In this document: positions 1 to 61,651 of the stretch, piece after piece | Layout: each line of letters opens with the position of its first letter | How positions within the stretch are numbered: the stretch's first letter is position 1 | Virus record (IMG/VR): IMGVR_UViG_3300038696_000188 | Coordinates: 1-61,651 of that record | Source of the DNA: a virus | Taxonomy: Duplodnaviria > Caudoviricetes | DNA: 61,651 nt | Reading direction: 5' to 3' (one strand) | Position numbers and translations under genes: made by a program | The notes under the pieces: model-generated | The model's input: only the letters and a program-made list of their open reading frames with translations | What the model was told of the DNA's origin: nothing | Database searches by the model: none

Positions 1-83
1 TTCTCGACCCAGCGACCTCAGCACTTGAGATTGGCAGGGAAGCCTCTCGAGTGCTGACGGAGGTGGGACGGCGTAACGCCTGA
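1..83 (+). CDS. 3' end of a partial hypothetical protein
   Basis: Open frame LDPATSALEIGREASRVLTEVGRRNA ends in TGA at 81-83 and is followed by a hairpin at 124-164. Confidence 0.4.
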   Translation, partial: LDPATSALEIGREASRVLTEVGRRNA

Positions 84-123
84 CCACCCGAAAACTAGCA
101 CCGTCCATGCTAGTTGGGATATC

Positions 124-164
124 GGTGAGGGCAGGCTTTTATACCTTTCGTGCCTGCCCTCACC
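124..164. terminator. Stem-loop, terminator-like
   Basis: 13-bp inverted repeat GGTGAGGGCAGGC (124-136) / GCCTGCCCTCACC (152-164). Confidence 0.6.
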
Positions 165-172
165 ACTCCCCC

Positions 173-213
173 GACACACCGATTTGACAAATGTCACATA
201 TCCAATATAGACT
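173..213 (+). promoter_or_regulatory. Early promoter, type example (GACAC-N6-TTGACA-N18-TAGACT)
   Basis: Same architecture recurs with -35 at 762, 1099, 1731, 2073, 2412, 2619, 2963, 3363, 3693, 4325, 5010, 8318 (+) and 7147, 7532, 9479, 10025, 10471 (-), spacer 17-18 nt. Confidence 0.85.
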
Positions 214-260
214 TAGTACATCGAGCAAGACCGCTCGATAAACAACTAGGAGGCTAGCAA

Positions 261-581
261 ATGGCTATCACCGTTACCACCACCAGCACCACCACCACCA
301 ACGCTATCGAGTTGGACACCGAGGCTCGCACCCTGGTGAACGAGTTGCGGACACTCCGCGACCAGTCCACCGCCATCGAGAAGCAGAAGTCGGCAATCCG
401 CGACCAGCTTCTCGAGACCCTGGGCGACGCCGACGTCGGACTCGTGGACGGCGTTGTGCGACTCCGCCAGCGTGACGAGGTTCGCCGTAGCGTGAGCTAC
501 GCTGAGCTTCTGGCGCTGTTCCCCGAGGCGTATGAGGCGGTCATCAGGGAGAACACCTGTAAGAAGCTCGACATCAAGTAG
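261..581 (+). CDS. Hypothetical protein resembling the C-terminal region of YqaJ-type viral recombinases
   Basis: RBS AGGAGG, own promoter, N-terminal coiled coil then LGDADVGLVDG...LALFPEAYE. Confidence 0.8.
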   Translation: MAITVTTTSTTTTNAIELDTEARTLVNELRTLRDQSTAIEKQKSAIRDQLLETLGDADVGLVDGVVRLRQRDEVRRSVSYAELLALFPEAYEAVIRENTCKKLDIK

Positions 582-593
582 GGCTCCTGAGCG

Positions 594-613
594 CCCCCCT
601 CTTCGGAGGGGGG
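594..613 (+). terminator. Hairpin with UUCG tetraloop
   Basis: CCCCCCTC-TTCG-GAGGGGGG just after the 261..581 stop. Confidence 0.7.
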
Positions 614-664
614 TTGCTCGCACCCCTAGGGGGTAAAAATTTCAGGGAACGGAAGGACGAAAAA

Positions 665-760
665 ATGACAACTATTTATATTCACTGCTGGCGTTGTGGC
701 GAGGCTATGGCTATCGCGGAGCGCGACTACACACACGGGAAAGCCTGCGGAAAGTGTTGA
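665..760 (+). CDS. 31-aa CxxC...CxxC zinc-ribbon microprotein
   Basis: RBS GAAGGA; MTTIYIHCWRCGEAMAIAERDYTHGKACGKC (translated by hand). Confidence 0.65.
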   Translation: MTTIYIHCWRCGEAMAIAERDYTHGKACGKC

Positions 761-818
761 TTTGACTTTTTGTATTTTGTAGTTTAGACTAAATACATCA
801 CAACGAAAGGGGTTCACA

Positions 819-1043
819 ATGAGCCAGAACAACATCACGGAGTACGAACTGGAAGAACGGTTCGACGACTACCTCAACAACTTCAACACTGTCTGTGTGG
901 GACTTGTCGGGGAGTCAATCACTATCCCCGCCTCACGAGTCGTGAAGCTTGCTGACCCCACGGCGTACCGCACGGGGCTGGCGAACTACGCGGACTACCT
1001 GGAGCGCGACTTCGGTATCACCACTTGGGGCTACACAAGCTAA
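819..1043 (+). CDS. Hypothetical phage protein
   Basis: Own promoter (762-790), leader CAACGAAAGG; KLADPTAYRTG motif. Confidence 0.8.
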   Translation: MSQNNITEYELEERFDDYLNNFNTVCVGLVGESITIPASRVVKLADPTAYRTGLANYADYLERDFGITTWGYTS

Positions 1044-1155
1044 GCGGGCACGGCTCGCCCCCTCAGGGGGGCGGGCTGCTTGCGTGGCAAGAGTCGATTT
1101 GACTTTTTGTATTCTGTAGTTTAGACTTTTATTACCAACAACGAAGGGAAGCATT

Positions 1156-1389
1156 ATGAATGAACGAGTAACTTCTGTAACCTACATTTGGAAAGACTCT
1201 GATGTCCCTGGGGACACGGAAGCCCAAGTCGTTATCCTCAACGACAGCGACAAGTATGACCTGATGTCTGCGGACGATAGCTTTGATGAGCGTATTTGGT
1301 TCTACTTCCAAGACGAGGCTGAGTTCCAACGAGCCTTTGACCCCACGGACGATGAGTTCGAGTTTGTGCTCACGGGAGGGCTGAGCTGA
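1156..1389 (+). CDS. Small acidic hypothetical protein
   Basis: Own promoter (1099-1127), RBS GAAGGGA. Confidence 0.8.
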   Translation: MNERVTSVTYIWKDSDVPGDTEAQVVILNDSDKYDLMSADDSFDERIWFYFQDEAEFQRAFDPTDDEFEFVLTGGLS

Positions 1390-1607
1390 TGGACGAAATA
1401 AAAAACGTGAAGGACGTGATGTTCGTGGGAGACTACTTCACGCTCATTACAAGCATACAGTTGGACGAAAGCCTGCGCACGGACGAGGACAAGGACGACG
1501 ACGATTTTGCCGTACGCCTAGCCTCTGTGTGGCTCGCGGAGTTCTACGGCTGGGACGTACTGGAAGCCTCTAACGAGGTTGGCGTGGTCGAGAGAACTCC
1601 CGAATAG
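1389..1607 (+). CDS. Small acidic hypothetical protein
   Basis: TGATG overlap with the previous gene; RBS GGAGG. Confidence 0.8.
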   Translation: MDEIKNVKDVMFVGDYFTLITSIQLDESLRTDEDKDDDDFAVRLASVWLAEFYGWDVLEASNEVGVVERTPE

Positions 1608-1790
1608 GGGTAAAAATATCACGGTACTCTGGTAGTACCCGCACGGGGTCGATGCTATCCCCCGTGCGATGAGCGGTTGCTACCCCGCGCACTTCCCCCC
1701 ACTTCCCCTGTGGGGGTGAGGTGTGTCGATTTGACAAGTGTCAAGTGTCAATGCTAAACTAAATATATCAACCCAACGAAAGGACAAAAA

Positions 1791-1982
1791 ATGACTTACA
1801 AATACAACCCCACACTGCGTGACCTGCGTGACGCTTATTTCGTGGCTCACGGCGCTAGCTCTGACTCCCTGCTTATCGGGGTGCTATTTGCTCATCTACC
1901 TGCCGACACGGTTGAGCGCTTGTATGTTCAGGCTCTTGATGTAGTCCGCGAGGACTTGGAAGCGCTGGATATCTCAGCGTAA
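1791..1982 (+). CDS. Hypothetical protein
   Basis: Promoter 1731-1760, CAACGAAAGGA leader, terminator at about 1985-2024. Confidence 0.8.
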   Translation: MTYKYNPTLRDLRDAYFVAHGASSDSLLIGVLFAHLPADTVERLYVQALDVVREDLEALDISA

Positions 1983-2133
1983 CCAAAAAAAAGGAGCGCC
2001 CCCCCACGGGGGCGTTTCTTTTTTGTCTGCCCTAAAATTTTTACCCCCCCGACAACATAGCGACACGCCGATTTGACTTTTTAGAGTGTGTACCCTAAAC
2101 TATATACATAAGCACAACAACCAGGAGGACACA

Positions 2134-2379
2134 GTGAACAACACAATCACTTGCGGACACTGCGACACCGCGATTGCTGACCAGGAAGTCTACGCTGACG
2201 ATTCTGGTGAGTACCACCAGGATTGCCAGGACGCCTACAACGAGCAGGAACAGCGCACCTGGGGCGCCCAGTACCGCGCCACCGCCAAGCCCGCACAGGA
2301 CGACCACGGCTACGATTGGGGTGACCCCAAGAACAGCGCCTACATCGAGTGGGCGACAGACCAAGCGGACGCCCGATAG
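2134..2379 (+). CDS. Hypothetical protein with CxxC...HxxC metal-binding motif
   Basis: GTG start after AGGAGG (start re-called from 2086); promoter 2073-2101. Confidence 0.75.
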   Translation: MNNTITCGHCDTAIADQEVYADDSGEYHQDCQDAYNEQEQRTWGAQYRATAKPAQDDHGYDWGDPKNSAYIEWATDQADAR

Positions 2380-2468
2380 AACACGGGGGGCGCAAGCCCC
2401 CCCACACCGATTTGACAAGTGTCAGATGTCAATGCTAAACTATATACATCACCAGGAAAGGGGACAAA

Positions 2469-2579
2469 ATGGAAAATCCATTTGACAATCCAGACATCAT
2501 CAACCAGGACGCCATCGACGCGATGGACGACGACACCGTCAAGACGGTGTGGGAAATCCTGACTAGGGCGGGCTACTAG
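2469..2579 (+). CDS. 36-aa acidic microprotein
   Basis: Promoter 2412-2441, RBS GAAAGG; MENPFDNPDIINQDAIDAMDDDTVKTVWEILTRAGY; hairpin follows. Confidence 0.75.
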   Translation: MENPFDNPDIINQDAIDAMDDDTVKTVWEILTRAGY

Positions 2580-2681
2580 CCCACGGGGGGCGCAAGCCCC
2601 CCAACCCCCAAACCCGATTTGACTTTTAGAATTTTATCCATTAGACTTGATACATAACCACCGAATGAAAGGAAGTGGCTT

Positions 2682-2897
2682 ATGTCAGGATATGTTGTCC
2701 TCACACCCCGCGGGATTCTCGCACAATCGAGCAAGAGGGAACCCCTAGTGTTCGACACGCTACGCACCGCCCAGACCTATGTCTGGGGCAAGGACTACGA
2801 TGGTCGCAACGCGTGGTTGATATACCCCACACCCCCCAACACCGTGGACAATGGTCGCCTAGTGACCCCCACAGACTTGATGCGACTAGTTCCCTAG
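2682..2897 (+). CDS. Hypothetical protein
   Basis: Promoter 2619-2647, RBS GAAAGGA. Confidence 0.7.
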   Translation: MSGYVVLTPRGILAQSSKREPLVFDTLRTAQTYVWGKDYDGRNAWLIYPTPPNTVDNGRLVTPTDLMRLVP

Positions 2898-3016
2898 TCG
2901 CAACAGACTAGCCCCCCTACGCACTCGCTGCTAGGGGGGTTAGTTGTTTGTACAATACCGATTTGACAATGTCGGTGGTCGTCAGTAGACTAGGTACAAC
3001 AACGAAAGGACACACA

Positions 3017-3241
3017 ATGAGCAACTATCCTGAGGGCGTCACGGGCAACGAGTGGCAAATTACTGGTGCGAGTGGACACGGGTCAGATACGCAAGAAGTA
3101 CAGTGCGGTAACGAGGATTGCGACGCTTTTGAGCGCCTAGAAGAAGTAGAGGGCGAAACAACCCTATGGGAAGACGAGGGGCTTTTCGAGTGGGTGTGCC
3201 TCACTTGTGGAACCCCCGCCAGTGCGGACTACACACCCTAG
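3017..3241 (+). CDS. Acidic zinc-ribbon protein, YPEGVTGNE family copy 1
   Basis: Promoter 2963-2991; ATG after CAACGAAAGGA; CxxxxC and WxCxxC. Confidence 0.8.
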   Translation: MSNYPEGVTGNEWQITGASGHGSDTQEVQCGNEDCDAFERLEEVEGETTLWEDEGLFEWVCLTCGTPASADYTP

Positions 3242-3420
3242 CGACAACCCACACCCCCGCTAGACGGGGCGACACGCTCGACGAGGACTAGCACGGGGGG
3301 CGCAAGCCCCCCAACCCCCTAGGGGGTAAAAATTTGGAGGAATATAGCCAAGACACACCGATTTGACAATGTCGTATGTCTGATATAGACTGTAAACATC
3401 ACCCCAACGAAAGGAACCTA

Positions 3421-3678
3421 ATGTCTGGATACTACCCCGAGGGCGTTACAGGAAATGAATTGGCGATTGCTGGACCCGACAGCGAGAAGGAAGCCACACG
3501 CGAGACTTGGTGCCGAAACCGAGAGTGCGAGGATTACACCGTCCCCCAAGAAATCGAGGGCGATGAGTGGACACACGGCGGTGAAGTCTTTTTCGATTGG
3601 ACTTGCCCCGAGTGTTCCAAGTGGCACCAGGACGAAGACGGCTACGTCGACCCTATGGGCTACCACCCCGACCTATGA
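3421..3678 (+). CDS. Acidic zinc-ribbon protein, YPEGVTGNE family copy 2
   Basis: Promoter 3363-3391; ATG after CAACGAAAGGA; paralogue of 3017. Confidence 0.8.
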   Translation: MSGYYPEGVTGNELAIAGPDSEKEATRETWCRNRECEDYTVPQEIEGDEWTHGGEVFFDWTCPECSKWHQDEDGYVDPMGYHPDL

Positions 3679-3748
3679 GGGGACAAGCCGATTTGACATT
3701 CTAAAGTATCTACACTAAACTAGGTATATCACAACGAAGGGACACACA

Positions 3749-3877
3749 ATGCAAATCATCGCCACCTACCCCGACTTCAAGACCGTCACCGTATCGGTAG
3801 ACCCCTGGGACGCCGACAGAGTGACAGAATCGTTTATAGAACAGGGAGTACTGTTCGTCACAACTAAAGAGGATTAG
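3749..3877 (+). CDS. 42-aa microprotein
   Basis: Promoter 3693-3721, leader CAACGAAGGGA, hairpin after stop; MQIIATYPDFKTVTVSVDPWDADRVTESFIEQGVLFVTTKED. Confidence 0.75.
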   Translation: MQIIATYPDFKTVTVSVDPWDADRVTESFIEQGVLFVTTKED

Positions 3878-3945
3878 GACACGGGGGGCGCAAGCCCCCC
3901 ACGCCCTGGGGTAAAAATCTCAGGGAACTACGAAAGGACAGAACA

Positions 3946-4107
3946 ATGGGAACCTACCTAAAATATGTATTCATCACCGCACTCACCACAGGGATATTCC
4001 TATCCTTCCACGACACCTACTGGACTTACGCCATCTACCCCGCAATGATTGTCTGGGGAATGATTGCCCTGGGTCTAGCGTTAGAGCGGAGAGAACGCGG
4101 AAAGTAG
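3946..4107 (+). CDS. 53-aa membrane microprotein
   Basis: RBS GAAAGGA; two hydrophobic segments and a basic tail. Confidence 0.65.
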   Translation: MGTYLKYVFITALTTGIFLSFHDTYWTYAIYPAMIVWGMIALGLALERRERGK

Positions 4108-4156
4108 CCACACTAGTGTAGTTGCGCTTGCAGGGTTTTTGATGTATACTTTATGT

Positions 4157-4315
4157 ATGACAAAGCATAAAGGAATCGAGAACCCCGAATACGCAAAGGC
4201 TATGGCAGAACTACGCCGTAGTGGCGCTAGTGGAACCCACGCGGACAAGCGAGAGAAGCGTGCCCGAACACGCGGAGCGCAACTACGCCGTGCCGTGCGT
4301 GAGCAACACGCCTAA
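4157..4315 (+). CDS. 52-aa Arg-rich basic peptide (leaderless)
   Basis: TTGCGC-N17-TATACT-N6-ATG; MTKHKGIENPEYAKAMAELRRSGASGTHADKREKRARTRGAQLRRAVREQHA. Confidence 0.7.
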   Translation: MTKHKGIENPEYAKAMAELRRSGASGTHADKREKRARTRGAQLRRAVREQHA

Positions 4316-4381
4316 CACGCCGATTTGACTTTTTAGATTTTATAGTTTAGACTAGAGTAACAACGAACGAAAGGACAAAAA

Positions 4382-4528
4382 ATGCGAGTAACAATTTTAG
4401 ATAACTGCGGAGCAGTCACGCGGTACCTGTTTGACCGAAAGTACTACAGGGCGCTGGGGGATTTCTACTCACGGCTAACCCAAGAAGGAAAAATTAGAAC
4501 CTACACAATCTTCCTCAACGAGGAATAA
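4382..4528 (+). CDS. 48-aa microprotein
   Basis: Promoter 4325-4353, RBS GAAAGGA. Confidence 0.7.
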   Translation: MRVTILDNCGAVTRYLFDRKYYRALGDFYSRLTQEGKIRTYTIFLNEE

Positions 4529-4637
4529 AGAACACCTTCCCTGGTGCGCCCCCCTGACCAACCCCTTTCGATGTGACCCTGGTCGGGGGGGCATTTTCTT
4601 GCCCCTAGGGGTAAAAATATGAGGGTAAACTATAGGT

Positions 4638-4883
4638 ATGTTAGAGCCAGTCATCTTAGACCTAAAAGAACACGACAACCAAACAGGGAACCCCTACACG
4701 GTTGCCATAGTCGATGACCCCAACGATGGAAAGACCAAGTTGGTGACCATCTTTGATGGAGAAGGCGACTACTCCGTACTCTCGCTAGACAAACTTATCG
4801 AAGAAGAGAACATAGACGAGCAAGGCAACGAAAACGCAAAGTTTATTGTCGATTTTATTCTCGCAGCGCTTGTCAAGGGGTAA
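4638..4883 (+). CDS. Acidic hypothetical protein (leaderless)
   Basis: TAAACT-N6-ATG. Confidence 0.7.
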   Translation: MLEPVILDLKEHDNQTGNPYTVAIVDDPNDGKTKLVTIFDGEGDYSVLSLDKLIEEENIDEQGNENAKFIVDFILAALVKG

Positions 4884-5044
4884 AAATTTCAGGGAAGATG
4901 CGCTGCGGCTGCGCAACTTGTAAATAACTTCTTTTGTTTCGTTGAGGTTTTTGGTGCAGGTTTTACCACCGCCACCACCGCCACCACTAGTACCACTGAC
5001 CACTGACACTTGACTTTTACAGGAAGGTGGTATAAACTATTTTT

Positions 5045-5248
5045 ATGGAGAGACAAAAGAAAAGCGAACGCTACGCGGACGAAGCAAGCAAACTCTACGC
5101 AACCATCGGGTTGTCCGTAGAACAAGTTGCAAGTTATCTAAAGATTGACTACCGTACAGCACGCGAGGCTATCCAACTAAGAACACAACTACGTGACCCA
5201 AGCGCACGACTTGTGGGTCGCACAAGACCAGACAGGAGCACAAAGTGA
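5045..5248 (+). CDS. Helix-turn-helix DNA-binding protein (leaderless)
   Basis: LYATIGLSVEQVASYLKIDYRTAREAI HTH pattern; TTGACT-N17-TAAACT-N6-ATG. Confidence 0.7.
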   Translation: MERQKKSERYADEASKLYATIGLSVEQVASYLKIDYRTAREAIQLRTQLRDPSARLVGRTRPDRSTK

Positions 5249-5400
5249 ACCTAAGGAACATTGTATGGACAGCAGTAGTAGCAACTATTGCTGGACTTGC
5301 TGGGCTTATCGTAGCGCTAGTGACTGACCACACGGACATCGTGTTGGCGCTTGCTGGAATTGCGATTGCGTCATCTTTCCTCTCCGCACGGGAGAAGTGA
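5245..5400 (+). CDS. 51-aa two-TM membrane protein
   Basis: GTGA overlap, RBS AGGAG, two hydrophobic helices. Confidence 0.65.
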   Translation: MNLRNIVWTAVVATIAGLAGLIVALVTDHTDIVLALAGIAIASSFLSAREK

Positions 5401-5426
5401 GAATAAACAACTAGAAGGAGAAAAAT

Positions 5427-5822
5427 ATGTGGCTAATGAGTGAAACAGGATTTGTAAGTGCGGTAACGCACTGGGACAACCCCGAAATTATTGTTGTACG
5501 GGCTAGGGACTACGACTCCCTGACCCTTATCGCGGACTTTGCTGACCAGACTGTGAAGCACACCCCCGATAACGACTACCCCGCCCGCGTGGAAGTACCA
5601 CGCACCGTCTTTGCTGAGTGGGTTACCACGCAGATTGAGAAAATGACCTACAGCAACTACAAAGACAGAATGTACAGCACACGGGGGCGTGACTTTACCC
5701 AAGCGCTTAGTGATGTGTGGAGCACAATGCACAAAGTAGAAACAGCACGGTACCCCGAGCAAGAAGAAGAAAAAAAGGCAGAAAATAGGTACCAAGCATT
5801 GTCTTGGTACCGCGGTTACTAA
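5427..5822 (+). CDS. Conserved hypothetical protein
   Basis: RBS AAGGAG; MW...GFVSAV...VRAR...DYP.R pattern; terminator at about 5836-5871. Confidence 0.8.
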   Translation: MWLMSETGFVSAVTHWDNPEIIVVRARDYDSLTLIADFADQTVKHTPDNDYPARVEVPRTVFAEWVTTQIEKMTYSNYKDRMYSTRGRDFTQALSDVWSTMHKVETARYPEQEEEKKAENRYQALSWYRGY

Positions 5823-5937
5823 GCAGTAAGCCTAGAAAAGAGCCCCCCAAGCAGTTGGGGGGTTTCTTTTTGCCCTAGGGGGGTAAAAATTCTAGGTTAT
5901 ACTGTAAAAGCAGTCGTCCAACAAACAAAGGAAAGAT

Positions 5938-6429
5938 ATGACTGATAAAAAGCAAAACCGTATTGCCCGCGATGGCGACGGTGACGGTCTGGTTGAGGAC
6001 GGCACAGTGTTTGAGCGTCCCGAAGGATTTGTCATTGACGCGGTTGATGGTGACGGCGATGGGCTTGTCCAAGATGGAACAGAGTTCGAGCGTCCTGTTG
6101 CGGAGGCAACCGTAGTACCAGAAAAGAAAAAAGCACCTAAGTCTGATGAAGGAAGCGTGGCTTGGTCGCAAGATATGTCTGTTTCTGTATCTAAACTGGT
6201 GTTCGAAAGTTTGTTCGAGCGTAACTCACGCTCTGTCGGGCTAGTACAGATTAGGCTTGTCGAAAAAGGCTATATGTCTGCTGGTTCAGATAGGCGTGGC
6301 TGGTTGAGCACTGGAACAAAGGAGGCGCTAGAGTCCTACGCCAAAGACAAAAGCATTACGGGTGCGTACAACACGGACGCTGTTGTGCGTTCATTGTTTG
6401 AGCGTACACCCGTAACTATCGCTGTCTAG
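5938..6429 (+). CDS. DxDxDG-repeat protein with a peptidoglycan-binding-like C-terminus
   Basis: Two DGDGDGLVxDGTxFERP repeats; SVGLVQIRLVEKGY...GTKEAL resembles PG_binding_1. Confidence 0.6.
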   Translation: MTDKKQNRIARDGDGDGLVEDGTVFERPEGFVIDAVDGDGDGLVQDGTEFERPVAEATVVPEKKKAPKSDEGSVAWSQDMSVSVSKLVFESLFERNSRSVGLVQIRLVEKGYMSAGSDRRGWLSTGTKEALESYAKDKSITGAYNTDAVVRSLFERTPVTIAV

Positions 6430-6531
6430 GATAAAATATATAGTACAACATAAAATCAAAACCCGCTACTTGCTTTACAATAGTAAGTGGCGGGTTTGAT
6501 ATTTTTACCCCCTCTAACCTACGGAGGAATT

Positions 6532-6780
6532 ATGTCTTGGAATAAAACAAAAGATATTGCTGGGCGAATGGTTGCGGTCTTCATCGCCACCGCGCTGGGC
6601 GTTATCGGCACTGGTGCGCTTATTGGCGTGGAAGTTTGGCAAGCAGCGTTGATGGCTGGTATTGGTGGCATAGCCACGGTGCTAGAGGGTCTTAGCCGTG
6701 CGTACCTGAAAGATGGCAACCTAAGCGCCGATGAGATTGACACGGTGTTCGCGAAGTCCGAGTCTGACCTACCAGACTAA
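6532..6780 (+). CDS. Two-TM membrane protein, putative holin
   Basis: ATG after GGAGG; two TM helices and a charged C-terminus. Confidence 0.55.
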   Translation: MSWNKTKDIAGRMVAVFIATALGVIGTGALIGVEVWQAALMAGIGGIATVLEGLSRAYLKDGNLSADEIDTVFAKSESDLPD

Positions 6781-6833
6781 CTAGTACAACAAAAAGCCCC
6801 CTAGCGCTTGCTGGGGGGCTTTCTGCTTTAGGG

Positions 6834-7094
6834 CTAGAGTCCGAATCTCTTCTGTTGCTTTCTGACCTGCCTAGCCGTGAATCGCATATTCTTTGGTGCG
6901 TCGTATGTCTGTCGCTTGGGGCGCTTGATGAGTCGCTTTATCCACCCGAAGAAAAAGTCGTCTACCGCCAAAGCACCCGCGTAGACTAGTTCGTCCATTA
7001 TGGGGCTAGAGTTCCTGCGACGCTCTTTCCTCAGGGTTGCCGTTACGCGCTGGGTAGTCCCAACTAGCATACTGTCTGGTAATCCGTAAGTCAT
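6834..7094 (-). CDS. Basic hypothetical protein
   Basis: Minus-strand promoter TTGACA(7147)-N18-TAGAAT; RBS GAAGGAG; start re-called. Confidence 0.6.
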   Translation of the reverse strand: MTYGLPDSMLVGTTQRVTATLRKERRRNSSPIMDELVYAGALAVDDFFFGWIKRLIKRPKRQTYDAPKNMRFTARQVRKQQKRFGL

Positions 7095-7261
7095 TTTGAC
7101 TCCTTCCGTATGTACTAATTCTAGGGCATAACCCCCACGCTTGTCAAGTCTAAACAACAAAAAAGATTTTATGTAACACCGTCAAATTTTTACCCTCAAC
7201 ACGGTTACTCTCGCGATGGGCAAAAGAAAAGCCCCCCAAGCGGGGGGCTAGTCTTTAGGCG

Positions 7262-7474
7262 CTAGGCGTGGTAGTTGTCCGCGTAGACTTCTTCGCAGTT
7301 GTCGCAGGTTGGGCGCTGTCCGCCCAAGTGCCAAGCCAATTCCTTGATGAGAGTATGACGCTTGGCGTCGTAGTCTGCTTGCGGGATAACGCCCAAGCAG
7401 TAGTCTTCGTGGGCGTCGTCACCCGCGTTGTCGCAGATTTCGTAGTGGACGCTGGTGGTGAGGATTGTGGTCAT
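7262..7474 (-). CDS. Small Cys-containing hypothetical protein
   Basis: Promoter TTGACA(7532)-N17-TATGCT; RBS GAAAGG; CDNC motif. Confidence 0.7.
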   Translation of the reverse strand: MTTILTTSVHYEICDNAGDDAHEDYCLGVIPQADYDAKRHTLIKELAWHLGGQRPTCDNCEEVYADNYHA

Positions 7475-7616
7475 TTTGTACCCCTTTCAGTTGGTATACC
7501 CCAAGCATAAAGCAGATTGTTTCTAATGTCAAATTGCTAACATCTCGGGCGTGTCGGCAGCACGCGCCGGAAATAGCTAAGGCCCCGGTGGTTAGCCGGG
7601 GCCTTCTCGCGGTGCG

Positions 7617-7952
7617 CTACCGGGTGACGTGGTGGGCGGTGTAAAGCCACTCGGGGAAGTCATTCTCCCGCATGTAGTCCTCACCTTCTGTGGTCAGACT
7701 AACGTCTAGGTACTGGTCACAGTGGCACGCTACGGGGGAATCTGTTTCTCCTTCTCCAAAGAGAATGGGGTAGGCGTAAAACCCGGTGTCATCCTCTGCG
7801 GTGCCACCGTGCTCCCACGTCAATCCCCACCGTCGAGCGAATTCCTCGGCGTGCTCTTCGCATGAGTAGTCCATGAAGTCACCGCTATCGTGCCCCACAA
7901 CATATGGGGGCAACAGCTTCTCCGTGGGTGCGGTCATGGTTGAATCTGACAT
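7617..7952 (-). CDS. Acidic hypothetical protein
   Basis: RBS GAAGG; CEEH and CHC motifs; hairpin downstream at about 7580-7604. Confidence 0.7.
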   Translation of the reverse strand: MSDSTMTAPTEKLLPPYVVGHDSGDFMDYSCEEHAEEFARRWGLTWEHGGTAEDDTGFYAYPILFGEGETDSPVACHCDQYLDVSLTTEGEDYMRENDFPEWLYTAHHVTR

Positions 7953-8103
7953 GATTACCTTCTCTCTGTGTATTTGTTACTTACAGCTTATCATAGATAC
8001 GACAAAACACCTAATCGACATAATTTATTCTCGATTAGGTTATTTACACAATGTGTGCAATAATGGTACTACACCGCACAACTACACAGGGAAAGAGGAG
8101 AAC

Positions 8104-8262
8104 ATGGCAACATATACCATCACCCAGACAGTGGAGTACATCGCTAGGGGTATCGTGGCAGACTCGGAAGACGAAGCCCGTGCCATCTACCTCCAAGACC
8201 AGGACTCGTACTACTCGTCCGTGGTTGAGGAATCCATCGAAGAGGAAGAGGAAGAGGAGTAG
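8104..8262 (+). CDS. 52-aa acidic protein with poly-Glu tail
   Basis: RBS GAGGAG; ADSEDEA motif; bidirectional terminator 8269-8303. Confidence 0.7.
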   Translation: MATYTITQTVEYIARGIVADSEDEARAIYLQDQDSYYSSVVEESIEEEEEEE

Positions 8263-8376
8263 AGATAGAAAAAAGGGGGGGGCTGAAAAGTCCCCCCTTT
8301 TTTGTGCCCGGTGTAATTTGACAGCGTGGCATGCAGCTGGTATTTTGTAACACAACAACAACAACAAGGAGAAATC

Positions 8377-8715
8377 ATGACCAGAAAAACAGCAGTAATT
8401 ATTAGGACTAACCACGTCATCGAAGTCATCGACATCGGGGACAACGCACTTGGCAAGCTCCAAGGCGCCGTGGGTGGATATGTGCAAGCTATCGACCTAA
8501 GCGACACTGTGACAATGTGGCTCAACGAAGAGGGAAAGCTCACTGGGCTACCGCATAACCTACTCGGTCAGATGCACTGGGATAAGGCGTTCGGCCCCGA
8601 CACGGATACCGTGATGGGTGACGTAGTCTTCACCGGTGGCGTAGACGGTGAGGGTGACACTGTGGGACTCACTGAGCGCCACCTGAGTGACCTAACCGCG
8701 ATAGCAGTACTTTAG
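8377..8715 (+). CDS. DUF3846-family protein, copy 1
   Basis: LQGAVGGYVQ...NEEGKL..LPHN...GDVVFTG; RBS AAGGAG; promoter at 8318. Confidence 0.8.
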   Translation: MTRKTAVIIRTNHVIEVIDIGDNALGKLQGAVGGYVQAIDLSDTVTMWLNEEGKLTGLPHNLLGQMHWDKAFGPDTDTVMGDVVFTGGVDGEGDTVGLTERHLSDLTAIAVL

Positions 8716-8918
8716 ACCCGCGCAGCAAAAAAAACCCCCGGCAAGCGCTGGGGGGTTTTTGCTTGCACCTGTGCTGTGAAAATTCCAAGGACTAGGGGCG
8801 AACTGAATCTTCTCGCATGTCACTGCAAGACCGGGTTGTGTCAGTACTGTAGGCGCGGGGGCGGGCTTAGACGTTACCTTCACCGGTTCATCGGGTGCGC
8901 CGTAAGTTGTTGCGTCTT

Positions 8919-9059
8919 GCGGGGGGTAAAAATTTGGGGGAGGGGTCGCTGCCACTCGTGTCCAACAAAAAACCCCCGCTGTTGGGCGGGGGGTAAAAAT
9001 TTGGGGGAGGGGTCGCTGCCACTCGTGTCCAACAAAAAACCCCCGCTGTTGGGCGGGGG
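8919..9059. repeat. 67-bp tandem duplication (about 2.1 copies)
   Basis: Unit GCGGGGGGTAAAAATTTGGGGGAGGGGTCGCTGCCACTCGTGTCCAACAAAAAACCCCCGCTGTTGG starts at 8919 and 8986. Confidence 0.9.
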
Positions 9060-9085
9060 CTCTTTGCTCTTGCTGTTGCGTGGTG

Positions 9086-9424
9086 TTAGGCGCTTGCGGT
9101 AACGCTTGCTACCAGATTTTTTAGGGCGTCATCGTCAAGCCCAAGCGTATCGCCGTTGCTATCCGTGCCACCAGTCAGAACTGCGTCGCCCACAATAATG
9201 TCCGCGCCAGTCCCAAAGCGTAGGTCAAAAAAGCGCTGGGCTAGTGCGTTGTGTGGCAAGTCCTCTAACTTTCCCTCTTCATTTACCCAAAGCGTCAGGT
9301 TATTGTTCAGGTCAATCGCTTGTACCCACCCGCCCACGGCTTTCTGTAACACGGAGAGAGAGTCGCTCCCAAAGTCTACGACCTCAGTTTCTCCCGTGGT
9401 CTTGATAATAATTACATTCCTCAT
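9086..9424 (-). CDS. DUF3846-family protein, copy 2
   Basis: LQKAVGGWVQ...NEEGKL..LPHN...GDAVLTG; promoter TTGACT(9479)-N17-TAGACT. Confidence 0.8.
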   Translation of the reverse strand: MRNVIIIKTTGETEVVDFGSDSLSVLQKAVGGWVQAIDLNNNLTLWVNEEGKLEDLPHNALAQRFFDLRFGTGADIIVGDAVLTGGTDSNGDTLGLDDDALKNLVASVTASA

Positions 9425-9475
9425 AATGATTCCTTTCTTGTTGTGTGTTTAGTCTACTACTAAACTAATATAAAG

Positions 9476-9670
9476 TCAAACTAGGATTTCTGGGTCTGCC
9501 AAGACAAGCACCTCTTGCTCATCAAAGTATTCGCCAGTGCTGTTATCAAGTACTCTCACGAGACGGGCTAAGTGTGTGCGGTTGATAGTCAAGCGCAGAT
9601 GCTCAAGCGTGCCTACGCTGTGCGTAAAAGTACGCCCTAGCGCTGTTGTGATGGTTACTGTGTACGACAT
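9476..9670 (-). CDS. Hypothetical protein
   Basis: ATG after GAAGGAAG (start re-called). Confidence 0.65.
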   Translation of the reverse strand: MSYTVTITTALGRTFTHSVGTLEHLRLTINRTHLARLVRVLDNSTGEYFDEQEVLVLADPEILV

Positions 9671-9750
9671 AGTCTTCCTTCCTTCTCTCTTAGACACCGT
9701 AAGCGCCCAAGCCCACACACGGTGAACTTGAGCGCCCTAGGCGTTAGGTC

Positions 9751-9960
9751 TTAGGCGTTGGGGCTCTCCCAAGGCAAGGTGCCATAGGCGAGCGTTGCCA
9801 AGTGATGAAAGCCAAGCACCTGGTTATTGTAAGTGGCTTCGACGATTCCCGTGCCAAAGTCGCGTCGTGCGTCACTAGCGAACTTGCGCACTTGCTCTAC
9901 AGTGTCAATGACAAAGCCGTAGGTGACTCCATTGGTGTCGCGTGCTGTGATTCCAAACAT
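9751..9960 (-). CDS. Hypothetical protein
   Basis: RBS GAAAGGA; promoter TTGACA(10025)-N17-TACCCT. Confidence 0.7.
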   Translation of the reverse strand: MFGITARDTNGVTYGFVIDTVEQVRKFASDARRDFGTGIVEATYNNQVLGFHHLATLAYGTLPWESPNA

Positions 9961-10185
9961 AGTGTGTCCTTTCTTAGGGGGTGTTGCTTATAGACAAGGG
10001 TACACAACATACAAGAAAATGTCAAGTCCTCACCCTATTGGCGTGGCAAGATGCGGGGCGTGGTGTTGAGGGGGGTAAAAATTTGGGGGCGTTTAGCGCT
10101 TGCTAATTTAGCGCTTGCTAATCTGTGCGTGCGTCAAAAGAAAAAGCCCCCCTACTTGCGGGGGGCTCTCTCTTCTCGCCTCAGA

Positions 10186-10413
10186 CTAGCAAGTCTCGAA
10201 TTGGATTTCGTAATCCTCACCCTTGACCAACCCCCGTGCGTGAAAGTCTGCGGTGATGGGCGCAAGCCAAGCCACTGCGTCATTCCAATGACCGAAAACT
10301 CCACCACTCTCCGTGGTGTAAGGCAAAGCCTGGTGCCACGCTGTCTCGCGAACAGTGACGACATAGTCTGTGCGAACATATTCTGCGATTTTGGCTTCTG
10401 TGATTTTGCTCAT
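10186..10413 (-). CDS. Hypothetical protein
   Basis: RBS GAAAGG; promoter TTGACA(10471)-N17-TAGTCT. Confidence 0.7.
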   Translation of the reverse strand: MSKITEAKIAEYVRTDYVVTVRETAWHQALPYTTESGGVFGHWNDAVAWLAPITADFHARGLVKGEDYEIQFETC

Positions 10414-10574
10414 CGTGAGCCCCTTTCATCTGGTGTACTACCAGACTATCGCCCTAACGTGAGAATGTCAAGTCTAAACAAAAAAAAATAAAAAAAGTTT
10501 TTTGTTGTTTTGACTTGCGGATTTGTCTTGTATGCCCTAGACTAAGTACATCACTCCAACGAAAGGAATCCAAA

Positions 10575-10760
10575 ATGGATAATTCAGACATCAAGCGCCT
10601 AGCCACCCTCAAGCGTGAGAAAAGCGAAAATGAGCAGGCTCTCGCCCGCTCCATCTTCATCTACCAAGCGGACAGGCTACAAGGCGCGATTCGCTCTCAA
10701 GCGAAAGCCATCGCAAACCTAGAGCTAGGGCTCAAGCTCTCAGGCAGGGGTAGCGCCTAG
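10575..10760 (+). CDS. Small coiled-coil protein
   Basis: TAGACT at 10538, CAACGAAAGGA leader; terminator at about 10783-10812. Confidence 0.7.
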   Translation: MDNSDIKRLATLKREKSENEQALARSIFIYQADRLQGAIRSQAKAIANLELGLKLSGRGSA

Positions 10761-11236
10761 CCCAAGCGGACACACAAGCGGAGAGCCCCCTAGGTAACCC
10801 CTAGGGGGTTTTCTTCTGCCCCCTGACAGCACCTATACGGGACACCCACACCGTTACACACACGGCTAATTCACACGGCTAAAGCCACGGTTTCTTTTTC
10901 TTAGACACCCACCCCACACACCACAGGGAGAAAAGCTCAACCCATAAAAAGACGGCGGGGCAACACCCAAGCCCAAGCCAGACAAGCCAAAAGAATTAGC
11001 CCAAGACAGAAAAGAAAAAAGTGTACCTACCCCCACTAATCAACCCCACAATGCCCCGCCCTGAGGAACACCCCACACCTAGAAAACATCACACACAATA
11101 AAGCGACCCCTCAAAAAAACCTGAGGGTATGCGGTGATTCGATTTTTGACACCCCAAAGAAAAGCCCTAGCCAGGAAAAAAGCGCCACCCCTGAGAACAA
11201 CTAGCCCCCTACCCCCCACACCTAGCACCCACCAAG

Positions 11237-11300
11237 AACACCTAGCACTTGACACTAGACAACACCACACTAAACAACACCTAGCACTTGACACTAGACA
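11237..11300. repeat. 25-bp direct repeat in the long intergenic region
   Basis: AACACCTAGCACTTGACACTAGACA at 11237-11261 and 11276-11300. Confidence 0.85.
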
Positions 11301-11597
11301 CCTAGACAATTAGTAAAGCACTAGCAATATTTTTTTGTAAACGCTTGCGATATTCTGTAAAAGATTTAGATGCTGTCTTCCCAAAAGCAGGAAATAAAAA
11401 ATAATCCTCATCAAAAAGATTTTTCTGTTTTTGCCGAATTTTTTAGGAAACGTTTTGAAACATCTTCAGATATAAGGGCATCCCACTCGCAGGCCAAAAG
11501 CAAATTAACTAAAGGTTCATTAAATCGCCTCTGCCGTACAATAATGTTGGCCCTCTCCTGCCTGAACGAGTACATAGAAACGCTGTACAATAAAGTT

Positions 11598-12095
11598 ATG
11601 ACCGAGAGAACGTATTTGCCTAAGGATGAAGTGAGTTTTATTGACTCTCTTGACCGTCCTGCAACTGAGTCGCGTCTCCGAGCTCTTTGGGAGTCTGGCT
11701 GGTCTCTTTCCATTCTTGGGGAGTCTCTTAACCCTCAACGCCCTAAGACGACTATTCATTTTTGGGTTAAGCGTGCTGCCCCTGCACACCAGAACCGCCC
11801 TATCCCGCAGGCCCCTCCTCGCAGTCTTACGACCTCTGTTCCGACAAAGAATGCCCCTCGCCTTCGTTCTGTATCCCCTGGGGTGCCACCAGATATGAAA
11901 CCTCGTCTCAGGGAGCTTTCTGCTCTTGCGAGGCGTTATCGTGCTAGGACGATGCCTGACTCTCCGTTGGCCCAGGCTAATCGTGATTTGACTGCTATGG
12001 CAGTTGCGCTTCGCTCTATGGGTGTGCCTACTGCTGCGATTGCTGAGGCTGCTGGGGTTTCGTATCGTGCGATGGCTAGGAGGTTGAGTAGGTGA
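11598..12095 (+). CDS. HTH DNA-binding protein (two HTH-like segments, leaderless)
   Basis: TACAAT-N6-ATG; GWSLSILG...KTTIHFW and GVPTAAIAEAAGVSYRAMARRL. Confidence 0.7.
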   Translation: MTERTYLPKDEVSFIDSLDRPATESRLRALWESGWSLSILGESLNPQRPKTTIHFWVKRAAPAHQNRPIPQAPPRSLTTSVPTKNAPRLRSVSPGVPPDMKPRLRELSALARRYRARTMPDSPLAQANRDLTAMAVALRSMGVPTAAIAEAAGVSYRAMARRLSR

Positions 12096-12421
12096 AGAAC
12101 TATAAGACTGCGTCTGGTACGTATTCGGAGTCGGAGCTTGCTGTTGTGGTTTGGCGTAATCCGAAAAATAAAAAGTCTAGCCAGGCTCGGTTCCTTGAGA
12201 CGATGACTGCTGAGGATTCTCCACACCCGATGGCTTTCCCTATTGCGATGCTTCTTGTAAAGAAGGAGTGGTCGCGCTCTGTTCGAGTTTCTTCGGTTGA
12301 CGATGTTGTTACGCACATACAGGACTCTAGCCGTGTTCGACCTCTTGTTGTTCCTCTGCCTGTCGCGGAGAGTGCGTTTGGTTGGTCGACTTTTTATATC
12401 CCAACGGAGTACACCCTGTGA
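12092..12421 (+). CDS. Hypothetical protein
   Basis: Overlaps the upstream stop; operon context. Confidence 0.7.
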   Translation: MKNYKTASGTYSESELAVVVWRNPKNKKSSQARFLETMTAEDSPHPMAFPIAMLLVKKEWSRSVRVSSVDDVVTHIQDSSRVRPLVVPLPVAESAFGWSTFYIPTEYTL

Positions 12422-12780
12422 AGCGTGTTGATGTTTTCCCTGCTTTTTTGAGGTTGGCCCCTTCGGACTCTCTTTCCGACATCACTACTTTAAAAATTAA
12501 GGGCGAGGCTCCTCGGGGGTCGAGGTTTTTGGATAGGTGTCGTGTGGTGATTGTTCGGGACCAGGTTATGGTTGCTTTGGATTCTCCTGAGGGGCCTCAG
12601 CTTGTTTTTCGTGAGAAGCTTGTTGAGGCGCAGCATGTTGAGAAGATATCGTATGTTAGGACAGAGTCGGGTAAGATTTTGGCGTTTACTAAGGATGAGA
12701 ACTGTGGGTGTGGTTCTAGGTTGAGGGGTTGGAATCCGTATGGGAATATTGTTAGCTCAAGTTCGGACCCTGTCGAGTAG
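12418..12780 (+). CDS. Hypothetical protein (CGCGSRLRGWNPY motif)
   Basis: GTGA overlap, RBS GGAG. Confidence 0.7.
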   Translation: MKRVDVFPAFLRLAPSDSLSDITTLKIKGEAPRGSRFLDRCRVVIVRDQVMVALDSPEGPQLVFREKLVEAQHVEKISYVRTESGKILAFTKDENCGCGSRLRGWNPYGNIVSSSSDPVE

Positions 12781-12822
12781 GTATGAAGTGGAGAAGACTT
12801 TGATGTTTGAGGGCGGTGTTTT

Positions 12823-13107
12823 GTGGGTGCTTTAGAGTTCATTATTCTTGGGTTGGCGACTTATCGTATTACGAGGTTGGCTACTCGTGACACTATTTTT
12901 GAGTCTGCCCGTAATAGGTATTGGCGTCGGTTTCCTCCTGAGTCCAGCAAGCTTGGTTATTTGTTGACTTGTGAATGGTGTTTGTCAGTGTGGGTGGCAT
13001 CATTACTTTATGTATCGGCTATGATTAGTACAGTAACTGTTTTGGTTGTTGTGCCTTTCGCGCTTTCAGCTATTGCGGGACTATTGACCGCGTACGAGGA
13101 CAAATAA
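12823..13107 (+). CDS. DUF1360-family membrane protein
   Basis: LATYRITRL..D.IF...R...GYLLTCEWCLSVW signature. Confidence 0.75.
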   Translation: MGALEFIILGLATYRITRLATRDTIFESARNRYWRRFPPESSKLGYLLTCEWCLSVWVASLLYVSAMISTVTVLVVVPFALSAIAGLLTAYEDK

Positions 13108-13148
13108 GTTTGTAACCGTATTCCGCCAAATTGACGAGGAGCCCCCAC

Positions 13149-14876
13149 GTGGGTATTTTTAATAAGGAAGAGCCACCAGTAGCGAGCAACCTTGGTGCTG
13201 CCACTCGGAAGAGGAAATCTACTTCTGGCCGTTCCATGTCTCGTTCTACGCAGATGGTCTCTGCCCCTGGTTCTCAGCCTGGTCTTTTTTATAACACTCC
13301 TGCTCCTGCCGCTTATAACACTCCTAGGTCTTTAACTGCTGCTGCTGCGCAGGTTAAAACTAATGATAAGGGCGAGTTCGAGCAGTTTAAGGCTCGCCGT
13401 TCTGCTTCGTCTTCTGCTTGGCAGGCTGAGGCGTGGGAGTATTACGATGCTATTGGTGAGATTAAGTATGCTTTTAACCTGGTAGCTTCTGTTGTTTCTC
13501 GTATTCGGATTTATGCGGCTGCTGTTGATGACCCTAGCCAGGCTCCGATTCCTGTTGATGAGTCTAGGGTTGTTGACCCTAATCTTGCTGCTGCTGCTCA
13601 GCGTGCTTTGAATCGGTTGAACTCTGCGTATGGCGGACAGCCTGGTTTGTTGAAGGATGCGGCTCTTAACTTGGCTGTGTCTGGTGAGTGTTATTTGGTT
13701 CAGATGCCTGCCCGTAGGGGTACTGGTGAGCCTGAGTCTTGGGATATTCGTTCTGTTGACGAGGTCATTGTTGATGGTCGTGGGCAGTATAACGTTATTG
13801 GTCGCCGTGAGCAGGCGCAGGGTGGCAAGATGAGTGGGGGTGTTACTGCTCTTGGCAGTAAGGCTTTTGTTGGTCGGATTTGGCGTTCGCACCCTCGTTA
13901 TTCTGATGAGGCTGATAGTTCGCTTCGTGGTCTTTTGGACCTTTGTGCTGAGCTTTTGCTTCTTAACCGTACTTTCCGTGCTACTGCACGTTCTCGCCTT
14001 AACGCTGGTGCTTTGTATCTGCCTGATGGTCTTTCTGTCGCGGCTCAGGGTGACCCTGAACTTTACGACTCTGAGGATGGGATTGGCTCTGGTGTGACGG
14101 CTGAGGAGGCAGAGGACGAGTTCGAGGAGCAGTTGATTGATGCGATGACGACTCCGATTCGTGATGAGGAGTCTGCGTCTGCTGTTGTCCCACTGATTAT
14201 TCGTGGGCCTTCTGAGCTTGGTGATGCTATTAAGCAGTTTAAGTTTGAGCGTTCTTTTGACCCTGCTTTGGCTTTGCGTGCTGACCGTGTTTTGGAGCGC
14301 ATCATGCAGGGTCTTGATGTTCCTAAGGATATTGTTACGGGTCTGGCGAATGTGAAGTATTCGAATGCCCTGCAGATTGATGAGTCTTTGTATAAGGCTC
14401 ACATTGAGCCTCTCATGCTTCTTATTGTTGACGCTCTTACTGTTGTGTATCTTCGCCCGTATCTCACTGCTAATGGGTACACAGATGAAGAGGTTTCTCG
14501 TATTACTGTGTGGTATGACCCCTCAGCGGTCTCCACACGTAACGACAGGGCCACGGACGCTGATGCAGGGTTTGACCGTGGTGCAGTGTCTTCAGACGCT
14601 TGGCGACGCGCACACGGCTTCTCAGACCAGGATGCTCCGACACCTAACGAGGTTGCTCTTCGTATGCTCACTGAGCGTGGGGTTTTGACTCCTGAGTTGA
14701 CGGAGGCAATGCTTGCCGCTGTTTCGCCTGAGATGATGAACGCGGTGCGTGGTGCACAGCAGGCTGCGTCTGTTGCGCCTTTGCCTCCTGATGTTGAGGA
14801 TGCTTTGAAGAGCGCTTCTCCTGGTGCTGCTGGCGCATCTGATGCTGGCACTGATGATTCCGCTGGAATAGAATAG
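13149..14876 (+). CDS. Portal protein
   Basis: WQAEAWEYYDAIGEIKYA and HPRYSDEADS motifs of cluster-B-like actinophage portals; position; GTG after GAGGAG. Confidence 0.85.
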   Translation: MGIFNKEEPPVASNLGAATRKRKSTSGRSMSRSTQMVSAPGSQPGLFYNTPAPAAYNTPRSLTAAAAQVKTNDKGEFEQFKARRSASSSAWQAEAWEYYDAIGEIKYAFNLVASVVSRIRIYAAAVDDPSQAPIPVDESRVVDPNLAAAAQRALNRLNSAYGGQPGLLKDAALNLAVSGECYLVQMPARRGTGEPESWDIRSVDEVIVDGRGQYNVIGRREQAQGGKMSGGVTALGSKAFVGRIWRSHPRYSDEADSSLRGLLDLCAELLLLNRTFRATARSRLNAGALYLPDGLSVAAQGDPELYDSEDGIGSGVTAEEAEDEFEEQLIDAMTTPIRDEESASAVVPLIIRGPSELGDAIKQFKFERSFDPALALRADRVLERIMQGLDVPKDIVTGLANVKYSNALQIDESLYKAHIEPLMLLIVDALTVVYLRPYLTANGYTDEEVSRITVWYDPSAVSTRNDRATDADAGFDRGAVSSDAWRRAHGFSDQDAPTPNEVALRMLTERGVLTPELTEAMLAAVSPEMMNAVRGAQQAASVAPLPPDVEDALKSASPGAAGASDAGTDDSAGIE

Positions 14877-14913
14877 GAAGTTTGTGGTGGGACACAAGTA
14901 TGTGGGGGGCGAT

Positions 14914-15384
14914 ATGCCTGATAATGCGAAACTTAAGCTTGCTAACAATGTTGCAATGAATCTTGGTAACGCTGTTGTTTTTACGTTTAAAGCTCAGGGG
15001 CATCATTGGAATGTTGAGGGTGAAGATTTTAGTCAGTTTCATAACTTTTTTGGTGAAATTTATGAGGATGTCCAGGATTCTATTGACCCGTTGGCTGAGA
15101 ATCTTCGTAAGTTGGATATGAAGGCTCCTAGTAATTTGATTGAGTTTGCTCAGTGTTCTTGTATCACTGATTCTCCTTCTTGCGATAATGTTTTTATGAT
15201 GTTGGAGGATTTGTATACTGCCAATAATCAGTTTATTTTGTCGCTTAATGAGGGGTTTAAACTTTCTGAGGCTGCTTCTGAGTATGGGATTAACGACTTT
15301 TATGGTGGGCGCATTGATATGCATAAGAAGTGGGAGTGGATGCTTCGCTCTCATTTGCGTGGGCAGCGGGGGCTTGGTTACTAA
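14914..15384 (+). CDS. dps: Dps / ferritin-like protein
   Basis: HHWNVEGEDFSQFHNFFGEIYE...D.LAE...HKKWEWML ferroxidase signature. Confidence 0.9.
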   Translation: MPDNAKLKLANNVAMNLGNAVVFTFKAQGHHWNVEGEDFSQFHNFFGEIYEDVQDSIDPLAENLRKLDMKAPSNLIEFAQCSCITDSPSCDNVFMMLEDLYTANNQFILSLNEGFKLSEAASEYGINDFYGGRIDMHKKWEWMLRSHLRGQRGLGY

Positions 15385-16310
15385 TGTCTGATTGGGATAA
15401 CTTGGAGCGTGGCAAGCCTTTTGTTGTTGCGTCTGCTTCTGTTGTCCCTAAGGGTAAGATTCCTACTCCGAAGGAGTTGTACGCATCATTGTCGGCAAAT
15501 AGTGCGGCTCGTGAGGAGCTCCGCGCTGAGGCCCCTGATGGTTACCACTATATGCCTGATGGCGAGCTGATGAAGGATTCGGAGCATGAGGCCGAGGAGT
15601 TTGCTGCTAAGCGGAATCGTACTAAGGCTCAGACTCCTGCCCCTAAGAAGGACCAGAAGAAGGGGTCTTCTGAGAATAAGAAGGGTTCTGCTGCTGGCGG
15701 TAAGAAAATTACTTTTTCTAAGTCAGTTGAGGCTTCTTTGCAAAATAAGGTTGCAGAGCACAATGAGAAGGCTTCTAAGGGGCGTAGAGCTTCTTTGGGG
15801 ATGTTGAAGGCCGTGTATCGACGGGGCGCTGGTGCTTATTCTACAAGTCACCGTCCTGGGCAGTCTCGTGGTGGTTGGGCTATGGCCCGTGTTAACGCGT
15901 TCCTTCGCCTGTTGAGGTCTGGTAAGCCTAGTAAAGCTGCTTACACTCAGGATAATGACCTTCTTCCTTCTGGCCACCCCAGGGCGTCTAAGAAGGGCGC
16001 GTCTGCTGATTCTTTGCTTGCTGGTGGCTCTTATTTAATTCCTGAGGAAAAGGATTTGGTTTCAGCTGCCGTTGAGCACGACCTTACTGTTTTGTTGAAA
16101 GATAAAGACGATTATTCTTCTACTGAAGAGGCTATACTTAATTTTACAGAGTACATGGGTCTTGGATATGAAACAGAGTTTGCGGTTAGAGCCAGTTGGC
16201 TTCGTGCGGTTCGAAATGGGGAGAGCCCGTTTCAGCGTGTTCGGATGCTAGCTACGATGACTTACGACAGTTTGGATGCAGACCTCCTGCCTAAGGAGAA
16301 CAATGCTTAA
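15384..16310 (+). CDS. Head-module protein with DUF5824-like domain
   Basis: LKAVYRRGAGAYSTSHRPG...WAMARVNAF motif; TAATG coupling to dps. Confidence 0.7.
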   Translation: MSDWDNLERGKPFVVASASVVPKGKIPTPKELYASLSANSAAREELRAEAPDGYHYMPDGELMKDSEHEAEEFAAKRNRTKAQTPAPKKDQKKGSSENKKGSAAGGKKITFSKSVEASLQNKVAEHNEKASKGRRASLGMLKAVYRRGAGAYSTSHRPGQSRGGWAMARVNAFLRLLRSGKPSKAAYTQDNDLLPSGHPRASKKGASADSLLAGGSYLIPEEKDLVSAAVEHDLTVLLKDKDDYSSTEEAILNFTEYMGLGYETEFAVRASWLRAVRNGESPFQRVRMLATMTYDSLDADLLPKENNA

Positions 16311-19300
16311 CATTTTCAATAGAGGGAAGAAGTCTTCTTCTCCCGCTAAAACTGCGGTAGAGAAAATTAATGAGTCTGCTCTTGCTTTGATTGTTTCAGC
16401 TAACGAGACGCAGCGTGGCGGTCGGTTGGTCACTAAGGGTGCCGCGTTGGAGATTGTTCGTCGTTCTTTGGTGAAGAATCGGGATGCTACTTTTTCGGTT
16501 AAAAAGTTTCACGCTTTAAAAGATGTTTCGGAATATGTATCTTTGGCGCAGCGTAACAAAGTTATTACTGCTTCTGCTGCCCATTTTGACTTGTTGCCTG
16601 TTGGGCACCCTTCTTCGGCTCGTTCTCACTCTATGTCTGATGAGGATGTGATGCGCTCTCGTGCTCGTTGGTATGCGGATGATTCTATTGTCACTGATGA
16701 AGTAGTTTATTCTTTGTTGGCTGCTGCTTTTGTTTCAGATTCTTCTTCTCCTGAGTACATTTATGCTGCAGCACGTTTGGCTGCTATGGGCGCGTCTCGG
16801 GTGCCTATTGATGCTTTGGTTGCGGCTTTGGGCTTCAATGATGGGGCTAACCGTGGGTTTTGGCGTAGGCAGCTTCGTGACCCTAAGGGTCGTTGGGCGA
16901 GAATGTTTGGCCTTATTAAGACTTTGGTTGATGTTGGTGGGCAGGTGCGTCCGCAGTACACAAAAATTGTTTCGGCTGACCCGAACACTAATAGGGTCCG
17001 CTCTATGCAGCCAGATGGCAGGATTATTGATAGCCCTGTTGAGTCTATTGATGCTGATGTTAAGGCTGTTATTCCTGGCGATGAGTCTCCCGATGGTATT
17101 GCTAGTTCGCCTGCCAGGTTTGAGACGGGTGACCCTATCACTAGTGTTGCTGATTTGGTTTATGTTGACGAGCCTCACGGTTTCTCTCGTAAGGGTGCAC
17201 CGTCTAGCCCTGAGGGGTTGGATGTGGATAAGTTTGAGCGTGTTTGGGAGGATGAACTCGGCAACTATCAGGTTATTCAGGGAAACTTTCGTGAGGGCGA
17301 GGGTTCTGAGTTTGTTGTTTCTCGTTTGGAGCAGGAGCAGGTTGTTCCAATTGGTGTTGGTAAGAACTGGTTTGATGCCGCAAAGATTGTGAGCGCCGAT
17401 GAGCTTAACTTCCAGAAGGGCGATGATGCAGAGCCAAACATCCCTGAGGGGTTTGACATTGGCCCAGGGGCTAGGGAGGATATTAATCCTGCGGATTTGA
17501 GTTCTGATGAGCTTGCTGCTGGCTATGGTTGGACTAAGTCTGATGGTAGGTACAATCGTGATGGGTTTGATATTGAGGAGATGCCAGATGGCAAGTGGCT
17601 TCTCACTGAGACTGGCGAGGGTGGCGAGTCTCGCGAGAGTGGACCTTTCGATGGTCCTGCCGATGCTTTTGAGCAGGGGCAGATTGATTCTGATGGTCCA
17701 GAGTTTGACCCTGGTGCTGTTGTAGATTTCCGTAATGACCAGGCTCCGCCTGAGACCCCCGAGCCTGTGGCACCGCAGGGGGAGGGGTTTTATGATGTTG
17801 ACCGTGGCCCGTATGAGCCGAAGGGGCCTGGGGATGGGGCGGAGTCTGAGGACTACACTGATGACCCGACCGAGATTGCTCAGCGGTTTGAGTCGAGTGA
17901 TTTAGAGAGTGCCCTTGAGGAGTCTGTTCGTAATGGTTCGGGGGAGGGGCTTCTTCCTTTCCAAGAGGGTGACGAGTATGTTCCCGCTGAGGCAATGTAT
18001 AACGCTCTTAAGGAGCAGGACCGCGACCCCGATGCTTTGTTGGATGACATTTACAGTGGCGATGTTGCTGTCCCTGACCAAGTAGACCTTCCTGGCGATG
18101 TCCAGGATTCTGTTGAAGACCAGGGTCCAATTACTGCTGAGCAGGTTGCCGAACTTCGTAGCGAGCAGGACCTCCCCGCTTTGCTTGACGGGCTCAATGA
18201 TGAAGAGCTTGCTGATGTTATCAATAACAAGGATTACAGTCCGTATCTTCCTGGTAACGATGAGTTTGATGTTCCTGAGGGCATGTATGAGATTGACTCA
18301 AACCCTTTTGACCCTAACGCTGATATTGCTCCTGATGACGCTCCTGAGGGCGCACCTAATAATCCTTATGATATGGCAATGGACATGTCTACTGAGGATT
18401 TGGAGAATGGCTTGCGGGGAGCTATTGCTGTCGACGAGGACTCTGACCGTCTTGGCTACTACCCGATTGTTGCTTTTGATGAGGACGGCGAGGAGTATTC
18501 TTATGATGCTCCAGCTGAGGCTTTCCGTGATGCCCTCCAGTTGCAGGGGGTTGACACCAACGAAATTTTGCGAGAAGCTTATTCAGATACCGAACCAACA
18601 CCTGACGAAGCAGCAGAGATGCTTGATGGTGAGAATATAGAGGAGACAGATAGTGGCGGAGAACCAGGAGCAGCAGACGGTGACGCAGGCGGACAGGGAC
18701 AGCGCGGCGAAGGCGTACCCGAACCAGACGTGGACGGACGAGGAAATCAAGATGGCGAAAGCCCTTGGTCATCTCTAGGTAACCCTCTCCCTGAGGCGGC
18801 TAGCGCCCAGGATATTAGGGATAGGGACCTCCCTACTCCCGAGATTTTTGAGCTTGACCCCGAGACTGATGCTGATGCTTTTGAGGCTCAGATGCAGGGC
18901 CTGAAGAAAAACAATGACTATGCTGCTTCGGTCTTTGTTTATGAGCCTGAAGAGTATCGCGAAATGCGGTTGTTCTCGACTGAGGATGGTACTGCTGGCT
19001 TTGCGTTGAAGCCTAGCGGGGACATTGTTTCTGTGTATGTTTATGGTAATTCACCTCATAAGAAAGCTACGGCTTCGATGCTTGCTCAGGCTGTGGAGTT
19101 GGGTGGGGACCGTCTTGACGCGTATGACACGGTTCTTCCAAAGATTTACGCTGAGGCTGGGTTTAAGCCTATCTCTCGCGTAACCTGGAATGATGCGTTT
19201 GCGCCCGAAGGTTGGGATAAGAAGACTTACGCTAAGTTCAATGAGGGTGAGCCTGATGTTGTTGCTATGGCGTATGACCCTGACCGTTTGGGTAGTAAGT

Positions 19301-22300
19301 ATGACCCAACGGAGGGCGAGGTTTTTGCTGATTACGATGAGGCTATGGCTGCTCGGGATGCTTCTATTGATGGTCCCGATGGCGTTGCTGAAAGCCCATT
19401 GGGTAGAACTTACGACATTTCCGATTGGGAGCAGGTAGGCGGGCAGTCTGGCTCTAATCAGGGCGGATTGTATCGTGATGCCGACGGCAATGAGTATTAC
19501 GTTAAGTTTCCGCCACAGAAGCAGCTCCGTAACGAGCTTCTCGCTTCGGCTCTTTATGAGAAGGTTGGTGTTCCTGTTGGTCGTGTCTATCTTGGGCGTG
19601 ACGCAGATGGCAAAGAGGTTCTTGTTTCTCCTATGCTTAAGAACTCCGAGTCTTTGCAGGACAATCTTGATAACCCTGACGCTATTGAGGGTGCTCGACT
19701 TGATTTTGCAGCGGATGCTTGGTTGAATAACTGGGATTCTGTTGGCCTTGTTTTTGATAACATGGTTATGGCTGACGAGAATGTGGCGGGTGTTGGCAGG
19801 CAGCTTTACCGTATTGATGCGGGTGGGTCTTTGTTGTTCCGTGCGCAGGGTGGCGACAAGGACCTCCCTGAGGATGTCAAGCTTATTGATACTTTGCGTA
19901 ACCCAGATATGAATCAGCAGGCTGCCACTATTTATGGTGACATGACTGATGAGGACATTAAGTTTAGTGTTCAGCGGATGCTCCCTGGCGCTACTGACGC
20001 AAATATTGATGAGCTTGTTGATTCAGCTTTCCCCGATGACACGGAGACTGCGGACTTGCTTAAGGAGCGCCTTAAGTCGCGCCGTGATTATTTGATTGAG
20101 CGTTTTAAGCCGTTGACTCCTGAGGCGTTGGACAATGCTGTTGCTGGCGAAGAGGAGACTGTCCGCTTTGATAGTTCGCCTGAGTTGGACAATGCTGTTG
20201 CGGGTGAGGAGCAGGCTTACTCTGAGCAGCTTAAGGAAGCTCAAGAGAATGTTGACGAGTCTTTCGCTGACAGTCCTTTAGTTCTTGATTTTGATGGTGA
20301 CGTTGAGGCTCAGGTTAATGATGCCATTGAGAATCAGAGGGACCTTGTCTTTTCGTATAACGGGGTTGACCGCATTGTTCGCCCTGTGTCGGTTGAGACG
20401 AACGAGAACACTGGCAATACAAACATTTCCGCTGTTGATGGTGATGGCAACTTTAAGAAGTTCACCATTTCGAAGATGTCTTCGGCACAGGATTCTGACA
20501 ATACTGTTGGTGACATTGTTGGCGAGGACTCTGGGGGCGATGAGATTGAGACTTCGGATGCTGTTGGTGCTGGTTATGAAGCAATCAAGAGCCAGTATTC
20601 TGCTGAGGAGCAGGAGGTTCTTGACAAGATTTTCTCGACTAAGGATGCAACTTCTGAGGAGCTCGAGAGCTTTGGTGAAGAGTCTGATGTAAATGATGAC
20701 ATAACAACAGACTATGTCCAGAAGATTGACTCTTACGACTCTGATGCCCCTGTGGTGTCAACTCCTGAGCAGAAGGTTATGGCTGACGCTGTTGAGGAGC
20801 TTATCAACCCTGAAGAGGGTGCGCAGGCCGCTGAGGCCAACGCAGCCGAAATTGCGGCGCTTTACGACAAGCTGGTTAATGGGATTAACTCGCCTGATAA
20901 CACGGAGTCCGACATTATTTGGCAGCGTGTTCAGGACGAGTACGAGGGAACTCTTCTGCCCAACGGACACATAGTTGTGTCTTCGACGATGCATGGTGAC
21001 CGTCGCTATGATGTTGTGGTTCGCCGTAATAACGACAACACGTTCCACATTTACCACCGTGTCACTTACCCCGATGGCTCAACTAAGGTTAAGGAGATGG
21101 GCGGTCAGGGCTGGCATTCAGCTGAGGCTCTGTTCTCTCGCGTTGACAATCAAATCTTTAATTCAAAGAGCCGCCCGAAGACAACGGTTAACAAGGGTCT
21201 AAAGCAGGAGAACGACAACACTCTCTACGCCGACACCTCAACTCCGACTCAACCTGGTAGCTATGTTGCTGCTGATGGTTCTGTGGTGAAGAAGGGTGAC
21301 CGTATTACGGTTGTTAACCCCACTCACAGCAAGTTTGGTGTGGGGGGCCGTATTGTTAGTACGAAACGTAAGTACAGTTCTGATGGCAAGAAGTACACAG
21401 ACTATCTCCGCGTTCGCTATGACGATGGCACTAAGAACAATATTGTTTCGACGAGTGTTGTTCCCGAGGGCAACGCGACTCCTGCTCCGTCCACGTCGTC
21501 TAAGACACCAAAAAAGCCAGCAGTTAAGACGCCAGTTACGTCGCCCGCTAAGACGAAATCTGGTGCTCCAATTCTTCCGCCACCTCTTGGAACAAAACCA
21601 TTTGGTCCTACTGTTACAGCGGCAAACGCTGTTCCTGGTGACCGTCTCGACCTCAAGGAGTCTTTAGCGCTCCCGCTAGGTTCGGTTGTGAGGTCTGGTG
21701 AGGGGCGCTTCTACTCACTATTTAATTCAGAGAACAACGTATGGGTAGACATCTCTAATGACTTTACGCATAATCTCACAGAGAGCGACCGAGCAGTGTA
21801 CATCGCACCTAACAAGGACGCGGCTCTTAACGAGGTGGGTCCCGAGGTTGAAAATCCTTTAGAGAGCGGTGCCTTACCCGCACCTTCTTCGTGGACTGTT
21901 GCGACAACCAACGCCGAGGGGGATGCACTCGATGAGTTTACGCTTCCTTCTGGTGACTTGGTAGTTGACGCTAGACTTTATATGCACAAAAAGAATCGTC
22001 ACTATTTGAATAAAGACTTTGCGAAGCAGTATGGTTTTGATGGTACGGGCAAACTGCAAGCTGGACTGCAAAAGCTTTTTACTTCACAGAAGAAACCGAC
22101 AAAAGTTCCCTCGACTGGTTTGGTTGAAATCGTGCCAGGATTTATTGTCATGGACGCAAGTCTTCCATCGACCGTGGCTGACATGAGTAAAACACAATAT
22201 ATCGTGGACGATGTTGATTTTAATACTGGAGAGTTTAGTGTGGTTGCTATTACAGGACCTGACAGAACTAAAAGGTTTGTTGGTCTCAGTGGGAAAGATG

Positions 22301-23919
22301 TGATGGCAACGTCTGGATTTTTGAGCCCTTTGGATGCTGACACTAGGTTTGGCGTTAAAATTGCTGACAAACCTATGCGGGAAATTAAAGAAGCTAAACT
22401 TTTTATTGAGAACCCTGGATTCTATAGCGACGCGAATATGGTCAATGGCGCTGGCGTTGACGAGCCAGAGTTAGAGTCCCTGCCTGACTGGGGGCAAGCT
22501 CCTGAGGGCACTGTTTCTACAGAAGATGCGCTCAACCAGCTTCGCCAGTGGGATTCGTTGGGCGATGCACGGCAGACTACTCAAGGTATTTATACCTTGA
22601 TGGACTCAGTTTCTATTGAGGATGGGCAAGTAAGGATTCAACGAGTAGTAGACGCTGATGGCAACAAGCGAGTCAGGCTTACAGGAAAACTTACGAGTTG
22701 GTTTGGTCGAAACAAATTTATTTCTGATGTCGATAGCGGAAAGATTTCTGCAAAAGAGTCTGCGGGAATTGATTTTAACTTTTACGAGCAAACTGATGAT
22801 GGTCTTAGTTATTCTGCTACTCCTGTTGGCGGCTTTGAGATTGATGACGCACAAACAGGAGCAACCTATTCGTATAAAACTTCTCAGGGCTATGATGTCG
22901 CGGTTCACAGGGCTCTAACTGCCGAGGAAACATTGGGATTGTCCGAGAATGAAAAAGAGCTTGACTATTTCAGTACTCACGAGAGTGGCTATGACCGAAG
23001 TGTCTCTCTTCACAACATGTTTGATGTTCTTTTGCCCGAGAATGCTTCGTCTTCCGATATTGAGCAGGCGTTGCAAGAAATGGGAATTACACAATCGCGG
23101 CCTGCTACTGATTTGGATGTTCGCACAATTATGGAGAACAAGCTTATTACTTTGTTTGGTCAGAAACGGGACGGAACCAAGAACGCATCTGGGTTGCTTC
23201 GTGAACAAGAGCTGCAAAAAATCAAAGAAACTTACAATATTACTGTAGATGATTTAATTATTGAGAGTGATAAGACTACTAGGAGTAGGCCGATAATTAA
23301 GCTTTCCCCAGAGGCGGCTAAAAATGTTGTAGAAAGTTCTGGTATTAAGCACTTTTATCACCAGATGGGCACGAGTAGTTTGCTAGGAAACCTTGACGAC
23401 ACGGCCAATGCTATTGTTGATTTGTTTGAGGATGGGGCTTTAGCCAGTAGTACCTCTAGGCTTATTACGGGGGGCAACACAGGGCAGTCATCAAACGACG
23501 ATATATTCCGTCCTGGCGCTGACTACACTTTTTTGTATCTCGTAAATGATTCTAACGCAAAAGACGCTGGGCACTGGAACGCTGACCCGACTTATGTTAG
23601 CTCTGTCAGCTTTATCATTGACCCTCAAGCTATGCTTGAGAGGCTTGACTTTTACGCAAACGAGGGAGACCTGTGGGGGATGATGCAGAATAAGGTGTTT
23701 GACCCGCTCAAGGCTTTGGAGGGGGCAAATTCTTCGGCAGAAGCATTATTTAAAACAGATGTCCCTCTTAGTGCTATAAAAGCTATGTCGGTGACTCCCG
23801 AGCTTCGCGCACGTGTCCTAAAGATTTTGGCGGAGAGAGGGATTGACTTTATCAATGGAAACGATGTTCAGCAGATGATGAGCACCCCCGCTTCCGATTG
23901 GGATTGGAGTAGAAAATAG
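16303..23919 (+). CDS. Giant (~2540 aa) polyvalent, probably virion-associated protein: GNAT-like, kinase-like, WYL-like, SH3-like and ART-like domains
   Basis: RBS AAGGAG; domain motifs described in findings; lies between portal and prohead protease. Confidence 0.75.
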   Translation: MLNIFNRGKKSSSPAKTAVEKINESALALIVSANETQRGGRLVTKGAALEIVRRSLVKNRDATFSVKKFHALKDVSEYVSLAQRNKVITASAAHFDLLPVGHPSSARSHSMSDEDVMRSRARWYADDSIVTDEVVYSLLAAAFVSDSSSPEYIYAAARLAAMGASRVPIDALVAALGFNDGANRGFWRRQLRDPKGRWARMFGLIKTLVDVGGQVRPQYTKIVSADPNTNRVRSMQPDGRIIDSPVESIDADVKAVIPGDESPDGIASSPARFETGDPITSVADLVYVDEPHGFSRKGAPSSPEGLDVDKFERVWEDELGNYQVIQGNFREGEGSEFVVSRLEQEQVVPIGVGKNWFDAAKIVSADELNFQKGDDAEPNIPEGFDIGPGAREDINPADLSSDELAAGYGWTKSDGRYNRDGFDIEEMPDGKWLLTETGEGGESRESGPFDGPADAFEQGQIDSDGPEFDPGAVVDFRNDQAPPETPEPVAPQGEGFYDVDRGPYEPKGPGDGAESEDYTDDPTEIAQRFESSDLESALEESVRNGSGEGLLPFQEGDEYVPAEAMYNALKEQDRDPDALLDDIYSGDVAVPDQVDLPGDVQDSVEDQGPITAEQVAELRSEQDLPALLDGLNDEELADVINNKDYSPYLPGNDEFDVPEGMYEIDSNPFDPNADIAPDDAPEGAPNNPYDMAMDMSTEDLENGLRGAIAVDEDSDRLGYYPIVAFDEDGEEYSYDAPAEAFRDALQLQGVDTNEILREAYSDTEPTPDEAAEMLDGENIEETDSGGEPGAADGDAGGQGQRGEGVPEPDVDGRGNQDGESPWSSLGNPLPEAASAQDIRDRDLPTPEIFELDPETDADAFEAQMQGLKKNNDYAASVFVYEPEEYREMRLFSTEDGTAGFALKPSGDIVSVYVYGNSPHKKATASMLAQAVELGGDRLDAYDTVLPKIYAEAGFKPISRVTWNDAFAPEGWDKKTYAKFNEGEPDVVAMAYDPDRLGSKYDPTEGEVFADYDEAMAARDASIDGPDGVAESPLGRTYDISDWEQVGGQSGSNQGGLYRDADGNEYYVKFPPQKQLRNELLASALYEKVGVPVGRVYLGRDADGKEVLVSPMLKNSESLQDNLDNPDAIEGARLDFAADAWLNNWDSVGLVFDNMVMADENVAGVGRQLYRIDAGGSLLFRAQGGDKDLPEDVKLIDTLRNPDMNQQAATIYGDMTDEDIKFSVQRMLPGATDANIDELVDSAFPDDTETADLLKERLKSRRDYLIERFKPLTPEALDNAVAGEEETVRFDSSPELDNAVAGEEQAYSEQLKEAQENVDESFADSPLVLDFDGDVEAQVNDAIENQRDLVFSYNGVDRIVRPVSVETNENTGNTNISAVDGDGNFKKFTISKMSSAQDSDNTVGDIVGEDSGGDEIETSDAVGAGYEAIKSQYSAEEQEVLDKIFSTKDATSEELESFGEESDVNDDITTDYVQKIDSYDSDAPVVSTPEQKVMADAVEELINPEEGAQAAEANAAEIAALYDKLVNGINSPDNTESDIIWQRVQDEYEGTLLPNGHIVVSSTMHGDRRYDVVVRRNNDNTFHIYHRVTYPDGSTKVKEMGGQGWHSAEALFSRVDNQIFNSKSRPKTTVNKGLKQENDNTLYADTSTPTQPGSYVAADGSVVKKGDRITVVNPTHSKFGVGGRIVSTKRKYSSDGKKYTDYLRVRYDDGTKNNIVSTSVVPEGNATPAPSTSSKTPKKPAVKTPVTSPAKTKSGAPILPPPLGTKPFGPTVTAANAVPGDRLDLKESLALPLGSVVRSGEGRFYSLFNSENNVWVDISNDFTHNLTESDRAVYIAPNKDAALNEVGPEVENPLESGALPAPSSWTVATTNAEGDALDEFTLPSGDLVVDARLYMHKKNRHYLNKDFAKQYGFDGTGKLQAGLQKLFTSQKKPTKVPSTGLVEIVPGFIVMDASLPSTVADMSKTQYIVDDVDFNTGEFSVVAITGPDRTKRFVGLSGKDVMATSGFLSPLDADTRFGVKIADKPMREIKEAKLFIENPGFYSDANMVNGAGVDEPELESLPDWGQAPEGTVSTEDALNQLRQWDSLGDARQTTQGIYTLMDSVSIEDGQVRIQRVVDADGNKRVRLTGKLTSWFGRNKFISDVDSGKISAKESAGIDFNFYEQTDDGLSYSATPVGGFEIDDAQTGATYSYKTSQGYDVAVHRALTAEETLGLSENEKELDYFSTHESGYDRSVSLHNMFDVLLPENASSSDIEQALQEMGITQSRPATDLDVRTIMENKLITLFGQKRDGTKNASGLLREQELQKIKETYNITVDDLIIESDKTTRSRPIIKLSPEAAKNVVESSGIKHFYHQMGTSSLLGNLDDTANAIVDLFEDGALASSTSRLITGGNTGQSSNDDIFRPGADYTFLYLVNDSNAKDAGHWNADPTYVSSVSFIIDPQAMLERLDFYANEGDLWGMMQNKVFDPLKALEGANSSAEALFKTDVPLSAIKAMSVTPELRARVLKILAERGIDFINGNDVQQMMSTPASDWDWSRK

Positions 23920-23921
23920 AA

Positions 23922-24476
23922 ATGGCTGAGGCTAAAGAACTAAGAGACACACCTGGGGTTATGCACCGCTACAGTGGCGACCATCAGGGCACTGTAGTCC
24001 TTAGGTCCGCAATACTTGTCACTGATACGGATGAACCTGACTACGTTATTGCCACTACGGACCAGGGGCAGCCTAGGAAACTATCTCTTGACGAGGAGTT
24101 GAAAGAATTTAGCGGAACTTACTTTATTAAGTCGAATGGCGAGAACTATGCTCTGTCTGACTTCTCTGTAGCTCACCGCTTTGCTCTTTTTGGTGGTCTT
24201 CCTTTTTCAAAAGAGTTAGCCGAAGTTTATGTGACTACTGGTCTTGATGTTTTTGCGGGTGTCAAGGACGGTGCACCAGTTGGAGTGTATCTGAAGACTA
24301 GAGATGGTAAGTTTTATTCGAGGGAAGATTCTTCTTGGGCTGAGAAGGATAGCTTCCCTGAGGGCGAAGAGATTGTCCCTGTTGGCCTGGGCGGTGCAGC
24401 TTTAGTCTGCCGTGGGCTTGATGTCGGGTTAGATGTAACACTAAAAGAAGCAAACATTAGAATTAATAAGAAGTAA
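23922..24476 (+). CDS. Hypothetical protein (candidate partner of the giant protein)
   Basis: Starts 2 nt after the giant gene's stop. Confidence 0.7.
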   Translation: MAEAKELRDTPGVMHRYSGDHQGTVVLRSAILVTDTDEPDYVIATTDQGQPRKLSLDEELKEFSGTYFIKSNGENYALSDFSVAHRFALFGGLPFSKELAEVYVTTGLDVFAGVKDGAPVGVYLKTRDGKFYSREDSSWAEKDSFPEGEEIVPVGLGGAALVCRGLDVGLDVTLKEANIRINKK

Positions 24477-24491
24477 ACTTATATAGGAGAT

Positions 24492-24791
24492 ATGATGATT
24501 TCTAAAGGTAAAAAAGTTGTTGACTTTGTCGAAGTTTACTTTTCTGATAAAACACAAGAGCTTATTGCTTTAGTTTACGTTCTTAAGGGTGTTGGGGAGT
24601 ACATCCGTCAGGACGGCATGTGGCTACCTTTTGAAGATATGCCTGAAGAAATTTATGATGGCTCTGAATATGTTGTCCTGGAGAAGGCGGACGCACTTGA
24701 TATGCAACTAAAAGAAAAGTTTGACGAAGGCGATGCAATCTCTCGAGATGAAGTTTTCGCTAAAGGAACGGATAAGTACGATGATATCTAG
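24492..24791 (+). CDS. Small acidic hypothetical protein
   Basis: RBS AGGAG; overlaps the protease start. Confidence 0.7.
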   Translation: MMISKGKKVVDFVEVYFSDKTQELIALVYVLKGVGEYIRQDGMWLPFEDMPEEIYDGSEYVVLEKADALDMQLKEKFDEGDAISRDEVFAKGTDKYDDI

Positions 24792-27700
24792 CGAGCTGAC
24801 CTACAAAGGTCGCAAGGGTGACAAGGTCCTTTATCTCAAGAGTGACTTTGGGGTGGTTATTGAGGAGTCCACTAATCTTGTTCTAGAGGTGGGCCCAGCC
24901 GAGGCTCTAATGGCCTCTTCTCGCTGGTTGAATCTTAAAAATAAAAAGCCCACACCTGTGTCTGAAGAGTTGGCTAATGCCGCATTGACAGAGCTTGACA
25001 TCACTGTGGTTGCGTCTGGCGACCGTATGTATACTATTCCCAAGGGCGCGGTTGCTGAGGCAAAGCGTGGGTTGGAATGGCGCAAGGAGGGGAAGCGCGG
25101 TGGCACCCCTGTGGGCCTTAATAGCGCTAGAACTATTGCTAAGGGCGGCCAGATTGGTATCCAGAAGGTTCGCCACATTGCTAAGTATTTTCCCCGTCAC
25201 GAGGTAGATAAGAAGGGTAGGGGCTACAAGCCTGGCCAGGATGGCTACCCTTCTAATGGTCGAATTGCTTGGGCTCTTTGGGGTGGGGATGCTGCTCAGC
25301 GTTGGGCCGCTTCTATTGTTGAGTCTGAAAACAAAAATAAGTCAAATGCTGTAATCACCGCAGGTATGTTTGAAAACTATGACACTGAGGAAAGAGTGGA
25401 CTACGCTTCTTTTAACACGGTGTCTGCTAGTTCTGAGTTTTATATTAGGATTCGCTTGGACACGGGGAGCATTGACCGTCTCTATAAAGTCAACGAAGAC
25501 GGCACTTGTTTTGTGTGGGATGACGGTTGCTGGGAAGATTTGGGGAATGTCCAGCACGACTTTTTTACGTATGATAAGTCGCTCGATGAGCCTTACGACA
25601 CTGTAAAAAAGGTTCACGTATCTGTTGACCGCGAGAGTGCAATTAGCATTTCGGCAATGTTTGACACTGCGCCTTTTGATGGTGTCTCTCTTAAGAGTCT
25701 TAACTTTGAAGAGACGGAACTTTTTGAGAGTGCTATGCCTGGGGTGGACTGGGTGCTGTTGGACCAACTTAGTTCTGACACGGTCGAGGAGTACGAGGAA
25801 GAGGAAGAGTACGACGACGGTCTTATGGCGTCCGGTGTTGCGGAGTTTGCTGAGGCAGAAACCGAGGACACGACTCCAGGGGTTTACAGCCCTGAGGAGC
25901 GCTCTGAGGCGGCCTCTTCTCAGGTTAGGGATAAGCTTGGAAGATTCGCACAGAACGGCTCACGAGTTGTTATTGGAGGAAACTATGACTATCAGGGAAC
26001 AATTACTGCACAAGATTCTGATGCTGGAACAATTAGTGTGGAGCTGGATAACGGAAGTACGGTTGAGGTACCAGGAAACACGACGCAGGAAGTAAGCACC
26101 TTTGAGCCTATTTCTCAGGTTCCCGCAAGTAACTTGGATTTTTCGGGTATTTTGGGTGAGCCACGTACTCCGATTGACCAGGGTGGGGCAACGCTCCCAG
26201 GGACACTTCCTGCTCTTAACAGAGATAGTTTAGATTCTGTTGTTTCTAGTTGGGGCAGCTGGGTTGCGGACCAACGTCTTGCACCTGAATACGAGGCTAC
26301 TCCTGCAGCGCCTTTTATTCCTAAGGCTGTGCCTGATATTAATACTGCTATGGGACGGTACTACCAGGGGGCGTTTAACCCAGACGGTAGCGCTAAGTCT
26401 AGTTGGAACCCAGCTATTGCCCCTAACGTTGCAAATGAGCCTCTTCTTCGTAACTGGCTTGACAATGTTTACGGTAAAAGTACTGGTGGGTACCAGGGGG
26501 GTTGGTACAAGCCTACCGTTCCCGTTGAGGCTAAAAAATCTAAAGAAGAGGTTTACAGTAAGGGTAACCAACAAGCTTGGGACAAGAAGTACAGCATTTA
26601 TGCTTCTGCACTAGTCGCTGCTGGAGATGCTCCCGCCCTCACCCCAGAGACTTCTGACGTTGCGCCTATGTATATGGCTATTGTTTCACCTGATGACCCT
26701 CAGGCTGTTCTTGAGCTTATTTCTTTGGTTCCTGCTACAGCAAAGACTATCCAACCAGCTGCATTTAAGCGGTCTGATAAGAAGTGGGTTCAGGACGATA
26801 AAATTCTTGCAGATTTGAATAGTCCCACTCCTCCGCCTGTAATTGTTTTGGATAACGAGAATTTGTCTGTTGTTTTGGAGCAGGTCGATGGGGGCCCAGT
26901 AACTGCGAGCGCCTTCCATGCTTTGACAAACAATGAAATATTGCGGGCTATTCAAGCTGCTGGTGGTGCTGACCGCAATCGTGGAAATGCCGAAAACTTG
27001 CGCCGCTACTGGACTGTAGGCAAGGGTGGTCTAAAAATCCGCTGGGGCACTGATGGTGACTGGACTCGTTGTAATCGCTACCTTAAGAAGTACATGGGTC
27101 CTCGCGCTAAAGGTTATTGTGCTCTCCGTCACAAGGAGATGAATGGTGTTTGGCCTGGTGACAAGCGCAATGTTGGCAAGAAGAAGGCTCTGCGTTCTTC
27201 TGGTGAGATGGAGACTTTAAAGACTTCCCAAACTATTATCGAGGAGTTTACACTCCGCGCTAGGGCGGAGTCTGCTCGGTCTCGCCTAGTTGGACGTTTG
27301 GGCCCTAAGCCTACAAAGCATGGTTCACGTTTTGTTATTCCTTTGGTTATCCCCGAGGCTACCGAAACTGGTGATGGACGCATCTTTGAAAGAGACTCTA
27401 TTTCAATGCGCAATCTTCCTCTCCCGTTAATGTGGCAGATTAAGAGCGGGCAGGGCCACGATGGCTCTGTTGTTGTGGGACAAATTATTTATATGGAAAG
27501 AACCGCAGAGGGTGTCGGGAATGCTTATGGCTATTTTGATACTGGAAGCTTTGGCCAAGAAGCAGAGCGCCTTGTTCGTCATGGTTTTATTCGTGGCGTG
27601 TCAGCTGATATGGATAAATTCGAGGCAGATGAGCCCGAAATTATTGAAATTGAAGACACCGAGAACGGCGGGACAGTAGAAAAAGAATCAGGTAAAATAA

Positions 27701-29688
27701 ATATTACAAGTGCAAGAATTATGGCTGTAACAATTGTGCCTAAACCTGCATTTCAAGAATGCTACATTCAGGTCGTTGACGAGAGTGACGACGTTGAGGA
27801 GGAAGTAATGCAGCCAGACGGTATCTACGTCGATGGGGTGAACCCACTTGACGCATCCGCTTTGGTGGCTTGCGGCATGGTGGCTGGGGCTATCCCCGTT
27901 GAGCCTCCAAAGACTTGGTTTAACAGCCCGAAGCTTGCTAGGGCAACTCCGCTCACTATTACTGATGAGGGTAGAGTTTTTGGTCATATTGCTGCTTGGC
28001 ATGTTGACCACATTGGTATGTCTAGCGGCACACGCCCGCCTCGTAGTCGCTCTAACTATGCTTATTTCCACACTGGAGTCCTTAGGACAGAGGATGGCGA
28101 CAGTGTCCCTGTTGGCCAGCTGACCCTTGCTGGCGGTCACGCTGGTATGGAGGCTTCGGCTCAGCAGGCAGTTCGTCACTACGACGACACAGCTTCCGCA
28201 TTTGCCGATGTTACTGCTGGCGAGGACGCTTACGGTATCTGGGTTGCTGGTTCCTTACGTCCTGGGACCACCCCTGAGCAAATCCGTGCTGCCCGTGCAT
28301 CGGCACCTTCTGGTGACTGGAGGCCCATTAAGGGTCGTCTTGAGCTGGTTGCTGTGTGCCAGGTGAATGTTCCTGGTTTCCCGATTGCCCGTGCTCGTGT
28401 TGCTTCTGGTCAGGTTATGGCTTTGGTTGCTGCTGGAGCGAGCACTCTTGCCCAGATGAAGTATGACCCCCTTGCGGAGCTTAATGCAAAGGTAAGCGAG
28501 CTTGAGTCTGCACAGTACTCGCCTAAAGCTAGCGAGGCTGCAGAGAGGTTCTCGGCAATGCGTCAAGAAGTTTTTGCTCTGCATGCTGCTAGAGCGTCTG
28601 CAAGAGTTAATAAGGTTAAAAAGGTTAAGGACACCATCAAAGAGGGCGACTGGGCCTACATGATTGAGATGATGGACGACAACCCAGAGAGCGAAATGTC
28701 TGTTGTTTCTCGTCGTGTCCGTGAGCGTCTTGCTAAGGAAGGCAAGGCTCTTCCTGATGGTTCGTATCCAGTTCGTAACGCAAATGATTTGAAGAATGCT
28801 ATTCAAGCATATGGTCGCTCTAAACCTGGGGCGCGTGCTGCTGTGCGCAAGCACATTATGAAAAGTGCTAAGCGTCTCAATAAGCAGGACTTGATTCCAG
28901 CTAGATGGAGCACTCAGTATTCGGCTGAAGGATTAGAGCTTTCTTTACATGAAAGAGTTGCCGCTGTGGCTGCTTTCCTCTCAAATCCTAATGAATTGCG
29001 AATTAGAGCTGAGTTGGCCTCTAAAAATTTAAATTCTGAAGCACTTTTTTCAGAAGAAGTTTTGACTGCTGCTGCCGCTGATGACGAGGATTTGAGGGAC
29101 CTAAAGCCTGAAGAGATTGAGGCACTTAAGCAGGGGGCTAGACAGCAGAAAGCTGACGCAGGAAAAAGCGATAGCGATGCTAAGTTTACGCCTGACACTC
29201 AGCCTCGTGACACTGCGGGGAAGTTTCGAAAGGTTTTAGCCCGATTAAAGAGTGACCTTGGCTCTTCTGGCTTGCAGGATGTGGTTGAGAAGGTTGAAGA
29301 GGCAGAGAATTTCGATAACGCAGGGGATTACGAGCAAGCATCTAAATCTGCAGAGGAATTGATTGGAGTTATCGACCGATTGGACGCTAAAGCCTTGAAT
29401 CCTGAAGCTTTGGAGAACATCCGCAACACTGCTGGTCAGCTGGGCGAAGTGATTGCCAATCTTCCTTTTGCTTTTGGGGCGGAGGCAGAGAAGATTCGCT
29501 ACAGCGACGTCCCACCTGCTCTTCAAAAATTAATGGAAGAGATGATTAAACGTGTTGAGGAGAAGATTGGGGAAGAGGACGCAGCCATTGCTACAGAAGA
29601 GCTGAAGAGCTTTATGTCTGGTGCCGACTACTTTAACCAGTCTGAGATTTCGTCTGAGATGTCGAAGCTTTTACGTCTTCTGACGTAA
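24781..29688 (+). CDS. Multidomain capsid maturation protease (~1635 aa)
   Basis: Central ETGDGR...LPLMW...HDGSVVVG...GVSADMD protease-like core; directly upstream of the capsid gene. Confidence 0.75.
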   Translation: MISSELTYKGRKGDKVLYLKSDFGVVIEESTNLVLEVGPAEALMASSRWLNLKNKKPTPVSEELANAALTELDITVVASGDRMYTIPKGAVAEAKRGLEWRKEGKRGGTPVGLNSARTIAKGGQIGIQKVRHIAKYFPRHEVDKKGRGYKPGQDGYPSNGRIAWALWGGDAAQRWAASIVESENKNKSNAVITAGMFENYDTEERVDYASFNTVSASSEFYIRIRLDTGSIDRLYKVNEDGTCFVWDDGCWEDLGNVQHDFFTYDKSLDEPYDTVKKVHVSVDRESAISISAMFDTAPFDGVSLKSLNFEETELFESAMPGVDWVLLDQLSSDTVEEYEEEEEYDDGLMASGVAEFAEAETEDTTPGVYSPEERSEAASSQVRDKLGRFAQNGSRVVIGGNYDYQGTITAQDSDAGTISVELDNGSTVEVPGNTTQEVSTFEPISQVPASNLDFSGILGEPRTPIDQGGATLPGTLPALNRDSLDSVVSSWGSWVADQRLAPEYEATPAAPFIPKAVPDINTAMGRYYQGAFNPDGSAKSSWNPAIAPNVANEPLLRNWLDNVYGKSTGGYQGGWYKPTVPVEAKKSKEEVYSKGNQQAWDKKYSIYASALVAAGDAPALTPETSDVAPMYMAIVSPDDPQAVLELISLVPATAKTIQPAAFKRSDKKWVQDDKILADLNSPTPPPVIVLDNENLSVVLEQVDGGPVTASAFHALTNNEILRAIQAAGGADRNRGNAENLRRYWTVGKGGLKIRWGTDGDWTRCNRYLKKYMGPRAKGYCALRHKEMNGVWPGDKRNVGKKKALRSSGEMETLKTSQTIIEEFTLRARAESARSRLVGRLGPKPTKHGSRFVIPLVIPEATETGDGRIFERDSISMRNLPLPLMWQIKSGQGHDGSVVVGQIIYMERTAEGVGNAYGYFDTGSFGQEAERLVRHGFIRGVSADMDKFEADEPEIIEIEDTENGGTVEKESGKINITSARIMAVTIVPKPAFQECYIQVVDESDDVEEEVMQPDGIYVDGVNPLDASALVACGMVAGAIPVEPPKTWFNSPKLARATPLTITDEGRVFGHIAAWHVDHIGMSSGTRPPRSRSNYAYFHTGVLRTEDGDSVPVGQLTLAGGHAGMEASAQQAVRHYDDTASAFADVTAGEDAYGIWVAGSLRPGTTPEQIRAARASAPSGDWRPIKGRLELVAVCQVNVPGFPIARARVASGQVMALVAAGASTLAQMKYDPLAELNAKVSELESAQYSPKASEAAERFSAMRQEVFALHAARASARVNKVKKVKDTIKEGDWAYMIEMMDDNPESEMSVVSRRVRERLAKEGKALPDGSYPVRNANDLKNAIQAYGRSKPGARAAVRKHIMKSAKRLNKQDLIPARWSTQYSAEGLELSLHERVAAVAAFLSNPNELRIRAELASKNLNSEALFSEEVLTAAAADDEDLRDLKPEEIEALKQGARQQKADAGKSDSDAKFTPDTQPRDTAGKFRKVLARLKSDLGSSGLQDVVEKVEEAENFDNAGDYEQASKSAEELIGVIDRLDAKALNPEALENIRNTAGQLGEVIANLPFAFGAEAEKIRYSDVPPALQKLMEEMIKRVEEKIGEEDAAIATEELKSFMSGADYFNQSEISSEMSKLLRLLT

Positions 29689-29852
29689 TGTCCGTAAAGA
29701 TTACGAAAAACGTACAATCACGTACATATAGAACCTGTAATATTTATTACAGGTGGAGTGCCCCCAAGCGTACATACGCAGCGGAGTCCCTCGGCCTCGA
29801 CTATCAGCAAGTAGAGCAAATAGTTCTACTGTAACTGCCCTAAGGAGGGACA

Positions 29853-31976
29853 GTGGACCGCATTAAGGAAATGCTGAACCAGCTCGCTGAGCTCGCCGAC
29901 GAACAAGTCGACGAACTTCAGAGCGCTATTATCAGTGAATTCGAAACGGTCGAATCAGAGGAACCTTCCTCACAAACAGTTGACGCTATGACGTCTCTTG
30001 CCGACATGCTTGACGCCGTTCGCGGTGAAGTTAAGCAGCGCGAGGCCGCATCACAGGAGCTCGCCCAGCGGGCTGCCGATGCAGCAGCTCGTGTTAAAGG
30101 TGAGGACGCCGAAGAAGACATGCCTTCCGAGGCCCCCGAAGAGGTTGAAGACGAATCTTCCCCCATGACCGAAACCGCAATGGTTGAGGAAAAGGATAAA
30201 GAGAAGTCTATGCCAGCCCCTGAAGAGGCTAAGCCTGTAACAGAAGAGGTCCCTATGGCCAAATCTGAGGCACCAGCCGAAACCGAAGAATCAAAGGATT
30301 CTAAGGATGAGGACGAAGAGGAGAAGAAAACTATGTCCGAAGCGTCGACCGATGTGGAAAAGACCGCTGAACTTTCGACCGAAGAAGTTTCTGAAGCACC
30401 CGCTGAAGAAACTGTAACCGCTTCTGGTGAAGAAGAAGTGGCTGAAGAGGCAACTGAAGAAGTTGTCGAAGAAGCTGCCGAAGCTGAAGCCGAAGCAACA
30501 TCCGATGAAGATGCATCTGTAGACGAGGACGCCGAAGCTGAAGCTTCTGTTATTTCCGAGGCTACGACTGAAGCATCTGCTGACGTTCCCGTTGAAGCTG
30601 AGGCTTCCTCTGAAGAAACCACTCAAGAAAACACCCAACCTGATGCTGAACTTTCAGCACAAGAAACTATGGAGGCACCTGTGACCGCCGCTGCTAATGC
30701 AGAGAACCTCGACCTCGAGGTTCCAGCGGACCGCCGTATGGAAACAAAGGAGTCCTACGCTCCCGTGGCAATCACGGCTGGCGCAGACATTCCTGGTTAC
30801 ACCGCAGGCAGTTCGCTTGATTCAATGGACACCGTAGCTGAGGCTATGGCAAAGCGTTTGCACGGCTTGCGCCGCGTGAACGGTGGAGATGGAGAACAGC
30901 ACATTGTTGCTTCGCTCACCACCTCCTACCCCGAAGAGCGTACGCTCTCTACTGATGCACAAGAGAACTGGGATAAGGTCCACGCTGTGGTCTCTCCTGA
31001 GGCAATTGTTGCTGCTGGTGGACACGTCGCTCCGTTTGAAGCTCGCTACGACATCTTCGGATTCGGTACAACCGCTCGCCCCGTGCGTGACGCGTTGCCC
31101 CGCTTCCAGGCTGACCGTGGCGGTATCCGCTTTGTTACCCCGCCAACTCTGGCAGACCACGCTGACGCTGTTGGCATCTGGACTGCTGCGAACGACGCGG
31201 CTGAAACACCAAACCCTGCTACCAAGCAGAGTTTGACTGTTACTGCTGCTGCAGAGAACACCGTCTCAACAGACGCTGTTACCTTGCAGATGCAGTTTGG
31301 TAACTTGGCAACTCGTGCGTATCCTGAATTGATTGCTCGTCACAACGAGCTTGGTCTGGTTCAGCACGCACGTGAAGCAGAAGCTCAGGTTCTCTCCGCT
31401 ATTGGAGCAGCCTCGACAGCCGTTACTTCCACAAGCCTTATCGGCATGGGTCGCGACGTTCTGGTCCAGGTTGGCCGCGCATCTGCTGCTTACCGCTCAC
31501 GTCACCGTCTCGAAAGCGATGCACCCCTTCGCGTTATTATGCCCTCGTGGGTTAAAGACGCAATGGCTGCTGACCTCGCTCTTTCGATGCCTGGTGACAG
31601 CACACTCAACGCATACGGTGAGATTGAGGGTTACCTCGCTGCCCGTGGCATCAACGTTACCTTCACTCTTGACGGCGACATTTTCGCTGCCCAGGGTTCT
31701 GGCGCGATGACTGAGTTCAAGGACACCTTCGTTTGGTACATCTTCGCTGAAGGAACATTCTTGTTCCTTGATGGCGGAACTCTCGACCTCGGAATCATTC
31801 GTGACTCCACACTGGTCGGTACCAACGACTACAAGATGTTCATTGAAACATTTGAGGGTGTTGCCAAGGTTGGTATTGAGTCGGTCAAGGTGACCTCCAC
31901 TGTCCAGGTGAACGGTGCGGCTGCTGCCCTCCGCGACACCCTTGGTGGAGTTGCTTCCTCGGCTATCGAGTACTAA
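29853..31976 (+). CDS. Major capsid (hexamer) protein with acidic N-terminal scaffold region
   Basis: RBS AAGGAGG; RPVRDALPRFQADRGGIRF and EGTFLFLDGGTLDLGIIRDS motifs of cluster-B-like capsids. Confidence 0.85.
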   Translation: MDRIKEMLNQLAELADEQVDELQSAIISEFETVESEEPSSQTVDAMTSLADMLDAVRGEVKQREAASQELAQRAADAAARVKGEDAEEDMPSEAPEEVEDESSPMTETAMVEEKDKEKSMPAPEEAKPVTEEVPMAKSEAPAETEESKDSKDEDEEEKKTMSEASTDVEKTAELSTEEVSEAPAEETVTASGEEEVAEEATEEVVEEAAEAEAEATSDEDASVDEDAEAEASVISEATTEASADVPVEAEASSEETTQENTQPDAELSAQETMEAPVTAAANAENLDLEVPADRRMETKESYAPVAITAGADIPGYTAGSSLDSMDTVAEAMAKRLHGLRRVNGGDGEQHIVASLTTSYPEERTLSTDAQENWDKVHAVVSPEAIVAAGGHVAPFEARYDIFGFGTTARPVRDALPRFQADRGGIRFVTPPTLADHADAVGIWTAANDAAETPNPATKQSLTVTAAAENTVSTDAVTLQMQFGNLATRAYPELIARHNELGLVQHAREAEAQVLSAIGAASTAVTSTSLIGMGRDVLVQVGRASAAYRSRHRLESDAPLRVIMPSWVKDAMAADLALSMPGDSTLNAYGEIEGYLAARGINVTFTLDGDIFAAQGSGAMTEFKDTFVWYIFAEGTFLFLDGGTLDLGIIRDSTLVGTNDYKMFIETFEGVAKVGIESVKVTSTVQVNGAAAALRDTLGGVASSAIEY

Positions 31977-32045
31977 ACCGAAGTAACAGTAGTTAAATAA
32001 GTATCACATAGTAACGCTCAGGACCCGCAGAGGAGAATAAGGAAA

Positions 32046-32960
32046 ATGGCTACATTTAGAGGGGTTTTCCCCCCTACAGAGTTAATTACCGCTCCCTGTG
32101 GGCTCCTGAGCGTTGCTAATACTACGGTTCACACTGGACGAGAGTACGACGAGCGTTGGGTCCGTGGCTTTGACCACGAGTTTGACACCATGCCCTCGTA
32201 CGTTCGTCTTTTAACCGTAAATGACGCAGTAGTAGCTGGCGGTGAGCTTACAGACAATCAGTCTGATGCCCGCTATCTTGAGTACGTTCCCTTTTTCATT
32301 GATGTAGAAGACCTTGCCTCTGCCTTTGGTGTTTTGGGCCAGGACAGGTTTGCACGCGTAAAGAAGCAGCTTGATGGGGTTACTCAAAAAGCTTTGGAGC
32401 TTGAGTTCTGGGATGGCCCAGCTGCTCGTGCTCTGATTAGCACTGGCCCAGATGTACCTGAGGTCGGAGCTTCAAACATGTATTTGAGCAAGACTGGGCT
32501 TTCTGTAGTCCCAGCCGCTGGGGCGTTTGCTCCTCAAATTGCTCTTATGTACCTTGAGCAAGCAATTGCCACGTCACCCACAGGTGAGAATGGTGTCATT
32601 CACATGACTCGCGATATCGCCTCGATTCTAGGGTCTCGCCTCATCTACAAAAAGGGTGAAGAAGATAACTCGGGACGAGCAATGACTCGTCTTGGGACCC
32701 AGGTAGTAATTGGCTCTGGTTACTCAGGTAACGGACCCATTGGCACAGAAAATGCTGCGGCATCCGCTACAAATAAGTGGATGTACGCAACTGGCGCAGT
32801 TGACGCTCAACTTGGAAAAATTGAAGTTGTAAACGAAGACTTGGGCCAAGGCTTTGATGCTACAATTAACAATGTAAGGATTAAAGCATACCGCCCTGCG
32901 GCAGTGTACTCTGACCCTTCTATACATTTTGCTATCCGAGTGACAATACCCACCACCTAA
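32046..32960 (+). CDS. Second capsid (pentamer-type) protein
   Basis: CGLLSVA...ALELEFW...LEQA...GVIHM...TRLGTQVVIGSGY...WMYATG; follows the capsid gene. Confidence 0.65.
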   Translation: MATFRGVFPPTELITAPCGLLSVANTTVHTGREYDERWVRGFDHEFDTMPSYVRLLTVNDAVVAGGELTDNQSDARYLEYVPFFIDVEDLASAFGVLGQDRFARVKKQLDGVTQKALELEFWDGPAARALISTGPDVPEVGASNMYLSKTGLSVVPAAGAFAPQIALMYLEQAIATSPTGENGVIHMTRDIASILGSRLIYKKGEEDNSGRAMTRLGTQVVIGSGYSGNGPIGTENAAASATNKWMYATGAVDAQLGKIEVVNEDLGQGFDATINNVRIKAYRPAAVYSDPSIHFAIRVTIPTT

Positions 32961-32991
32961 TAAGAAATAACTGCTAAGGAGCACACTAAAT

Positions 32992-34038
32992 ATGGCTACA
33001 CAGGATTACGCAGCCAGCGTCCAAGGTGTGGCGATTCGAGTCACTCGACTGGACGCCGCTGGCAATCTCCTCAATGGAGCTGGAGACAGCTACACCACTT
33101 CAGCGTTCTTGCGAGCATCGTTCACCCCCGAGTACGAAGAGGGCGACGAAATTACAGAAAAGTCGGCGGATGGCACAATTTGTGTTTCGTATAAAGCCCC
33201 CGACACTTTGAAGCGGATTACGATGGAAATCGCAATTTGTGAGCCAGACCCTGAGCTGACAGCTTTGATGTCTGGTGGTCTGCTTCTCCGTAGAAACTTT
33301 GGAAGCTTTGCTTCTCCCGACAACCAGAGCATTGGTTGGGCAGCTCCTGGCGTTGGAGATGACCCTGCTGGAAACGGTGTTTCCATTGAGGTTTGGTCCT
33401 TCGCTGTTAAAGATGGCAAGCGTGCCTCTAACTTGCCCTACTTCTACTGGGTCTTCCCTTACGCTAAACTGCGTCAGAGTGGTGACCGCGTCATTGAGAA
33501 CGGTCTGCTGGCCAACACATTCGAAGGTTACGGCCTTGGAAACGTCACATTTGCCACAGGTCTTGATGACCGCTGGGAGTTCCCAATCGCTACCGAGCGT
33601 CCTTACAGCTACGCACGTGGCTCATGGGCACCCGAGGGCCTCAAGGGCTTCTACCGTTGGTTCGGAGAGAGCACAAACACTGTCTCCAACAAGAGCCTCA
33701 CATCCAACGTTGCCACTCTTACGACTGGTACCGCTCACGGGTTTGAAGTTGGCCAGACGGTAGTTGTGGCGGGCGTTGATGGTGACTTTAACGGAACACA
33801 CGTTATCACTGCTGCACCCACAACAACTACTTTCCGCTTCTCTAAGACAGCGGCAGATGTTGCTTCTACCCCCGTATCGCCTGCTGGTGAAGTTATTCGC
33901 CAGCGTGGATACCTCGCAGTTTCTGACTTCGAGAGCCAGGGCTCAACCTCCAGCTACAACGTGCCTGGTGGAGAAGAGTACAACCCAGACCTTCCGATTG
34001 ACTTCATTATCGCATCGTCTGAGGACCCCACTTCCTAA
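32992..34038 (+). CDS. Major tail protein with C-terminal HG-repeat beta domain
   Basis: IRVTRLD...PEYEEGDEITEKSADGTIC; RBS AAGGAG. Confidence 0.8.
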   Translation: MATQDYAASVQGVAIRVTRLDAAGNLLNGAGDSYTTSAFLRASFTPEYEEGDEITEKSADGTICVSYKAPDTLKRITMEIAICEPDPELTALMSGGLLLRRNFGSFASPDNQSIGWAAPGVGDDPAGNGVSIEVWSFAVKDGKRASNLPYFYWVFPYAKLRQSGDRVIENGLLANTFEGYGLGNVTFATGLDDRWEFPIATERPYSYARGSWAPEGLKGFYRWFGESTNTVSNKSLTSNVATLTTGTAHGFEVGQTVVVAGVDGDFNGTHVITAAPTTTTFRFSKTAADVASTPVSPAGEVIRQRGYLAVSDFESQGSTSSYNVPGGEEYNPDLPIDFIIASSEDPTS

Positions 34039-34044
34039 TTAGTT

Positions 34045-34090
34045 GAGGCGGGCAGTTAGCGATGGGATTCCCCGTCGGCTGCCCGCCTTT
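34045..34090 (+). terminator. Intrinsic terminator after the major tail gene
   Basis: AGGCGGGCAG...CTGCCCGCCT followed by TT. Confidence 0.65.
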
Positions 34091-34111
34091 ACTTATATGT
34101 AAGGAGATGTA

Positions 34112-35251
34112 ATGAGCAACTTATGGGTAGACACTGATGACCTTGGCGAGTACGCCGAGTCTGATTACGCCTATGAGGCTGTAAAAACCGCTTCTTACAT
34201 TATGTGGGGGCTTTCTGGTAGGAAGTTCACGGGGACAACCACTGTCACCGAACGTTACGTATCTATGTACGACCCCTATCTCAGGGCAAATGGTTCTAGA
34301 CTTAGCTACACACCTACGCTTATTAATGGTCAAGTAGAAAACATCCCAACAGGGAACCAGGCTAGGTATTCGCACCACGACTTTTTAGGCGATGGCACAT
34401 CTTCATATCAGCGTGTGCGCCTTAGGGGGCGCAAGGTGGTGAAGATTCACAATCTTCGTGACGGCAACGGCACCATTATTAACCCAGATACTTACTATCT
34501 TTCGGACCACTCCACGGTGTATGGCACACCAAATGCTACGTGGACTTCTGCTAACGTGGAAGTTACATACACTTATGGTTCTCCCCCGCCTCAGGCTGGT
34601 CGCGCTGCTGCCCGTCTCCTGGCCACTGAGCTAGTGAAGCTTTACGAAAATGACGACACTTGCGCCCTTCCGCAGCGTGTTACGTCTGTTGTTCGACAGG
34701 GCGTGAGTTATACAGTTCTGGACAACCAGGACTTTATTGACGAGCTGAAGACGGGTATTTACGCGGTCGACTTGTTCCTGCGTGTCGCCAACCCTGACCG
34801 TGCTAGAGCTCGTGCCCGTGTGTTTAGCCCTGACGTGGCTCGTGCTCGCCGTATTACAGGAAAAAGCCCAGCGTTTGAGCTTAGTGCTTTGGATTTGTAT
34901 TTTAACCAAGACGGCGGAACAAATATTTATTACACCAACGAACTTGGTGCAGATTTTCTTGCTGATGATTCAGCGTGGGAGTTGTCAGCTGTTGTGTCAA
35001 ACTTCACTAACTCGATTACACAGGCAATCGGGGGAGCCGCGTCTTATGACGATAGCGAGGGGACGATTCGGTTGAGTGCTAGCTATTCTGACCTTCTTGC
35101 CATTTTAGGCCCTCGCGACCCAGGTACTTTAGATATCTATGCAACTCGTCCTAGCCTGGGGAACCCTTCTGTGGACGAAGTTATCAATATCCTTACAAGT
35201 AATGTTGTGTACCAATTGGGAGACCGAGTAACGCCAATAGCAATTGCCTAA
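34112..35251 (+). CDS. Head-to-tail adaptor
   Basis: WGLSGRKF...YTYG.PPP.AG..AA..LA...CALPQRVTSVVRQGVS. Confidence 0.7.
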   Translation: MSNLWVDTDDLGEYAESDYAYEAVKTASYIMWGLSGRKFTGTTTVTERYVSMYDPYLRANGSRLSYTPTLINGQVENIPTGNQARYSHHDFLGDGTSSYQRVRLRGRKVVKIHNLRDGNGTIINPDTYYLSDHSTVYGTPNATWTSANVEVTYTYGSPPPQAGRAAARLLATELVKLYENDDTCALPQRVTSVVRQGVSYTVLDNQDFIDELKTGIYAVDLFLRVANPDRARARARVFSPDVARARRITGKSPAFELSALDLYFNQDGGTNIYYTNELGADFLADDSAWELSAVVSNFTNSITQAIGGAASYDDSEGTIRLSASYSDLLAILGPRDPGTLDIYATRPSLGNPSVDEVINILTSNVVYQLGDRVTPIAIA

Positions 35252-35267
35252 AGACTAAGGAAAAGAC

Positions 35268-35774
35268 ATGCCACTAACAGACGTAAGTAACGCAACAGAC
35301 GAAGCCAAAAATCTTGCAAACTTTTTGCAGGAAGTGCTTAACAGGGTCATAACCGTGTACGGCTCTTATAGTATGCCTCTCCCCTCTCGTAGGTACTACA
35401 CGATGGCGGCCCCTGTAGTTGACTGCGAGCAGGTTTGTGTGTCATTTATTCAAATGTATGTTGGAACTCCAGGGGATGAGGCAACAGAGCCCAAAAGATG
35501 CCATGACCCCAGAACTGCAACTATTTCTATTCAAGTTGCCCGCGCTGTCCCTATTACACAGGACAATGGGCAGGCGCCTAGGGCAGACGATATTCAGGAT
35601 GCTGCTTATGTTTCCGCGTTGGATGCTTGGGTCCTTATGGAGAGCATTAATAATTTAGACACTTGGGCTGTTAATGGTCCGTTTGGTTTGGGAGTTATTG
35701 CCACAGTTGATGCTGACCCCCCTGAGGGCGGGTTTCAGACAACTCGTATGACTTTAACTATGGCGGTTCCCTAG
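35268..35774 (+). CDS. Tail completion/terminator-like protein
   Basis: Position in neck module; PPEGG near the C-terminus. Confidence 0.5.
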   Translation: MPLTDVSNATDEAKNLANFLQEVLNRVITVYGSYSMPLPSRRYYTMAAPVVDCEQVCVSFIQMYVGTPGDEATEPKRCHDPRTATISIQVARAVPITQDNGQAPRADDIQDAAYVSALDAWVLMESINNLDTWAVNGPFGLGVIATVDADPPEGGFQTTRMTLTMAVP

Positions 35775-36157
35775 TGACTAATGTTTTCGTGCCTAACGTA
35801 ATGTTTGATTTTTTTCTAAACAACCCCAAAGGTCGCGTAGGTCGTTGGCTTAAAACTCGAGGAAGTGTAATTGTTAGCCAGGCAAAAAGCCAAGTAGGGG
35901 TTAGAACTGGGCTTCTCAGGGCTTCGATTCATATGCGACACATGCGGGACCCCAGGGGGCAGTACATTAAGATTGGCTCATCGTTAAGCTACGCTCGGCT
36001 TCACCACGACGGGACCAAACCTCATCTTATTCTTCCAAAAAAACGACAATTTTTGCGGTTTTATTCTAAAGGCCAAATCGTTATAACACACATGGTAAGA
36101 CACCCTGGCACAAAGCCGAATCGTTATCTTACAGACAACCTCAAGCTGATACAATAA
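35774..36157 (+). CDS. HK97 gp10-like neck protein
   Basis: VRTGLLRASI...YA..HHDGT.PH.I...V.HPGT.PN.YL. Confidence 0.7.
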   Translation: MTNVFVPNVMFDFFLNNPKGRVGRWLKTRGSVIVSQAKSQVGVRTGLLRASIHMRHMRDPRGQYIKIGSSLSYARLHHDGTKPHLILPKKRQFLRFYSKGQIVITHMVRHPGTKPNRYLTDNLKLIQ

Positions 36158-36208
36158 GGCAAGACAAATTACACAAGTAGTTAGTCAACGACATAGTTAG
36201 GAAAAAGT

Positions 36209-36547
36209 ATGACAAATAGATTTAAAGATTTTGGTTCTGGCGGAGAGACTAACTCTGCGCCGCTCTCTTTCACCCTCCATGGAGAAGAGTTTCACTGCTG
36301 GCCAGAGCTTCAGGGAAAAGTGCTCTTGGGTCTCGCCGCAAGCGGTGCTGAGGACAGTGGAATTGCTGCTGCAAAAACAGTTACAGAGTTTTTTCGCCAC
36401 GCTTTGAAGCCCGAAAGCTTCGAGCGGTTTGAAATTTTGGGTGAAAACCCCGAGAAAATTGTTACAGTTGAGACTCTTGCTGAGATTACTGCATGGTTAG
36501 TTGAGGAATATGCGGAACGCCCTACCAAGGAGCCATCGGGCTCCTAA
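36209..36547 (+). CDS. Tail assembly chaperone
   Basis: Two genes upstream of tape measure; ends WLVEEYAERPT. Confidence 0.7.
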   Translation: MTNRFKDFGSGGETNSAPLSFTLHGEEFHCWPELQGKVLLGLAASGAEDSGIAAAKTVTEFFRHALKPESFERFEILGENPEKIVTVETLAEITAWLVEEYAERPTKEPSGS

Positions 36548-36957
36548 TCTGGGCTATTGACCACTGGCCTTACGTTAATGGTAAGGCAATTGTGGGCGGT
36601 ATAGAGCTTACAACTCTAGATGCTTCTCCGCTTTTAGACGTACTTCACTACTTTTTTGAGCTTGACAATCACATGTCTACCTCTGAAGAGGCCGAAGCGC
36701 GTTCTGCTTTGCGGACAGCAGTCTATCAAAGTTTCTACAATATATCATATAAGTACCAGTACAAGTCATCTGATAAAGGTTATAATTATAGTACAACCAC
36801 AGCGGCTGGAGAGTCGACTATGGACGGATATGTTGGAACTGATATAGAAGACCCCACACAAGACAGAGGACCAACAAAAGCTTTTGTGCCAGCGACAGAG
36901 TTTAACCCAGACAACCCGAACCCCTTCGGGAGAACTCTCGACCCGCCAGCAGGGTAA
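36505..36957 (+). CDS. Tail assembly chaperone, probable -1 frameshift extension
   Basis: -1 frame is open from 36505 across the upstream stop; no RBS before GTG 36592. Confidence 0.55.
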   Translation, partial: GICGTPYQGAIGLLIWAIDHWPYVNGKAIVGGIELTTLDASPLLDVLHYFFELDNHMSTSEEAEARSALRTAVYQSFYNISYKYQYKSSDKGYNYSTTTAAGESTMDGYVGTDIEDPTQDRGPTKAFVPATEFNPDNPNPFGRTLDPPAG

Positions 36958-36972
36958 AGAAGGTCATAAAAT

Positions 36973-39900
36973 ATGGCAATTATAGGTGACGCATACGTAG
37001 TTGTTCGCGCCATAACTACAAACGTCTTGCCCGACATTCAAAAAGGATTGAGCGGTGTTGGGGGCCTTGGAGAGAAGGCTGGTCAAGAGCTAGGGCAGGG
37101 CATAAACTCTGGACTGCGAAGTGGTGGTGCGGAGTCGGGATTTAAAAACCTAAGCGACAGACTAGAGGCTTCTAGGGTTAAATTTAGAGGCCTAAACAAT
37201 GCTGTTAGGTTTTTGGGGCCAGCAATCACTGGTCTTATTGGAGCTATTGGTGCTCTGGTTGGTGGTCTTATTGTTCTTGTTGCTGCTGCTGGTAGTGCAT
37301 CTAGAGCATTAATTGTCCTCCCTGCTGCTTTTGGCTCGCTAATTCAAGCACTTTTAACCACTAAGTTTTTACTCGGTGGTGTGGGGGCTGCAGTTAAAGC
37401 TCTCGCAAAGAGCCAAAAAGAGGGAGCTAACGCCACAAAAGCAGAAGAAGCGGCACTAAGAAGGCTTAGAGATGCCCGTCTGGCTTTAAAGCGTCTTCTG
37501 GAGGAAGAAGCCCCCGAGCAATTAGCTGCAGCTAGAGAAAAAGCTGCTGATGCAGCGCGGTCTGCTGCAGACGCTTTGCTTAGTGCAGAGAGGGCGCAGC
37601 GGGGGTATAACGAAGCGCAGCTGGCCACTCTTCAAGCGACTAACGCAGTCACCGAGGCTAGGGAACAGGCAATAGAAAAGCTTCAACAGCTTCGTTTTGC
37701 GGTTGAGGGCGCTGCAATTAGCGAAGCTAAGGCTAGGCTCGAGTTTGAAAAATCTAGAGATTCGCTTCAGGCTGTTCAGGATTTGCCTCCCAACTCTCGA
37801 GCACGGCAGGAAGCCGAGCTTGCTTTTGCTCAGGCTGAGCTTAACCTTCGCAAAGCTATCGACAATAACTCCGACCTTAAAAAAGAAGAAAATGCTGCAA
37901 GTCGCGCAGGGGTTGAAGGCTCTAAAGATGTTCTTAGCGCAAAAGAAGACTTGGCGGCAGCGCAGCAGAGAGAAGTAGATTTAGCTATAGACGTGGCTCG
38001 TGCGTTTCAAGCAGCTGCAGAGGCACAAAAAGATGCGGCCCAGGCTGCAGCGGATGCTGCAATTGGGGGGAGTGTTGAGCGGGACCTTAACCGTCGTATT
38101 GCCGAAGCTCGCGAAGCTGTTAGGGACGCCGAGAAGGACGCAGCTGACGCCAAGAGCGGGGCAAGCTCTGCCGTAGCAGACGCGTATAAGGGCCTCAACA
38201 AAGCGGGGATTACTCTTGCGCAGACTATTGCCAGACTGCAAGTGAAATTTGTTGAGTTTCGTAAGGAAATTAGTACTCCGCTTCTTACCCTGTTAAATAG
38301 CGCTCTTTTAATTCTTGAAGCAAACTTTAGGGAGTTTGGCCCAGTTCTTGAGGAAACTGGTCGAATCGTTGGGCAGCTTGCTTTGGATTTTGCAGAAACT
38401 TTTTTGCAGGGGGAGGGGCTTAAGAGCTTAAAAAGAGTTTTCAGCACAAACAATGTTCTTTTGGAAAAGCTCGGTGGGGCGGCTCTCAATCTTGCTCAAG
38501 CTTTTATTATTATTTTAGAAGCCGCCGAGCCTCTTATTACCGCTTTTGGCGACTGGGCAGAGTCGAAGAGCGCCTCGTTCCTTGCGGACCTGAGCTCTGA
38601 TAGCAATGGTCTTTCGGAGACTTTTGCAAATGCTCAAAGAAACTTTGTACTTTTTGCTAGCATTTTTGATAATTTCTTTGGTGGTCTTGGTGCCATTGGT
38701 AGGGCTGTTAATGAGCCTGGTGGTGCCGCTCAAACTTTGCTTGAGGACTTAGAAACAAAAGCTATTAACTTTAACGAAACCTTAAACGGGATGGCAGACG
38801 ATGGTTCTCTGAACACTATGTTCCAGGGGCTATCTGACAACTTTATTGCACTTTTTGAGCTGGCTACAGAGTTGGGGCGTGTCTTTTTAGAAATCGGTCA
38901 GCAGCCAGGCATCGGTCAGTTTATTGACAGCATCAAGGGTGCTGTAACTAATTTTGGTGATGTGGGTGTGTCCCTTTCGGGTGAGGACGGTCCCGTAGCA
39001 AAACTGGGAGAATTTATCGAAAAGTTTTCTGAATTAGTTCTTGCCTTGACAGATGCAGAGTCTCTTAACGCATTTTTTGGTACTCTTAATATGGTTTTAG
39101 ATGGTGTTTTAGATATTGTAACATCTGATGCTTTTCAGGAGTTTTTCTTAAAGTGGGGGCCCGTAATTGCTCAAGTTGCTGCTTTTGGGCTCGCCTTTCG
39201 AAGTGTAAAGTTTATTGCTGAAGCATTTCTAGGAACAATACTTCTTTTATTCGCTCCATTCCTTGGGCTTGCGGGGCTCCTCACTAAGGGGGTCGGCGGG
39301 GCCCTGGGCGGGTTTCTTGGGACCCTAAAGCCAATATTTGGGTTAGCCCTCAGGCTTTTTGGTATTTTTGGTTTGATTGTCGGAGCTATTATGCTGGCTT
39401 GGGAGAACAGTCAATACTTTAGGGACTCGGTTTACGCTTTGTGGGATGGCATAAAGAGTGCCTTCTCCGAAGTTTCTAGCGCCATTAGTGGAATTTTTGA
39501 GGATGTTGCGCCGTCCTTCTCCCGAATTGGTGAAGTTCTGGGAGAAATTTTTGGGACACTCGTCTACATAGTTACACCAATTATTACCACAATTATTAAA
39601 ATTGTTGGTGGTGGAATTGCTGTTGTTATTGCCCTGTTTGCTGGAATACTTGACGCTTTTTCGTTTATATGGTACGGAATTAAAGGAATTATACAAACAA
39701 TTGTGGCCCTTTTCACTGGCGAATGGGACGGTGCAATAGAGTCATTTAAGAAGGCCTGGGAAGGTTTAAAAGGGTTCTTTAAAAATGTTATTACAGTAAT
39801 TTTTAGGCCAATATTTCTAATTATTAATAAAATTATTGACGCGTGGAACAACATGGCAAAAAATCTTGTAATTAGGGTACCCGACTGGGTGCCTTTCATC

Positions 39901-40212
39901 GGCGGGGGAACCTTTCAACTTCCACAAATTCGTAAAATTGCAATTGCAGAGTTGGCAAAGGGTGGTGTCGTACCCGCAACATACGGCGGAATGTTGGCCC
40001 GCATCGGAGAGGCTGGTCGCCCCGAGCGTGTCGAACCTTTGGACCCAGACGGTCTTTCTAAGCGTGACAAAGCTATGATTGATAGGCTTAGTGGTGGCGG
40101 AAGTGGCGGGGCAACAATTAATGTCTACCCGTCCCCTGGGATGGACGAAAGAGAGTTGGCTGAGATGGTCTCTCGTAAGCTTGCCTACCAGATGAGAAAG
40201 GGCTCAATCTAA
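36973..40212 (+). CDS. Tape measure protein
   Basis: 1079 aa, Ala-rich helical; N-terminal IGDAYV; C-terminal LAKGGVV...IGEAGRPERV. Confidence 0.9.
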   Translation: MAIIGDAYVVVRAITTNVLPDIQKGLSGVGGLGEKAGQELGQGINSGLRSGGAESGFKNLSDRLEASRVKFRGLNNAVRFLGPAITGLIGAIGALVGGLIVLVAAAGSASRALIVLPAAFGSLIQALLTTKFLLGGVGAAVKALAKSQKEGANATKAEEAALRRLRDARLALKRLLEEEAPEQLAAAREKAADAARSAADALLSAERAQRGYNEAQLATLQATNAVTEAREQAIEKLQQLRFAVEGAAISEAKARLEFEKSRDSLQAVQDLPPNSRARQEAELAFAQAELNLRKAIDNNSDLKKEENAASRAGVEGSKDVLSAKEDLAAAQQREVDLAIDVARAFQAAAEAQKDAAQAAADAAIGGSVERDLNRRIAEAREAVRDAEKDAADAKSGASSAVADAYKGLNKAGITLAQTIARLQVKFVEFRKEISTPLLTLLNSALLILEANFREFGPVLEETGRIVGQLALDFAETFLQGEGLKSLKRVFSTNNVLLEKLGGAALNLAQAFIIILEAAEPLITAFGDWAESKSASFLADLSSDSNGLSETFANAQRNFVLFASIFDNFFGGLGAIGRAVNEPGGAAQTLLEDLETKAINFNETLNGMADDGSLNTMFQGLSDNFIALFELATELGRVFLEIGQQPGIGQFIDSIKGAVTNFGDVGVSLSGEDGPVAKLGEFIEKFSELVLALTDAESLNAFFGTLNMVLDGVLDIVTSDAFQEFFLKWGPVIAQVAAFGLAFRSVKFIAEAFLGTILLLFAPFLGLAGLLTKGVGGALGGFLGTLKPIFGLALRLFGIFGLIVGAIMLAWENSQYFRDSVYALWDGIKSAFSEVSSAISGIFEDVAPSFSRIGEVLGEIFGTLVYIVTPIITTIIKIVGGGIAVVIALFAGILDAFSFIWYGIKGIIQTIVALFTGEWDGAIESFKKAWEGLKGFFKNVITVIFRPIFLIINKIIDAWNNMAKNLVIRVPDWVPFIGGGTFQLPQIRKIAIAELAKGGVVPATYGGMLARIGEAGRPERVEPLDPDGLSKRDKAMIDRLSGGGSGGATINVYPSPGMDERELAEMVSRKLAYQMRKGSI

Positions 40213-42764
40213 TGGTGTTTACTCCCGCAGAAGAGGCGTACTCTGTTAACAGAGGTCTACAAAATCTTGAGTCGAGCGAGATAGAAAAACTTCAACTTCG
40301 TGGCGACATTGTCTTGGGTGACTTTATTTTTAACACTATTGACGATAGTGGTGTTGTTTGGGTGATTACGGACTTGCCTAACTGGTGGACCGCTCCGCCT
40401 TCGGATTTTCCCGTAATTGAGCGTGGATTTGGCGATGGAGCTTACGAAATTATTGGGCGATACACGTCTCGTCCTTTCACGATTGAGGGTGTCTTCCTGA
40501 CTCCTTCGCCTTCTTTGGTAGAGGCTGCTCGGGACCGACTTGTTCAGGCGTGTGACCTTGTTAGGAAAGGCGTGTGGTTCAAAACTGGGACCAGCCCAAT
40601 CAGAGCGTCTTATGTTTACTTAAGCGGTGACGTAGAAATTCAAACCGTCAACACTCGAGGGCGAACAGAGTTTTCAATTTCCTTACGCGCCCCTGACCCT
40701 ATTAAGTACGCTTGGAACGAAACTTCTCCCGACGGCTACGATTATGCAGAATTTCCTGTTAAAAATAGTGCTCTCGGCTACGACGGTCAAGGGTTAGTAG
40801 AAAATATTGGGACCTACAGTGTTCCCTGCATTTTAGAGATTAATGGTCCTTTTACTGCTCCTGGCACCATTTTCAACAGGACCACTAATCAGCTTATTAT
40901 TATCACTCAGGGGTTGAAGGGGCGACTGTCTAGGGCCATTGTCAACAAAGAGCTAACCTTTAACTTGGGGACGCTTACCGACGTTGCAAAACTTACCACC
41001 ACTGAGCCCCATGATTTTTCTGTAGGAAACAGCGTCTATATTTCGGGGATGGGCGACCCTTTTGATGGGGACCAGGTCATTACCACTGTCCCTACGAGCA
41101 CTACTTTTACTTTTACTACGTCGGCTGCAGACGTCGAGTCTGTGTCGTTTAAGAAGTTTGACAGCGGGGTCGCCACAATTCAAACTACTCAAGAGCATGG
41201 CTTTATTGTGGGTGACCCTATTGTTGTGGATGGGGTGGATGCTCTTTTTGACACCGCCAATGCGGTTATTCTTTCGGTGCCTGCCCTAAATACGTTTACG
41301 TACGCTGCGAACCGTTCGTCCCCCCAGGCTCTATCTTCGGCTCAGCTGACGTCCAACATTGCTACCTTGTCTACTACGCAAGAGCATGGCTTCATTGTTG
41401 GGGAGGATGTAATCATTTCGGGGGCGGGAGTTAATTATGACGGAACCTTTGAAATTATTAACATTGCCTCCGCCAGCTCTTTCAGTTACGCTTTTACTAG
41501 GACCAACTCTCGTGCTATCACCAACAAAGTTATGGCTAACGATGTAGTAACTTTAACCACTTCGACAACTCACGGGTTTGTTGAGGACGAAGTTGTCAAC
41601 GTGACAAATGTTGACTTGTCTCTCAATGGCGGATACATAATTGATTCTGTAACAAATGACACGTTTAGTTACCGCAGGCCCAGGAGCACAGAGATTGCTG
41701 TCACAGTTAAAGCAGTAAACAGCAACGTTGCCACAATAACTACAAGCTCAGCTCATGGTTTTGTTGTTGGCGAGCAAGTACAAATTAGTAATGTGGATAG
41801 CACATTTGACGGAATTTACACTATCACTACTGTGCCCAGCAACACCACTTTTACCTACAGTAAAATCTTTTCTGACCTGGTGTCAACTACTGTGACTGGC
41901 GGAAAAGTTAGAGCACACAGCAGAAAAATTAGAAACCGAGAAATAATCGGTAACGTTGCTACAATAATTTCGGATGCGGTGCATGGCGCTATTTTTGGAG
42001 AAGAAATTACTATTACAGGGATGGGAGCTCCCTTTGATGGCACACACACGGTTTCAAATATTCCTTTTTTAAATGTTGTTAATTTTGAAATTACTAGTCC
42101 GAATATTGATTTAGCGCAACCGTATTCGGTGTCCAGGGCGGCAAGAAGTGCGGAGGTTGTGACTCTGACTACAACGGTGGCGCACGGGTACACTGTTGGG
42201 CAAAAAATCAGAGTTAGCGGGATTGACAGCTCGTTTAACGGAACCTACGCAATTACAGCTGTCCCCTCCTCTACAAAACTGAGGTACGCCACCCCTGGGG
42301 GCGGCGTTGTAGCCGAAACTGACGCCCCAAATGGTGCCGAAGTTATCAAAGACTTTGGGTTTTTTGAAATGTCTGGGATTATTGACCCCATTGCTGTAGT
42401 TGACGCTCTTGCGACCGTAGGCGGGAGCCTTCCGTTTTCTGCAGTTACGGGTACAGCAAGTGTTGAGTCGGTTATATCTCGCCGAGCTGCTGCAGGGAAT
42501 GCTATTAAAAAGAATGATGTCCAGTTTACCCCTGGGCTATCTGGGGCAACAGGAATTGTAAACGCTGATATTCTTGAGATTGACACAAAAGACCATGTTG
42601 TTGCGTACAACGGGTTTGTAGAGAACGCTCGAGGAAAAATTGATGTTTTAGCTGATTTCATTGACATAGCGCCAGGGTTTAATCAGATAGAATTTGAGGA
42701 CACGGGTGACCCCGATGGCGAAGCTACACTACGTGTTTACTACCGCTCGGGATGGCTCGGGTAG
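40212..42764 (+). CDS. Distal tail (Dit-like) minor tail protein with 7 inserted HG-repeat domains
   Basis: LRAPDPIKY motif, position after tape measure, repeated TTxxxHGFxVGxxVxIxG...FDG. Confidence 0.75.
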   Translation: MVFTPAEEAYSVNRGLQNLESSEIEKLQLRGDIVLGDFIFNTIDDSGVVWVITDLPNWWTAPPSDFPVIERGFGDGAYEIIGRYTSRPFTIEGVFLTPSPSLVEAARDRLVQACDLVRKGVWFKTGTSPIRASYVYLSGDVEIQTVNTRGRTEFSISLRAPDPIKYAWNETSPDGYDYAEFPVKNSALGYDGQGLVENIGTYSVPCILEINGPFTAPGTIFNRTTNQLIIITQGLKGRLSRAIVNKELTFNLGTLTDVAKLTTTEPHDFSVGNSVYISGMGDPFDGDQVITTVPTSTTFTFTTSAADVESVSFKKFDSGVATIQTTQEHGFIVGDPIVVDGVDALFDTANAVILSVPALNTFTYAANRSSPQALSSAQLTSNIATLSTTQEHGFIVGEDVIISGAGVNYDGTFEIINIASASSFSYAFTRTNSRAITNKVMANDVVTLTTSTTHGFVEDEVVNVTNVDLSLNGGYIIDSVTNDTFSYRRPRSTEIAVTVKAVNSNVATITTSSAHGFVVGEQVQISNVDSTFDGIYTITTVPSNTTFTYSKIFSDLVSTTVTGGKVRAHSRKIRNREIIGNVATIISDAVHGAIFGEEITITGMGAPFDGTHTVSNIPFLNVVNFEITSPNIDLAQPYSVSRAARSAEVVTLTTTVAHGYTVGQKIRVSGIDSSFNGTYAITAVPSSTKLRYATPGGGVVAETDAPNGAEVIKDFGFFEMSGIIDPIAVVDALATVGGSLPFSAVTGTASVESVISRRAAAGNAIKKNDVQFTPGLSGATGIVNADILEIDTKDHVVAYNGFVENARGKIDVLADFIDIAPGFNQIEFEDTGDPDGEATLRVYYRSGWLG

Positions 42765-42793
42765 CAAGACTTAAGACAACGACAGGACAGACG

Positions 42794-44791
42794 ATGGCAA
42801 TCGCTCAGCAAAATGAGTATCGGTATTTCCTTACCGACCTATTAAGTAACCAGATTATTTCTGAGGTTCCCTTTAAGAGTGTAAGTTTTGAAAGAACTAA
42901 CCGCAGGGCTGGGTCTTTTTCTGGAACTATTCCATATATTGCGTCTACCGATGGCCTTAATCTTTATGAGGCCACAATGCCTGGGCGAACTGGAATTTAT
43001 GTTATGCGCAACGGGGTTTGTGTTTGGGGTGGGATTGTCTGGTCTAGGTCTTATTCGCTAGAGAGCCGAGAGTTGGGGGTAGAGGGCGGGGAATTTCTTA
43101 GCTATTTTTATCACCGAAACATTTGGCAGACGCTTCAGTACGGTTCAGAGTTTATTGGGGTGTCCGAGTACTCAAATAACGGCGGAACAGCAACTGTGGC
43201 AACAGAGGTCCCGCATGGGTTTCGTGTTGGCAGTGTGATTCGTGTCACTTTTACTAGCCCCCTGGTTGACGGAACGCACACAATAACAGCTGTGCCCTCA
43301 GCCACTCAGTTTCAGTTTGAGACTACTTTTGCGGACGGCAGCGGGGCTAGCACAAGCGGCGCATGCCGCTTATTAATTGACAGTTATGATTTAGCAAGAG
43401 ACTTGGTTTACAGGGTTTCTAGTGACTTGGGCGGCCTTGCTTTTGCAAACGAGTTTATTAAACCAGCCAAAGAATTTCAAGCGTCAATTACGACAAAACT
43501 TCGCTCTGCAAATATTGTCACACTGAGAACACAAGAATCGCACAATATAATTCCTGGTCAGGAGATTGAAGTTTTTGAGATTGATGCGGACATTGACGGT
43601 TTTCATATTGTCACTGAGGTCCCCGACAATCAGACCATAAAGTTCCAACAGTTTGGTTCGGATATTGAAAGGAGCTCTCTTCCTGGAACTAGAGTCCTCA
43701 ATGTCGTAACCAAGGAGCTTCTTAATAATCTTGCTACGATAACTGTTGACCAGCCCCACAATGCTTCTATTGGTCAAACAATTTTTTTAAGCGGAGTTGA
43801 CTCGTTTTTTACAGGGGTTCTAGACCAAACATTTAATGGAAGATTTGTTATCACGGGTATCCCAAGTGCCACTAGCTTCTCTTTTAGCTCAGGGGGTATT
43901 CTAAATGTCCCTGAGACATCCGTTGCTGGGGGCCTTGCTCGGTTTGGCTCTAGAGTTGTGTACGGAGACTATGGAAGCTTTACTTCTAACTCCGAAATCG
44001 GGATAGACTTTGAGAATTTTGAAAAAAGTGGCTATTACCAGGACACTCAGGTTTACCGTGGCTTTGAGCAACGAACTATTGGGGAGATTTTAGAGGAGTA
44101 CTCGAACACTGTAGAGGGTGGTTTTGAGTACCGTATTGACTGCGACTACGACTATGACACTGCGTCTTTTACTAGAACTTTTCGCATGTTTCCCGTAGAT
44201 TTAGCTGAGCCCCCACCACCAGGAGACGTCTACCCTGTGACCGCTTTTGGTGCGGAAAAGGTGGTATTTGAGTACCCAGGGAATATAGAAAGTTTTTCAA
44301 TCGAGGAGACTGCTGAAGATGCGGCTACTAGATTTTTTGTGGTTGGGAACATTGAAGACCTTAACAATGAGGCAAGTCAGCCTTATGCAGGTGCGTCCTC
44401 TAGCTACTTACTGGACAATAAAAATGGGCGAAGCTGGCCTCTACTGGACCAAAGCGAGCAGCTTGACAAAATTGAAAATGAGTTGACTTTGCATGAGTAC
44501 GCTCGTGACTATCTTTATGAGTCTTTACCCCCAATTAGTACTTATAGTCTTACTGTCAACGGTTCACTTGACCCCGTAGTCGGCTCTTTTTTTCCTGGGG
44601 ACTGGTGTTCTATTATTATCAACGATTCTTTTGTGCAGCAAAGGCTTGCCTCTGACCAGGAGCCTCGCGATGATGTGATTATTAGAAAAATTAGCTCATA
44701 TAAAGTAAAAGTGCCTGACTCTCCGTCTTTTCCAGAGATGGTTGATTTAGAAATAATAACAGATTGGAAGGTCGACCAGATTGGCAACTAG
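42794..44791 (+). CDS. Minor tail (hub/Tal-like) protein with 3 HG-repeat domains
   Basis: RNGVCVWGGIVW and FEYPGNI motifs; position. Confidence 0.75.
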   Translation: MAIAQQNEYRYFLTDLLSNQIISEVPFKSVSFERTNRRAGSFSGTIPYIASTDGLNLYEATMPGRTGIYVMRNGVCVWGGIVWSRSYSLESRELGVEGGEFLSYFYHRNIWQTLQYGSEFIGVSEYSNNGGTATVATEVPHGFRVGSVIRVTFTSPLVDGTHTITAVPSATQFQFETTFADGSGASTSGACRLLIDSYDLARDLVYRVSSDLGGLAFANEFIKPAKEFQASITTKLRSANIVTLRTQESHNIIPGQEIEVFEIDADIDGFHIVTEVPDNQTIKFQQFGSDIERSSLPGTRVLNVVTKELLNNLATITVDQPHNASIGQTIFLSGVDSFFTGVLDQTFNGRFVITGIPSATSFSFSSGGILNVPETSVAGGLARFGSRVVYGDYGSFTSNSEIGIDFENFEKSGYYQDTQVYRGFEQRTIGEILEEYSNTVEGGFEYRIDCDYDYDTASFTRTFRMFPVDLAEPPPPGDVYPVTAFGAEKVVFEYPGNIESFSIEETAEDAATRFFVVGNIEDLNNEASQPYAGASSSYLLDNKNGRSWPLLDQSEQLDKIENELTLHEYARDYLYESLPPISTYSLTVNGSLDPVVGSFFPGDWCSIIINDSFVQQRLASDQEPRDDVIIRKISSYKVKVPDSPSFPEMVDLEIITDWKVDQIGN

Positions 44792-46091
44792 AAGAAGAGC
44801 AAGTCGACAAAGTATCACTGGAACTTTAAGTGATTTGCAGAGGCGTGTACGATATTTGCAAAATAAGTCGACCCCAACCCGCTTAGGTAACTATTCTGTA
44901 GTTCGCAGTGCAATTGAGCCACGTGCGGTCGGCAACGACCAGATTGCTGCTAACGCCATCACAAACGACCAAGTTCAGGCGGATGCAATTAGGCAGGCGC
45001 AGTTGGATAGCGACTCGGTGGGACGTAATGAAATAATTAATGGAGAGGTTGTTGAGTCGAAGCTGGCCACGGATGCTGTCACTCGGGATAAAGTTTTAAA
45101 TGGAGAGATTGTAGACGGCAAGCTGGGCGACGCTTCCGTTAATCTTATTAACATGAAGCCTAACTCTGTGGCCAACACACAGCTGACTACAGATTCGGTT
45201 AACTTTAGAACGGTGGCCACTAACGCCATTGGCAATGAAAACATGCTTGGCGATTCTGTTGGTAATGATGAGCTGCAAAATGATTCGGTTGGCGGTGGCG
45301 AGCTTAGAAATGATTCGGTCGGGTTTGGCGAACTGCAGAGTAGTTCGGTGGGAAATTCGACTCTGCAGACGGGGTCTGTTACCCGCTCAAAGATTGGTTC
45401 TGGGCAGGTTGGCAGTGCCCAAATTGCAAACGGGGCTGTTACCAGCTCAAGGATTGGTTCTGGGCAGGTTGGCACTACCCAAATTGCAAACTTGGCTGTT
45501 ACGTCGAATAAGATTGGCAATAACGAGGTTACTAGTACTAAAATTAGCGCTGCTACGAGAAGAATTATTGTTTCTGGCGGGTTGGCCACTGGGAGCGGCA
45601 TTACAAAATATGGAAACCTCATCGCTGTTAACTTTGGTGGCGGGAGCACACAGGTGGCACGAGGCAACCACACGCACAGGTACAGCTACGGCTTTTACAC
45701 TAGAGACCTTGCGGGCAGGAGGCTGACAGGTTTTGTTACTTCTTCTAGGAGCACAAATGCACCGTCGACAAGGCGTGTGAAGAAAAATATTGAGACGCAC
45801 ACACCTAGTAATATTAAAAACTTATTAGACTTAGAACCAAAAAAGTACAAGTACAAAAGGTCAGAAAGAGCCTCTCACGAATCTTTAAATAAAGAGTGGA
45901 TGCATGGCTACATTGCAGAAGAACTTATCGATTTGGGGTTCCCTGAGCCAGTAGGCTACGACGCAGAGGGGCGACCAGCAAGTTTAGACTACGGTCTTAT
46001 GTCCATGCTGGTACTTGAGCTAGTAAAAGTACAGCAGGATGAGATAAACTTGCTCAGAGAAGAAGTTTTAATACTTAAGGACAAAAAATGA
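44781..46091 (+). CDS. Tail fibre/spike with 10-aa repeats and C-terminal intramolecular chaperone (peptidase S74-like)
   Basis: (A/S)V...(I/L) decad repeats; PSTRRVKKNI...L.P..YKYK...HGYIAEE...LDY. Confidence 0.8.
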   Translation: MATRRRASRQSITGTLSDLQRRVRYLQNKSTPTRLGNYSVVRSAIEPRAVGNDQIAANAITNDQVQADAIRQAQLDSDSVGRNEIINGEVVESKLATDAVTRDKVLNGEIVDGKLGDASVNLINMKPNSVANTQLTTDSVNFRTVATNAIGNENMLGDSVGNDELQNDSVGGGELRNDSVGFGELQSSSVGNSTLQTGSVTRSKIGSGQVGSAQIANGAVTSSRIGSGQVGTTQIANLAVTSNKIGNNEVTSTKISAATRRIIVSGGLATGSGITKYGNLIAVNFGGGSTQVARGNHTHRYSYGFYTRDLAGRRLTGFVTSSRSTNAPSTRRVKKNIETHTPSNIKNLLDLEPKKYKYKRSERASHESLNKEWMHGYIAEELIDLGFPEPVGYDAEGRPASLDYGLMSMLVLELVKVQQDEINLLREEVLILKDKK

Positions 46092-46468
46092 ACTATTTAT
46101 TTGAATACGATACTCCTGAAGCAGTAAACGAAAGTGTTTCTGCTTTTAGACCCCGCTGGGTGAAATCTGTTGTTGACTCTGATGGCGTGGAGCAACGGAT
46201 TATTTTGGACTTTGCTAACACCCAAGAGCGGGAGTCTTTAACGACAGAGCAGGTCTACGTTCACCTTGACAATCTTGTTCTTTATATTAAGGATGTCTCT
46301 CAACTTATCACCCCTATTCGTCTCGACGACAGTGTTCCTACTGATGGTTGGCATTTAAATGGCGGTTGGGGCGAAATAGAGTGGGCCAAAGAAGAAACTT
46401 TTCGTTGGTGGGAGTCTGTGTACTATAAAGACGAAGAGGACGAAGAGGCCGAAGAGGAAATAGCATAG
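46088..46468 (+). CDS. Hypothetical protein
   Basis: RBS AAGGA; coupled to the fibre gene. Confidence 0.7.
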   Translation: MNYLFEYDTPEAVNESVSAFRPRWVKSVVDSDGVEQRIILDFANTQERESLTTEQVYVHLDNLVLYIKDVSQLITPIRLDDSVPTDGWHLNGGWGEIEWAKEETFRWWESVYYKDEEDEEAEEEIA

Positions 46469-46938
46469 TGTATGAAGTCAAGGATGGCTCTCGAACTCTG
46501 CAGTTCAGCGGAAAGCTTTTAGGTGAATCTTCTTCATGGAGAGATGGCTCGCTGCGTTGGATTGAGTTTAAACTTTACCGCACCGAGAACGGCAAATATA
46601 TCTTATCTCGTGTAGGCGTGTCACTTGTTTTTCATTCTTCGACATGCGCTCTTGTAAAAAGGTATGGCTTAGCTGAAGCCCAGGCTCCCGAAATAAGAAA
46701 AGACGCTTCCCCTTGCGAGGAGTGCCTCCCAGAGCGGGACCTGCCTATTCTATTCCCAGAAAAAGATAGAACGTGGGCTCAGGTAAGCGATGACGCAGAG
46801 CCAGTGTTGGACGCTCTGTACAAGTATGACCAGAACGGCGCTAGATACCTAACGCACGTGGCTAAAAGACTCCTTGAGGATGCAGCCGAACTTGACGACC
46901 AAATTGACAACGTGTACCGAGTGGAGATAATCTCTTAG
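46468..46938 (+). CDS. Hypothetical protein
   Basis: TAGTG coupling; RWIEFKLYRT motif; CEEC. Confidence 0.7.
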   Translation: MYEVKDGSRTLQFSGKLLGESSSWRDGSLRWIEFKLYRTENGKYILSRVGVSLVFHSSTCALVKRYGLAEAQAPEIRKDASPCEECLPERDLPILFPEKDRTWAQVSDDAEPVLDALYKYDQNGARYLTHVAKRLLEDAAELDDQIDNVYRVEIIS

Positions 46939-46974
46939 TAGGCTACAATAAAGACCCGAAAGACAGAGGCACTA

Positions 46975-48801
46975 ATGACGAACGACACCATGGGGCTAGA
47001 AAACGTAAAGCTACACCTTGTGAATGATATTGACACTGCTAATAACTTTTTGTCGTGGCTTAGCGAGCGTCGACCTTTGGATGCTTTAGCAGTGGACATA
47101 GAAACAGGCGAGCTGCCTGGAGGAGAGAAGAACGACGCCCTCTCCCCCTGGAAGGGCCGTATTCGCCTAGCTCAGGTCGGCGACTCGGAGCAGGCTTGGG
47201 CCATCCCATGGGACCACTGGAAGGGTGTCTTCTATCAGGGAATGCGCAAGTACACTGGTCCAATTATCTGCCACAACATTGCTTTTGAGGCACGTTGGTT
47301 TGCTGTTAACTCAGAGTGGGATTTTCCATGGCAGCAAGCTCACGACACGATGCTTATGGCAAAAATTATTGACCCAGTGTCTCCAGCTGGGCTCAAACCG
47401 CTCTCTGCCAGGCTTATAGACGCTAAAGCTGCAAGTTTGCAGGATGTTCTTGCTCAGGAGATGGTCAGTAACGGTTGGACTTGGGGCACAATCCCTGTGG
47501 ACTTTGAACCTTACTGGGCCTACGGCGCACTTGACACTATTCTAACTACCCGCTTATGGCACAAATTTTATGAGCAGTGTGGGCCTGACGGCCCCTACTA
47601 TCAAGCTTACGAGCTAGAAATGGCTACTCGAAAAATTGCAACTCGCATGGAAATTAACGGGGCAAAAGTTGACCTTGAGTACTCTAAAGAAAAGTACGAA
47701 GAGCTTATGGATTTTGCAGAGCGAACCAAGCTCTGGGCGTACAACACCTACAACACGTCTATTACTAGCAATATCCAATTAGTAAGAACGCTTGAGAGTT
47801 TGGGCGCTGTGATTGACGAGGTTACCCCTTCAGGGCAGAAATCTGCTAGCAAAGACCAAATTGCTAAACTATCAATCGAGGGCAACGCTGATGTTAAGAA
47901 TCTAGCGCACGCGGTTCTTCAGCAGAGAAAAGCAGACAAACTTGCAAACACCTATTTCTTAAATTTTCTTAAGAAGAACACTGGGGGCCTTCTGCACCCG
48001 TCTATTAATACGATGGCAGCGAGGACATCTCGCATGTCTATCACAGACCCTGCTCTTCAAACACTGCCCAAGGGGGATGCTACAGTACGTCGTGCGTTTA
48101 TACCAAAAGACGACGACCACGTAATTATTACCTCCGACCTTGACCAGGTTGAGTTCAGAATGTTTGCTTCACTTTCAGCAGACGAGAATTTGATTAATTT
48201 GTTTAATCGTGCAGATGCTGAGGGCTCTGACCCATTCACTGAGATTGGTCGTCAGGTTTACCAGGACCCAACCATGATTAAGTCTGACAAGCGACGCAAC
48301 CTGATTAAGGGTGTGGTTTATGGGCGGTTGTACGGTGCTGGAGTCGCTAAGCAAGCGCTCACTGCGGGGGTGGCAAAGGAGCAAATGCAGGCAGTGTCTG
48401 ACTCTTTTGACTCTAACTACCCAGGGATGGCGCTGTTCCAAAGACAAATTTCTCGATTAGGCGAAGACAGGCTGCATAGTGAGGGTCAGGGGTATGTTAA
48501 AACCTGGACTGGGCGACGCATCCCCTGCGATGACAACAGAACATATAGCCTGGTTAACTATTTGATTCAGGGGGGTGCTGCAGAAGTTTTTAAGAGCAAC
48601 CTTATTAAACTGGACCAAGCGGACTTAACTGAGTATCTTATTGTTCCCGTTCATGACGAAATTGTTTTGCAGGCTCCTCGGAAGGACGCTGAGGAAATTA
48701 AAAGACTAGTTAGAGAGTGTATGACCACAACTGACGGCTGGGCTGTTCCCTTGACGGCTGACGTTGATGGTCCGCTTGAGACCTGGGGGGATAAGTACTG
48801 A
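46975..48801 (+). CDS. polA: DNA polymerase I (family A, 3'-5' exonuclease plus polymerase)
   Basis: DIETG, HNIAFE, HDTML, SDLDQVEFR, KGVVYGRLYG, NYLIQGGAAE, VHDE. Confidence 0.95.
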   Translation: MTNDTMGLENVKLHLVNDIDTANNFLSWLSERRPLDALAVDIETGELPGGEKNDALSPWKGRIRLAQVGDSEQAWAIPWDHWKGVFYQGMRKYTGPIICHNIAFEARWFAVNSEWDFPWQQAHDTMLMAKIIDPVSPAGLKPLSARLIDAKAASLQDVLAQEMVSNGWTWGTIPVDFEPYWAYGALDTILTTRLWHKFYEQCGPDGPYYQAYELEMATRKIATRMEINGAKVDLEYSKEKYEELMDFAERTKLWAYNTYNTSITSNIQLVRTLESLGAVIDEVTPSGQKSASKDQIAKLSIEGNADVKNLAHAVLQQRKADKLANTYFLNFLKKNTGGLLHPSINTMAARTSRMSITDPALQTLPKGDATVRRAFIPKDDDHVIITSDLDQVEFRMFASLSADENLINLFNRADAEGSDPFTEIGRQVYQDPTMIKSDKRRNLIKGVVYGRLYGAGVAKQALTAGVAKEQMQAVSDSFDSNYPGMALFQRQISRLGEDRLHSEGQGYVKTWTGRRIPCDDNRTYSLVNYLIQGGAAEVFKSNLIKLDQADLTEYLIVPVHDEIVLQAPRKDAEEIKRLVRECMTTTDGWAVPLTADVDGPLETWGDKY

Positions 48802-49286
48802 TGAAAGCTGTTCTTGCTGTTGACCCTGGTCTTACTAGCGGATTTTGTTTTATTGTGTGGTCTGGGAATATTGAGGATGACCCTAAAATACTTTCAACGG
48901 TTGAGCTTAAGGAAAACGAGTACGCCACACACATTAGAAAGTATATGGAGAGTTGGGAGGACTACACCGATTTTTTTGTAGTGTGTGAGCGGTTTGTTAT
49001 TAACGCTCAGACTGTGCGTAACTCTCAAGCTCCGTACTCTCTAGAGCAGATTGGCGCTCTTAAGCAAATCTGTCGAGATAGCGGGTACCCTGTGGAAAAA
49101 ATTGTTTTTCAGTCTCCTGTGGATGCAAAAAACATGTTTCCCAACAAAGCTCTTAAAATTTTAGAAAAGTGGCATGTTGGCGGTGCTGGACACGCATTGG
49201 ACGCGATTCGACACGCCCTGCTCACCTTGGTTCGCACATATCGTTGGGTTCCTAGGCTACTATTAGACAACCTGGAAAGTAACTAA
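48801..49286 (+). CDS. RuvC-like Holliday junction resolvase
   Basis: VLAVDPG...VVCERF...HALDAIRH. Confidence 0.7.
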   Translation: MKAVLAVDPGLTSGFCFIVWSGNIEDDPKILSTVELKENEYATHIRKYMESWEDYTDFFVVCERFVINAQTVRNSQAPYSLEQIGALKQICRDSGYPVEKIVFQSPVDAKNMFPNKALKILEKWHVGGAGHALDAIRHALLTLVRTYRWVPRLLLDNLESN

Positions 49287-49350
49287 CAAAAAATTCTTAC
49301 TAACACCACTTAGTGTGGTATCATGATTTTAACGACGTAAAGAGGTAAAA

Positions 49351-51159
49351 TTGCCAGTATTAGTTGACGTAGATAGTCAAAAGTCTCACATTGTAATTAA
49401 CGCTGATTGGCGCTATAAAGAGCTGTGTAAAAGCCTCCCTGGCTCGTCTTGGTCAACAAAAGAGCAGGTGTGGCGTCTCCCCCTGAGTTGGGCAAGCTGC
49501 CTCGCTTTGCGCTCCACATTTAAAGATGACTTGACTATTGGAGCCGAGTTGACCGCTTGGGCAGAGAACCTCGTAACCACTCGTATACAGCCCTCAGTGG
49601 CCCTCAGGGAGCTTGAAGAACATGAGGGGGACGAAGACCTATTCCCCCATCAAAGGGCGGGAGTTGCCTTCTTGGCGACCGCTAGGAGGGCTCTCTTGGC
49701 TGACGAGCCAGGGCTTGGCAAAACTGCTCAGGCCATCCGTGCTTTGAAGCGCCTAAAAGACCAGGGAGAGGGAGTATTTCCAGCTTTGATTGTTTGCCCC
49801 AACACGTTAAAGAAGACATGGGAGCGTGAGTTTGAGAAGTGGTGGCCTGAAGTTACAATTCAAGTTGTGAAGGGCACAGCCACCCAGCGGAAGAAACAAT
49901 TTGAAATTGGCGTTGAGAGTAGCGTTGATGTTTTTGTTGTGAACTGGGAGTCACTTCGTACGCACTCAAGGCTTGCGCCATATGGCTCAGTTGCTCTTAC
50001 TCGGTGCGCAGAGTGCGGTGGGCACGATGAGGGCATTAGCATCACTAGATGTGAAGTCCACCTTCGTGAACTAAACCACATTGATTTTAAAGCCGTAGTT
50101 GCTGATGAGATTCACCGCTCCAAGGACCCCAAGTCAAAACAATCCAGAGCGCTGTGGTCTGCAACAGGAGATGCCGATGTTCGATTTGCTTTGACGGGAA
50201 CCCCTATTGCAAATAACGTAGTGGACCTGTGGAGTATTTTGCACTGGATTTCCCCAGGGGACTGGCCAAGCAAAACAAAGTGGATGGAAAGAATGGTTGA
50301 CACTATTCTTAACGCATTTGGTGGTCTACTTGTTCTTGGGGTGAAGCCACACATGCAAGACGAATTCTACAAAACTGTGAACCCGAAGATGCGTCGAATG
50401 CTCAAGCAAAAAGTTTTACCCTGGTTGCCCGAAATGGTGTTTGAGCGTAGAGACATTGAGATGTCAACTAAGCAGAAAAAAGCTTATGTTCAGATGCGCG
50501 AGACTATGATGGCTGAGCTTGAGGGTGGGGAGCTAATCACGGCTCCTAGCGTTTTGACCCAGACAACCAGGCTATTGCAATTTGCCAGCTCCTACGCAGA
50601 GATGGCAGTGAGCGAAACCACAGGGGAGCAAAAAACTCTTCTCTCAGAGCCTTCTTGTAAAGTTGATGCTCTGATGGCTGACATCAAGGCAAAAGATTTT
50701 GGTGACGACTCTGTGGCGGTATGTGCTGTTTCGCGTCAGCTCATTGAGCTACTAAGTGCAGCTATGACCAAAGCTGTTATCCCTCATGGACTTATTACGG
50801 GTGCCCAAGACGAAGACCAGCGTCAGCAAGCAATTGATGATTTTCAGTCTGGTAAAACTAAATGGATTCTCTACACGGCGCAGGCTGGAGGTGTGGGCGT
50901 GACTCTCACAGCAGCCCGTCGTTTGGTAATGCTACAGCGCCCATGGTCTTTGGTAGACCATAAGCAGGCCCTCGACCGCGTTCACCGCATTGGCTCTGAG
51001 ATTCACGACTCTATTATCGTTACGGACTACATTACCGAGGGGACCATCGAGGAACGTGTTCTGCAAGTTTTAGAAACTAAAGCAGACAATTTTGAGCAGA
51101 TTGTGCGTGATAAGGACCAGCTCCTCACCATGCTAAAAGAAGAGAAGGGCAAGAAATGA
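49351..51159 (+). CDS. SNF2-family helicase
   Basis: LADEPGLGKT, DEIH, LTGTP, QALDRVHRIG. Confidence 0.92.
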   Translation: MPVLVDVDSQKSHIVINADWRYKELCKSLPGSSWSTKEQVWRLPLSWASCLALRSTFKDDLTIGAELTAWAENLVTTRIQPSVALRELEEHEGDEDLFPHQRAGVAFLATARRALLADEPGLGKTAQAIRALKRLKDQGEGVFPALIVCPNTLKKTWEREFEKWWPEVTIQVVKGTATQRKKQFEIGVESSVDVFVVNWESLRTHSRLAPYGSVALTRCAECGGHDEGISITRCEVHLRELNHIDFKAVVADEIHRSKDPKSKQSRALWSATGDADVRFALTGTPIANNVVDLWSILHWISPGDWPSKTKWMERMVDTILNAFGGLLVLGVKPHMQDEFYKTVNPKMRRMLKQKVLPWLPEMVFERRDIEMSTKQKKAYVQMRETMMAELEGGELITAPSVLTQTTRLLQFASSYAEMAVSETTGEQKTLLSEPSCKVDALMADIKAKDFGDDSVAVCAVSRQLIELLSAAMTKAVIPHGLITGAQDEDQRQQAIDDFQSGKTKWILYTAQAGGVGVTLTAARRLVMLQRPWSLVDHKQALDRVHRIGSEIHDSIIVTDYITEGTIEERVLQVLETKADNFEQIVRDKDQLLTMLKEEKGKK

Positions 51160-52085
51160 GTGAAATAGTACGAATCAGTAACTCTGAAATTCAAACGTTT
51201 AAAGACTGCCGACGCAAGTGGTGGTTTCAGTACTATCGTCGTCTCCAGAAAAAAGAGCGTCGATTCACTGGTCCTTTAGCTTTGGGCTCACGTATTCACG
51301 AAGCACTAGATATGTACTACGCCACAGGGACTCCTTTAGTTACGGCACACAATGAGCTTGTAGCAGCTGAAAAAGAGATTCTTCTTTCTGACTTCCGAGA
51401 TGTCTCTGAGCTGGAGAAAGAAGCAGAGCTTGGGCACATTATGCTGGAGGGCTACCTGCAGTGGGTAGAGGAAAACGGCATCGATGCTGAACTAGAGATG
51501 ATTTCTACTGAAGAGACTTTGACGATGCCGATGTTTAACGGAGAAGTTGAGCTCCAAGGCAAGCTAGACATGCGTGTCCGTCGCAAGGGGGACGGCGTCC
51601 GTATGTTCCGCGACTTCAAAACCGTTGGTGGTTCGCTCAGTGAGTTTGCTAATCTAGCTCCCATGAATGAGCAGGTTCTCACCTACATGCTCCTTGAGCA
51701 GCACAGGAACACAGACGGGGAGCGTTCCGAAGGCGGAATATTCACTCTCTTGAAAAAGGTTCGTCGGACAGCAAATGCTCACCCGCCCTTCTATGACCAA
51801 TTAGAAGTCCGACACAACGTCTTCACCTTAAGGTCTTTTTGGGACCGTATCCACGGCAATGTTGCAGACATGATGCGTGTCCGCAAAGCTTTGGATGAGG
51901 GGGAGAACCCAGCCTTTCACGCGTACCCACGGCCCAGCCGTGATTGCAAGTGGAAGTGCCCATTCTTCACCGTATGCACGCTTGTCGATGACGGTTCTGG
52001 CGCAGAGCAAGCGATTGAAGTTATGTTCGAAACAGCCGACCCATATGCATACTATGGAGACTCTGAGAAAAAAGGAAGTGAGTGA
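51156..52085 (+). CDS. PD-(D/E)XK (Cas4/RecB-like) exonuclease
   Basis: SNSEI..FKDC, GKLD, DFKT, QVLTY, C-terminal CKWKCPF..C. Confidence 0.85.
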   Translation: MSEIVRISNSEIQTFKDCRRKWWFQYYRRLQKKERRFTGPLALGSRIHEALDMYYATGTPLVTAHNELVAAEKEILLSDFRDVSELEKEAELGHIMLEGYLQWVEENGIDAELEMISTEETLTMPMFNGEVELQGKLDMRVRRKGDGVRMFRDFKTVGGSLSEFANLAPMNEQVLTYMLLEQHRNTDGERSEGGIFTLLKKVRRTANAHPPFYDQLEVRHNVFTLRSFWDRIHGNVADMMRVRKALDEGENPAFHAYPRPSRDCKWKCPFFTVCTLVDDGSGAEQAIEVMFETADPYAYYGDSEKKGSE

Positions 52086-52088
52086 CGA

Positions 52089-52868
52089 ATGAGTGAAATT
52101 CAACGGTCTTTGACCGTTATGGTTTACGGTGAGTCAAAGGTGGGTAAATCCTCCTTCGCTGTAACAGCTCCTTATCCGCGTCTCATGCTTGATGTGGAGG
52201 GTGGACATCGGTTCCTACCCATCACTGTTAAGTACTGGGACCCGCTCCGCGAAGAACCCCCCGTCGCGGATGGGACTTGGGACACGGTTGTGGTCACAGT
52301 ACGTGACTATGACACAGTGCTCAAGACCTACCAGTGGTTGCAACTTGGCAATCACCAATTTAATAGCTTGATTATTGACTCAATTTCTGAGTTACAAGTT
52401 AAGGCAATGGATAGCATCGCTGGAAACGAGCAGATGAAGATGCAACAGTGGGGCGAGCTTTTGCGCCACATGGGCTCTCTTTTGCGTGACCTGCGTGACC
52501 TAACCATGCACCCAACAAAGCCACTCGAGGCTGTAGTTCTTACTGCAATGTCTCGAGTAACCCAGGATGGCAAACACCGCCCATACCTGCAGGGGCAACT
52601 CGCAATTCAGGCACCGTATTTTTACGATATTCTCGGTGCCCTGGCTGCAGAGGAGTTCCCAAATCAAGACCCGCTTGGTGCGCCACACAGGGTGCGTCGT
52701 ATGTACGTTGAACGTACCAACGAGTACGAGGCGGGTGAGCGTGTCCAGGGTCGCCTGGGTGCGGTAGTTGAACAGCAGAATCTCAGTATTGAGATGATGT
52801 TGGACAACATTTTTGGTCCCAAACAGGAGGCCAAAACTACTGAAAAGAAAGAAGAGGCAAACAAATGA
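52089..52868 (+). CDS. AAA_24 / Sak4-like ATPase
   Basis: Walker A GESKVGKS, LDVEGG, IIDSISE. Confidence 0.85.
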   Translation: MSEIQRSLTVMVYGESKVGKSSFAVTAPYPRLMLDVEGGHRFLPITVKYWDPLREEPPVADGTWDTVVVTVRDYDTVLKTYQWLQLGNHQFNSLIIDSISELQVKAMDSIAGNEQMKMQQWGELLRHMGSLLRDLRDLTMHPTKPLEAVVLTAMSRVTQDGKHRPYLQGQLAIQAPYFYDILGALAAEEFPNQDPLGAPHRVRRMYVERTNEYEAGERVQGRLGAVVEQQNLSIEMMLDNIFGPKQEAKTTEKKEEANK

Positions 52869-53398
52869 CAACACTTGATTGGGCACAACTTATCAAGGAC
52901 GCAGCAGACAGTTCTGGTGGCGGAAACTACGAGCCACTCCCCGACGGTGACTACGAGTTTTCTGTCGCAGAAGCTCCTGCCACTGAAACACAGACTGGAA
53001 AGACTATGTTTAAGCTGAAGGCGCAGGTTCAGGGCGGTGCCCACGACAAGCGTCTTGTTTGGGACAACTTGGTTGTCTCACCTGGGAACTCGACTGCTCT
53101 TGGCATTTTCTTTAGGAAGATGTCTTGCATGGGTCTGACTCAGGAGTTCTTTGACCGCACTCCCACTAACGAGCAGATTTCTGCTGCAATGGTTGGGCGT
53201 CGATTCCGTGGTCAGGTTGGGAGCCGTACTTACAACGGCAAGACCTCAAACGAAATTAAGAACTACTACCCTTCTCAGGGTGGTGCCGTCCCAGGTGCCC
53301 CTACGCAGGTAGCTTCTGCGTCAGCACCAGCACCAGCACCAGCACCAGCACCAGCACCAGCACCAGCACCAAGCGCAGCCCCTTCGGCTCCGTTTTAA
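52865..53398 (+). CDS. DUF669-family ssDNA-binding protein
   Basis: YEPLPDGDY...TGKTM...VWDNL...NEIK; PA linker; C-terminal APF. Confidence 0.8.
   Translation: MTTLDWAQLIKDAADSSGGGNYEPLPDGDYEFSVAEAPATETQTGKTMFKLKAQVQGGAHDKRLVWDNLVVSPGNSTALGIFFRKMSCMGLTQEFFDRTPTNEQISAAMVGRRFRGQVGSRTYNGKTSNEIKNYYPSQGGAVPGAPTQVASASAPAPAPAPAPAPAPAPSAAPSAPF
53322..53371. repeat. (CAGCAC)n microsatellite encoding the Pro-Ala linker
   Basis: About 8 perfect hexamer copies. Confidence 0.85.
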
Positions 53399-53405
53399 TG
53401 GTAAC

Positions 53406-53439
53406 GCCAGGGTGTCGTTCTTATGAACGGCACCCTGGC
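53406..53439 (+). terminator. Stem-loop after the SSB gene
   Basis: GCCAGGGTGTCGTTC-TTAT-GAACGGCACCCTGGC. Confidence 0.6.
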
Positions 53440-53460
53440 ACCCACAACACAAGGACAAAG

Positions 53461-54477
53461 ATGAAAGTACTAATTACAGGAAGCACTAGTCCCCAAGCTT
53501 CAGTTAAAACTGCTACACGAACTCCGACTTTTGCATCACTACTCTCTCACTCTTTTATTTCCCAAGGTATCTCCGCAGAGCTGGTAGAGCCATCTACTGA
53601 ACTGACAACAGAAAAACTTGACAAGTACGATGCTATTTTTGTTGGCATTGCGCCCCCCACTAGTCTTTCGGCAAATCGTGTATACCCCGCTTTTGCTGTG
53701 GCAAATAGGGCTCGACACTTGGGCAAGCTAGTTCTGTTTATCGATGCCCCTGAGCCCTACAAAATTCAAGCATCCTTAAAATCTTGCTATTTAAATATTT
53801 CAGACTTACAGAAAAACTTTTACTGGCGGCGTAAGTCCTTCCATGAGTTCACAGAGACTGTTGAATTTCAAGAGGAAGTTTACCAGTTTATAGAATTTCT
53901 TTACACCGAAGAGTGGCCTACACTTCTCTACCCAGCCTTCCCATGGTTTCCTCAAGAGCTTATCTCTAAGGCTCTCCCTAATGCTACAAATTCTGTCCCT
54001 GTAAATCTAGATGAGACTCTTATTCAAGTGGGGCGAATAAGCCCCGACTTAGAGGCTGATAGAACATACTGGACATGCGATGCCCCTCGAACAAAATGGG
54101 CAGCTAAAGTATCAAACACTCTCGCTCTACCTGTGATGTCTACAAGGAAAAGCCGCTGGGATTTAGAAGATATAACTCTGACTAGAATGAGGCGAGGTGT
54201 TGGAACTCTGATTTCTTTGTACAGAAGTGATGAGCCATGGTGGTCTCCCGCTCTTTCACAATCTCTGAGTCAGGGAGTTCCTGTTGTTACCGATTGGAGA
54301 TTTAGTCAGGCCTTGGGGGCAGAGTGGTCGTACTTGCCTTCTTCTGTAGAAAGCATGTCGACTCCTGAAAGATTTGAATTAGCCGTATCCCAAAGAGATT
54401 TTTACTTAGGGTCCATTTCTACATGGCAAATGGATTTTAGTGAAATAAGAAAAAATAAAGAACCGACACTAGTGTAG
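53461..54477 (+). CDS. Putative GT-B-fold glycosyltransferase-like protein
   Basis: MKVLITG start after AAGGA; C-terminal QSLSQGVPVVTD resembles GT-B EA...G.PVV.D. Confidence 0.45.
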   Translation: MKVLITGSTSPQASVKTATRTPTFASLLSHSFISQGISAELVEPSTELTTEKLDKYDAIFVGIAPPTSLSANRVYPAFAVANRARHLGKLVLFIDAPEPYKIQASLKSCYLNISDLQKNFYWRRKSFHEFTETVEFQEEVYQFIEFLYTEEWPTLLYPAFPWFPQELISKALPNATNSVPVNLDETLIQVGRISPDLEADRTYWTCDAPRTKWAAKVSNTLALPVMSTRKSRWDLEDITLTRMRRGVGTLISLYRSDEPWWSPALSQSLSQGVPVVTDWRFSQALGAEWSYLPSSVESMSTPERFELAVSQRDFYLGSISTWQMDFSEIRKNKEPTLV

Positions 54478-54490
54478 AGAGGAGCCCAAG

Positions 54491-54910
54491 ATGGGACTCG
54501 ACATAAAATGGATTAAAGAGCAGCTACAAGCTGCTAAGGTACGGAAACCAGTGGGCGACGCAACAATGAAGCTGGTTGAACTGGTTGACTCGACTGAGCT
54601 AACAGAAGAGCAGCGAGAGCAAACTATTGAAATGTTTGCCAAGCTAGCTAGAGGGCACGCTCACGTCAAAATTAATAAAAAAGAGACTTGGCTGCCAGCA
54701 CGTCCTGGTGACATTAAAGTTGCTGATAGGGTACGCGTGAAAGCAGACGCCTTCACTAGTGATGCTGGTGTTCTCCATAACGGACGCTCTGGCGTGGTTG
54801 TAGGTGTCCGCTACGGTGACGTAATTATAAAAAGCAACGACGGCAAAGAGCCTGTTCTTGACGGGGCCCACTACTCTCCACACGCATTGGAGAAACTAGT
54901 AAATGAGTAA
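54491..54910 (+). CDS. Hypothetical protein with SH3/KOW-like C-terminus
   Basis: RBS GAGGAG; IKVADRVRV...NGRSGVVVGV. Confidence 0.7.
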   Translation: MGLDIKWIKEQLQAAKVRKPVGDATMKLVELVDSTELTEEQREQTIEMFAKLARGHAHVKINKKETWLPARPGDIKVADRVRVKADAFTSDAGVLHNGRSGVVVGVRYGDVIIKSNDGKEPVLDGAHYSPHALEKLVNE

Positions 54911-55151
54911 AAGCACAACATTTACTTTTGATGTTACTGGCGACAGCTACGAAGAGCTTGCGTCTAAGGCTGACAACATTATCTCTCGGTTTATGTCCCT
55001 ACCCGATGAGGATGAATTTGACGACGAAAATCATTTTGTAGGTCACACCGTGAATGCTCGAATAAACTACGAAATGGTGGTGCGTATAAGTGACGACATT
55101 TCTAGCGAGTACGAGTACGAAGCGCAGGTAATTGCAAAAATTAGAAACTAG
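54903..55151 (+). CDS. Acidic hypothetical protein
   Basis: Overlap; RBS GGAG. Confidence 0.65.
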   Translation: MSKSTTFTFDVTGDSYEELASKADNIISRFMSLPDEDEFDDENHFVGHTVNARINYEMVVRISDDISSEYEYEAQVIAKIRN

Positions 55152-55196
55152 CGCTAGGCTCTAAACACAACGACGCACACCGACGAAAGGCAACTA

Positions 55197-55481
55197 GTGA
55201 GACAACCATGGGAGTACGAAGAGCCAGCTTGTGCAGAGGTCGGAACTAATTTATTTTTTCAAGCCGACTCTGACGACCCAGGTCAAAAAGTAGTAGACCG
55301 TGACCACAGGCATGCTCGCTCTGTGTGCGGTACCTGCCCACACCGCATAGAGTGTGCAGAGTGGGGCATAAACAACGAGGTATACGGAGTATGGGGAGGC
55401 TTATCCCCTCGAGAGCTGTCCAATACGCGAAGAAAGTTGGGGGTTATTATTGCGCCAAGGGTAGACATATCCAGGCTATAG
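55197..55481 (+). CDS. whiB: WhiB-family transcription factor
   Basis: C...FF...CGTCPHRIEC...GVWGGLS. Confidence 0.92.
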   Translation: MRQPWEYEEPACAEVGTNLFFQADSDDPGQKVVDRDHRHARSVCGTCPHRIECAEWGINNEVYGVWGGLSPRELSNTRRKLGVIIAPRVDISRL

Positions 55482-55488
55482 TTAGTAT

Positions 55489-55743
55489 ATGAGCGCAGAG
55501 TCAGTTCAATCCCCTATGGCAGTTTGTGAGGCTTGCTACGTAAAAAAGTACGCTGAGTGGGAGCCAGAAAGTGTAGACGAGCGCGGCAACATACTTATGC
55601 GCTTAAAAAGAATTCCTACACCCAATCAGTATGAACTTGGTGTAGTGGAGACGTGTCACAACTGCGGCTCTATAACTGTATGCGGAATTTACGATATGGC
55701 TGAGCCAACAATAGTGTTCCCCGAAGACGAAGAACTTTTCTAA
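55489..55743 (+). CDS. Zinc-binding hypothetical protein (leaderless)
   Basis: CEAC and CHNC; TATAGT-N6-ATG. Confidence 0.7.
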   Translation: MSAESVQSPMAVCEACYVKKYAEWEPESVDERGNILMRLKRIPTPNQYELGVVETCHNCGSITVCGIYDMAEPTIVFPEDEELF

Positions 55744-56078
55744 TGCGGGACATAAGGCACGGAGAGCACCTCTGGCACTTTTGGGAGGGTGAGGGATACT
55801 TTTCTGACGCCTACTCCACTTTGATATATTATACAGAAGGTACCGTTGACATTGACAATGAGGTTGTTAGACGAGCGCTAGCTTCCACTTTGCAACGAGA
55901 CGGACTTGCTGACAGCCTTTCAGATGGCTTTAAAATGCTTGAGGGGTCAACTTCTAGGGGCGGCTTTGCTGGATTTATTTCTGGAGAATCTGAGCACACG
56001 GTGTGTGATGAGGGTGGCCTCACTGAGTACGGAGATACTGTAGATAAAATTTTAGAGATTACTTGGATAGAATTTTAG
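55743..56078 (+). CDS. Hypothetical protein
   Basis: TAATG coupling. Confidence 0.7.
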   Translation: MRDIRHGEHLWHFWEGEGYFSDAYSTLIYYTEGTVDIDNEVVRRALASTLQRDGLADSLSDGFKMLEGSTSRGGFAGFISGESEHTVCDEGGLTEYGDTVDKILEITWIEF

Positions 56079-56130
56079 TGCTACGGTTGTATTCTGTCAA
56101 TTAGCTACAACCATTTGCTAAACTAGATAT

Positions 56131-56667
56131 GTGTGGAACCCAGCGACAAATCTAAAATGGCAGAAAGATTCTCTCTGTGCGGCACCAGAGAACAAAGAAG
56201 CCATGGAGTGGTTTTTCTCTAAAGAACCAAAAGAAAAATACGCTGCAAAAAATATTTGCTTTAGCTGCCCAGTAAGAAAGCAATGTCTCCAGTGGGCACT
56301 TGAACACCGTCAAATTTGGGGTATCTGGGGCGGCAAGGATGAGGTAGAGATGCGTAGAACGCTCTCAGTGTCGTACAAAGGCGAGGAAGCCCGACGCCGT
56401 AGATTTCCTAATTGTCCATACTGCACCGCTCGACCTTCCAAACTTGAGACTAGCTCTGTTGAGGTGCCTGGCGGTGGCAGATGGACAACAGCAAGAATAG
56501 TGACGTGCACATCTTGCAATTTTGCATGGCGCAGCCGAACAAGTGCAAACGCTGTGGAAGCCTACAAACAGCAACGAGAAGGACGCGCTGTCAAGAAAGC
56601 AAAAGAAAAAGAAAAAGAAGCTATCAAACTAGCAAAGTCTGAAAGTCGAAAGCGTAAAGCTACCTAG
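56131..56667 (+). CDS. whiB: WhiB-family factor with C-terminal zinc ribbon
   Basis: C...FF...CFSCPVRKQC...GIWGG, then CPYC...CTSC and a basic tail; leaderless TAAACT-N6-GTG. Confidence 0.88.
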   Translation: MWNPATNLKWQKDSLCAAPENKEAMEWFFSKEPKEKYAAKNICFSCPVRKQCLQWALEHRQIWGIWGGKDEVEMRRTLSVSYKGEEARRRRFPNCPYCTARPSKLETSSVEVPGGGRWTTARIVTCTSCNFAWRSRTSANAVEAYKQQREGRAVKKAKEKEKEAIKLAKSESRKRKAT

Positions 56668-57728
56668 CCGTGGGACATTGCTTTGTCACAGAACGCTAAG
56701 TTGTTCTGAAGTCGCTCATTGTCTGGCTCAATTCTTACAGCTTCTTGTGCGCATGCCTGCGCTGTGGAATACTTACCAAGATTGTACGCAGCAATGGCAG
56801 CATAATCCCAGGGGGCTGAACCCCAGGCTTCCGCTTCGCAAAGATACTCAAGGGGCTTGACCGTAATGTTTGTAGCTGCCTGAGCCATTTCATAGGAGTT
56901 TTCCCAGTCCTGGTTCTGGTAATACAACTTAGCCAGGTCTACAAAGGGCTCACGGCGCCCAGGGGCCTGCTCAATTGCTTTCTTGAACCAGTACTCAGCC
57001 TCAGCGGGCAAGGACTTGCCGATAAAGCGCATGGACGCCGCCCTCTCGGGTGCCCAGTGGGCCGTAGGCAGCTCCAAATGGCGCTTTAGCTCTTCTGCAG
57101 CCTCCATGTACCTGCCATAAAAGTAGAGCTCCCGCCCGTAGTAGAAAGCGTTACGGTCGTTGTGCGGGTCCTCCTGAACAGAAAGAGCCAGGAGTGGGAG
57201 GTACTGCGAGCGACTTTTTGTTGAGTCAGGGCGGTGGTGTGTCTCAATCCCCTCTAGCCATTCTTGCTTCTCCTCGATACCAAAAGCGTAGAGGCACTCG
57301 TGTACTGGGTGACGCCACCGGAACCCTTTACGACCATGAATGTGGTCGTAGCTGAACTCGAGGCCAGGGGTGCCGTCCTCATTGAAGGACCAAATATGTT
57401 TGTACCGTGGACGATTTACCCCCCGCCCCCATGCTTCTGTAAGAATCTCTTTCCATCCCGGGGTGATGACTTCGTCCATGTCCAGCGAGACACACATGTC
57501 AATATAATCTGGAAGCGCTGCGAGAGCTGCATTTCGTGCGTCTTCAAATCTCCAGGGGGCCACCCGCACGTCTACTACATTGATACCAAGCTCACGTGCC
57601 CGCTCTACAGTGCCATCAGTTGACCCTGTGTCCGCAATAAGAAGGTAGTCTGCGTCTTTGGCTGACTCATACCATCGGTCAACAAAATCAACCTCGTTGA
57701 GCGCTATGGTGTAGATTGCTGATTTCAT
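56664..57728 (-). CDS. Glycosyltransferase family 2 with TPR repeats
   Basis: IALNE...DTGSTDGT...F..ARN...LDMDE...HPVHE; C-terminal TPR helices. Confidence 0.88.
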   Translation of the reverse strand: MKSAIYTIALNEVDFVDRWYESAKDADYLLIADTGSTDGTVERARELGINVVDVRVAPWRFEDARNAALAALPDYIDMCVSLDMDEVITPGWKEILTEAWGRGVNRPRYKHIWSFNEDGTPGLEFSYDHIHGRKGFRWRHPVHECLYAFGIEEKQEWLEGIETHHRPDSTKSRSQYLPLLALSVQEDPHNDRNAFYYGRELYFYGRYMEAAEELKRHLELPTAHWAPERAASMRFIGKSLPAEAEYWFKKAIEQAPGRREPFVDLAKLYYQNQDWENSYEMAQAATNITVKPLEYLCEAEAWGSAPWDYAAIAAYNLGKYSTAQACAQEAVRIEPDNERLQNNLAFCDKAMSHG

Positions 57729-57734
57729 TTTCTA

Positions 57735-57926
57735 CTACTCTTCTTCTTGTTTTTTCGATGACTGAAGTTCGGTTTCGTGAAAGAAATTGATAACTCTGTT
57801 GCTCACGTAGCCACCTTCAGTGTCTAGTTTTGAGTCAGCAAGCTCACGGGTGGGCGCAATAACTTGAATAGTCATTACAACCTCGTAGGCGTATACGGAC
57901 GTGGTTTCTTCTATGTCTTTGGTCAT
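57735..57926 (-). CDS. Hypothetical protein
   Basis: ATG after GAAAGAG (start re-called). Confidence 0.6.
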   Translation of the reverse strand: MTKDIEETTSVYAYEVVMTIQVIAPTRELADSKLDTEGGYVSNRVINFFHETELQSSKKQEEE

Positions 57927-57958
57927 GGTTCTCTCTTTCTTGTCGTGTTGTCGGTAGT

Positions 57959-58537
57959 CTAGCCTACTTTTGTCACCCAGCACTGGTAGTCCTTGATTAT
58001 GACTTCTATTTTGTTCTTGTAGATTCCAAGAAACGCGTCAATGGCCATCCCTGGGCGGTCCTCGGGTCCATCGCCCCCTGACCACTGGTAGTCATCAAAA
58101 GCCAGGATACCCCAAGGTTTTAGGCACTCGTAGGCATTGACGGCATCTTTGAGAACTCCGTAGGCTGTGTGGTCACCGTCAACATAAACAAAGTCATATA
58201 GCTCGCGATTATTTTTAAAGAAAGAGTCGCTTGTGCCTTTGTACTTTAAAATTTTTCTTTGATTGCGCCCAGCTAAGGTCTTTGCGTCGTAAACGGTCTC
58301 TACTGTGCCCCAGTTCATTTGATGGTGGGCAGGCTCGTCTGAGCCTTCCCAGGTGTCAACGTCTATAAGGATGGAGCCCGTGTGGTTGTACAAAACGTTG
58401 TTGTACAGCCAAACACTGGCGTCTCCTGTGTATGCACCGATTTGTAGCATACGGCTGGGCCGCTCGGCTAGGTGCTTGAGGTGTCCCTCGAAGTTTTTGA
58501 GGCCGTCGTTTTGAAACCAGTTGGGTACGTTGTTCAC
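57959..58537 (-). CDS. Class I SAM-dependent methyltransferase (Methyltransf_24-like)
   Basis: LQIGAYTG, DVDTW, DFVYVDGDH, LAFDDY. Confidence 0.88.
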   Translation of the reverse strand: MNNVPNWFQNDGLKNFEGHLKHLAERPSRMLQIGAYTGDASVWLYNNVLYNHTGSILIDVDTWEGSDEPAHHQMNWGTVETVYDAKTLAGRNQRKILKYKGTSDSFFKNNRELYDFVYVDGDHTAYGVLKDAVNAYECLKPWGILAFDDYQWSGGDGPEDRPGMAIDAFLGIYKNKIEVIIKDYQCWVTKVG

Positions 58538-58571
58538 CTTTATAGCCTACTACATAGGCGTTCAGTAGAAG

Positions 58572-58916
58572 TTAGACGCGCTCAGCCCACTGGGTGTTCT
58601 CTTCATCCCAATTGTATTCTGCACCGTCTTCTGGGTAAGCAACGGGTGCAATAATTCCGTCGTCCGTAACGTAAGCCGTAACGTCTACAGATTGGGCAAA
58701 AGCTAACGCCTCTGACTCGGTTAGCTCCGTAGCCTCCCAATCAGCCAAAATACTAAAATCTAAATCTTGTGTGGCGTAACCGAGAATAGTGCCAGTCTCG
58801 ACATCCGGGTTTGACCATGTGGACGGTGTAAGTTTGCCGCCGTTGTTGTGCGCGGTTTGTTCTGGGCCATAACCGTACCCTTCAGACCATACAAGTTTCC
58901 ATGTGCAATAACGCAT
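58572..58916 (-). CDS. Hypothetical protein
   Basis: TAATG coupling; C-terminal PVAYP.DG..Y.WDE...W. Confidence 0.75.
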   Translation of the reverse strand: MRYCTWKLVWSEGYGYGPEQTAHNNGGKLTPSTWSNPDVETGTILGYATQDLDFSILADWEATELTESEALAFAQSVDVTAYVTDDGIIAPVAYPEDGAEYNWDEENTQWAERV

Positions 58917-59407
58917 TATTTTTCCTCCGTTTCAAGTAAACCGGCTAATTCCATTGAGGTCAGATTGCCGGTGCTAACACCTTCGCTGGCGCTAAGTTGC
59001 TCGATACCGGCCTGCTTATTCAAGCGTTTACGCCAATACTCCGGTTGGTCGTTTTCGATATCCTCCAACGTGTATGGCCCAACCTGTTCCGCAATATCTT
59101 GCAACCAGACAAACTCTAAACGGGCACCCTTTAAAGTGCGCTCGGTAAGAATCAGGTCAAGCTTTTTTTCTTCGGCCTCGATAGCGTCTATGTCGTCACC
59201 TGTGTCTAAGAGGCGCTCAATTTGTACGCGTTTCTTTTGGCAATCAAGTTCAGCCAACCGTATTTTATAGGCCATATCTTGTGCCTCTATTAGCAACTGT
59301 CGCCAGCGCATAGGTGCGGTAGCGTGTTGACCGATGACGAATTGCGCTAACTCGTAACGTGTGCGAGAGGGTATGGCTGTCGTTTCTGTGTATGGCTGTA
59401 AATCCAT
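58916..59407 (-). CDS. Coiled-coil hypothetical protein
   Basis: TAATG coupling; helical; EYWRKRL. Confidence 0.75.
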   Translation of the reverse strand: MDLQPYTETTAIPSRTRYELAQFVIGQHATAPMRWRQLLIEAQDMAYKIRLAELDCQKKRVQIERLLDTGDDIDAIEAEEKKLDLILTERTLKGARLEFVWLQDIAEQVGPYTLEDIENDQPEYWRKRLNKQAGIEQLSASEGVSTGNLTSMELAGLLETEEK

Positions 59408-59925
59408 TATCCGGCAAACCCTGCCAAATTTCGACGTGCCGCCGACAACCCTGTTGCCAACGTTGAGCGTGCATCAGTTGTAAACAAAAACTTATCAACA
59501 GTAGTTACGTAAGAGCCCTCCTCGCCTCCGGCAACGTAACCGTTTTCTGCTGAAGCAAACCCTGCCACACCGTTACGTGCCGCCGATAACCCTGTTGCCA
59601 ACGTTGAGCGCGCATCAGTTGTAAACAAAAACTTGTCAACAGTAGCAAAAAAAGAGCCCGCGTTGCCTCCGGCAGCGTAACCGTTTTCTGCTGAAGCAAA
59701 CCCTGCCGCCTGTTGACGTGCCGCCGATAACCCTGTTGCCAACGTTGAGCGTGCATCAGTTGTAAACAAAAACTTATCAACAGTAGCCACCTCAGAGCCC
59801 CCCTTACCTCCGGCAGCGTAACCCGCTACAGCGGTAAAAAACGGTGGCACAAAAGACACCGCCGACACCACATTATATTTGTTGAAATTCAGTATAGAAC
59901 TGTTTGCCATACTTGTTACAGCCAC
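59407..59925 (-). CDS. Kelch-like repeat protein (3 x 47 aa)
   Basis: GY.AGG...TVDKF.F..D..STL...L..AR...AG repeats. Confidence 0.75.
   Translation of the reverse strand: MAVTSMANSSILNFNKYNVVSAVSFVPPFFTAVAGYAAGGKGGSEVATVDKFLFTTDARSTLATGLSAARQQAAGFASAENGYAAGGNAGSFFATVDKFLFTTDARSTLATGLSAARNGVAGFASAENGYVAGGEEGSYVTTVDKFLFTTDARSTLATGLSAARRNLAGFAG
59414..59823. repeat. 141-bp tandem repeat x about 2.9
   Basis: GCAAACCCTGCC anchors at 59414, 59555 and 59696. Confidence 0.9.
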
Positions 59926-59934
59926 AACAAGCCC

Positions 59935-60264
59935 CTAACTAATTTCCGAACCAAAAACATTAATACTCATATTTGCGCTAGACGCATAAAAAGTAATAAC
60001 ATCCGTAGCGTCCAAAGTAAGCCCCAAAGTCAACGTAGTAGAATCGTTGGCCGCAATCGGAACATCATACGCAAGATAATGCTGGTCAGCAATCGCTTCC
60101 CCGCTAGGGCGCACCGCAAGGCGAAATGTTCCAGCGGTAGCCGCCCGGTTAGCGATAACAATAGTAGAAATCACGGACTCACGGTCAGACGGAACCGTGT
60201 ACACGTCCGTGTTAGTAGTTGCGGAAGGAGCTGACTGCCCCAAAACCTTATAACTTGTTGCCAT
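59935..60264 (-). CDS. Small beta-rich putative virion protein
   Basis: MATSYKVLGQSAPSATT...FGSEIS; RBS AAGGAG. Confidence 0.75.
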   Translation of the reverse strand: MATSYKVLGQSAPSATTNTDVYTVPSDRESVISTIVIANRAATAGTFRLAVRPSGEAIADQHYLAYDVPIAANDSTTLTLGLTLDATDVITFYASSANMSINVFGSEIS

Positions 60265-60356
60265 TTTTTCTCCTTGTAAAGATTATAGCATAAACATTTT
60301 GCTATAAAGACTATACTAATTATACCAGAACAAACAATATGAGGTATAATAGTTTT

Positions 60357-60569
60357 ATGACAACTCATAAAATTTATACATTAAGTGATACCACTGCTTC
60401 CAGAGTTACCCCCGCTGAAACGCACTCGGGAATGGATATAACCATTCAAAACATCAACTCCTCTGGTGTTGTATACATTGGTGGAGAAGGAGTTTCCTCC
60501 TCTAACTTTGGATTTCGTTTGGGGGCAGATCATTTCCACATTGATGGATCTTATCTTATTGCTGACTAA
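60357..60569 (+). CDS. Small beta-rich protein, possibly truncated/chimeric near 60528
   Basis: TATAAT-N6-ATG; ITIQN...VYIGG..V.S..FGFRL, then an abrupt short tail. Confidence 0.5.
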   Translation: MTTHKIYTLSDTTASRVTPAETHSGMDITIQNINSSGVVYIGGEGVSSSNFGFRLGADHFHIDGSYLIAD

Positions 60570-60787
60570 GCCACTAGCTCTGTAATCTTTTCAGGGTTGA
60601 AGCCTGCCCATGAATCATTATCTGTAATAACTACAGGAGCGGCACGGTATCCTAATTCAATTAGCTTATCTAATTCATCAGGGTTATCAGAGATATTGAT
60701 TGTTGAATACTCTACCCCCAGCTTATCCATCATTCTTTTCGTTGCATCACACTGGACGCAATTATTCTTAGTATAAATAGTTACCAT
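60566..60787 (-). CDS. nrdH: NrdH-like glutaredoxin
   Basis: IYTKNNCVQC...G..AAPVV...WAGF.PEKI; RBS AAGGAG. Confidence 0.92.
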   Translation of the reverse strand: MVTIYTKNNCVQCDATKRMMDKLGVEYSTINISDNPDELDKLIELGYRAAPVVITDNDSWAGFNPEKITELVA

Positions 60788-60823
60788 TACTTCTCCTTTT
60801 AAGTTTGTGTATCTAGTATACAC

Positions 60824-61519
60824 TTAGTTGTTAATGTTTAGGTATGTCTTAAATGTCTCTGGAAAGATACCCTCCGAAAGTTTCAAGACTGCGTCAGCGT
60901 ACTCTCTGATCTCTGACTGGGCATCGTGTGGCAAACGCTGTTCAAGGAATGTCATGACGCCCTGCAGAGATACCGTCCAACGCCAACGGACGTACATGGA
61001 GTATGCTGGAAGGAACAAGCGTGCCTGCTCAGGGGCAATCCCATCAAGCATTGCCTGCTGATAAAGTCTTTCACCATTCTGAATATGAGTAATTAAATAC
61101 TCAGTGTACATGTGACCATCATCAGAATCCACCGGAGCACCGCTACCCTGCTTGCTATTCTCTGGCTTGCTACGCCACTGGTTAGGGGAAGGTACATAAA
61201 ACTCTTCGTCCTCGGTGATATATCTCCTCGAACTCTCATTCCAACCAAGCTGATTTTCAATATGGGATGAAGCCACAGCATATTTCCACCATTGTCTAGC
61301 AATAACAAGCGGGGCATAAACTTCAAAAGTCATAGCAGCATGTCTAAAAGGAGAGGTATGCTTTTCTCTAACTAAAAAGTTAATTAGTTTAGCATCTTTC
61401 TCTGTAAGTTCTGTTACTTCTTTATCATAAGATACCCTGGCGGCATTGACAACAGATAGATCACTACCCATACTATCTACTAGTCGTACATAACCTTTGT
61501 CTAACACATCGATTTTCAT
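60824..61519 (-). CDS. thyX: Flavin-dependent thymidylate synthase
   Basis: VNAARVS, HTSPF.H, NESSRRY, PEQARLFLP, AQSEIREYA. Confidence 0.92.
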   Translation of the reverse strand: MKIDVLDKGYVRLVDSMGSDLSVVNAARVSYDKEVTELTEKDAKLINFLVREKHTSPFRHAAMTFEVYAPLVIARQWWKYAVASSHIENQLGWNESSRRYITEDEEFYVPSPNQWRSKPENSKQGSGAPVDSDDGHMYTEYLITHIQNGERLYQQAMLDGIAPEQARLFLPAYSMYVRWRWTVSLQGVMTFLEQRLPHDAQSEIREYADAVLKLSEGIFPETFKTYLNINN

Positions 61520-61538
61520 ATTTCTCCTTTTTGTTTTG

Positions 61539-61613
61539 TGGCCATTGTTGGACTCGAACCAACGACGACCTCGTTATGAGCGAGGAGCTCTAACCGGGCT
61601 GAGCTAAATGGCC
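61539..61613 (-). tRNA. tRNA with CAT anticodon (Met or Ile2)
   Basis: GGCCATTTAGCTCAG...CCTCG-CTCATAA-CGAGG...GTTGGTTCGAGTCCAAC-AATGGCC-A cloverleaf; CCA not encoded. Confidence 0.9.
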
Positions 61614-61614
61614 G

Positions 61615-61651
61615 TACCCACGACAGGAATCGAACCTGCATTTTCATTCCG
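61615..61651 (-). tRNA. 3' half of a second tRNA, cut by the window edge (identity undetermined)
   Basis: T-arm GCAGG-TTCGATT-CCTGT plus 3' acceptor strand. Confidence 0.65.

Follow-up and report, generated by a model that had tools for sequence, protein, structure and literature searches.

Boxes with the core GACAC lie directly against several strong early promoters of a salt-lake phage of actinobacteria, and these boxes extend to cGACAC(G/A)CCG, i.e. to the published mycobacterial WhiA/WhiB2 motif. On these grounds the box is a credible WhiA-type site, and we put at about even the chance that host WhiA binds the boxes and joins a Wbl protein in modulating sigma-A RNA polymerase at some of the cassette promoters. 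A WhiA-type box on these promoters had been proposed in an earlier note on this DNA; the proposal gains from the extended motif and from conservation in related phages, and loses from the 6-nt geometry and from the near-consensus promoters. The window analysed here is the whole stretch of 61,651 nt, which no RNA run contained.

The boxes belong to 11 tandem promoter-gene-terminator cassettes (P1 to P11, Table 1). All 11 promoters contain GATTTGAC and share CGAT or TGAT followed by TTGAC, and their -10 element is TAGACT or TAAACT. They are near consensus (TTGACA/T, spacer of 17-18 nt, TAGACT; score 9-10 of 12) and should not need an activator. The exact core is found in only 3 of the 11, and both promoter subclasses contain the box. 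In the eight CCGAT promoters, the core matches at 5, 5, 5, 4, 4, 3, 1 and 1 of five positions, an identity of 28 out of 40 by hand count that is not above the identity of the spacers. Likeness between promoter copies stops at about -11, which is the left edge of the box; the invariant portion in this phage is CGAT-TTGAC, not GACAC.

Table 1. Cassette promoters, a non-cassette promoter and WhiB-like genes of the phage
Feature	Position	Strand	Description
P1	173..180	+	Box GACACACC, 6 nt before -35 TTGACA (184-189); -10 TAGACT (208-213)
P2	754..767	+	GTGTT, one mismatch to inverted core GTGTC; 3 nt before TTGACT (762-767)
P3	1091..1104	+	GAGTC, 3 nt before TTGACT (1099-1104)
P4	1720..1736	+	GGTGTGTC, reverse complement of GACACACC; 3 nt before TTGACA (1731-1736)
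P5	2062..2078	+	cGACACGCCGat, then TTGACT (2073-2078)
P6	2401..2417	+	CCCACACCGAT-TTGACA; 5-mer core with two mismatches
P7	2608..2624	+	CCAAACCCGAT-TTGACT; without box
P8	2952..2968	+	ACAATACCGAT-TTGACA; without box
P9	3352..3368	+	GACACACCGAT-TTGACA; exact core
P10	3682..3698	+	GACAAGCCGAT-TTGACA; one mismatch
P11	4314..4330	+	AACACGCCGAT-TTGACT; one mismatch
Non-cassette promoter	7527..7555	-	cGACACGCC box 18 nt upstream of TTGACA-17-TATGCT
Short WhiB-like protein	55197-55481	+	94 aa; Pfam PF02467, 53.3 bits, E 4.3e-14
Long WhiB-like protein	56131-56667	+	178 aa; Pfam PF02467, 61.5 bits, E 1.1e-16

The earlier note had read GACAC-N6-TTGAC at 173, 2062 and 3352, and these are precisely the exact copies of GACACNNNNNNTTGAC in the whole window, all on the plus strand (173-188, 2062-2077 and 3352-3367). 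Three such copies compare with a mean of 0.05 over 100 shuffles, none of which attained three, and the ten matches found with one mismatch allowed compare with 4.15 expected; the five GACAC-N6-TTGAC sites, however, are not independent draws, because all belong to one family of 11 homologous promoters. The one-mismatch scan bears out the two variants listed earlier at the same spacing, GACAA (GACAAGCCGATTTGAC at 3682) and AACAC (AACACGCCGATTTGAC at 4314), and the five remaining matches (5005, 24077, 39954 on the minus strand, 51811 and 58800) are without CCGAT context. The longer word GACACRCC occurs 12 times in the window against 3.48 expected. Five of these copies lie outside any ORF of at least 90 aa, and all five adjoin a promoter; the other seven, within long ORFs, are probably due to chance. 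Positions at most 30 nt upstream of one of 18 promoter-like sites make up 0.34% of all positions and contain four of the 12 forward boxes (binomial 6e-8, subject to the caveat that the promoters are paralogous).

The WhiA/WhiB2 motif derived from ChIP-seq and IDAP-seq in M. tuberculosis is GACACGCC or CGACACGCCGn, 8-11 nt in length, and that of M. smegmatis is cGACACGc (PMC13473873); the S. venezuelae WhiA motif is GACAC (PMC3781837). WhiA has been reported throughout Gram-positive bacteria, and it occupies its targets in vivo only with WhiB present (PMC10243135). P5 reads cGACACGCCGa, an exact match at 2062 both to the published 8-mer GACACGCC and to CGACACGCCG, and the logo of the relatives gives the same flanking bases; P1 and P9 read GACACACCG, with the box GACACACC at 173 and 3352. 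The core motif of WhiA/WhiB-dependent promoters is thus present at 173, 2062 and 3352, inverted in P4 at 1723-1727, and on the minus strand at 7551-7555, in front of the 7532 promoter, where the 18-nt gap is near the sepX spacing.

The same word marks promoters in related phages, a clade for which IMG/VR lists 369 portal relatives. Promoters in 79 related loci of this database (L100-L178) were recognised by the spacer word TGCAGGAAGG or GTCAGGAAGG alone, and the box played no part in the definition; removal of near-duplicates reduced 265 sites to 116. Among the 6-mers in the 50 nt before the -35 element, the six with the strongest enrichment tile CGACACGCCGA: ACACGC (observed in 24 windows, 0.71 expected, adjusted p 7e-26), followed by CACGCC, GACACG, CGACAC, ACGCCG and CGCCGA. 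A logo of 27 sites in relatives, anchored on GACAC only, has C at -1 in 17 sites, G (18) or A (7) at +5, C at +6 (24) and +7 (21), and G at +8 (13). The box is found 20 times forward and 6 times inverted in 85 de-duplicated promoters, where the reversed-word controls score 0 and 0, and five long relatives (574,620 bases) contain 20 copies of CGACACRCC vs 4 of the reversed control. GACACNCCGAT was found in none of these five long relatives, and the box-promoter association is absent in the cultured relative Pumpernickel and in DSL-LC01, where all six and two copies, respectively, lie inside annotated genes. Since the same word tops the enrichment upstream of relatives' promoters, its conservation reaches beyond this genome, and it is more than intragenomic carry-over, the objection that the earlier note had raised against itself. 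By carrying the word at their promoters, this phage and its relatives probably link some of their genes to the host WhiA/WhiB switch. In the relatives, the -35 element is better in box-bearing promoters (mean match 4.93 vs 4.20 without box, p 0.012), unlike in activator-dependent promoters.

GACAC is a common word, with 150 copies in the window and approximately 15,000 in the S. venezuelae genome (PMC3781837), and its company with promoters might be accidental. The three exact composites, the enrichment in relatives and the empty reversed controls make such an accident extremely improbable.

To our knowledge, sepX offers the only WhiA/WhiB complex with a structure. The sepX promoter, read in two of five Streptomyces genomes, is cGACACACCGG-GCCAATT-GGC-(-35)-17 nt-TACGGT-6 nt-GTG, and the ORF after it is NCBIfam SepX/GlpR (227 bits, cut-off 150). 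Its gap from GACAC to the -35 is 14-15 nt, with the -35 placed from the -10 and the leaderless start. Conservation of position, which had been suggested as a check, holds in related phages for the word and not for the 6-nt register: there the gap has a mode of 15 nt and a range of 8-26 nt, inverted boxes also occur, only 4 of the 20 forward boxes have a gap of 8-10 and none has 6. "Exactly 6 nt" is therefore no general rule and is particular to this phage, where P1, P5 and P9 stand 8-9 bp off sepX and off the relatives' mode and depart from a sepX-like placement (about 14-15 nt, with WhiB bridging WhiA and sigma region 4). Since spacing varies between WhiA targets (PMC10243135), the 6-nt gap lowers, without abolishing, the case for WhiA/WhiB-dependent promoters in the phage.

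In other respects the likeness to the described WhiA/WhiB promoters (sepX, 8DY7/8DY9, PMC10243135; M. tuberculosis, PMC13473873) is close. The word GACAC, GACACGCC or CGACACGCCG is shared, and its place is likewise the non-template strand ahead of a -35 of sigma-A type; it is found in both orientations, in agreement with the literature; the relatives' modal gap equals that of sepX by its inferred -35; and the phage genome, like WhiA/WhiB hosts, itself encodes a Wbl protein. The phage sites differ in belonging to a viral genome instead of the host chromosome; in their gap of 6 nt (3 nt when inverted), which puts the box near the WhiB-DNA contact of the sepX complex; and in their near-consensus promoters, as the sepX -35 is poor (GGATGC, our own reading).

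From the motif, with its placement, enrichment and conservation in the phage clade, we infer WhiA as the binder, the participation of a Wbl protein and the sign of the effect. The GACAC boxes form the core of a separate cis-element of 8-11 nt, cGACAC(G/A)CCG(a), which equals the WhiA site in sequence and is fused to an invariant CGAT-TTGAC "extended -35" across the 11 cassettes. This element stands forward at 6 nt in P1, P5 and P9 and, in degenerate form, in P10 and P11; it is inverted at 3 nt in P4, and in P3 of other populations. In actinobacteria WhiA works jointly with a WhiB2-type Wbl protein that is bound to sigma-A region 4, and at the phage promoters its partner could be either a host WhiB2-type protein or the conserved WhiB-zinc-ribbon protein of the phage. 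Because the relatives' 15-nt gap equals the sepX reading, activation is the natural guess for them; the 6-nt box of this phage sits about at the WhiB-DNA contact of the sepX complex, so its effect here may come from another mode of docking, or be that of a brake, instead of the co-activation known from sepX. A broader version, possible though doubtful, is a wiring, across a clade of large uncultured actinophages, of some of their strong promoters to the essential host WhiA/WhiB cell-division switch, with the conserved phage WhiB-zinc-ribbon protein as the limiting partner. That would amount to a system resembling sigma appropriation, with the DNA-reading subunit borrowed from the host, and this phage would have a compressed version (6 nt, or inverted 3 nt) with a docking unlike the sepX complex.

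The two WhiB proteins announced in the earlier note are genuine: both score far above the PF02467 gathering cut-off of 23.6, and their translations contain Cys-X(n)-Cys-X2-Cys-X5-Cys and the GVWGG / GIWGG turn. The best solved relatives of the short protein are S. venezuelae WhiB (8dy7_H, E 1.3e-7) and WhiB1, with a narrow lead of the former (35 vs 33 bits); that of the long protein is S. venezuelae WhiB (8dy9_H, E 2.4e-11, residues 7-77), at 47.3 bits vs 42 for WhiB7. In the long protein, the Wbl domain is followed by a CPxC...CTxC zinc-ribbon-like part and a basic tail. It is 63-74% identical in four of the five long relatives, with the four Cys of the C-terminal module invariant. The nearest bacterial WhiBs are only about 40% identical. 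The WhiA-type HTH (PF02650) has no match in the window, which is itself only 38% of the genome. Wbl proteins are among the most abundant regulators of actinophage genomes, and phage Wbl proteins bind sigma-A region 4 (PMC13013590).

It is conceivable, if unlikely, that the box is read not by host WhiA but by a phage-encoded protein, with the conserved long WhiB as prime suspect. With the Wbl domain seated on sigma-A region 4, the zinc ribbon and basic tail would reach the box, cf. the AT-hook of WhiB7. In that event the box would resemble the WhiA site by mimicry, e.g. in order to compete with WhiA for host promoters, or by coincidence. The conserved C-terminal module with its Lys/Arg-rich tail speaks for this, gaps varying from 6 to 26 nt would suit a tethered domain, and boxes abutting the -35 occupy the place of a sigma-bound Wbl protein. 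However, the motif agrees with the independently defined WhiA site at about ten positions, and the modal spacing is that of sepX, where the binder is WhiA. The C-terminal domain, moreover, belongs to no recognised DNA-binding family (Pfam gives Whib only), and the AlphaFold2 model is poor (pLDDT 59.4).

Sigma appropriation by T4 AsiA/MotA, which has been compared with Wbl proteins (PMC13013590), is similar in that the host polymerase is redirected to phage promoters by a small protein on sigma region 4 and a box-reading, DNA-binding partner. T4 encodes both proteins itself, and its MotA box takes the place of the -35, whereas here the -35 is intact and the putative DNA-reading partner is host WhiA or, in the rival reading, the C-terminal domain of the phage WhiB. 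A second parallel is the WhiB of mycobacteriophage TM4, reportedly a repressor of host whiB2 (cited as reference 72 in PMC10611076), a phage-encoded Wbl protein interfering with the host WhiB2/cell-division circuit. There a phage protein acts on a host gene, whereas here a host-type operator would stand on phage promoters, and the WhiB of this phage, unlike that of TM4, is a fusion with a zinc-ribbon-like domain.

For most phage Wbl proteins we know of no regulatory targets, and phage promoters with host WhiA sites would supply a concrete target set for phage WhiBs. Early transcription of the phage would be tied to a host cell-cycle and redox-sensitive switch. The promoters would also offer natural variants of the gap (3, 6, 8-17 and 25-26 nt) and of the orientation, which could probe the tolerance of the WhiA flexible linker for different spacings, a question left by the sepX structure paper (PMC10243135). 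Our literature search found no paper on WhiA boxes at phage promoters.

We consider it very unlikely that the element is read by the polymerase itself, as an extended -35 or an UP-like element for alpha-CTD or sigma region 4, and owes its likeness to GACAC to the GACA within TTGACA. Such a reading would fit the invariance of CGAT-TTGAC rather than of GACAC in this phage, and GACA is read alike by the WhiA C-terminal domain and sigma region 4 (PMC10243135). Yet the box word floats 8-26 nt from the -35 in relatives and is also inverted there, as would suit a factor of its own and not a polymerase contact at a fixed place. UP elements are A/T-rich, whereas the box word is G/C-rich.

Binding by WhiA has also to be weighed against a relic, to which we give little credence: an ancestral WhiA-type box brought to 11 copies by duplication, homogenised by recombination and functionless at 6 nt. 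Cassettes in natural populations recombine, rearrange and are deleted, with joints at promoter and terminator repeats (e.g. 2988 to 3719 in three of four runs, and 3291 to 3880), and homogenisation could therefore retain boxes without selection. CGAT/TGAT-TTGAC is kept in all 11 copies while the box decays gradually across them, and the 6-nt geometry fits neither sepX nor the relatives. The array, too, is shared by no related contig, save near-identical or mosaic pieces. The P10 box is retained in a mosaic relative (L187, 97% identity over 3398-3755) and the P11 box in L099 (99% identity). On the other hand, the box is present in both promoter subclasses and recurs inverted at a second fixed register, a full cGACACGCC box stands 18 nt ahead of an unrelated promoter on the minus strand (7532), and in L189 and L190, of other lineages, a homologue of the zinc-ribbon gene is preceded by a box at a different distance, 26 nt. 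Among the variants listed for runs X2-X5, none falls within the P5, P9 or P11 boxes, and the two in-box polymorphisms, each in three of the four runs (X2, X3 and X5), keep or create the consensus: A178G makes the P1 box GACACGCC, and A1092T converts GAGTC of P3 into GTGTC, the exact inverted core.

The earlier note's observation of a GACAC word placed 6 nt ahead of the -35 is confirmed. Exact GACACNNNNNNTTGAC occurs three times on the + strand against a mean of 0.05 in 100 shuffles, none of which attained three, and the one-mismatch sites GACAAGCCGATTTGAC and AACACGCCGATTTGAC are both present; a one-mismatch search for GACACNNNNNNTTGAC gives 10 matches in the window (4.15 expected). With such numbers, chance is hardly credible as the source of the boxes. 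The five sites are not independent, since they all belong to one set of 11 tandem promoters, P1-P11, at the left end of the window.

Cassette promoters and a further promoter-proximal copy of the box word
Feature	Position	Strand	Upstream element
P1	TTGAC starts 184	+	box GACACACCG at 173
P2	TTGAC starts 762	+	G[TA]GT[TC]GAT group
P3	TTGAC starts 1099	+	G[TA]GT[TC]GAT group; GAGTC
P4	TTGAC starts 1731	+	GGTGTGTC, exact reverse complement of GACACACC, 3 nt from -35
P5	TTGAC starts 2073	+	box cGACACGCCGa at 2062
P6	TTGAC starts 2412	+	
P7	TTGAC starts 2619	+	
P8	TTGAC starts 2963	+	
P9	TTGAC starts 3363	+	box GACACACCG at 3352
P10	TTGAC starts 3693	+	one-mismatch GACAAGCCGATTTGAC at 3682
P11	TTGAC starts 4325	+	one-mismatch AACACGCCGATTTGAC at 4314
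GACACRCC	7548-7555	-	precedes an unrelated TTGACA-17-TATGCT promoter by 18 nt

All 11 cassette promoters contain GATTTGAC, and a further copy at 11985 brings the window total to 12, where 2.17 would be expected. Each of the 11 has TAGACT or TAAACT as the -10 at a spacer of 17-18 nt, followed by a leader that ends in an AAAGGA-type ribosome site and then by a small ORF. A consensus scan of 1-5200 finds 17 promoter-like sites (2.9 expected), all 11 among them. None of 10 cassette proteins matches Pfam, and two of 10 have weak PHROGs matches, phrog_9294 and, for 261-581, phrog_434 (RecE-like C-terminal part); IMG/VR relatives of the 261-581 protein were sought and none was found. Several other repeats accompany the cassettes. 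In TTGACA-class promoters the spacer pairs with the -35 as an inverted repeat (TTGACAagTGTCAA; GACAaTGTC) at 184-200, 1731-1754, 2412-2435, 2963-2975 and 3363-3380; these repeats include GTGTC/TGTC words and have the appearance of an operator that overlaps the promoter. A TA(C/T)AT word 3 nt 3' of the -10 (TAGACTnnnTACATC; P1 copy at 214-225) is found in eight of the 11 promoters; it might serve as a start-site or discriminator signal, or else as an additional, overlapping -10. The intergenic repeat (CTA)GGGGTAAAAAT, at 626-650, 1607-1625, 2030-2050 (inverted), 3318-3340, 3905-3925 and 4604-4625, lies about 35-40 nt ahead of start codons of cassette genes that have no TTGAC promoter (e.g. starts 665, 3946, 4638), and may represent another promoter class or a processing signal. 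The terminator-like hairpin GGGGGGCGCAAGCCCCCC follows four cassette genes (2385-2403, 2583-2600, 3295-3311, 3883-3899), and its G/C runs differ in length among populations (indels at 3294 and 3307).

When the cassette promoters are aligned, GAT at columns -1 to -3 is invariant and C at -4 is found in 10 of 11; the information drops off to about -11, and farther upstream the copies are unrelated. Eight promoters fit [GAC][AC][CA]A[CAT][AGC]CCGAT, with 5, 5, 5, 4, 4, 3, 1 and 1 of five matches to the GACAC core, and the remaining three, P2-P4, read G[TA]GT[TC]GAT. The exact forward boxes are spread over promoter subclasses: P1 clusters with P4 and P6, P5 belongs to the TTGACT class, and P9 goes together with P8. 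It is improbable that the box is simply an extended element read by the polymerase; the invariant columns do adjoin the -35, and the box of related phages lies at many different distances from it.

The word itself extends beyond GACAC and resembles the binding motif of WhiA. In M. tuberculosis, ChIP-seq and in vitro IDAP-seq are both reported to yield an 8-bp GACACGCC motif for WhiA, and WhiB2 is reported to have the same one (PMC13473873, 2026); the paper also cites CGACACGCCGn, taken from a previous ChIP study, and, for M. smegmatis, cGACACGc. The P5 box (cGACACGCCGa) and the P1 and P9 boxes (GACACACCG) compare directly with these. GACACRCC has 12 copies in the window (3.48 expected), seven of them inside long ORFs. 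The other five are outside ORFs of at least 90 aa, and each adjoins a promoter: the boxes of P1, P5 and P9, the inverted copy at 1720, and the minus-strand copy farther right. Of the 12 forward copies, four lie no more than 30 nt upstream of one of 18 promoter-like sites, a territory of 0.34% of positions (binomial 6e-8, to be read knowing that three of the four are paralogous).

The earlier note had allowed that the box might be passive carry-over from promoter duplication, found nowhere else; it is in fact conserved in other phages of the group. The portal protein has 369 relatives in IMG/VR, and we used the best 80 (L099-L178, 950,079 bases), omitting L099 (portal identity 99%) from every count, since it represents the phage of the window itself; in the others the identity is 73-81%. 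Their promoter differs, being TTGACAaagTGCAGGAAGGT-n4-TAnnnT (265 sites, 195 unique) with an almost invariant spacer word, of which the window has a single look-alike, TTGACTtttACAGGAAGGT at 5010 (5010-5043). With promoters defined by the spacer word alone, and the 265 sites reduced to 116 by dropping upstream windows at least 60% alike, 6-mer enrichment was tested over the 50 nt preceding the -35. ACACGC ranks first, present in 24 windows where 0.71 would be expected (Bonferroni-adjusted p 7e-26), followed by CACGCC (19 vs 0.76), GACACG (18 vs 0.64), CGACAC (17 vs 0.96), ACGCCG (13 vs 0.68) and CGCCGA (12 vs 0.76); together the six tile CGACACGCCGA. In a logo anchored on GACAC only (27 sites in 26 windows), C precedes the word in 17 of 27, +5 is G in 18 and A in 7, and +6 to +8 are C, C and G in 24, 21 and 13, respectively; the same bases flank GACAC in the mycobacterial motif. 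At the 85 promoters kept after refinement of the -35 (at least 4/6 matches to TTGACA), GACAC[AG]C is found 20 times forward and six times inverted, and the reversed-word controls 0 and 0 times. Across the 574,620 bases of five long relatives, CGACACRCC has 20 copies and its reversed control 4. Orthologous promoters of L136, L138, L150, L159, L163, L172 and L177 keep cGACAC[GA]CCG while their flanks drift. Among homologues of the zinc-ribbon gene of the window (3421-3678), the box is present at 26 nt in two loci (L189, L190) and absent in two (L188, L191).

A megablast of 1-8000 against the phage collection gave no near-identical relative. The closest cultured phages are the large Microbacterium phages Pumpernickel, Cece and A3Wally (major-tail identity about 65%), and the lake phage DSL-LC01 is 76% identical in the same protein. 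Promoters with CCGATTTGAC are absent from the first 50 kb of Pumpernickel and from 49 kb of DSL-LC01, where all GACACRCC copies (6/6 and 2/2) are in annotated genes and no box is associated with a promoter; GACACNCCGAT is found in none of the five long relatives. The pattern CCGATTTGAC-N18/19-TARACT matched 93 IMG/VR stretches; of the 80 listed, 79 had a single match and one had two on opposite strands. Only contigs of L099 and of L187, a mosaic relative, were related to the window among the matches listed, and no second promoter array of this type was found there.

Window 1-4800 is present in public DNA runs labelled salt lake metagenome, with no RNA run carrying it among 24 runs. Variants were taken from contigs of four runs, X2-X5, leaving out the possible source, X1. 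Position 178 is G in X2, X3 and X5, turning the P1 box into GACACGCC; in the same runs position 1092 is T, so that GAGTC of P3 becomes the exact inverted core GTGTC; and A2610C (X3, X5) brings P7 one core position closer to consensus. The P5, P9 and P11 boxes have no variant among those listed for X2-X5, a comparison of low power, as it covers the listed variants alone and many contigs end where the promoters repeat. Cassettes are also deleted or rearranged in these populations, with breakpoints that fall at promoter and terminator repeats (2988 to 3719 in three runs; also 3291 to 3880, 1770 to 3930 and 649 to 3396), and the small-gene cassettes appear to be shuffled through recombination at their control elements. 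Since such recombination could keep promoter copies alike, the boxes might be relics retained in this way. We consider this unlikely.

Forward gaps between box and -35 in the relatives are 8, 8, 9, 10, 12, 12, 13, 14, 14, 15 (five times), 16, 17, 17, 25, 26 and 26 nt, and inverted ones 2, 2, 3, 6, 14 and 42 nt; a forward gap of 6 nt is not seen among the 20 forward boxes at 85 promoters. Helical phasing was considered and set aside, as Rayleigh R is alike (0.41-0.43) for periods 9 to 13, and the distribution is simply unimodal. The Streptomyces promoter sepX, in which GCCAATT is the stretch contacted by WhiB just upstream of the -35 (PMC10243135), was located by a GACAC-N0-6-GCCAATT search of five Streptomyces genomes, two of which have identical GACACACCGGGCCAATT. 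It is followed by TACGGT or TACCGT, 6 nt and GTG, in agreement with the leaderless sepX (PMC10243135), and the ORF at this GTG matches NCBIfam 'divisome protein SepX/GlpR' (227 bits, cut-off 150). The sepX -35 is probably GGATGC or CGGATG, at a 17-18 nt spacer, which would make the gap 14-15 nt and, on that placement, equal to the modal gap of 15 in the relatives. In comparison, the window's box is 8-9 bp nearer the -35, with RCCGAT roughly where the WhiB-contacted stretch sits. WhiA targets vary in orientation and spacing, which is credited to the long linker of WhiA (PMC10243135), so the 6-nt geometry is unusual rather than excluded.

Matches to Pfam PF02467 confirm both phage WhiB genes (55197-55481, E 4.3e-14; 56131-56667, E 1.1e-16), and the best solved relative of both products is S. 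venezuelae WhiB of the WhiA/WhiB complex (8dy7_H, 8dy9_H). The long WhiB scores 47.3 bits to it over residues 7-77, compared with 42 for WhiB7; for the short one the margin over WhiB1 is slight (35 vs 33 bits). In the long WhiB a Wbl domain is fused to a zinc-ribbon-like part (CPxC...CTxC) and a basic Lys/Arg-rich tail; the protein is 63-74% identical in four of five long relatives (L179-L182), with the four Cys of the C-terminal module invariant. This C-terminal part matches no Pfam family, and might itself be a phage-encoded reader of the box, though we regard this as doubtful. The AlphaFold2 model of the long WhiB is too poor to base a fold search on (mean pLDDT 59.4), and the modelled pairing of its residues 1-90 with Leifsonia xyli WhiA 1-220 (5-row alignment, score 0.00) is uninformative. 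The WhiA-type HTH (PF02650) has no match in the window, which is an entire IMG/VR record (61,651 bases) with a rated completeness of 38%. The closest bacterial WhiBs, mostly from Streptomyces and Micromonospora, are uninformative as to the host (39-42% identity across the Wbl domain, with 59-63% for short partial matches), and the DSL-LC01 paper goes no further than 'Actinomycetia'.

The best-supported reading, from sequence comparison, is that the boxes bring host WhiA to a Wbl-bearing polymerase. The C-terminal HTH of WhiA reads GACAC, and WhiB bridges the WhiA N-terminal domain to region 4 of sigma-A; WhiA is present throughout growth, and its targets are occupied only when WhiB is present (PMC10243135, PMC4850268). 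Three phage Wbl proteins bound sigma-A region 4 in pull-downs (PMC13013590), and a phage-made Wbl protein could switch boxed promoters independently of host WhiB levels. The wiring into a WhiA/WhiB circuit proposed in the earlier note is partly supported: motif, placement and conservation stand as observed, and we infer which protein binds, which partner it has and whether the effect is positive or negative. Several points count against simple activation. The cassette promoters are near consensus; box-bearing promoters of the relatives have a better -35 (4.93 vs 4.20 matches, p 0.012, in a comparison where the box-less set may contain more false sites); and a box at 6 nt, or at 3 nt inverted, may clash with WhiB. 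The architecture as such is already known, and the boxes would be, with partial support, its instance on a virus. No description of WhiA sites on phage promoters was found among the papers that a literature search returned, judged by title and start of abstract. The window contributes the compressed 6-nt and inverted 3-nt geometries, the comparison with sepX spacing, the population variants and the conserved WhiB-zinc-ribbon fusion.

Elsewhere in the window, the interval from the portal (13131-14876) to the major head protein (29853-31976) holds two very long ORFs, 16276-23919 (2547 aa) and 24721-29688 (1655 aa), and similar giant ORFs occupy the same place in Pumpernickel and DSL-LC01. A tRNA-Met (CAT) gene is found at the right end of the record (61538-61613, minus strand).

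Follow-up and report, generated by a model that had tools for sequence, protein, structure and literature searches.

A giant protein encoded in a phage head module is probably a virion-delivered, multi-enzyme polyvalent effector

Introduction

What is the role of a 2538-residue protein with several enzyme-like domains that is encoded among the head genes of a tailed phage? We address this question for the IMG/VR record IMGVR_UViG_3300038696_000188, whose full length of 61,651 nucleotides is referred to here as the window. The source is a siphovirus-like phage known only from a metagenome, and the fragment is estimated to be 38% complete. The class of polyvalent proteins, which occurs in phages and in conjugative elements and whose members phages probably inject along with their DNA, was described by Iyer, Burroughs, Anand, de Souza and Aravind in 2017 (PMC5512222), and both head-packaged ADP-ribosyltransferases (ARTs) and polyvalent effectors have precedent (PMC5512222, PMC9503650). 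A preliminary description of the locus, made from the letters alone, placed the protein with the polyvalent and MuF-toxin-type proteins of head modules and promoted it as a candidate for a new system. The former framing is consistent with all our findings, whereas the latter is overstated, because polyvalent proteins with ARTs, kinases and GNATs are already covered by the 2017 study (PMC5512222). We consider it probable that the giant protein is a virion-delivered multi-enzyme polyvalent effector.

Results

The giant gene occupies a single uninterrupted open reading frame of 2547 codons in the ORF list and its translation (16276..23919, + strand, as are all features below), and a frame so long cannot be a chance product. 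Translation likely starts at the ATG at 16303, giving a gene at 16303..23919 and a protein of 2538 residues. An AAGGAGA ribosome-binding site lies 4 nt ahead of this ATG, and the public gene call of the record has the same start and length, in agreement with the start proposed earlier. Residue numbers in this text run from 16276 and decrease by 9 when counted from the ATG.

The gene sits between the portal gene (phrog_776, E 2e-105) and the genes for the protease and the major capsid protein (MCP, phrog_777). The order is portal, ferritin-like, DUF5824, giant gene, two small ORFs, a 1655-residue protein containing a head-maturation-protease region, MCP and tail genes. Phage DSL-LC01 and one IMG/VR relative show the same order, and a homolog of the protease-bearing protein is found at most 1.5 kb downstream of the giant gene in 40 of 49 related loci, so that the head-module position recognized at the outset is also kept in relatives. 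Within a late structural operon, the giant gene overlaps the stop of the preceding gene by 8 nt, and its translation is coupled with that of the adjacent genes. Late expression would fit equally well a protein that is not injected, acting instead as a multi-enzyme in the producing cell, on DNA or virion proteins of the same phage, before or during packaging. ADP-ribosylation of the phage DNA by a DarT-like enzyme could then serve as an anti-restriction mark, and head proteins could be phosphorylated or acetylated. This alternative gains from the result that Pfam and PHROGs revealed neither MuF nor any other recognized capsid-targeting domain in the window protein. We nevertheless regard it as unlikely, as packaging is the preferred reading in published work on such proteins (PMC5512222, PMC9503650) and the enzyme units described below have relatives annotated as particle-associated or minor capsid proteins.

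We found 70 homologs of the giant protein, with conserved modules at both ends and a swappable middle. The homologs bear the Pfam polyvalent-protein domains MPTase-PolyVal, ART-PolyVal, LPD22/38, ArdC-N, Zeta toxin, RNase_T and NUDIX. The Pfam PolyVal models match none of the window protein's own units, and its GNAT, kinase, KOW/SH3, WYL-like and ART domains are named above threshold by none of Pfam, NCBIfam and PHROGs. The enzyme assignments all depend on AlphaFold predictions that had 28-31 sequences as input. At this level, every domain of the preliminary description was recovered close to where it had been placed, mostly as a fold alone: the GNAT, kinase, KOW/SH3 and ART folds were upheld together with conserved catalytic-type residues across relatives, and the WYL-like unit was left with weak profile matches.

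The protein begins with a conserved, putatively helical module (aa 20-430; 16333..17565) that is present in 35 of the 70 homologs and possibly is an assembly or targeting part. It has no Pfam or PHROG match and no usable atlas match, and among proteins of 237-755 residues we obtained just one weak match. Two acidic repeats follow, as had been noticed before, at aa 503-602 (17782..18081; conserved in 34 of 70 homologs) and aa 668-778 (18277..18609; consensus ...VP.EA..DAL(Q/K).QG.D..., kept in the family alignment). They align with each other at 31% identity over 113 columns with a pairwise E of 2e-12 (composition correction off). Aspartate and glutamate account for 20-30% of the residues within aa 300-900, and this region is partly disordered.

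Downstream of the GNAT and kinase units lies a series of small barrels. The WYL-like β-barrel unit (aa 1343-1402; 20302..20481) is modelled as a helix and four strands with pLDDT 74-89. Its best PDB profile matches are PafBC WYL domains with weak E-values of 0.21-0.87, besides Sac7d at E 0.8, and Pfam WYL does not match it. The following module (aa 1440-1659; 20593..21252) comprises helices and then a four-stranded sheet with helices (pLDDT 80-90 for aa ~1565-1640), is conserved in 27 of 70 homologs and 26 IMG/VR loci, and had no structural match among the 50 listed by VIA-align. The SH3-like unit of the preliminary description proved to be a KOW/SH3-like barrel (aa 1660-1732; 21253..21471), matching KOW domains in VIA-align at Z 8.2-9.4 (DSIF KOW, Z 9.4, rmsd 1.8 Å, 60 residues aligned; KOW6-7, Z 8.2; NusG KOW, Z 8.2, rmsd 1.4 Å). 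The Pro/Lys/Thr-rich linker, recognized by composition (aa 1741-1778; 21496..21609), was confirmed with pLDDT below 50. Two further barrels had escaped the earlier inspection. The second SH3-like barrel (aa 1777-1857; 21604..21846) resembles ribosomal uL2-type SH3, Tudor, KOW and PafBC and CapW WYL barrels at Z 4.2-5.8, weakly suggesting a generic barrel in the model. The third, SH3/KOW-like barrel (aa 1947-2018; 22114..22329) matches Spt5 KOW and kin17 at Z 4.4-4.7, with Foldseek probabilities of 0.97-0.99 for kin17.

Barrels of the WYL-like and KOW-like types typically bind nucleic acids, which also suits a protein acting in the producing cell. The several small barrels, the conserved terminal modules, the very large size and the long, highly acidic and partly disordered region would likewise suit a mainly structural or mechanical protein of the head interior or of ejection, such as a scaffold inside the head, a protein that condenses DNA or supplies counter-ions, or an ejectosome part, in which the enzyme-like domains are inactive relics or binding modules. 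We judge such a role to be very improbable in view of the enzyme units themselves.

The atypical protein-kinase-like unit (aa 1037-1286; 19384..20133; pLDDT ~90) is a mobile unit of the CtkA/HipA/PI4K-like group. VIA-align aligned 218 residues across its length with Helicobacter pylori CtkA at Z 16.0, followed by PI4KIIa (14.4), CotH (14.0), MavQ (12.9) and HipA (12.1), and Foldseek matched CtkA at E 6.9e-6, bearing out the HipA/PI3K-like kinase fold read from the sequence. Among profiles, HipA_2 stayed below threshold (3 of 8 members, E 0.01-0.056), and the LepB N-lobe reached E 0.16. All 28 alignment rows share G1059, N1061, G1063, K1077, E1087, D1147, N1152, D1154, D1161, N1162 and D1181. 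The invariance of the Gly-rich loop, K1077, E1087, D1154, D1161-N1162 and D1181 argues against a relic or mere binding module. The same unit occurs in gp129 of Yersinia phage fHe-Yen8-01, whose record carries the note "phage particle associated protein", and, in Gordonia phage Sixama, in the gene directly after the portal gene.

The GNAT-fold unit (aa 819-1035, core aa 853-1002; 18730..19380) is likewise mobile. Six GNAT acetyltransferase chains aligned with it in VIA-align at Z 8.1-8.7, with 111-136 residues over aa 853-1002, and the model has the strand and helix order b1-a1-a2-b2-b3-b4-a3-b5-a4-b6. The GNAT-like domain suspected earlier holds by fold and strand order, whereas its link to a Pfam profile is below threshold (Acetyltransf_7, 3 of 12 members, E 0.0065). 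The unit matches phrog_2563 at E 4.4e-11, and its best PDB profile match is an HPA2-type acetyltransferase at E 0.17. The CoA-pyrophosphate loop reads K-K-A-T-A-S in the window versus R/K-G-A in relatives, replacing the usual glycine, an atypical feature that would accord with a structural protein. The unit also occurs stand-alone and at the C-terminal end of minor capsid proteins of the MuF type; genes labelled "minor capsid protein" that come after the portal gene end in it in a Methanobrevibacter virus and in Microbacterium phage Caron. In relatives of the giant protein it is replaced by RNase_T and NUDIX. This cargo-like swapping between proteins speaks against a structural role, and the occurrence of GNAT and kinase units in MuF-type fusions or a protein annotated as particle-associated speaks against a protein that stays in the producing cell.

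The C-terminal module consists of an alpha/beta part (aa 2078-2345; 22507..23310), conserved in 30 of 70 homologs, and the ART-fold unit (aa 2346-2541; 23311..23898). The former has pLDDT mostly of 85-95, and pTM 0.70 when modelled with the ART unit; its matches are weak (TBP-like, Z 4.4-4.6; ARPC2, Z 4.0). The ART-like region of the preliminary description was borne out as a fold with conserved catalytic-type residues, nearest to DarT. DarT entries from E. coli, Thermus, Thermosipho and Mycobacterium are the best 4 of 48,161 PDB representatives (Z 7.7, 7.5, 6.8 and 6.6) and cover the whole domain. Seven DarT entries align 146-160 residues, spanning chain residues 1-200 of 208, at Z 6.4-7.7, a range that the structure-comparison tool calls "middling"; Foldseek gave E 1.6e-3 with probability 1.0. 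A profile of the unit retrieved no ART from the PDB sequences. All 29 rows share R2395, S2405, D2409, Y2417, D2465 and K2493, and at least 90% of them keep H2362 and E2489. The invariance of R2395, S2405 and Y2417, together with H2362 and E2489, is a further point against relics. DarT1 has H17, the catalytic R52, S63 and E152, and DarT2 has Y71 (PMC11543638). H2362, R2395, Y2417 and E2489 parallel the H, R, Y/S and E of DarT in order and spacing (PMC11543638), by which, and not by residue-level superposition, the invariant Arg is placed at the base-deprotonating Arg of DarT. The ART unit by itself was found in 2,208 clusters, mostly C-terminal in giant proteins.

Since DarT is a DNA-base ADP-ribosyltransferase, host-protein ADP-ribosylation is not the sole reading of this unit. 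Within an effector, the ART might still modify proteins in the manner of T4 Alt, OspC/CopC or SopF, with the likeness to DarT reflecting a shared minimal ART core. ARTs of the polyvalent class have been suggested to act on host proteins (PMC5512222), an atlas lead points to an OspC-family cluster, and weaker matches exist to SopF (Z 4.0), CopC (Z 4.6) and OspC3 (Z 4.3), of which CopC/OspC3 (Z 4.3-4.6) cover the pre-ART module and the ART unit jointly. DarT models also fail to recognize the unit (NCBIfam DarT, 13.7 bits versus a cut-off of 150; Pfam DarT, no match). Nevertheless, the four top-ranking DarT entries covering the whole domain and the position of the invariant Arg lead us to lean against protein modification, which we hold to be a serious possibility. 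A DNA-modifying ART would also suit an enzyme acting on the phage's own DNA, against which we note that the window, from a record only 38% complete, holds no Macro or NADAR eraser to regulate self-modification.

Discussion

We infer the packaging, ejection, catalytic activity and targets of the giant protein, and any proteolytic processing, such as cleavage by the prohead protease. As an effector, it would be made alongside the head proteins, probably built into the capsid, and released with the DNA into the host cell. A fixed frame would be provided by the N-terminal module, the two acidic repeats, WYL-like and KOW-like barrels of a small, nucleic-acid-binding type, and the C-terminal module ending in the ART. 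Exchangeable enzyme units would be set into this frame; those of the present protein are a kinase of the CtkA/HipA-like type and an acyltransferase of the GNAT type. Upon entry, the kinase may phosphorylate and the GNAT may acylate host factors, comparable with the T7 kinase and T4 Alt, and the DarT-like ART would use NAD+ for ADP-ribosylation, perhaps of a nucleic-acid base instead of a protein. The conserved catalytic-type residues are consistent with active enzymes.

Functional analogues are T4 Alt, an ART that is packaged in the head and injected together with the DNA (PMC5512222), and the T7 gp0.7 kinase (T7K), which disarms host defences and has many host proteins as phosphorylation substrates (PMC13645617). 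However, Alt is an R-S-E ART of ~70 kDa, T7K is an unpackaged early gene product, and neither has sequence-level homology to the units of the giant protein. The kinase unit shares the two-lobed protein-kinase-like fold of CtkA (JHP940), HipA/HipT, PI4KII-alpha and CotH kinases, from which it differs as a module within a 2538-residue protein with 11-18% identity. Like the window's unit, CtkA resides on a mobile element, the tfs3 ICE, on whose type IV secretion system it depends (PMC5536186).

DarT, the toxin of the DarTG toxin-antitoxin system, is the best structural match to the last ~200 residues over nearly its full chain, with H, R, Y and E in like order and spacing. Unlike DarT, a chromosomal anti-phage toxin of ~200 residues, the window's unit forms the last part of a giant phage head-module protein, fails the DarT HMMs and has no DarG or NADAR partner in the window. 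On the boldest reading, phages may deliver a DNA-targeting DarT-like enzyme offensively. MuF-toxin fusions also carry this GNAT-like unit as the C-terminus of minor capsid proteins encoded beside the portal gene, whereas the giant protein has no detected MuF domain.

Besides about 70 giant proteins from metagenomes, a close relative is the unannotated "hypothetical protein" WJZ48510.1 of Actinomycetia phage DSL-LC01 (33% identity over 44% of the query). It is longer (3289 residues), has two tandem WYL-like units and gave no tblastn match for the GNAT-like unit. It shares the N module, the kinase, a WYL-like unit, the C-terminal ART module and the gene position (portal, DUF5824, giant, protease, MCP).

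As with the polyvalent proteins (PMC5512222), one very large polypeptide combines ART, kinase, GNAT and nucleic-acid binders, has its gene amid those for portal and capsid, and has homologs bearing Pfam PolyVal/LPD domains. In the text descriptions of that study, the polyvalent ART clade is H-Y-D (Tox-ART-HYD2), whereas the window's ART is H-Y-E/Q and nearest to DarT. The polyvalent kinase described there is an ePK without the C-terminal subdomain, from elements of Verrucomicrobia and Bacteroidetes, unlike the CtkA/HipA/PI4K-like unit of the window. The constant terminal modules on either side of an exchangeable middle also set the family apart from the proteins as described in the text, with which architectures in the supplement may overlap. 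The giant protein is a new family inside the known polyvalent class, not a new kind of system.

The giant gene and its neighbourhood

The plus strand carries a single open frame of 2,547 codons at 16276-23919. An AAGGAGA ribosome-binding site precedes its ATG at 16303 by 4 nt, and this start overlaps the stop codon of the upstream gene. Because the public gene call likewise begins at 16303 (2,538 aa), the preliminary description had the coordinates of the gene, 16303-23919, right. Residue numbers here count from 16276; subtracting nine gives the count from the ATG.

The gene is part of a siphovirus-like structural block in a linear IMG/VR virus record of 61,651 bases with an estimated completeness of 38% (CheckV). 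The portal gene (13131-14876; phrog_776, E 2e-105) is directly followed on its 3' side by a ferritin/Dps-like gene (14884-15384, plus strand; Pfam Ferritin, E 2.5e-19; phrog_3636, "DNA binding protein") and then by a DUF5824 gene (15330-16310, plus strand), the stop of which overlaps the start of the giant gene by 8 nt. Downstream, 3 nt separate the stop of the giant gene from the next start. Two small ORFs, neither with a Pfam match, lie directly downstream of the giant gene, and the block continues with the gene of a 1,655-aa protein with a head-maturation-protease-type region (24721-29688, plus strand) and the major capsid protein gene (phrog_777). The genes for the major tail protein, head-tail adaptor, tape measure, minor tail proteins and fibre come next, in this order, and a family-A DNA polymerase gene (46975-48801, plus strand; phrog_17, E 1e-108) immediately follows the tail-fibre genes and shares their strand. 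This gene order recurs in the metagenome-assembled Actinomycetia phage DSL-LC01, which is the closest relative with an annotation, and in an IMG/VR relative that is 65% identical. We also fetched 1.5 kb 3' of the giant gene in 49 related IMG/VR loci, and a homolog of the protease-bearing protein starts within that distance in 40 of them.

Three neighbours deserve comment in their own right. The head module is an unusual location for a ferritin/Dps-like gene, the product of which could be another capsid-borne protein. In the 1,655-aa protein, matches to PHROGs of the head-maturation-protease or portal type are confined to residues 877-1302; nothing matches its first ~870 or last ~350 residues, Pfam finds no family, and the protein may be a second large head fusion protein. 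The DUF5824 protein has a 57%-identical homolog at the same position in DSL-LC01, which suggests a conserved partnership with the giant protein.

A modular family with fixed ends

A whole-length search collected 71 proteins of 1,471-4,433 residues, including that of the window. We mapped the other 70 to the query and counted a module as present at a coverage of at least 60%. The N-terminal module (residues 20-430) occurs in 35 of the 70 homologs, and the acidic repeats (503-602 and 668-778), the GNAT-like unit (819-1035) and the kinase unit (1037-1286) in 34 each. The WYL-like unit (1343-1402) was counted in 28, the module at 1545-1725 in 27, and the region 1780-2040 in only seven, whereas the pre-ART module (2078-2345) and the ADP-ribosyltransferase (ART) unit (2346-2541) are each present in 30. 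The kinase accompanies the ART unit in all 30 of these homologs, and the combination of GNAT, kinase and ART is restricted to six of the 70. For the N-terminal module, the atlas search gave no usable match, and a search for stand-alone proteins returned a single weak one.

Since their positions and order vary among the other giant proteins, the GNAT, kinase and WYL-like units behave as mobile units. In many sister proteins (homologs P0012-P0030 and the consensus of alignment A1), the place of the GNAT unit, after the acidic repeats and before the kinase, is taken by RNase_T, a DEDD exonuclease, and NUDIX domains, apparently a swap of cargo inside one frame. Other homologs contain Pfam domains by which polyvalent proteins are defined, namely MPTase-PolyVal, ART-PolyVal, LPD22, LPD38, ArdC-N and Zeta toxin.

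Individual loci show further variations. The giant protein of DSL-LC01 has two tandem WYL-like copies (10216-10692 of its locus, L001), located upstream rather than downstream of the kinase. In two IMG/VR relatives (L042:2167-3825 and L043:2434-4161), the ORF runs ~340 residues past the ART unit, which is C-terminal elsewhere. A 3,126-aa protein with a GNAT-like unit is encoded by Limnohabitans phage DC33 (L005, PQ492659.1), a 39-kb record labelled Inoviridae; both this label and the size of the gene are odd for a filamentous phage.

Sequence searches and structural models

The sequence libraries are nearly blind to the giant protein. The whole protein had no match in Pfam, and searches in pieces gave only HipA_2 (E 0.056) and the NCBIfam DarT family (E 0.078), both sub-threshold. 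The single PHROGs match, on the GNAT unit, is a family of unknown function; megablast returned no phage record, and neither single-sequence nor profile searches of PDB sequences produced a significant match for any unit. The sole PDB match of the giant-family profile (A4), DNA polymerase III epsilon (E 0.083-0.12), derives from the RNase_T insert of the relatives and not from the protein of the window. We therefore folded two segments, using alignments of 28 and 31 sequences, and searched structures with these long-segment models. The model of residues 800-1740 has a mean pLDDT of 71, and that of residues 1741-2547 a mean pLDDT of 81 with a pTM of 0.70. The domain anatomy proposed in the preliminary description proved accurate; models and structure searches recovered the GNAT, kinase, KOW/SH3 and ART folds. 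In searches with these long-segment models, the module at 1440-1659 and the pre-ART module received no fold assignment.

The kinase unit

The kinase unit was modelled with a pLDDT of ~90 as a two-lobed protein-kinase-like fold. Its match to Helicobacter pylori CtkA has a Z-score of 16.0 over 218 aligned residues (rmsd 4.3 Å; Foldseek E 6.9e-6), followed by PI4KII-alpha (14.4), CotH (14.0), MavQ (12.9), actin-fragmin kinase (12.2), HipA (12.1) and HipT (10.6). Pfam HipA_2 scored 13.1-13.7 bits against a gathering cut-off of 27, in three of eight members and at E 0.01 or weaker, and the top PDB profile match was the N-lobe of the LepB kinase (E 0.16). These weak sequence signals agree with the fold match. 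Every row of two alignments (28 of 28 and eight of eight) has the same residue at G1059, N1061, G1063, K1077, E1087, D1154, D1161-N1162 and D1181. We take these residues, from the order of kinase motifs rather than from superposition, to be the Gly-rich loop (G1059/N1061/G1063), the lysine, the glutamate, the catalytic Asp/Asn and the metal-binding aspartate.

Phages of Yersinia, Pseudomonas, Aeromonas, Escherichia and Gordonia have this unit in common. In Gordonia phage Sixama (L060), the portal gene gp72 is followed by gp73 (774 aa, with the kinase unit) and gp75 (1,285 aa, "ADP-ribosyltransferase"); here, in a phage that can be cultivated, the kinase and ART genes are separate neighbours, as if the same theme had been split.

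The GNAT unit

The strand and helix order of the GNAT model, β1-α1-α2-β2-β3-β4-α3-β5-α4-β6, is that of the GNAT fold at a moderate pLDDT of 50-84, and six different GNAT chains matched it with Z-scores of 8.1-8.7. Pfam has no match for the unit of the window, and Acetyltransf_7 appears below threshold in three of 12 relatives (best E 0.0065). The best PDB profile match, an HPA2-type acetyltransferase, covers both motif A and motif B (E 0.17). GNATs have a conserved tyrosine ahead of the G-F pair in motif B; in alignment A3 of the unit, a tyrosine (query position 140) and a G-F pair are invariant in all 12 rows. The pyrophosphate loop of GNAT motif A reads R/Q-x-x-G-x-G/A; the CoA loop of the window reads K-K-A-T-A-S, without the usual glycine, and the relatives have R/K-G-A. 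A reading of the giant protein as mainly structural, with inactive domains, would be favoured by this loop, but the invariant kinase residues speak against it, and we regard it as very improbable. The unit also stands alone in 223-aa proteins and in HATV-2 gp117, and it forms the C-terminus of MuF-type minor capsid proteins adjoining portal genes.

The WYL-like and KOW/SH3-like barrels

The top PDB profile matches of the WYL-like unit are the WYL domains of PafBC, at weak E-values of 0.21-0.87; it has no Pfam match, and the W-Y-L triplet is absent. The stretch previously described as SH3-like (1660-1732) turned out to be a five-stranded KOW-type barrel, which matched KOW barrels with Z-scores of 9.4 (rmsd 1.8 Å), 8.2 and 8.2, at rmsd values of 1.4-1.8 Å over 53-60 residues. 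Additional SH3-like barrels lie at residues 1777-1857 and 1947-2018 (Z 4.2-5.8).

The C-terminal ART unit resembles DarT

Among 48,161 PDB representatives, the four best matches to the ART unit are all DarT, from E. coli (Z 7.7), Thermosipho (7.5), Thermus (6.8) and Mycobacterium tuberculosis (6.6), and only six chains reach a Z-score of at least 5. Independently of this search, Foldseek linked the unit to DarT with E 1.6e-3 and a probability of 1.0. Seven DarT entries scored 6.4-7.7, "middling" on the scale of the tool, and span DarT residues 1-200 of 208. The weaker matches are other ARTs, namely Tpt1, SopF, CopC and OspC3, and the lead from the atlas is an OspC-family cluster.

In an alignment of the unit alone (29 sequences), R2395, S2405, D2409, Y2417, D2465 and K2493 do not vary; at least 90% of the rows retain H2362 and E2489, and two have glutamine in place of the glutamate. 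The model places H2362 in β1, R2395 in a helix, Y2417 at the start of β3 and E2489 at the start of β5. From this order and spacing, rather than from residue-level superposition, we infer that the four may parallel the histidine, catalytic arginine, Tyr/Ser and glutamate described for DarT in the text of PMC11543638.

Several results speak against placing the unit within DarT itself, beginning with the middling Z-scores. The NCBIfam DarT family (NF048013) reached 13.4-13.7 bits, where the cut-off is 150, in one of 29 family members, and the Pfam DarT family (PF14487) did not match the unit. A bridge to DarT through intermediate sequences was not achieved, because the profile of the unit reached neither DarT nor any other ART among PDB sequences and ten short family members matched no Pfam ART family. 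No gene for a Macro (DarG) or NADAR antitoxin, the kind of partner that adjoins DarT, was found across the window, in a record 38% complete.

The family is very large: the profile search of 1.84 billion representatives gave 2,208 clusters (defined at 50% identity) at E ≤0.001, 1,304 at ≤1e-10 and 179 at ≤1e-30. Among the best 150 of these clusters, 94 have at least 1,400 residues, and the unit ends within 40 residues of the C-terminus in 111. Its BFVD look-alikes are uncharacterised proteins from giant viruses, baculoviruses and an iridovirus, which may belong to the ORF28 family, a family described as related to DarT-like ARTs in the text of PMC9503650.

A probable packaged effector and its possible targets

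We consider the giant protein to be probably a packaged multi-enzyme polyvalent effector. Packaging into the capsid would find indirect support in the conserved head-module position, in the kinase unit of Yersinia phage fHe-Yen8-01 gp129, a protein noted in its record as "phage particle associated protein", and in the presence of the GNAT unit on minor capsid proteins of the MuF type. A late role inside the cell as a modifier of phage DNA or proteins seems unlikely to us. For the packaged effector, the previously proposed mechanism, in which it acetylates, phosphorylates and ADP-ribosylates host targets on entry, is plausible but unproven, and a protein as the target of the ART unit is a serious possibility, if short of probable.

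More tentatively, the C-terminal unit could found a very large DarT-like family, which tailed phages would carry at the ends of giant capsid-borne proteins and which would ADP-ribosylate host DNA or RNA, or the phage's own DNA, at entry. In this reading, the WYL-like and KOW-like barrels would serve to bind the nucleic-acid substrate, and the CtkA/HipA-like kinase and the GNAT (RNase_T and NUDIX in the sisters) would be interchangeable anti-defence cargo.

Bacteria are known to use ADP-ribosylation of DNA in their defence against phages, and the DarT-like reading would have phages turn this chemistry on the host. Should the unit act on nucleic acids, DNA ADP-ribosylation would be a weapon of phages too, not of bacteria alone, and there would be a reason for the orphan ADP-ribose-removing enzymes of the hosts. 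The kinase unit would represent a second, unrelated phage kinase lineage alongside T7 gp0.7, and the phages of Yersinia, Pseudomonas, Aeromonas, Escherichia and Gordonia that share it are culturable and testable. Polyvalent proteins are thought to be the earliest-acting phage proteins in the infected cell, and to our knowledge almost none has been tested. The giant family is large, unnamed in Pfam, NCBIfam and PHROGs, and modular; its clear layout therefore provides defined units for expression and assay.

Comparison with known systems

The text of Iyer et al. (2017; PMC5512222) lists ARTs, kinases and GNATs among the protein-modifying domains of polyvalent proteins and argues that these proteins are packaged in the capsid and injected with the DNA. 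Polyvalent proteins combine several effector-type domains in one chain, as does the 2,538-aa ORF of the window with its GNAT, kinase, ART, WYL-like and KOW-like units. They are encoded beside portal, terminase or capsid genes; the giant gene has the portal upstream and the protease region and major capsid protein downstream. They share domains, and homologs of the giant protein carry MPTase-PolyVal, ART-PolyVal, LPD22/LPD38 and ArdC-N. MuF fusions have a MuF domain in the same polypeptide; in the giant protein, searched whole and in pieces, neither Phage_Mu_F nor any other family of head proteins matched at E ≤1. The earlier suggestion of a new system was too strong, as the kind is already known from the polyvalent class described in PMC5512222.

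Searches of the literature on fHe-Yen8-01, on Dolphis with ART, and on CtkA with bacteriophage, kinase or virion found no paper about these giant proteins. The literature covered, including parts of PMC9503650 and, for the 2017 paper, its text rather than its full architecture lists, does not state a DarT-like ART in virion polyvalent proteins.

By the text descriptions in PMC5512222, the giant-protein variant departs from the published polyvalent proteins in four ways. Its units are not named by current libraries. Its ART has an H-Y-E/Q pattern and is DarT-like, whereas the ART of the published polyvalent proteins is H-Y-D and belongs to the Tox-ART-HYD2 clade. Its kinase is CtkA/HipA/PI4K-like, whereas the published one is a truncated ePK. 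Finally, unlike the published proteins, the giant family combines fixed ends with an exchangeable enzymatic middle.
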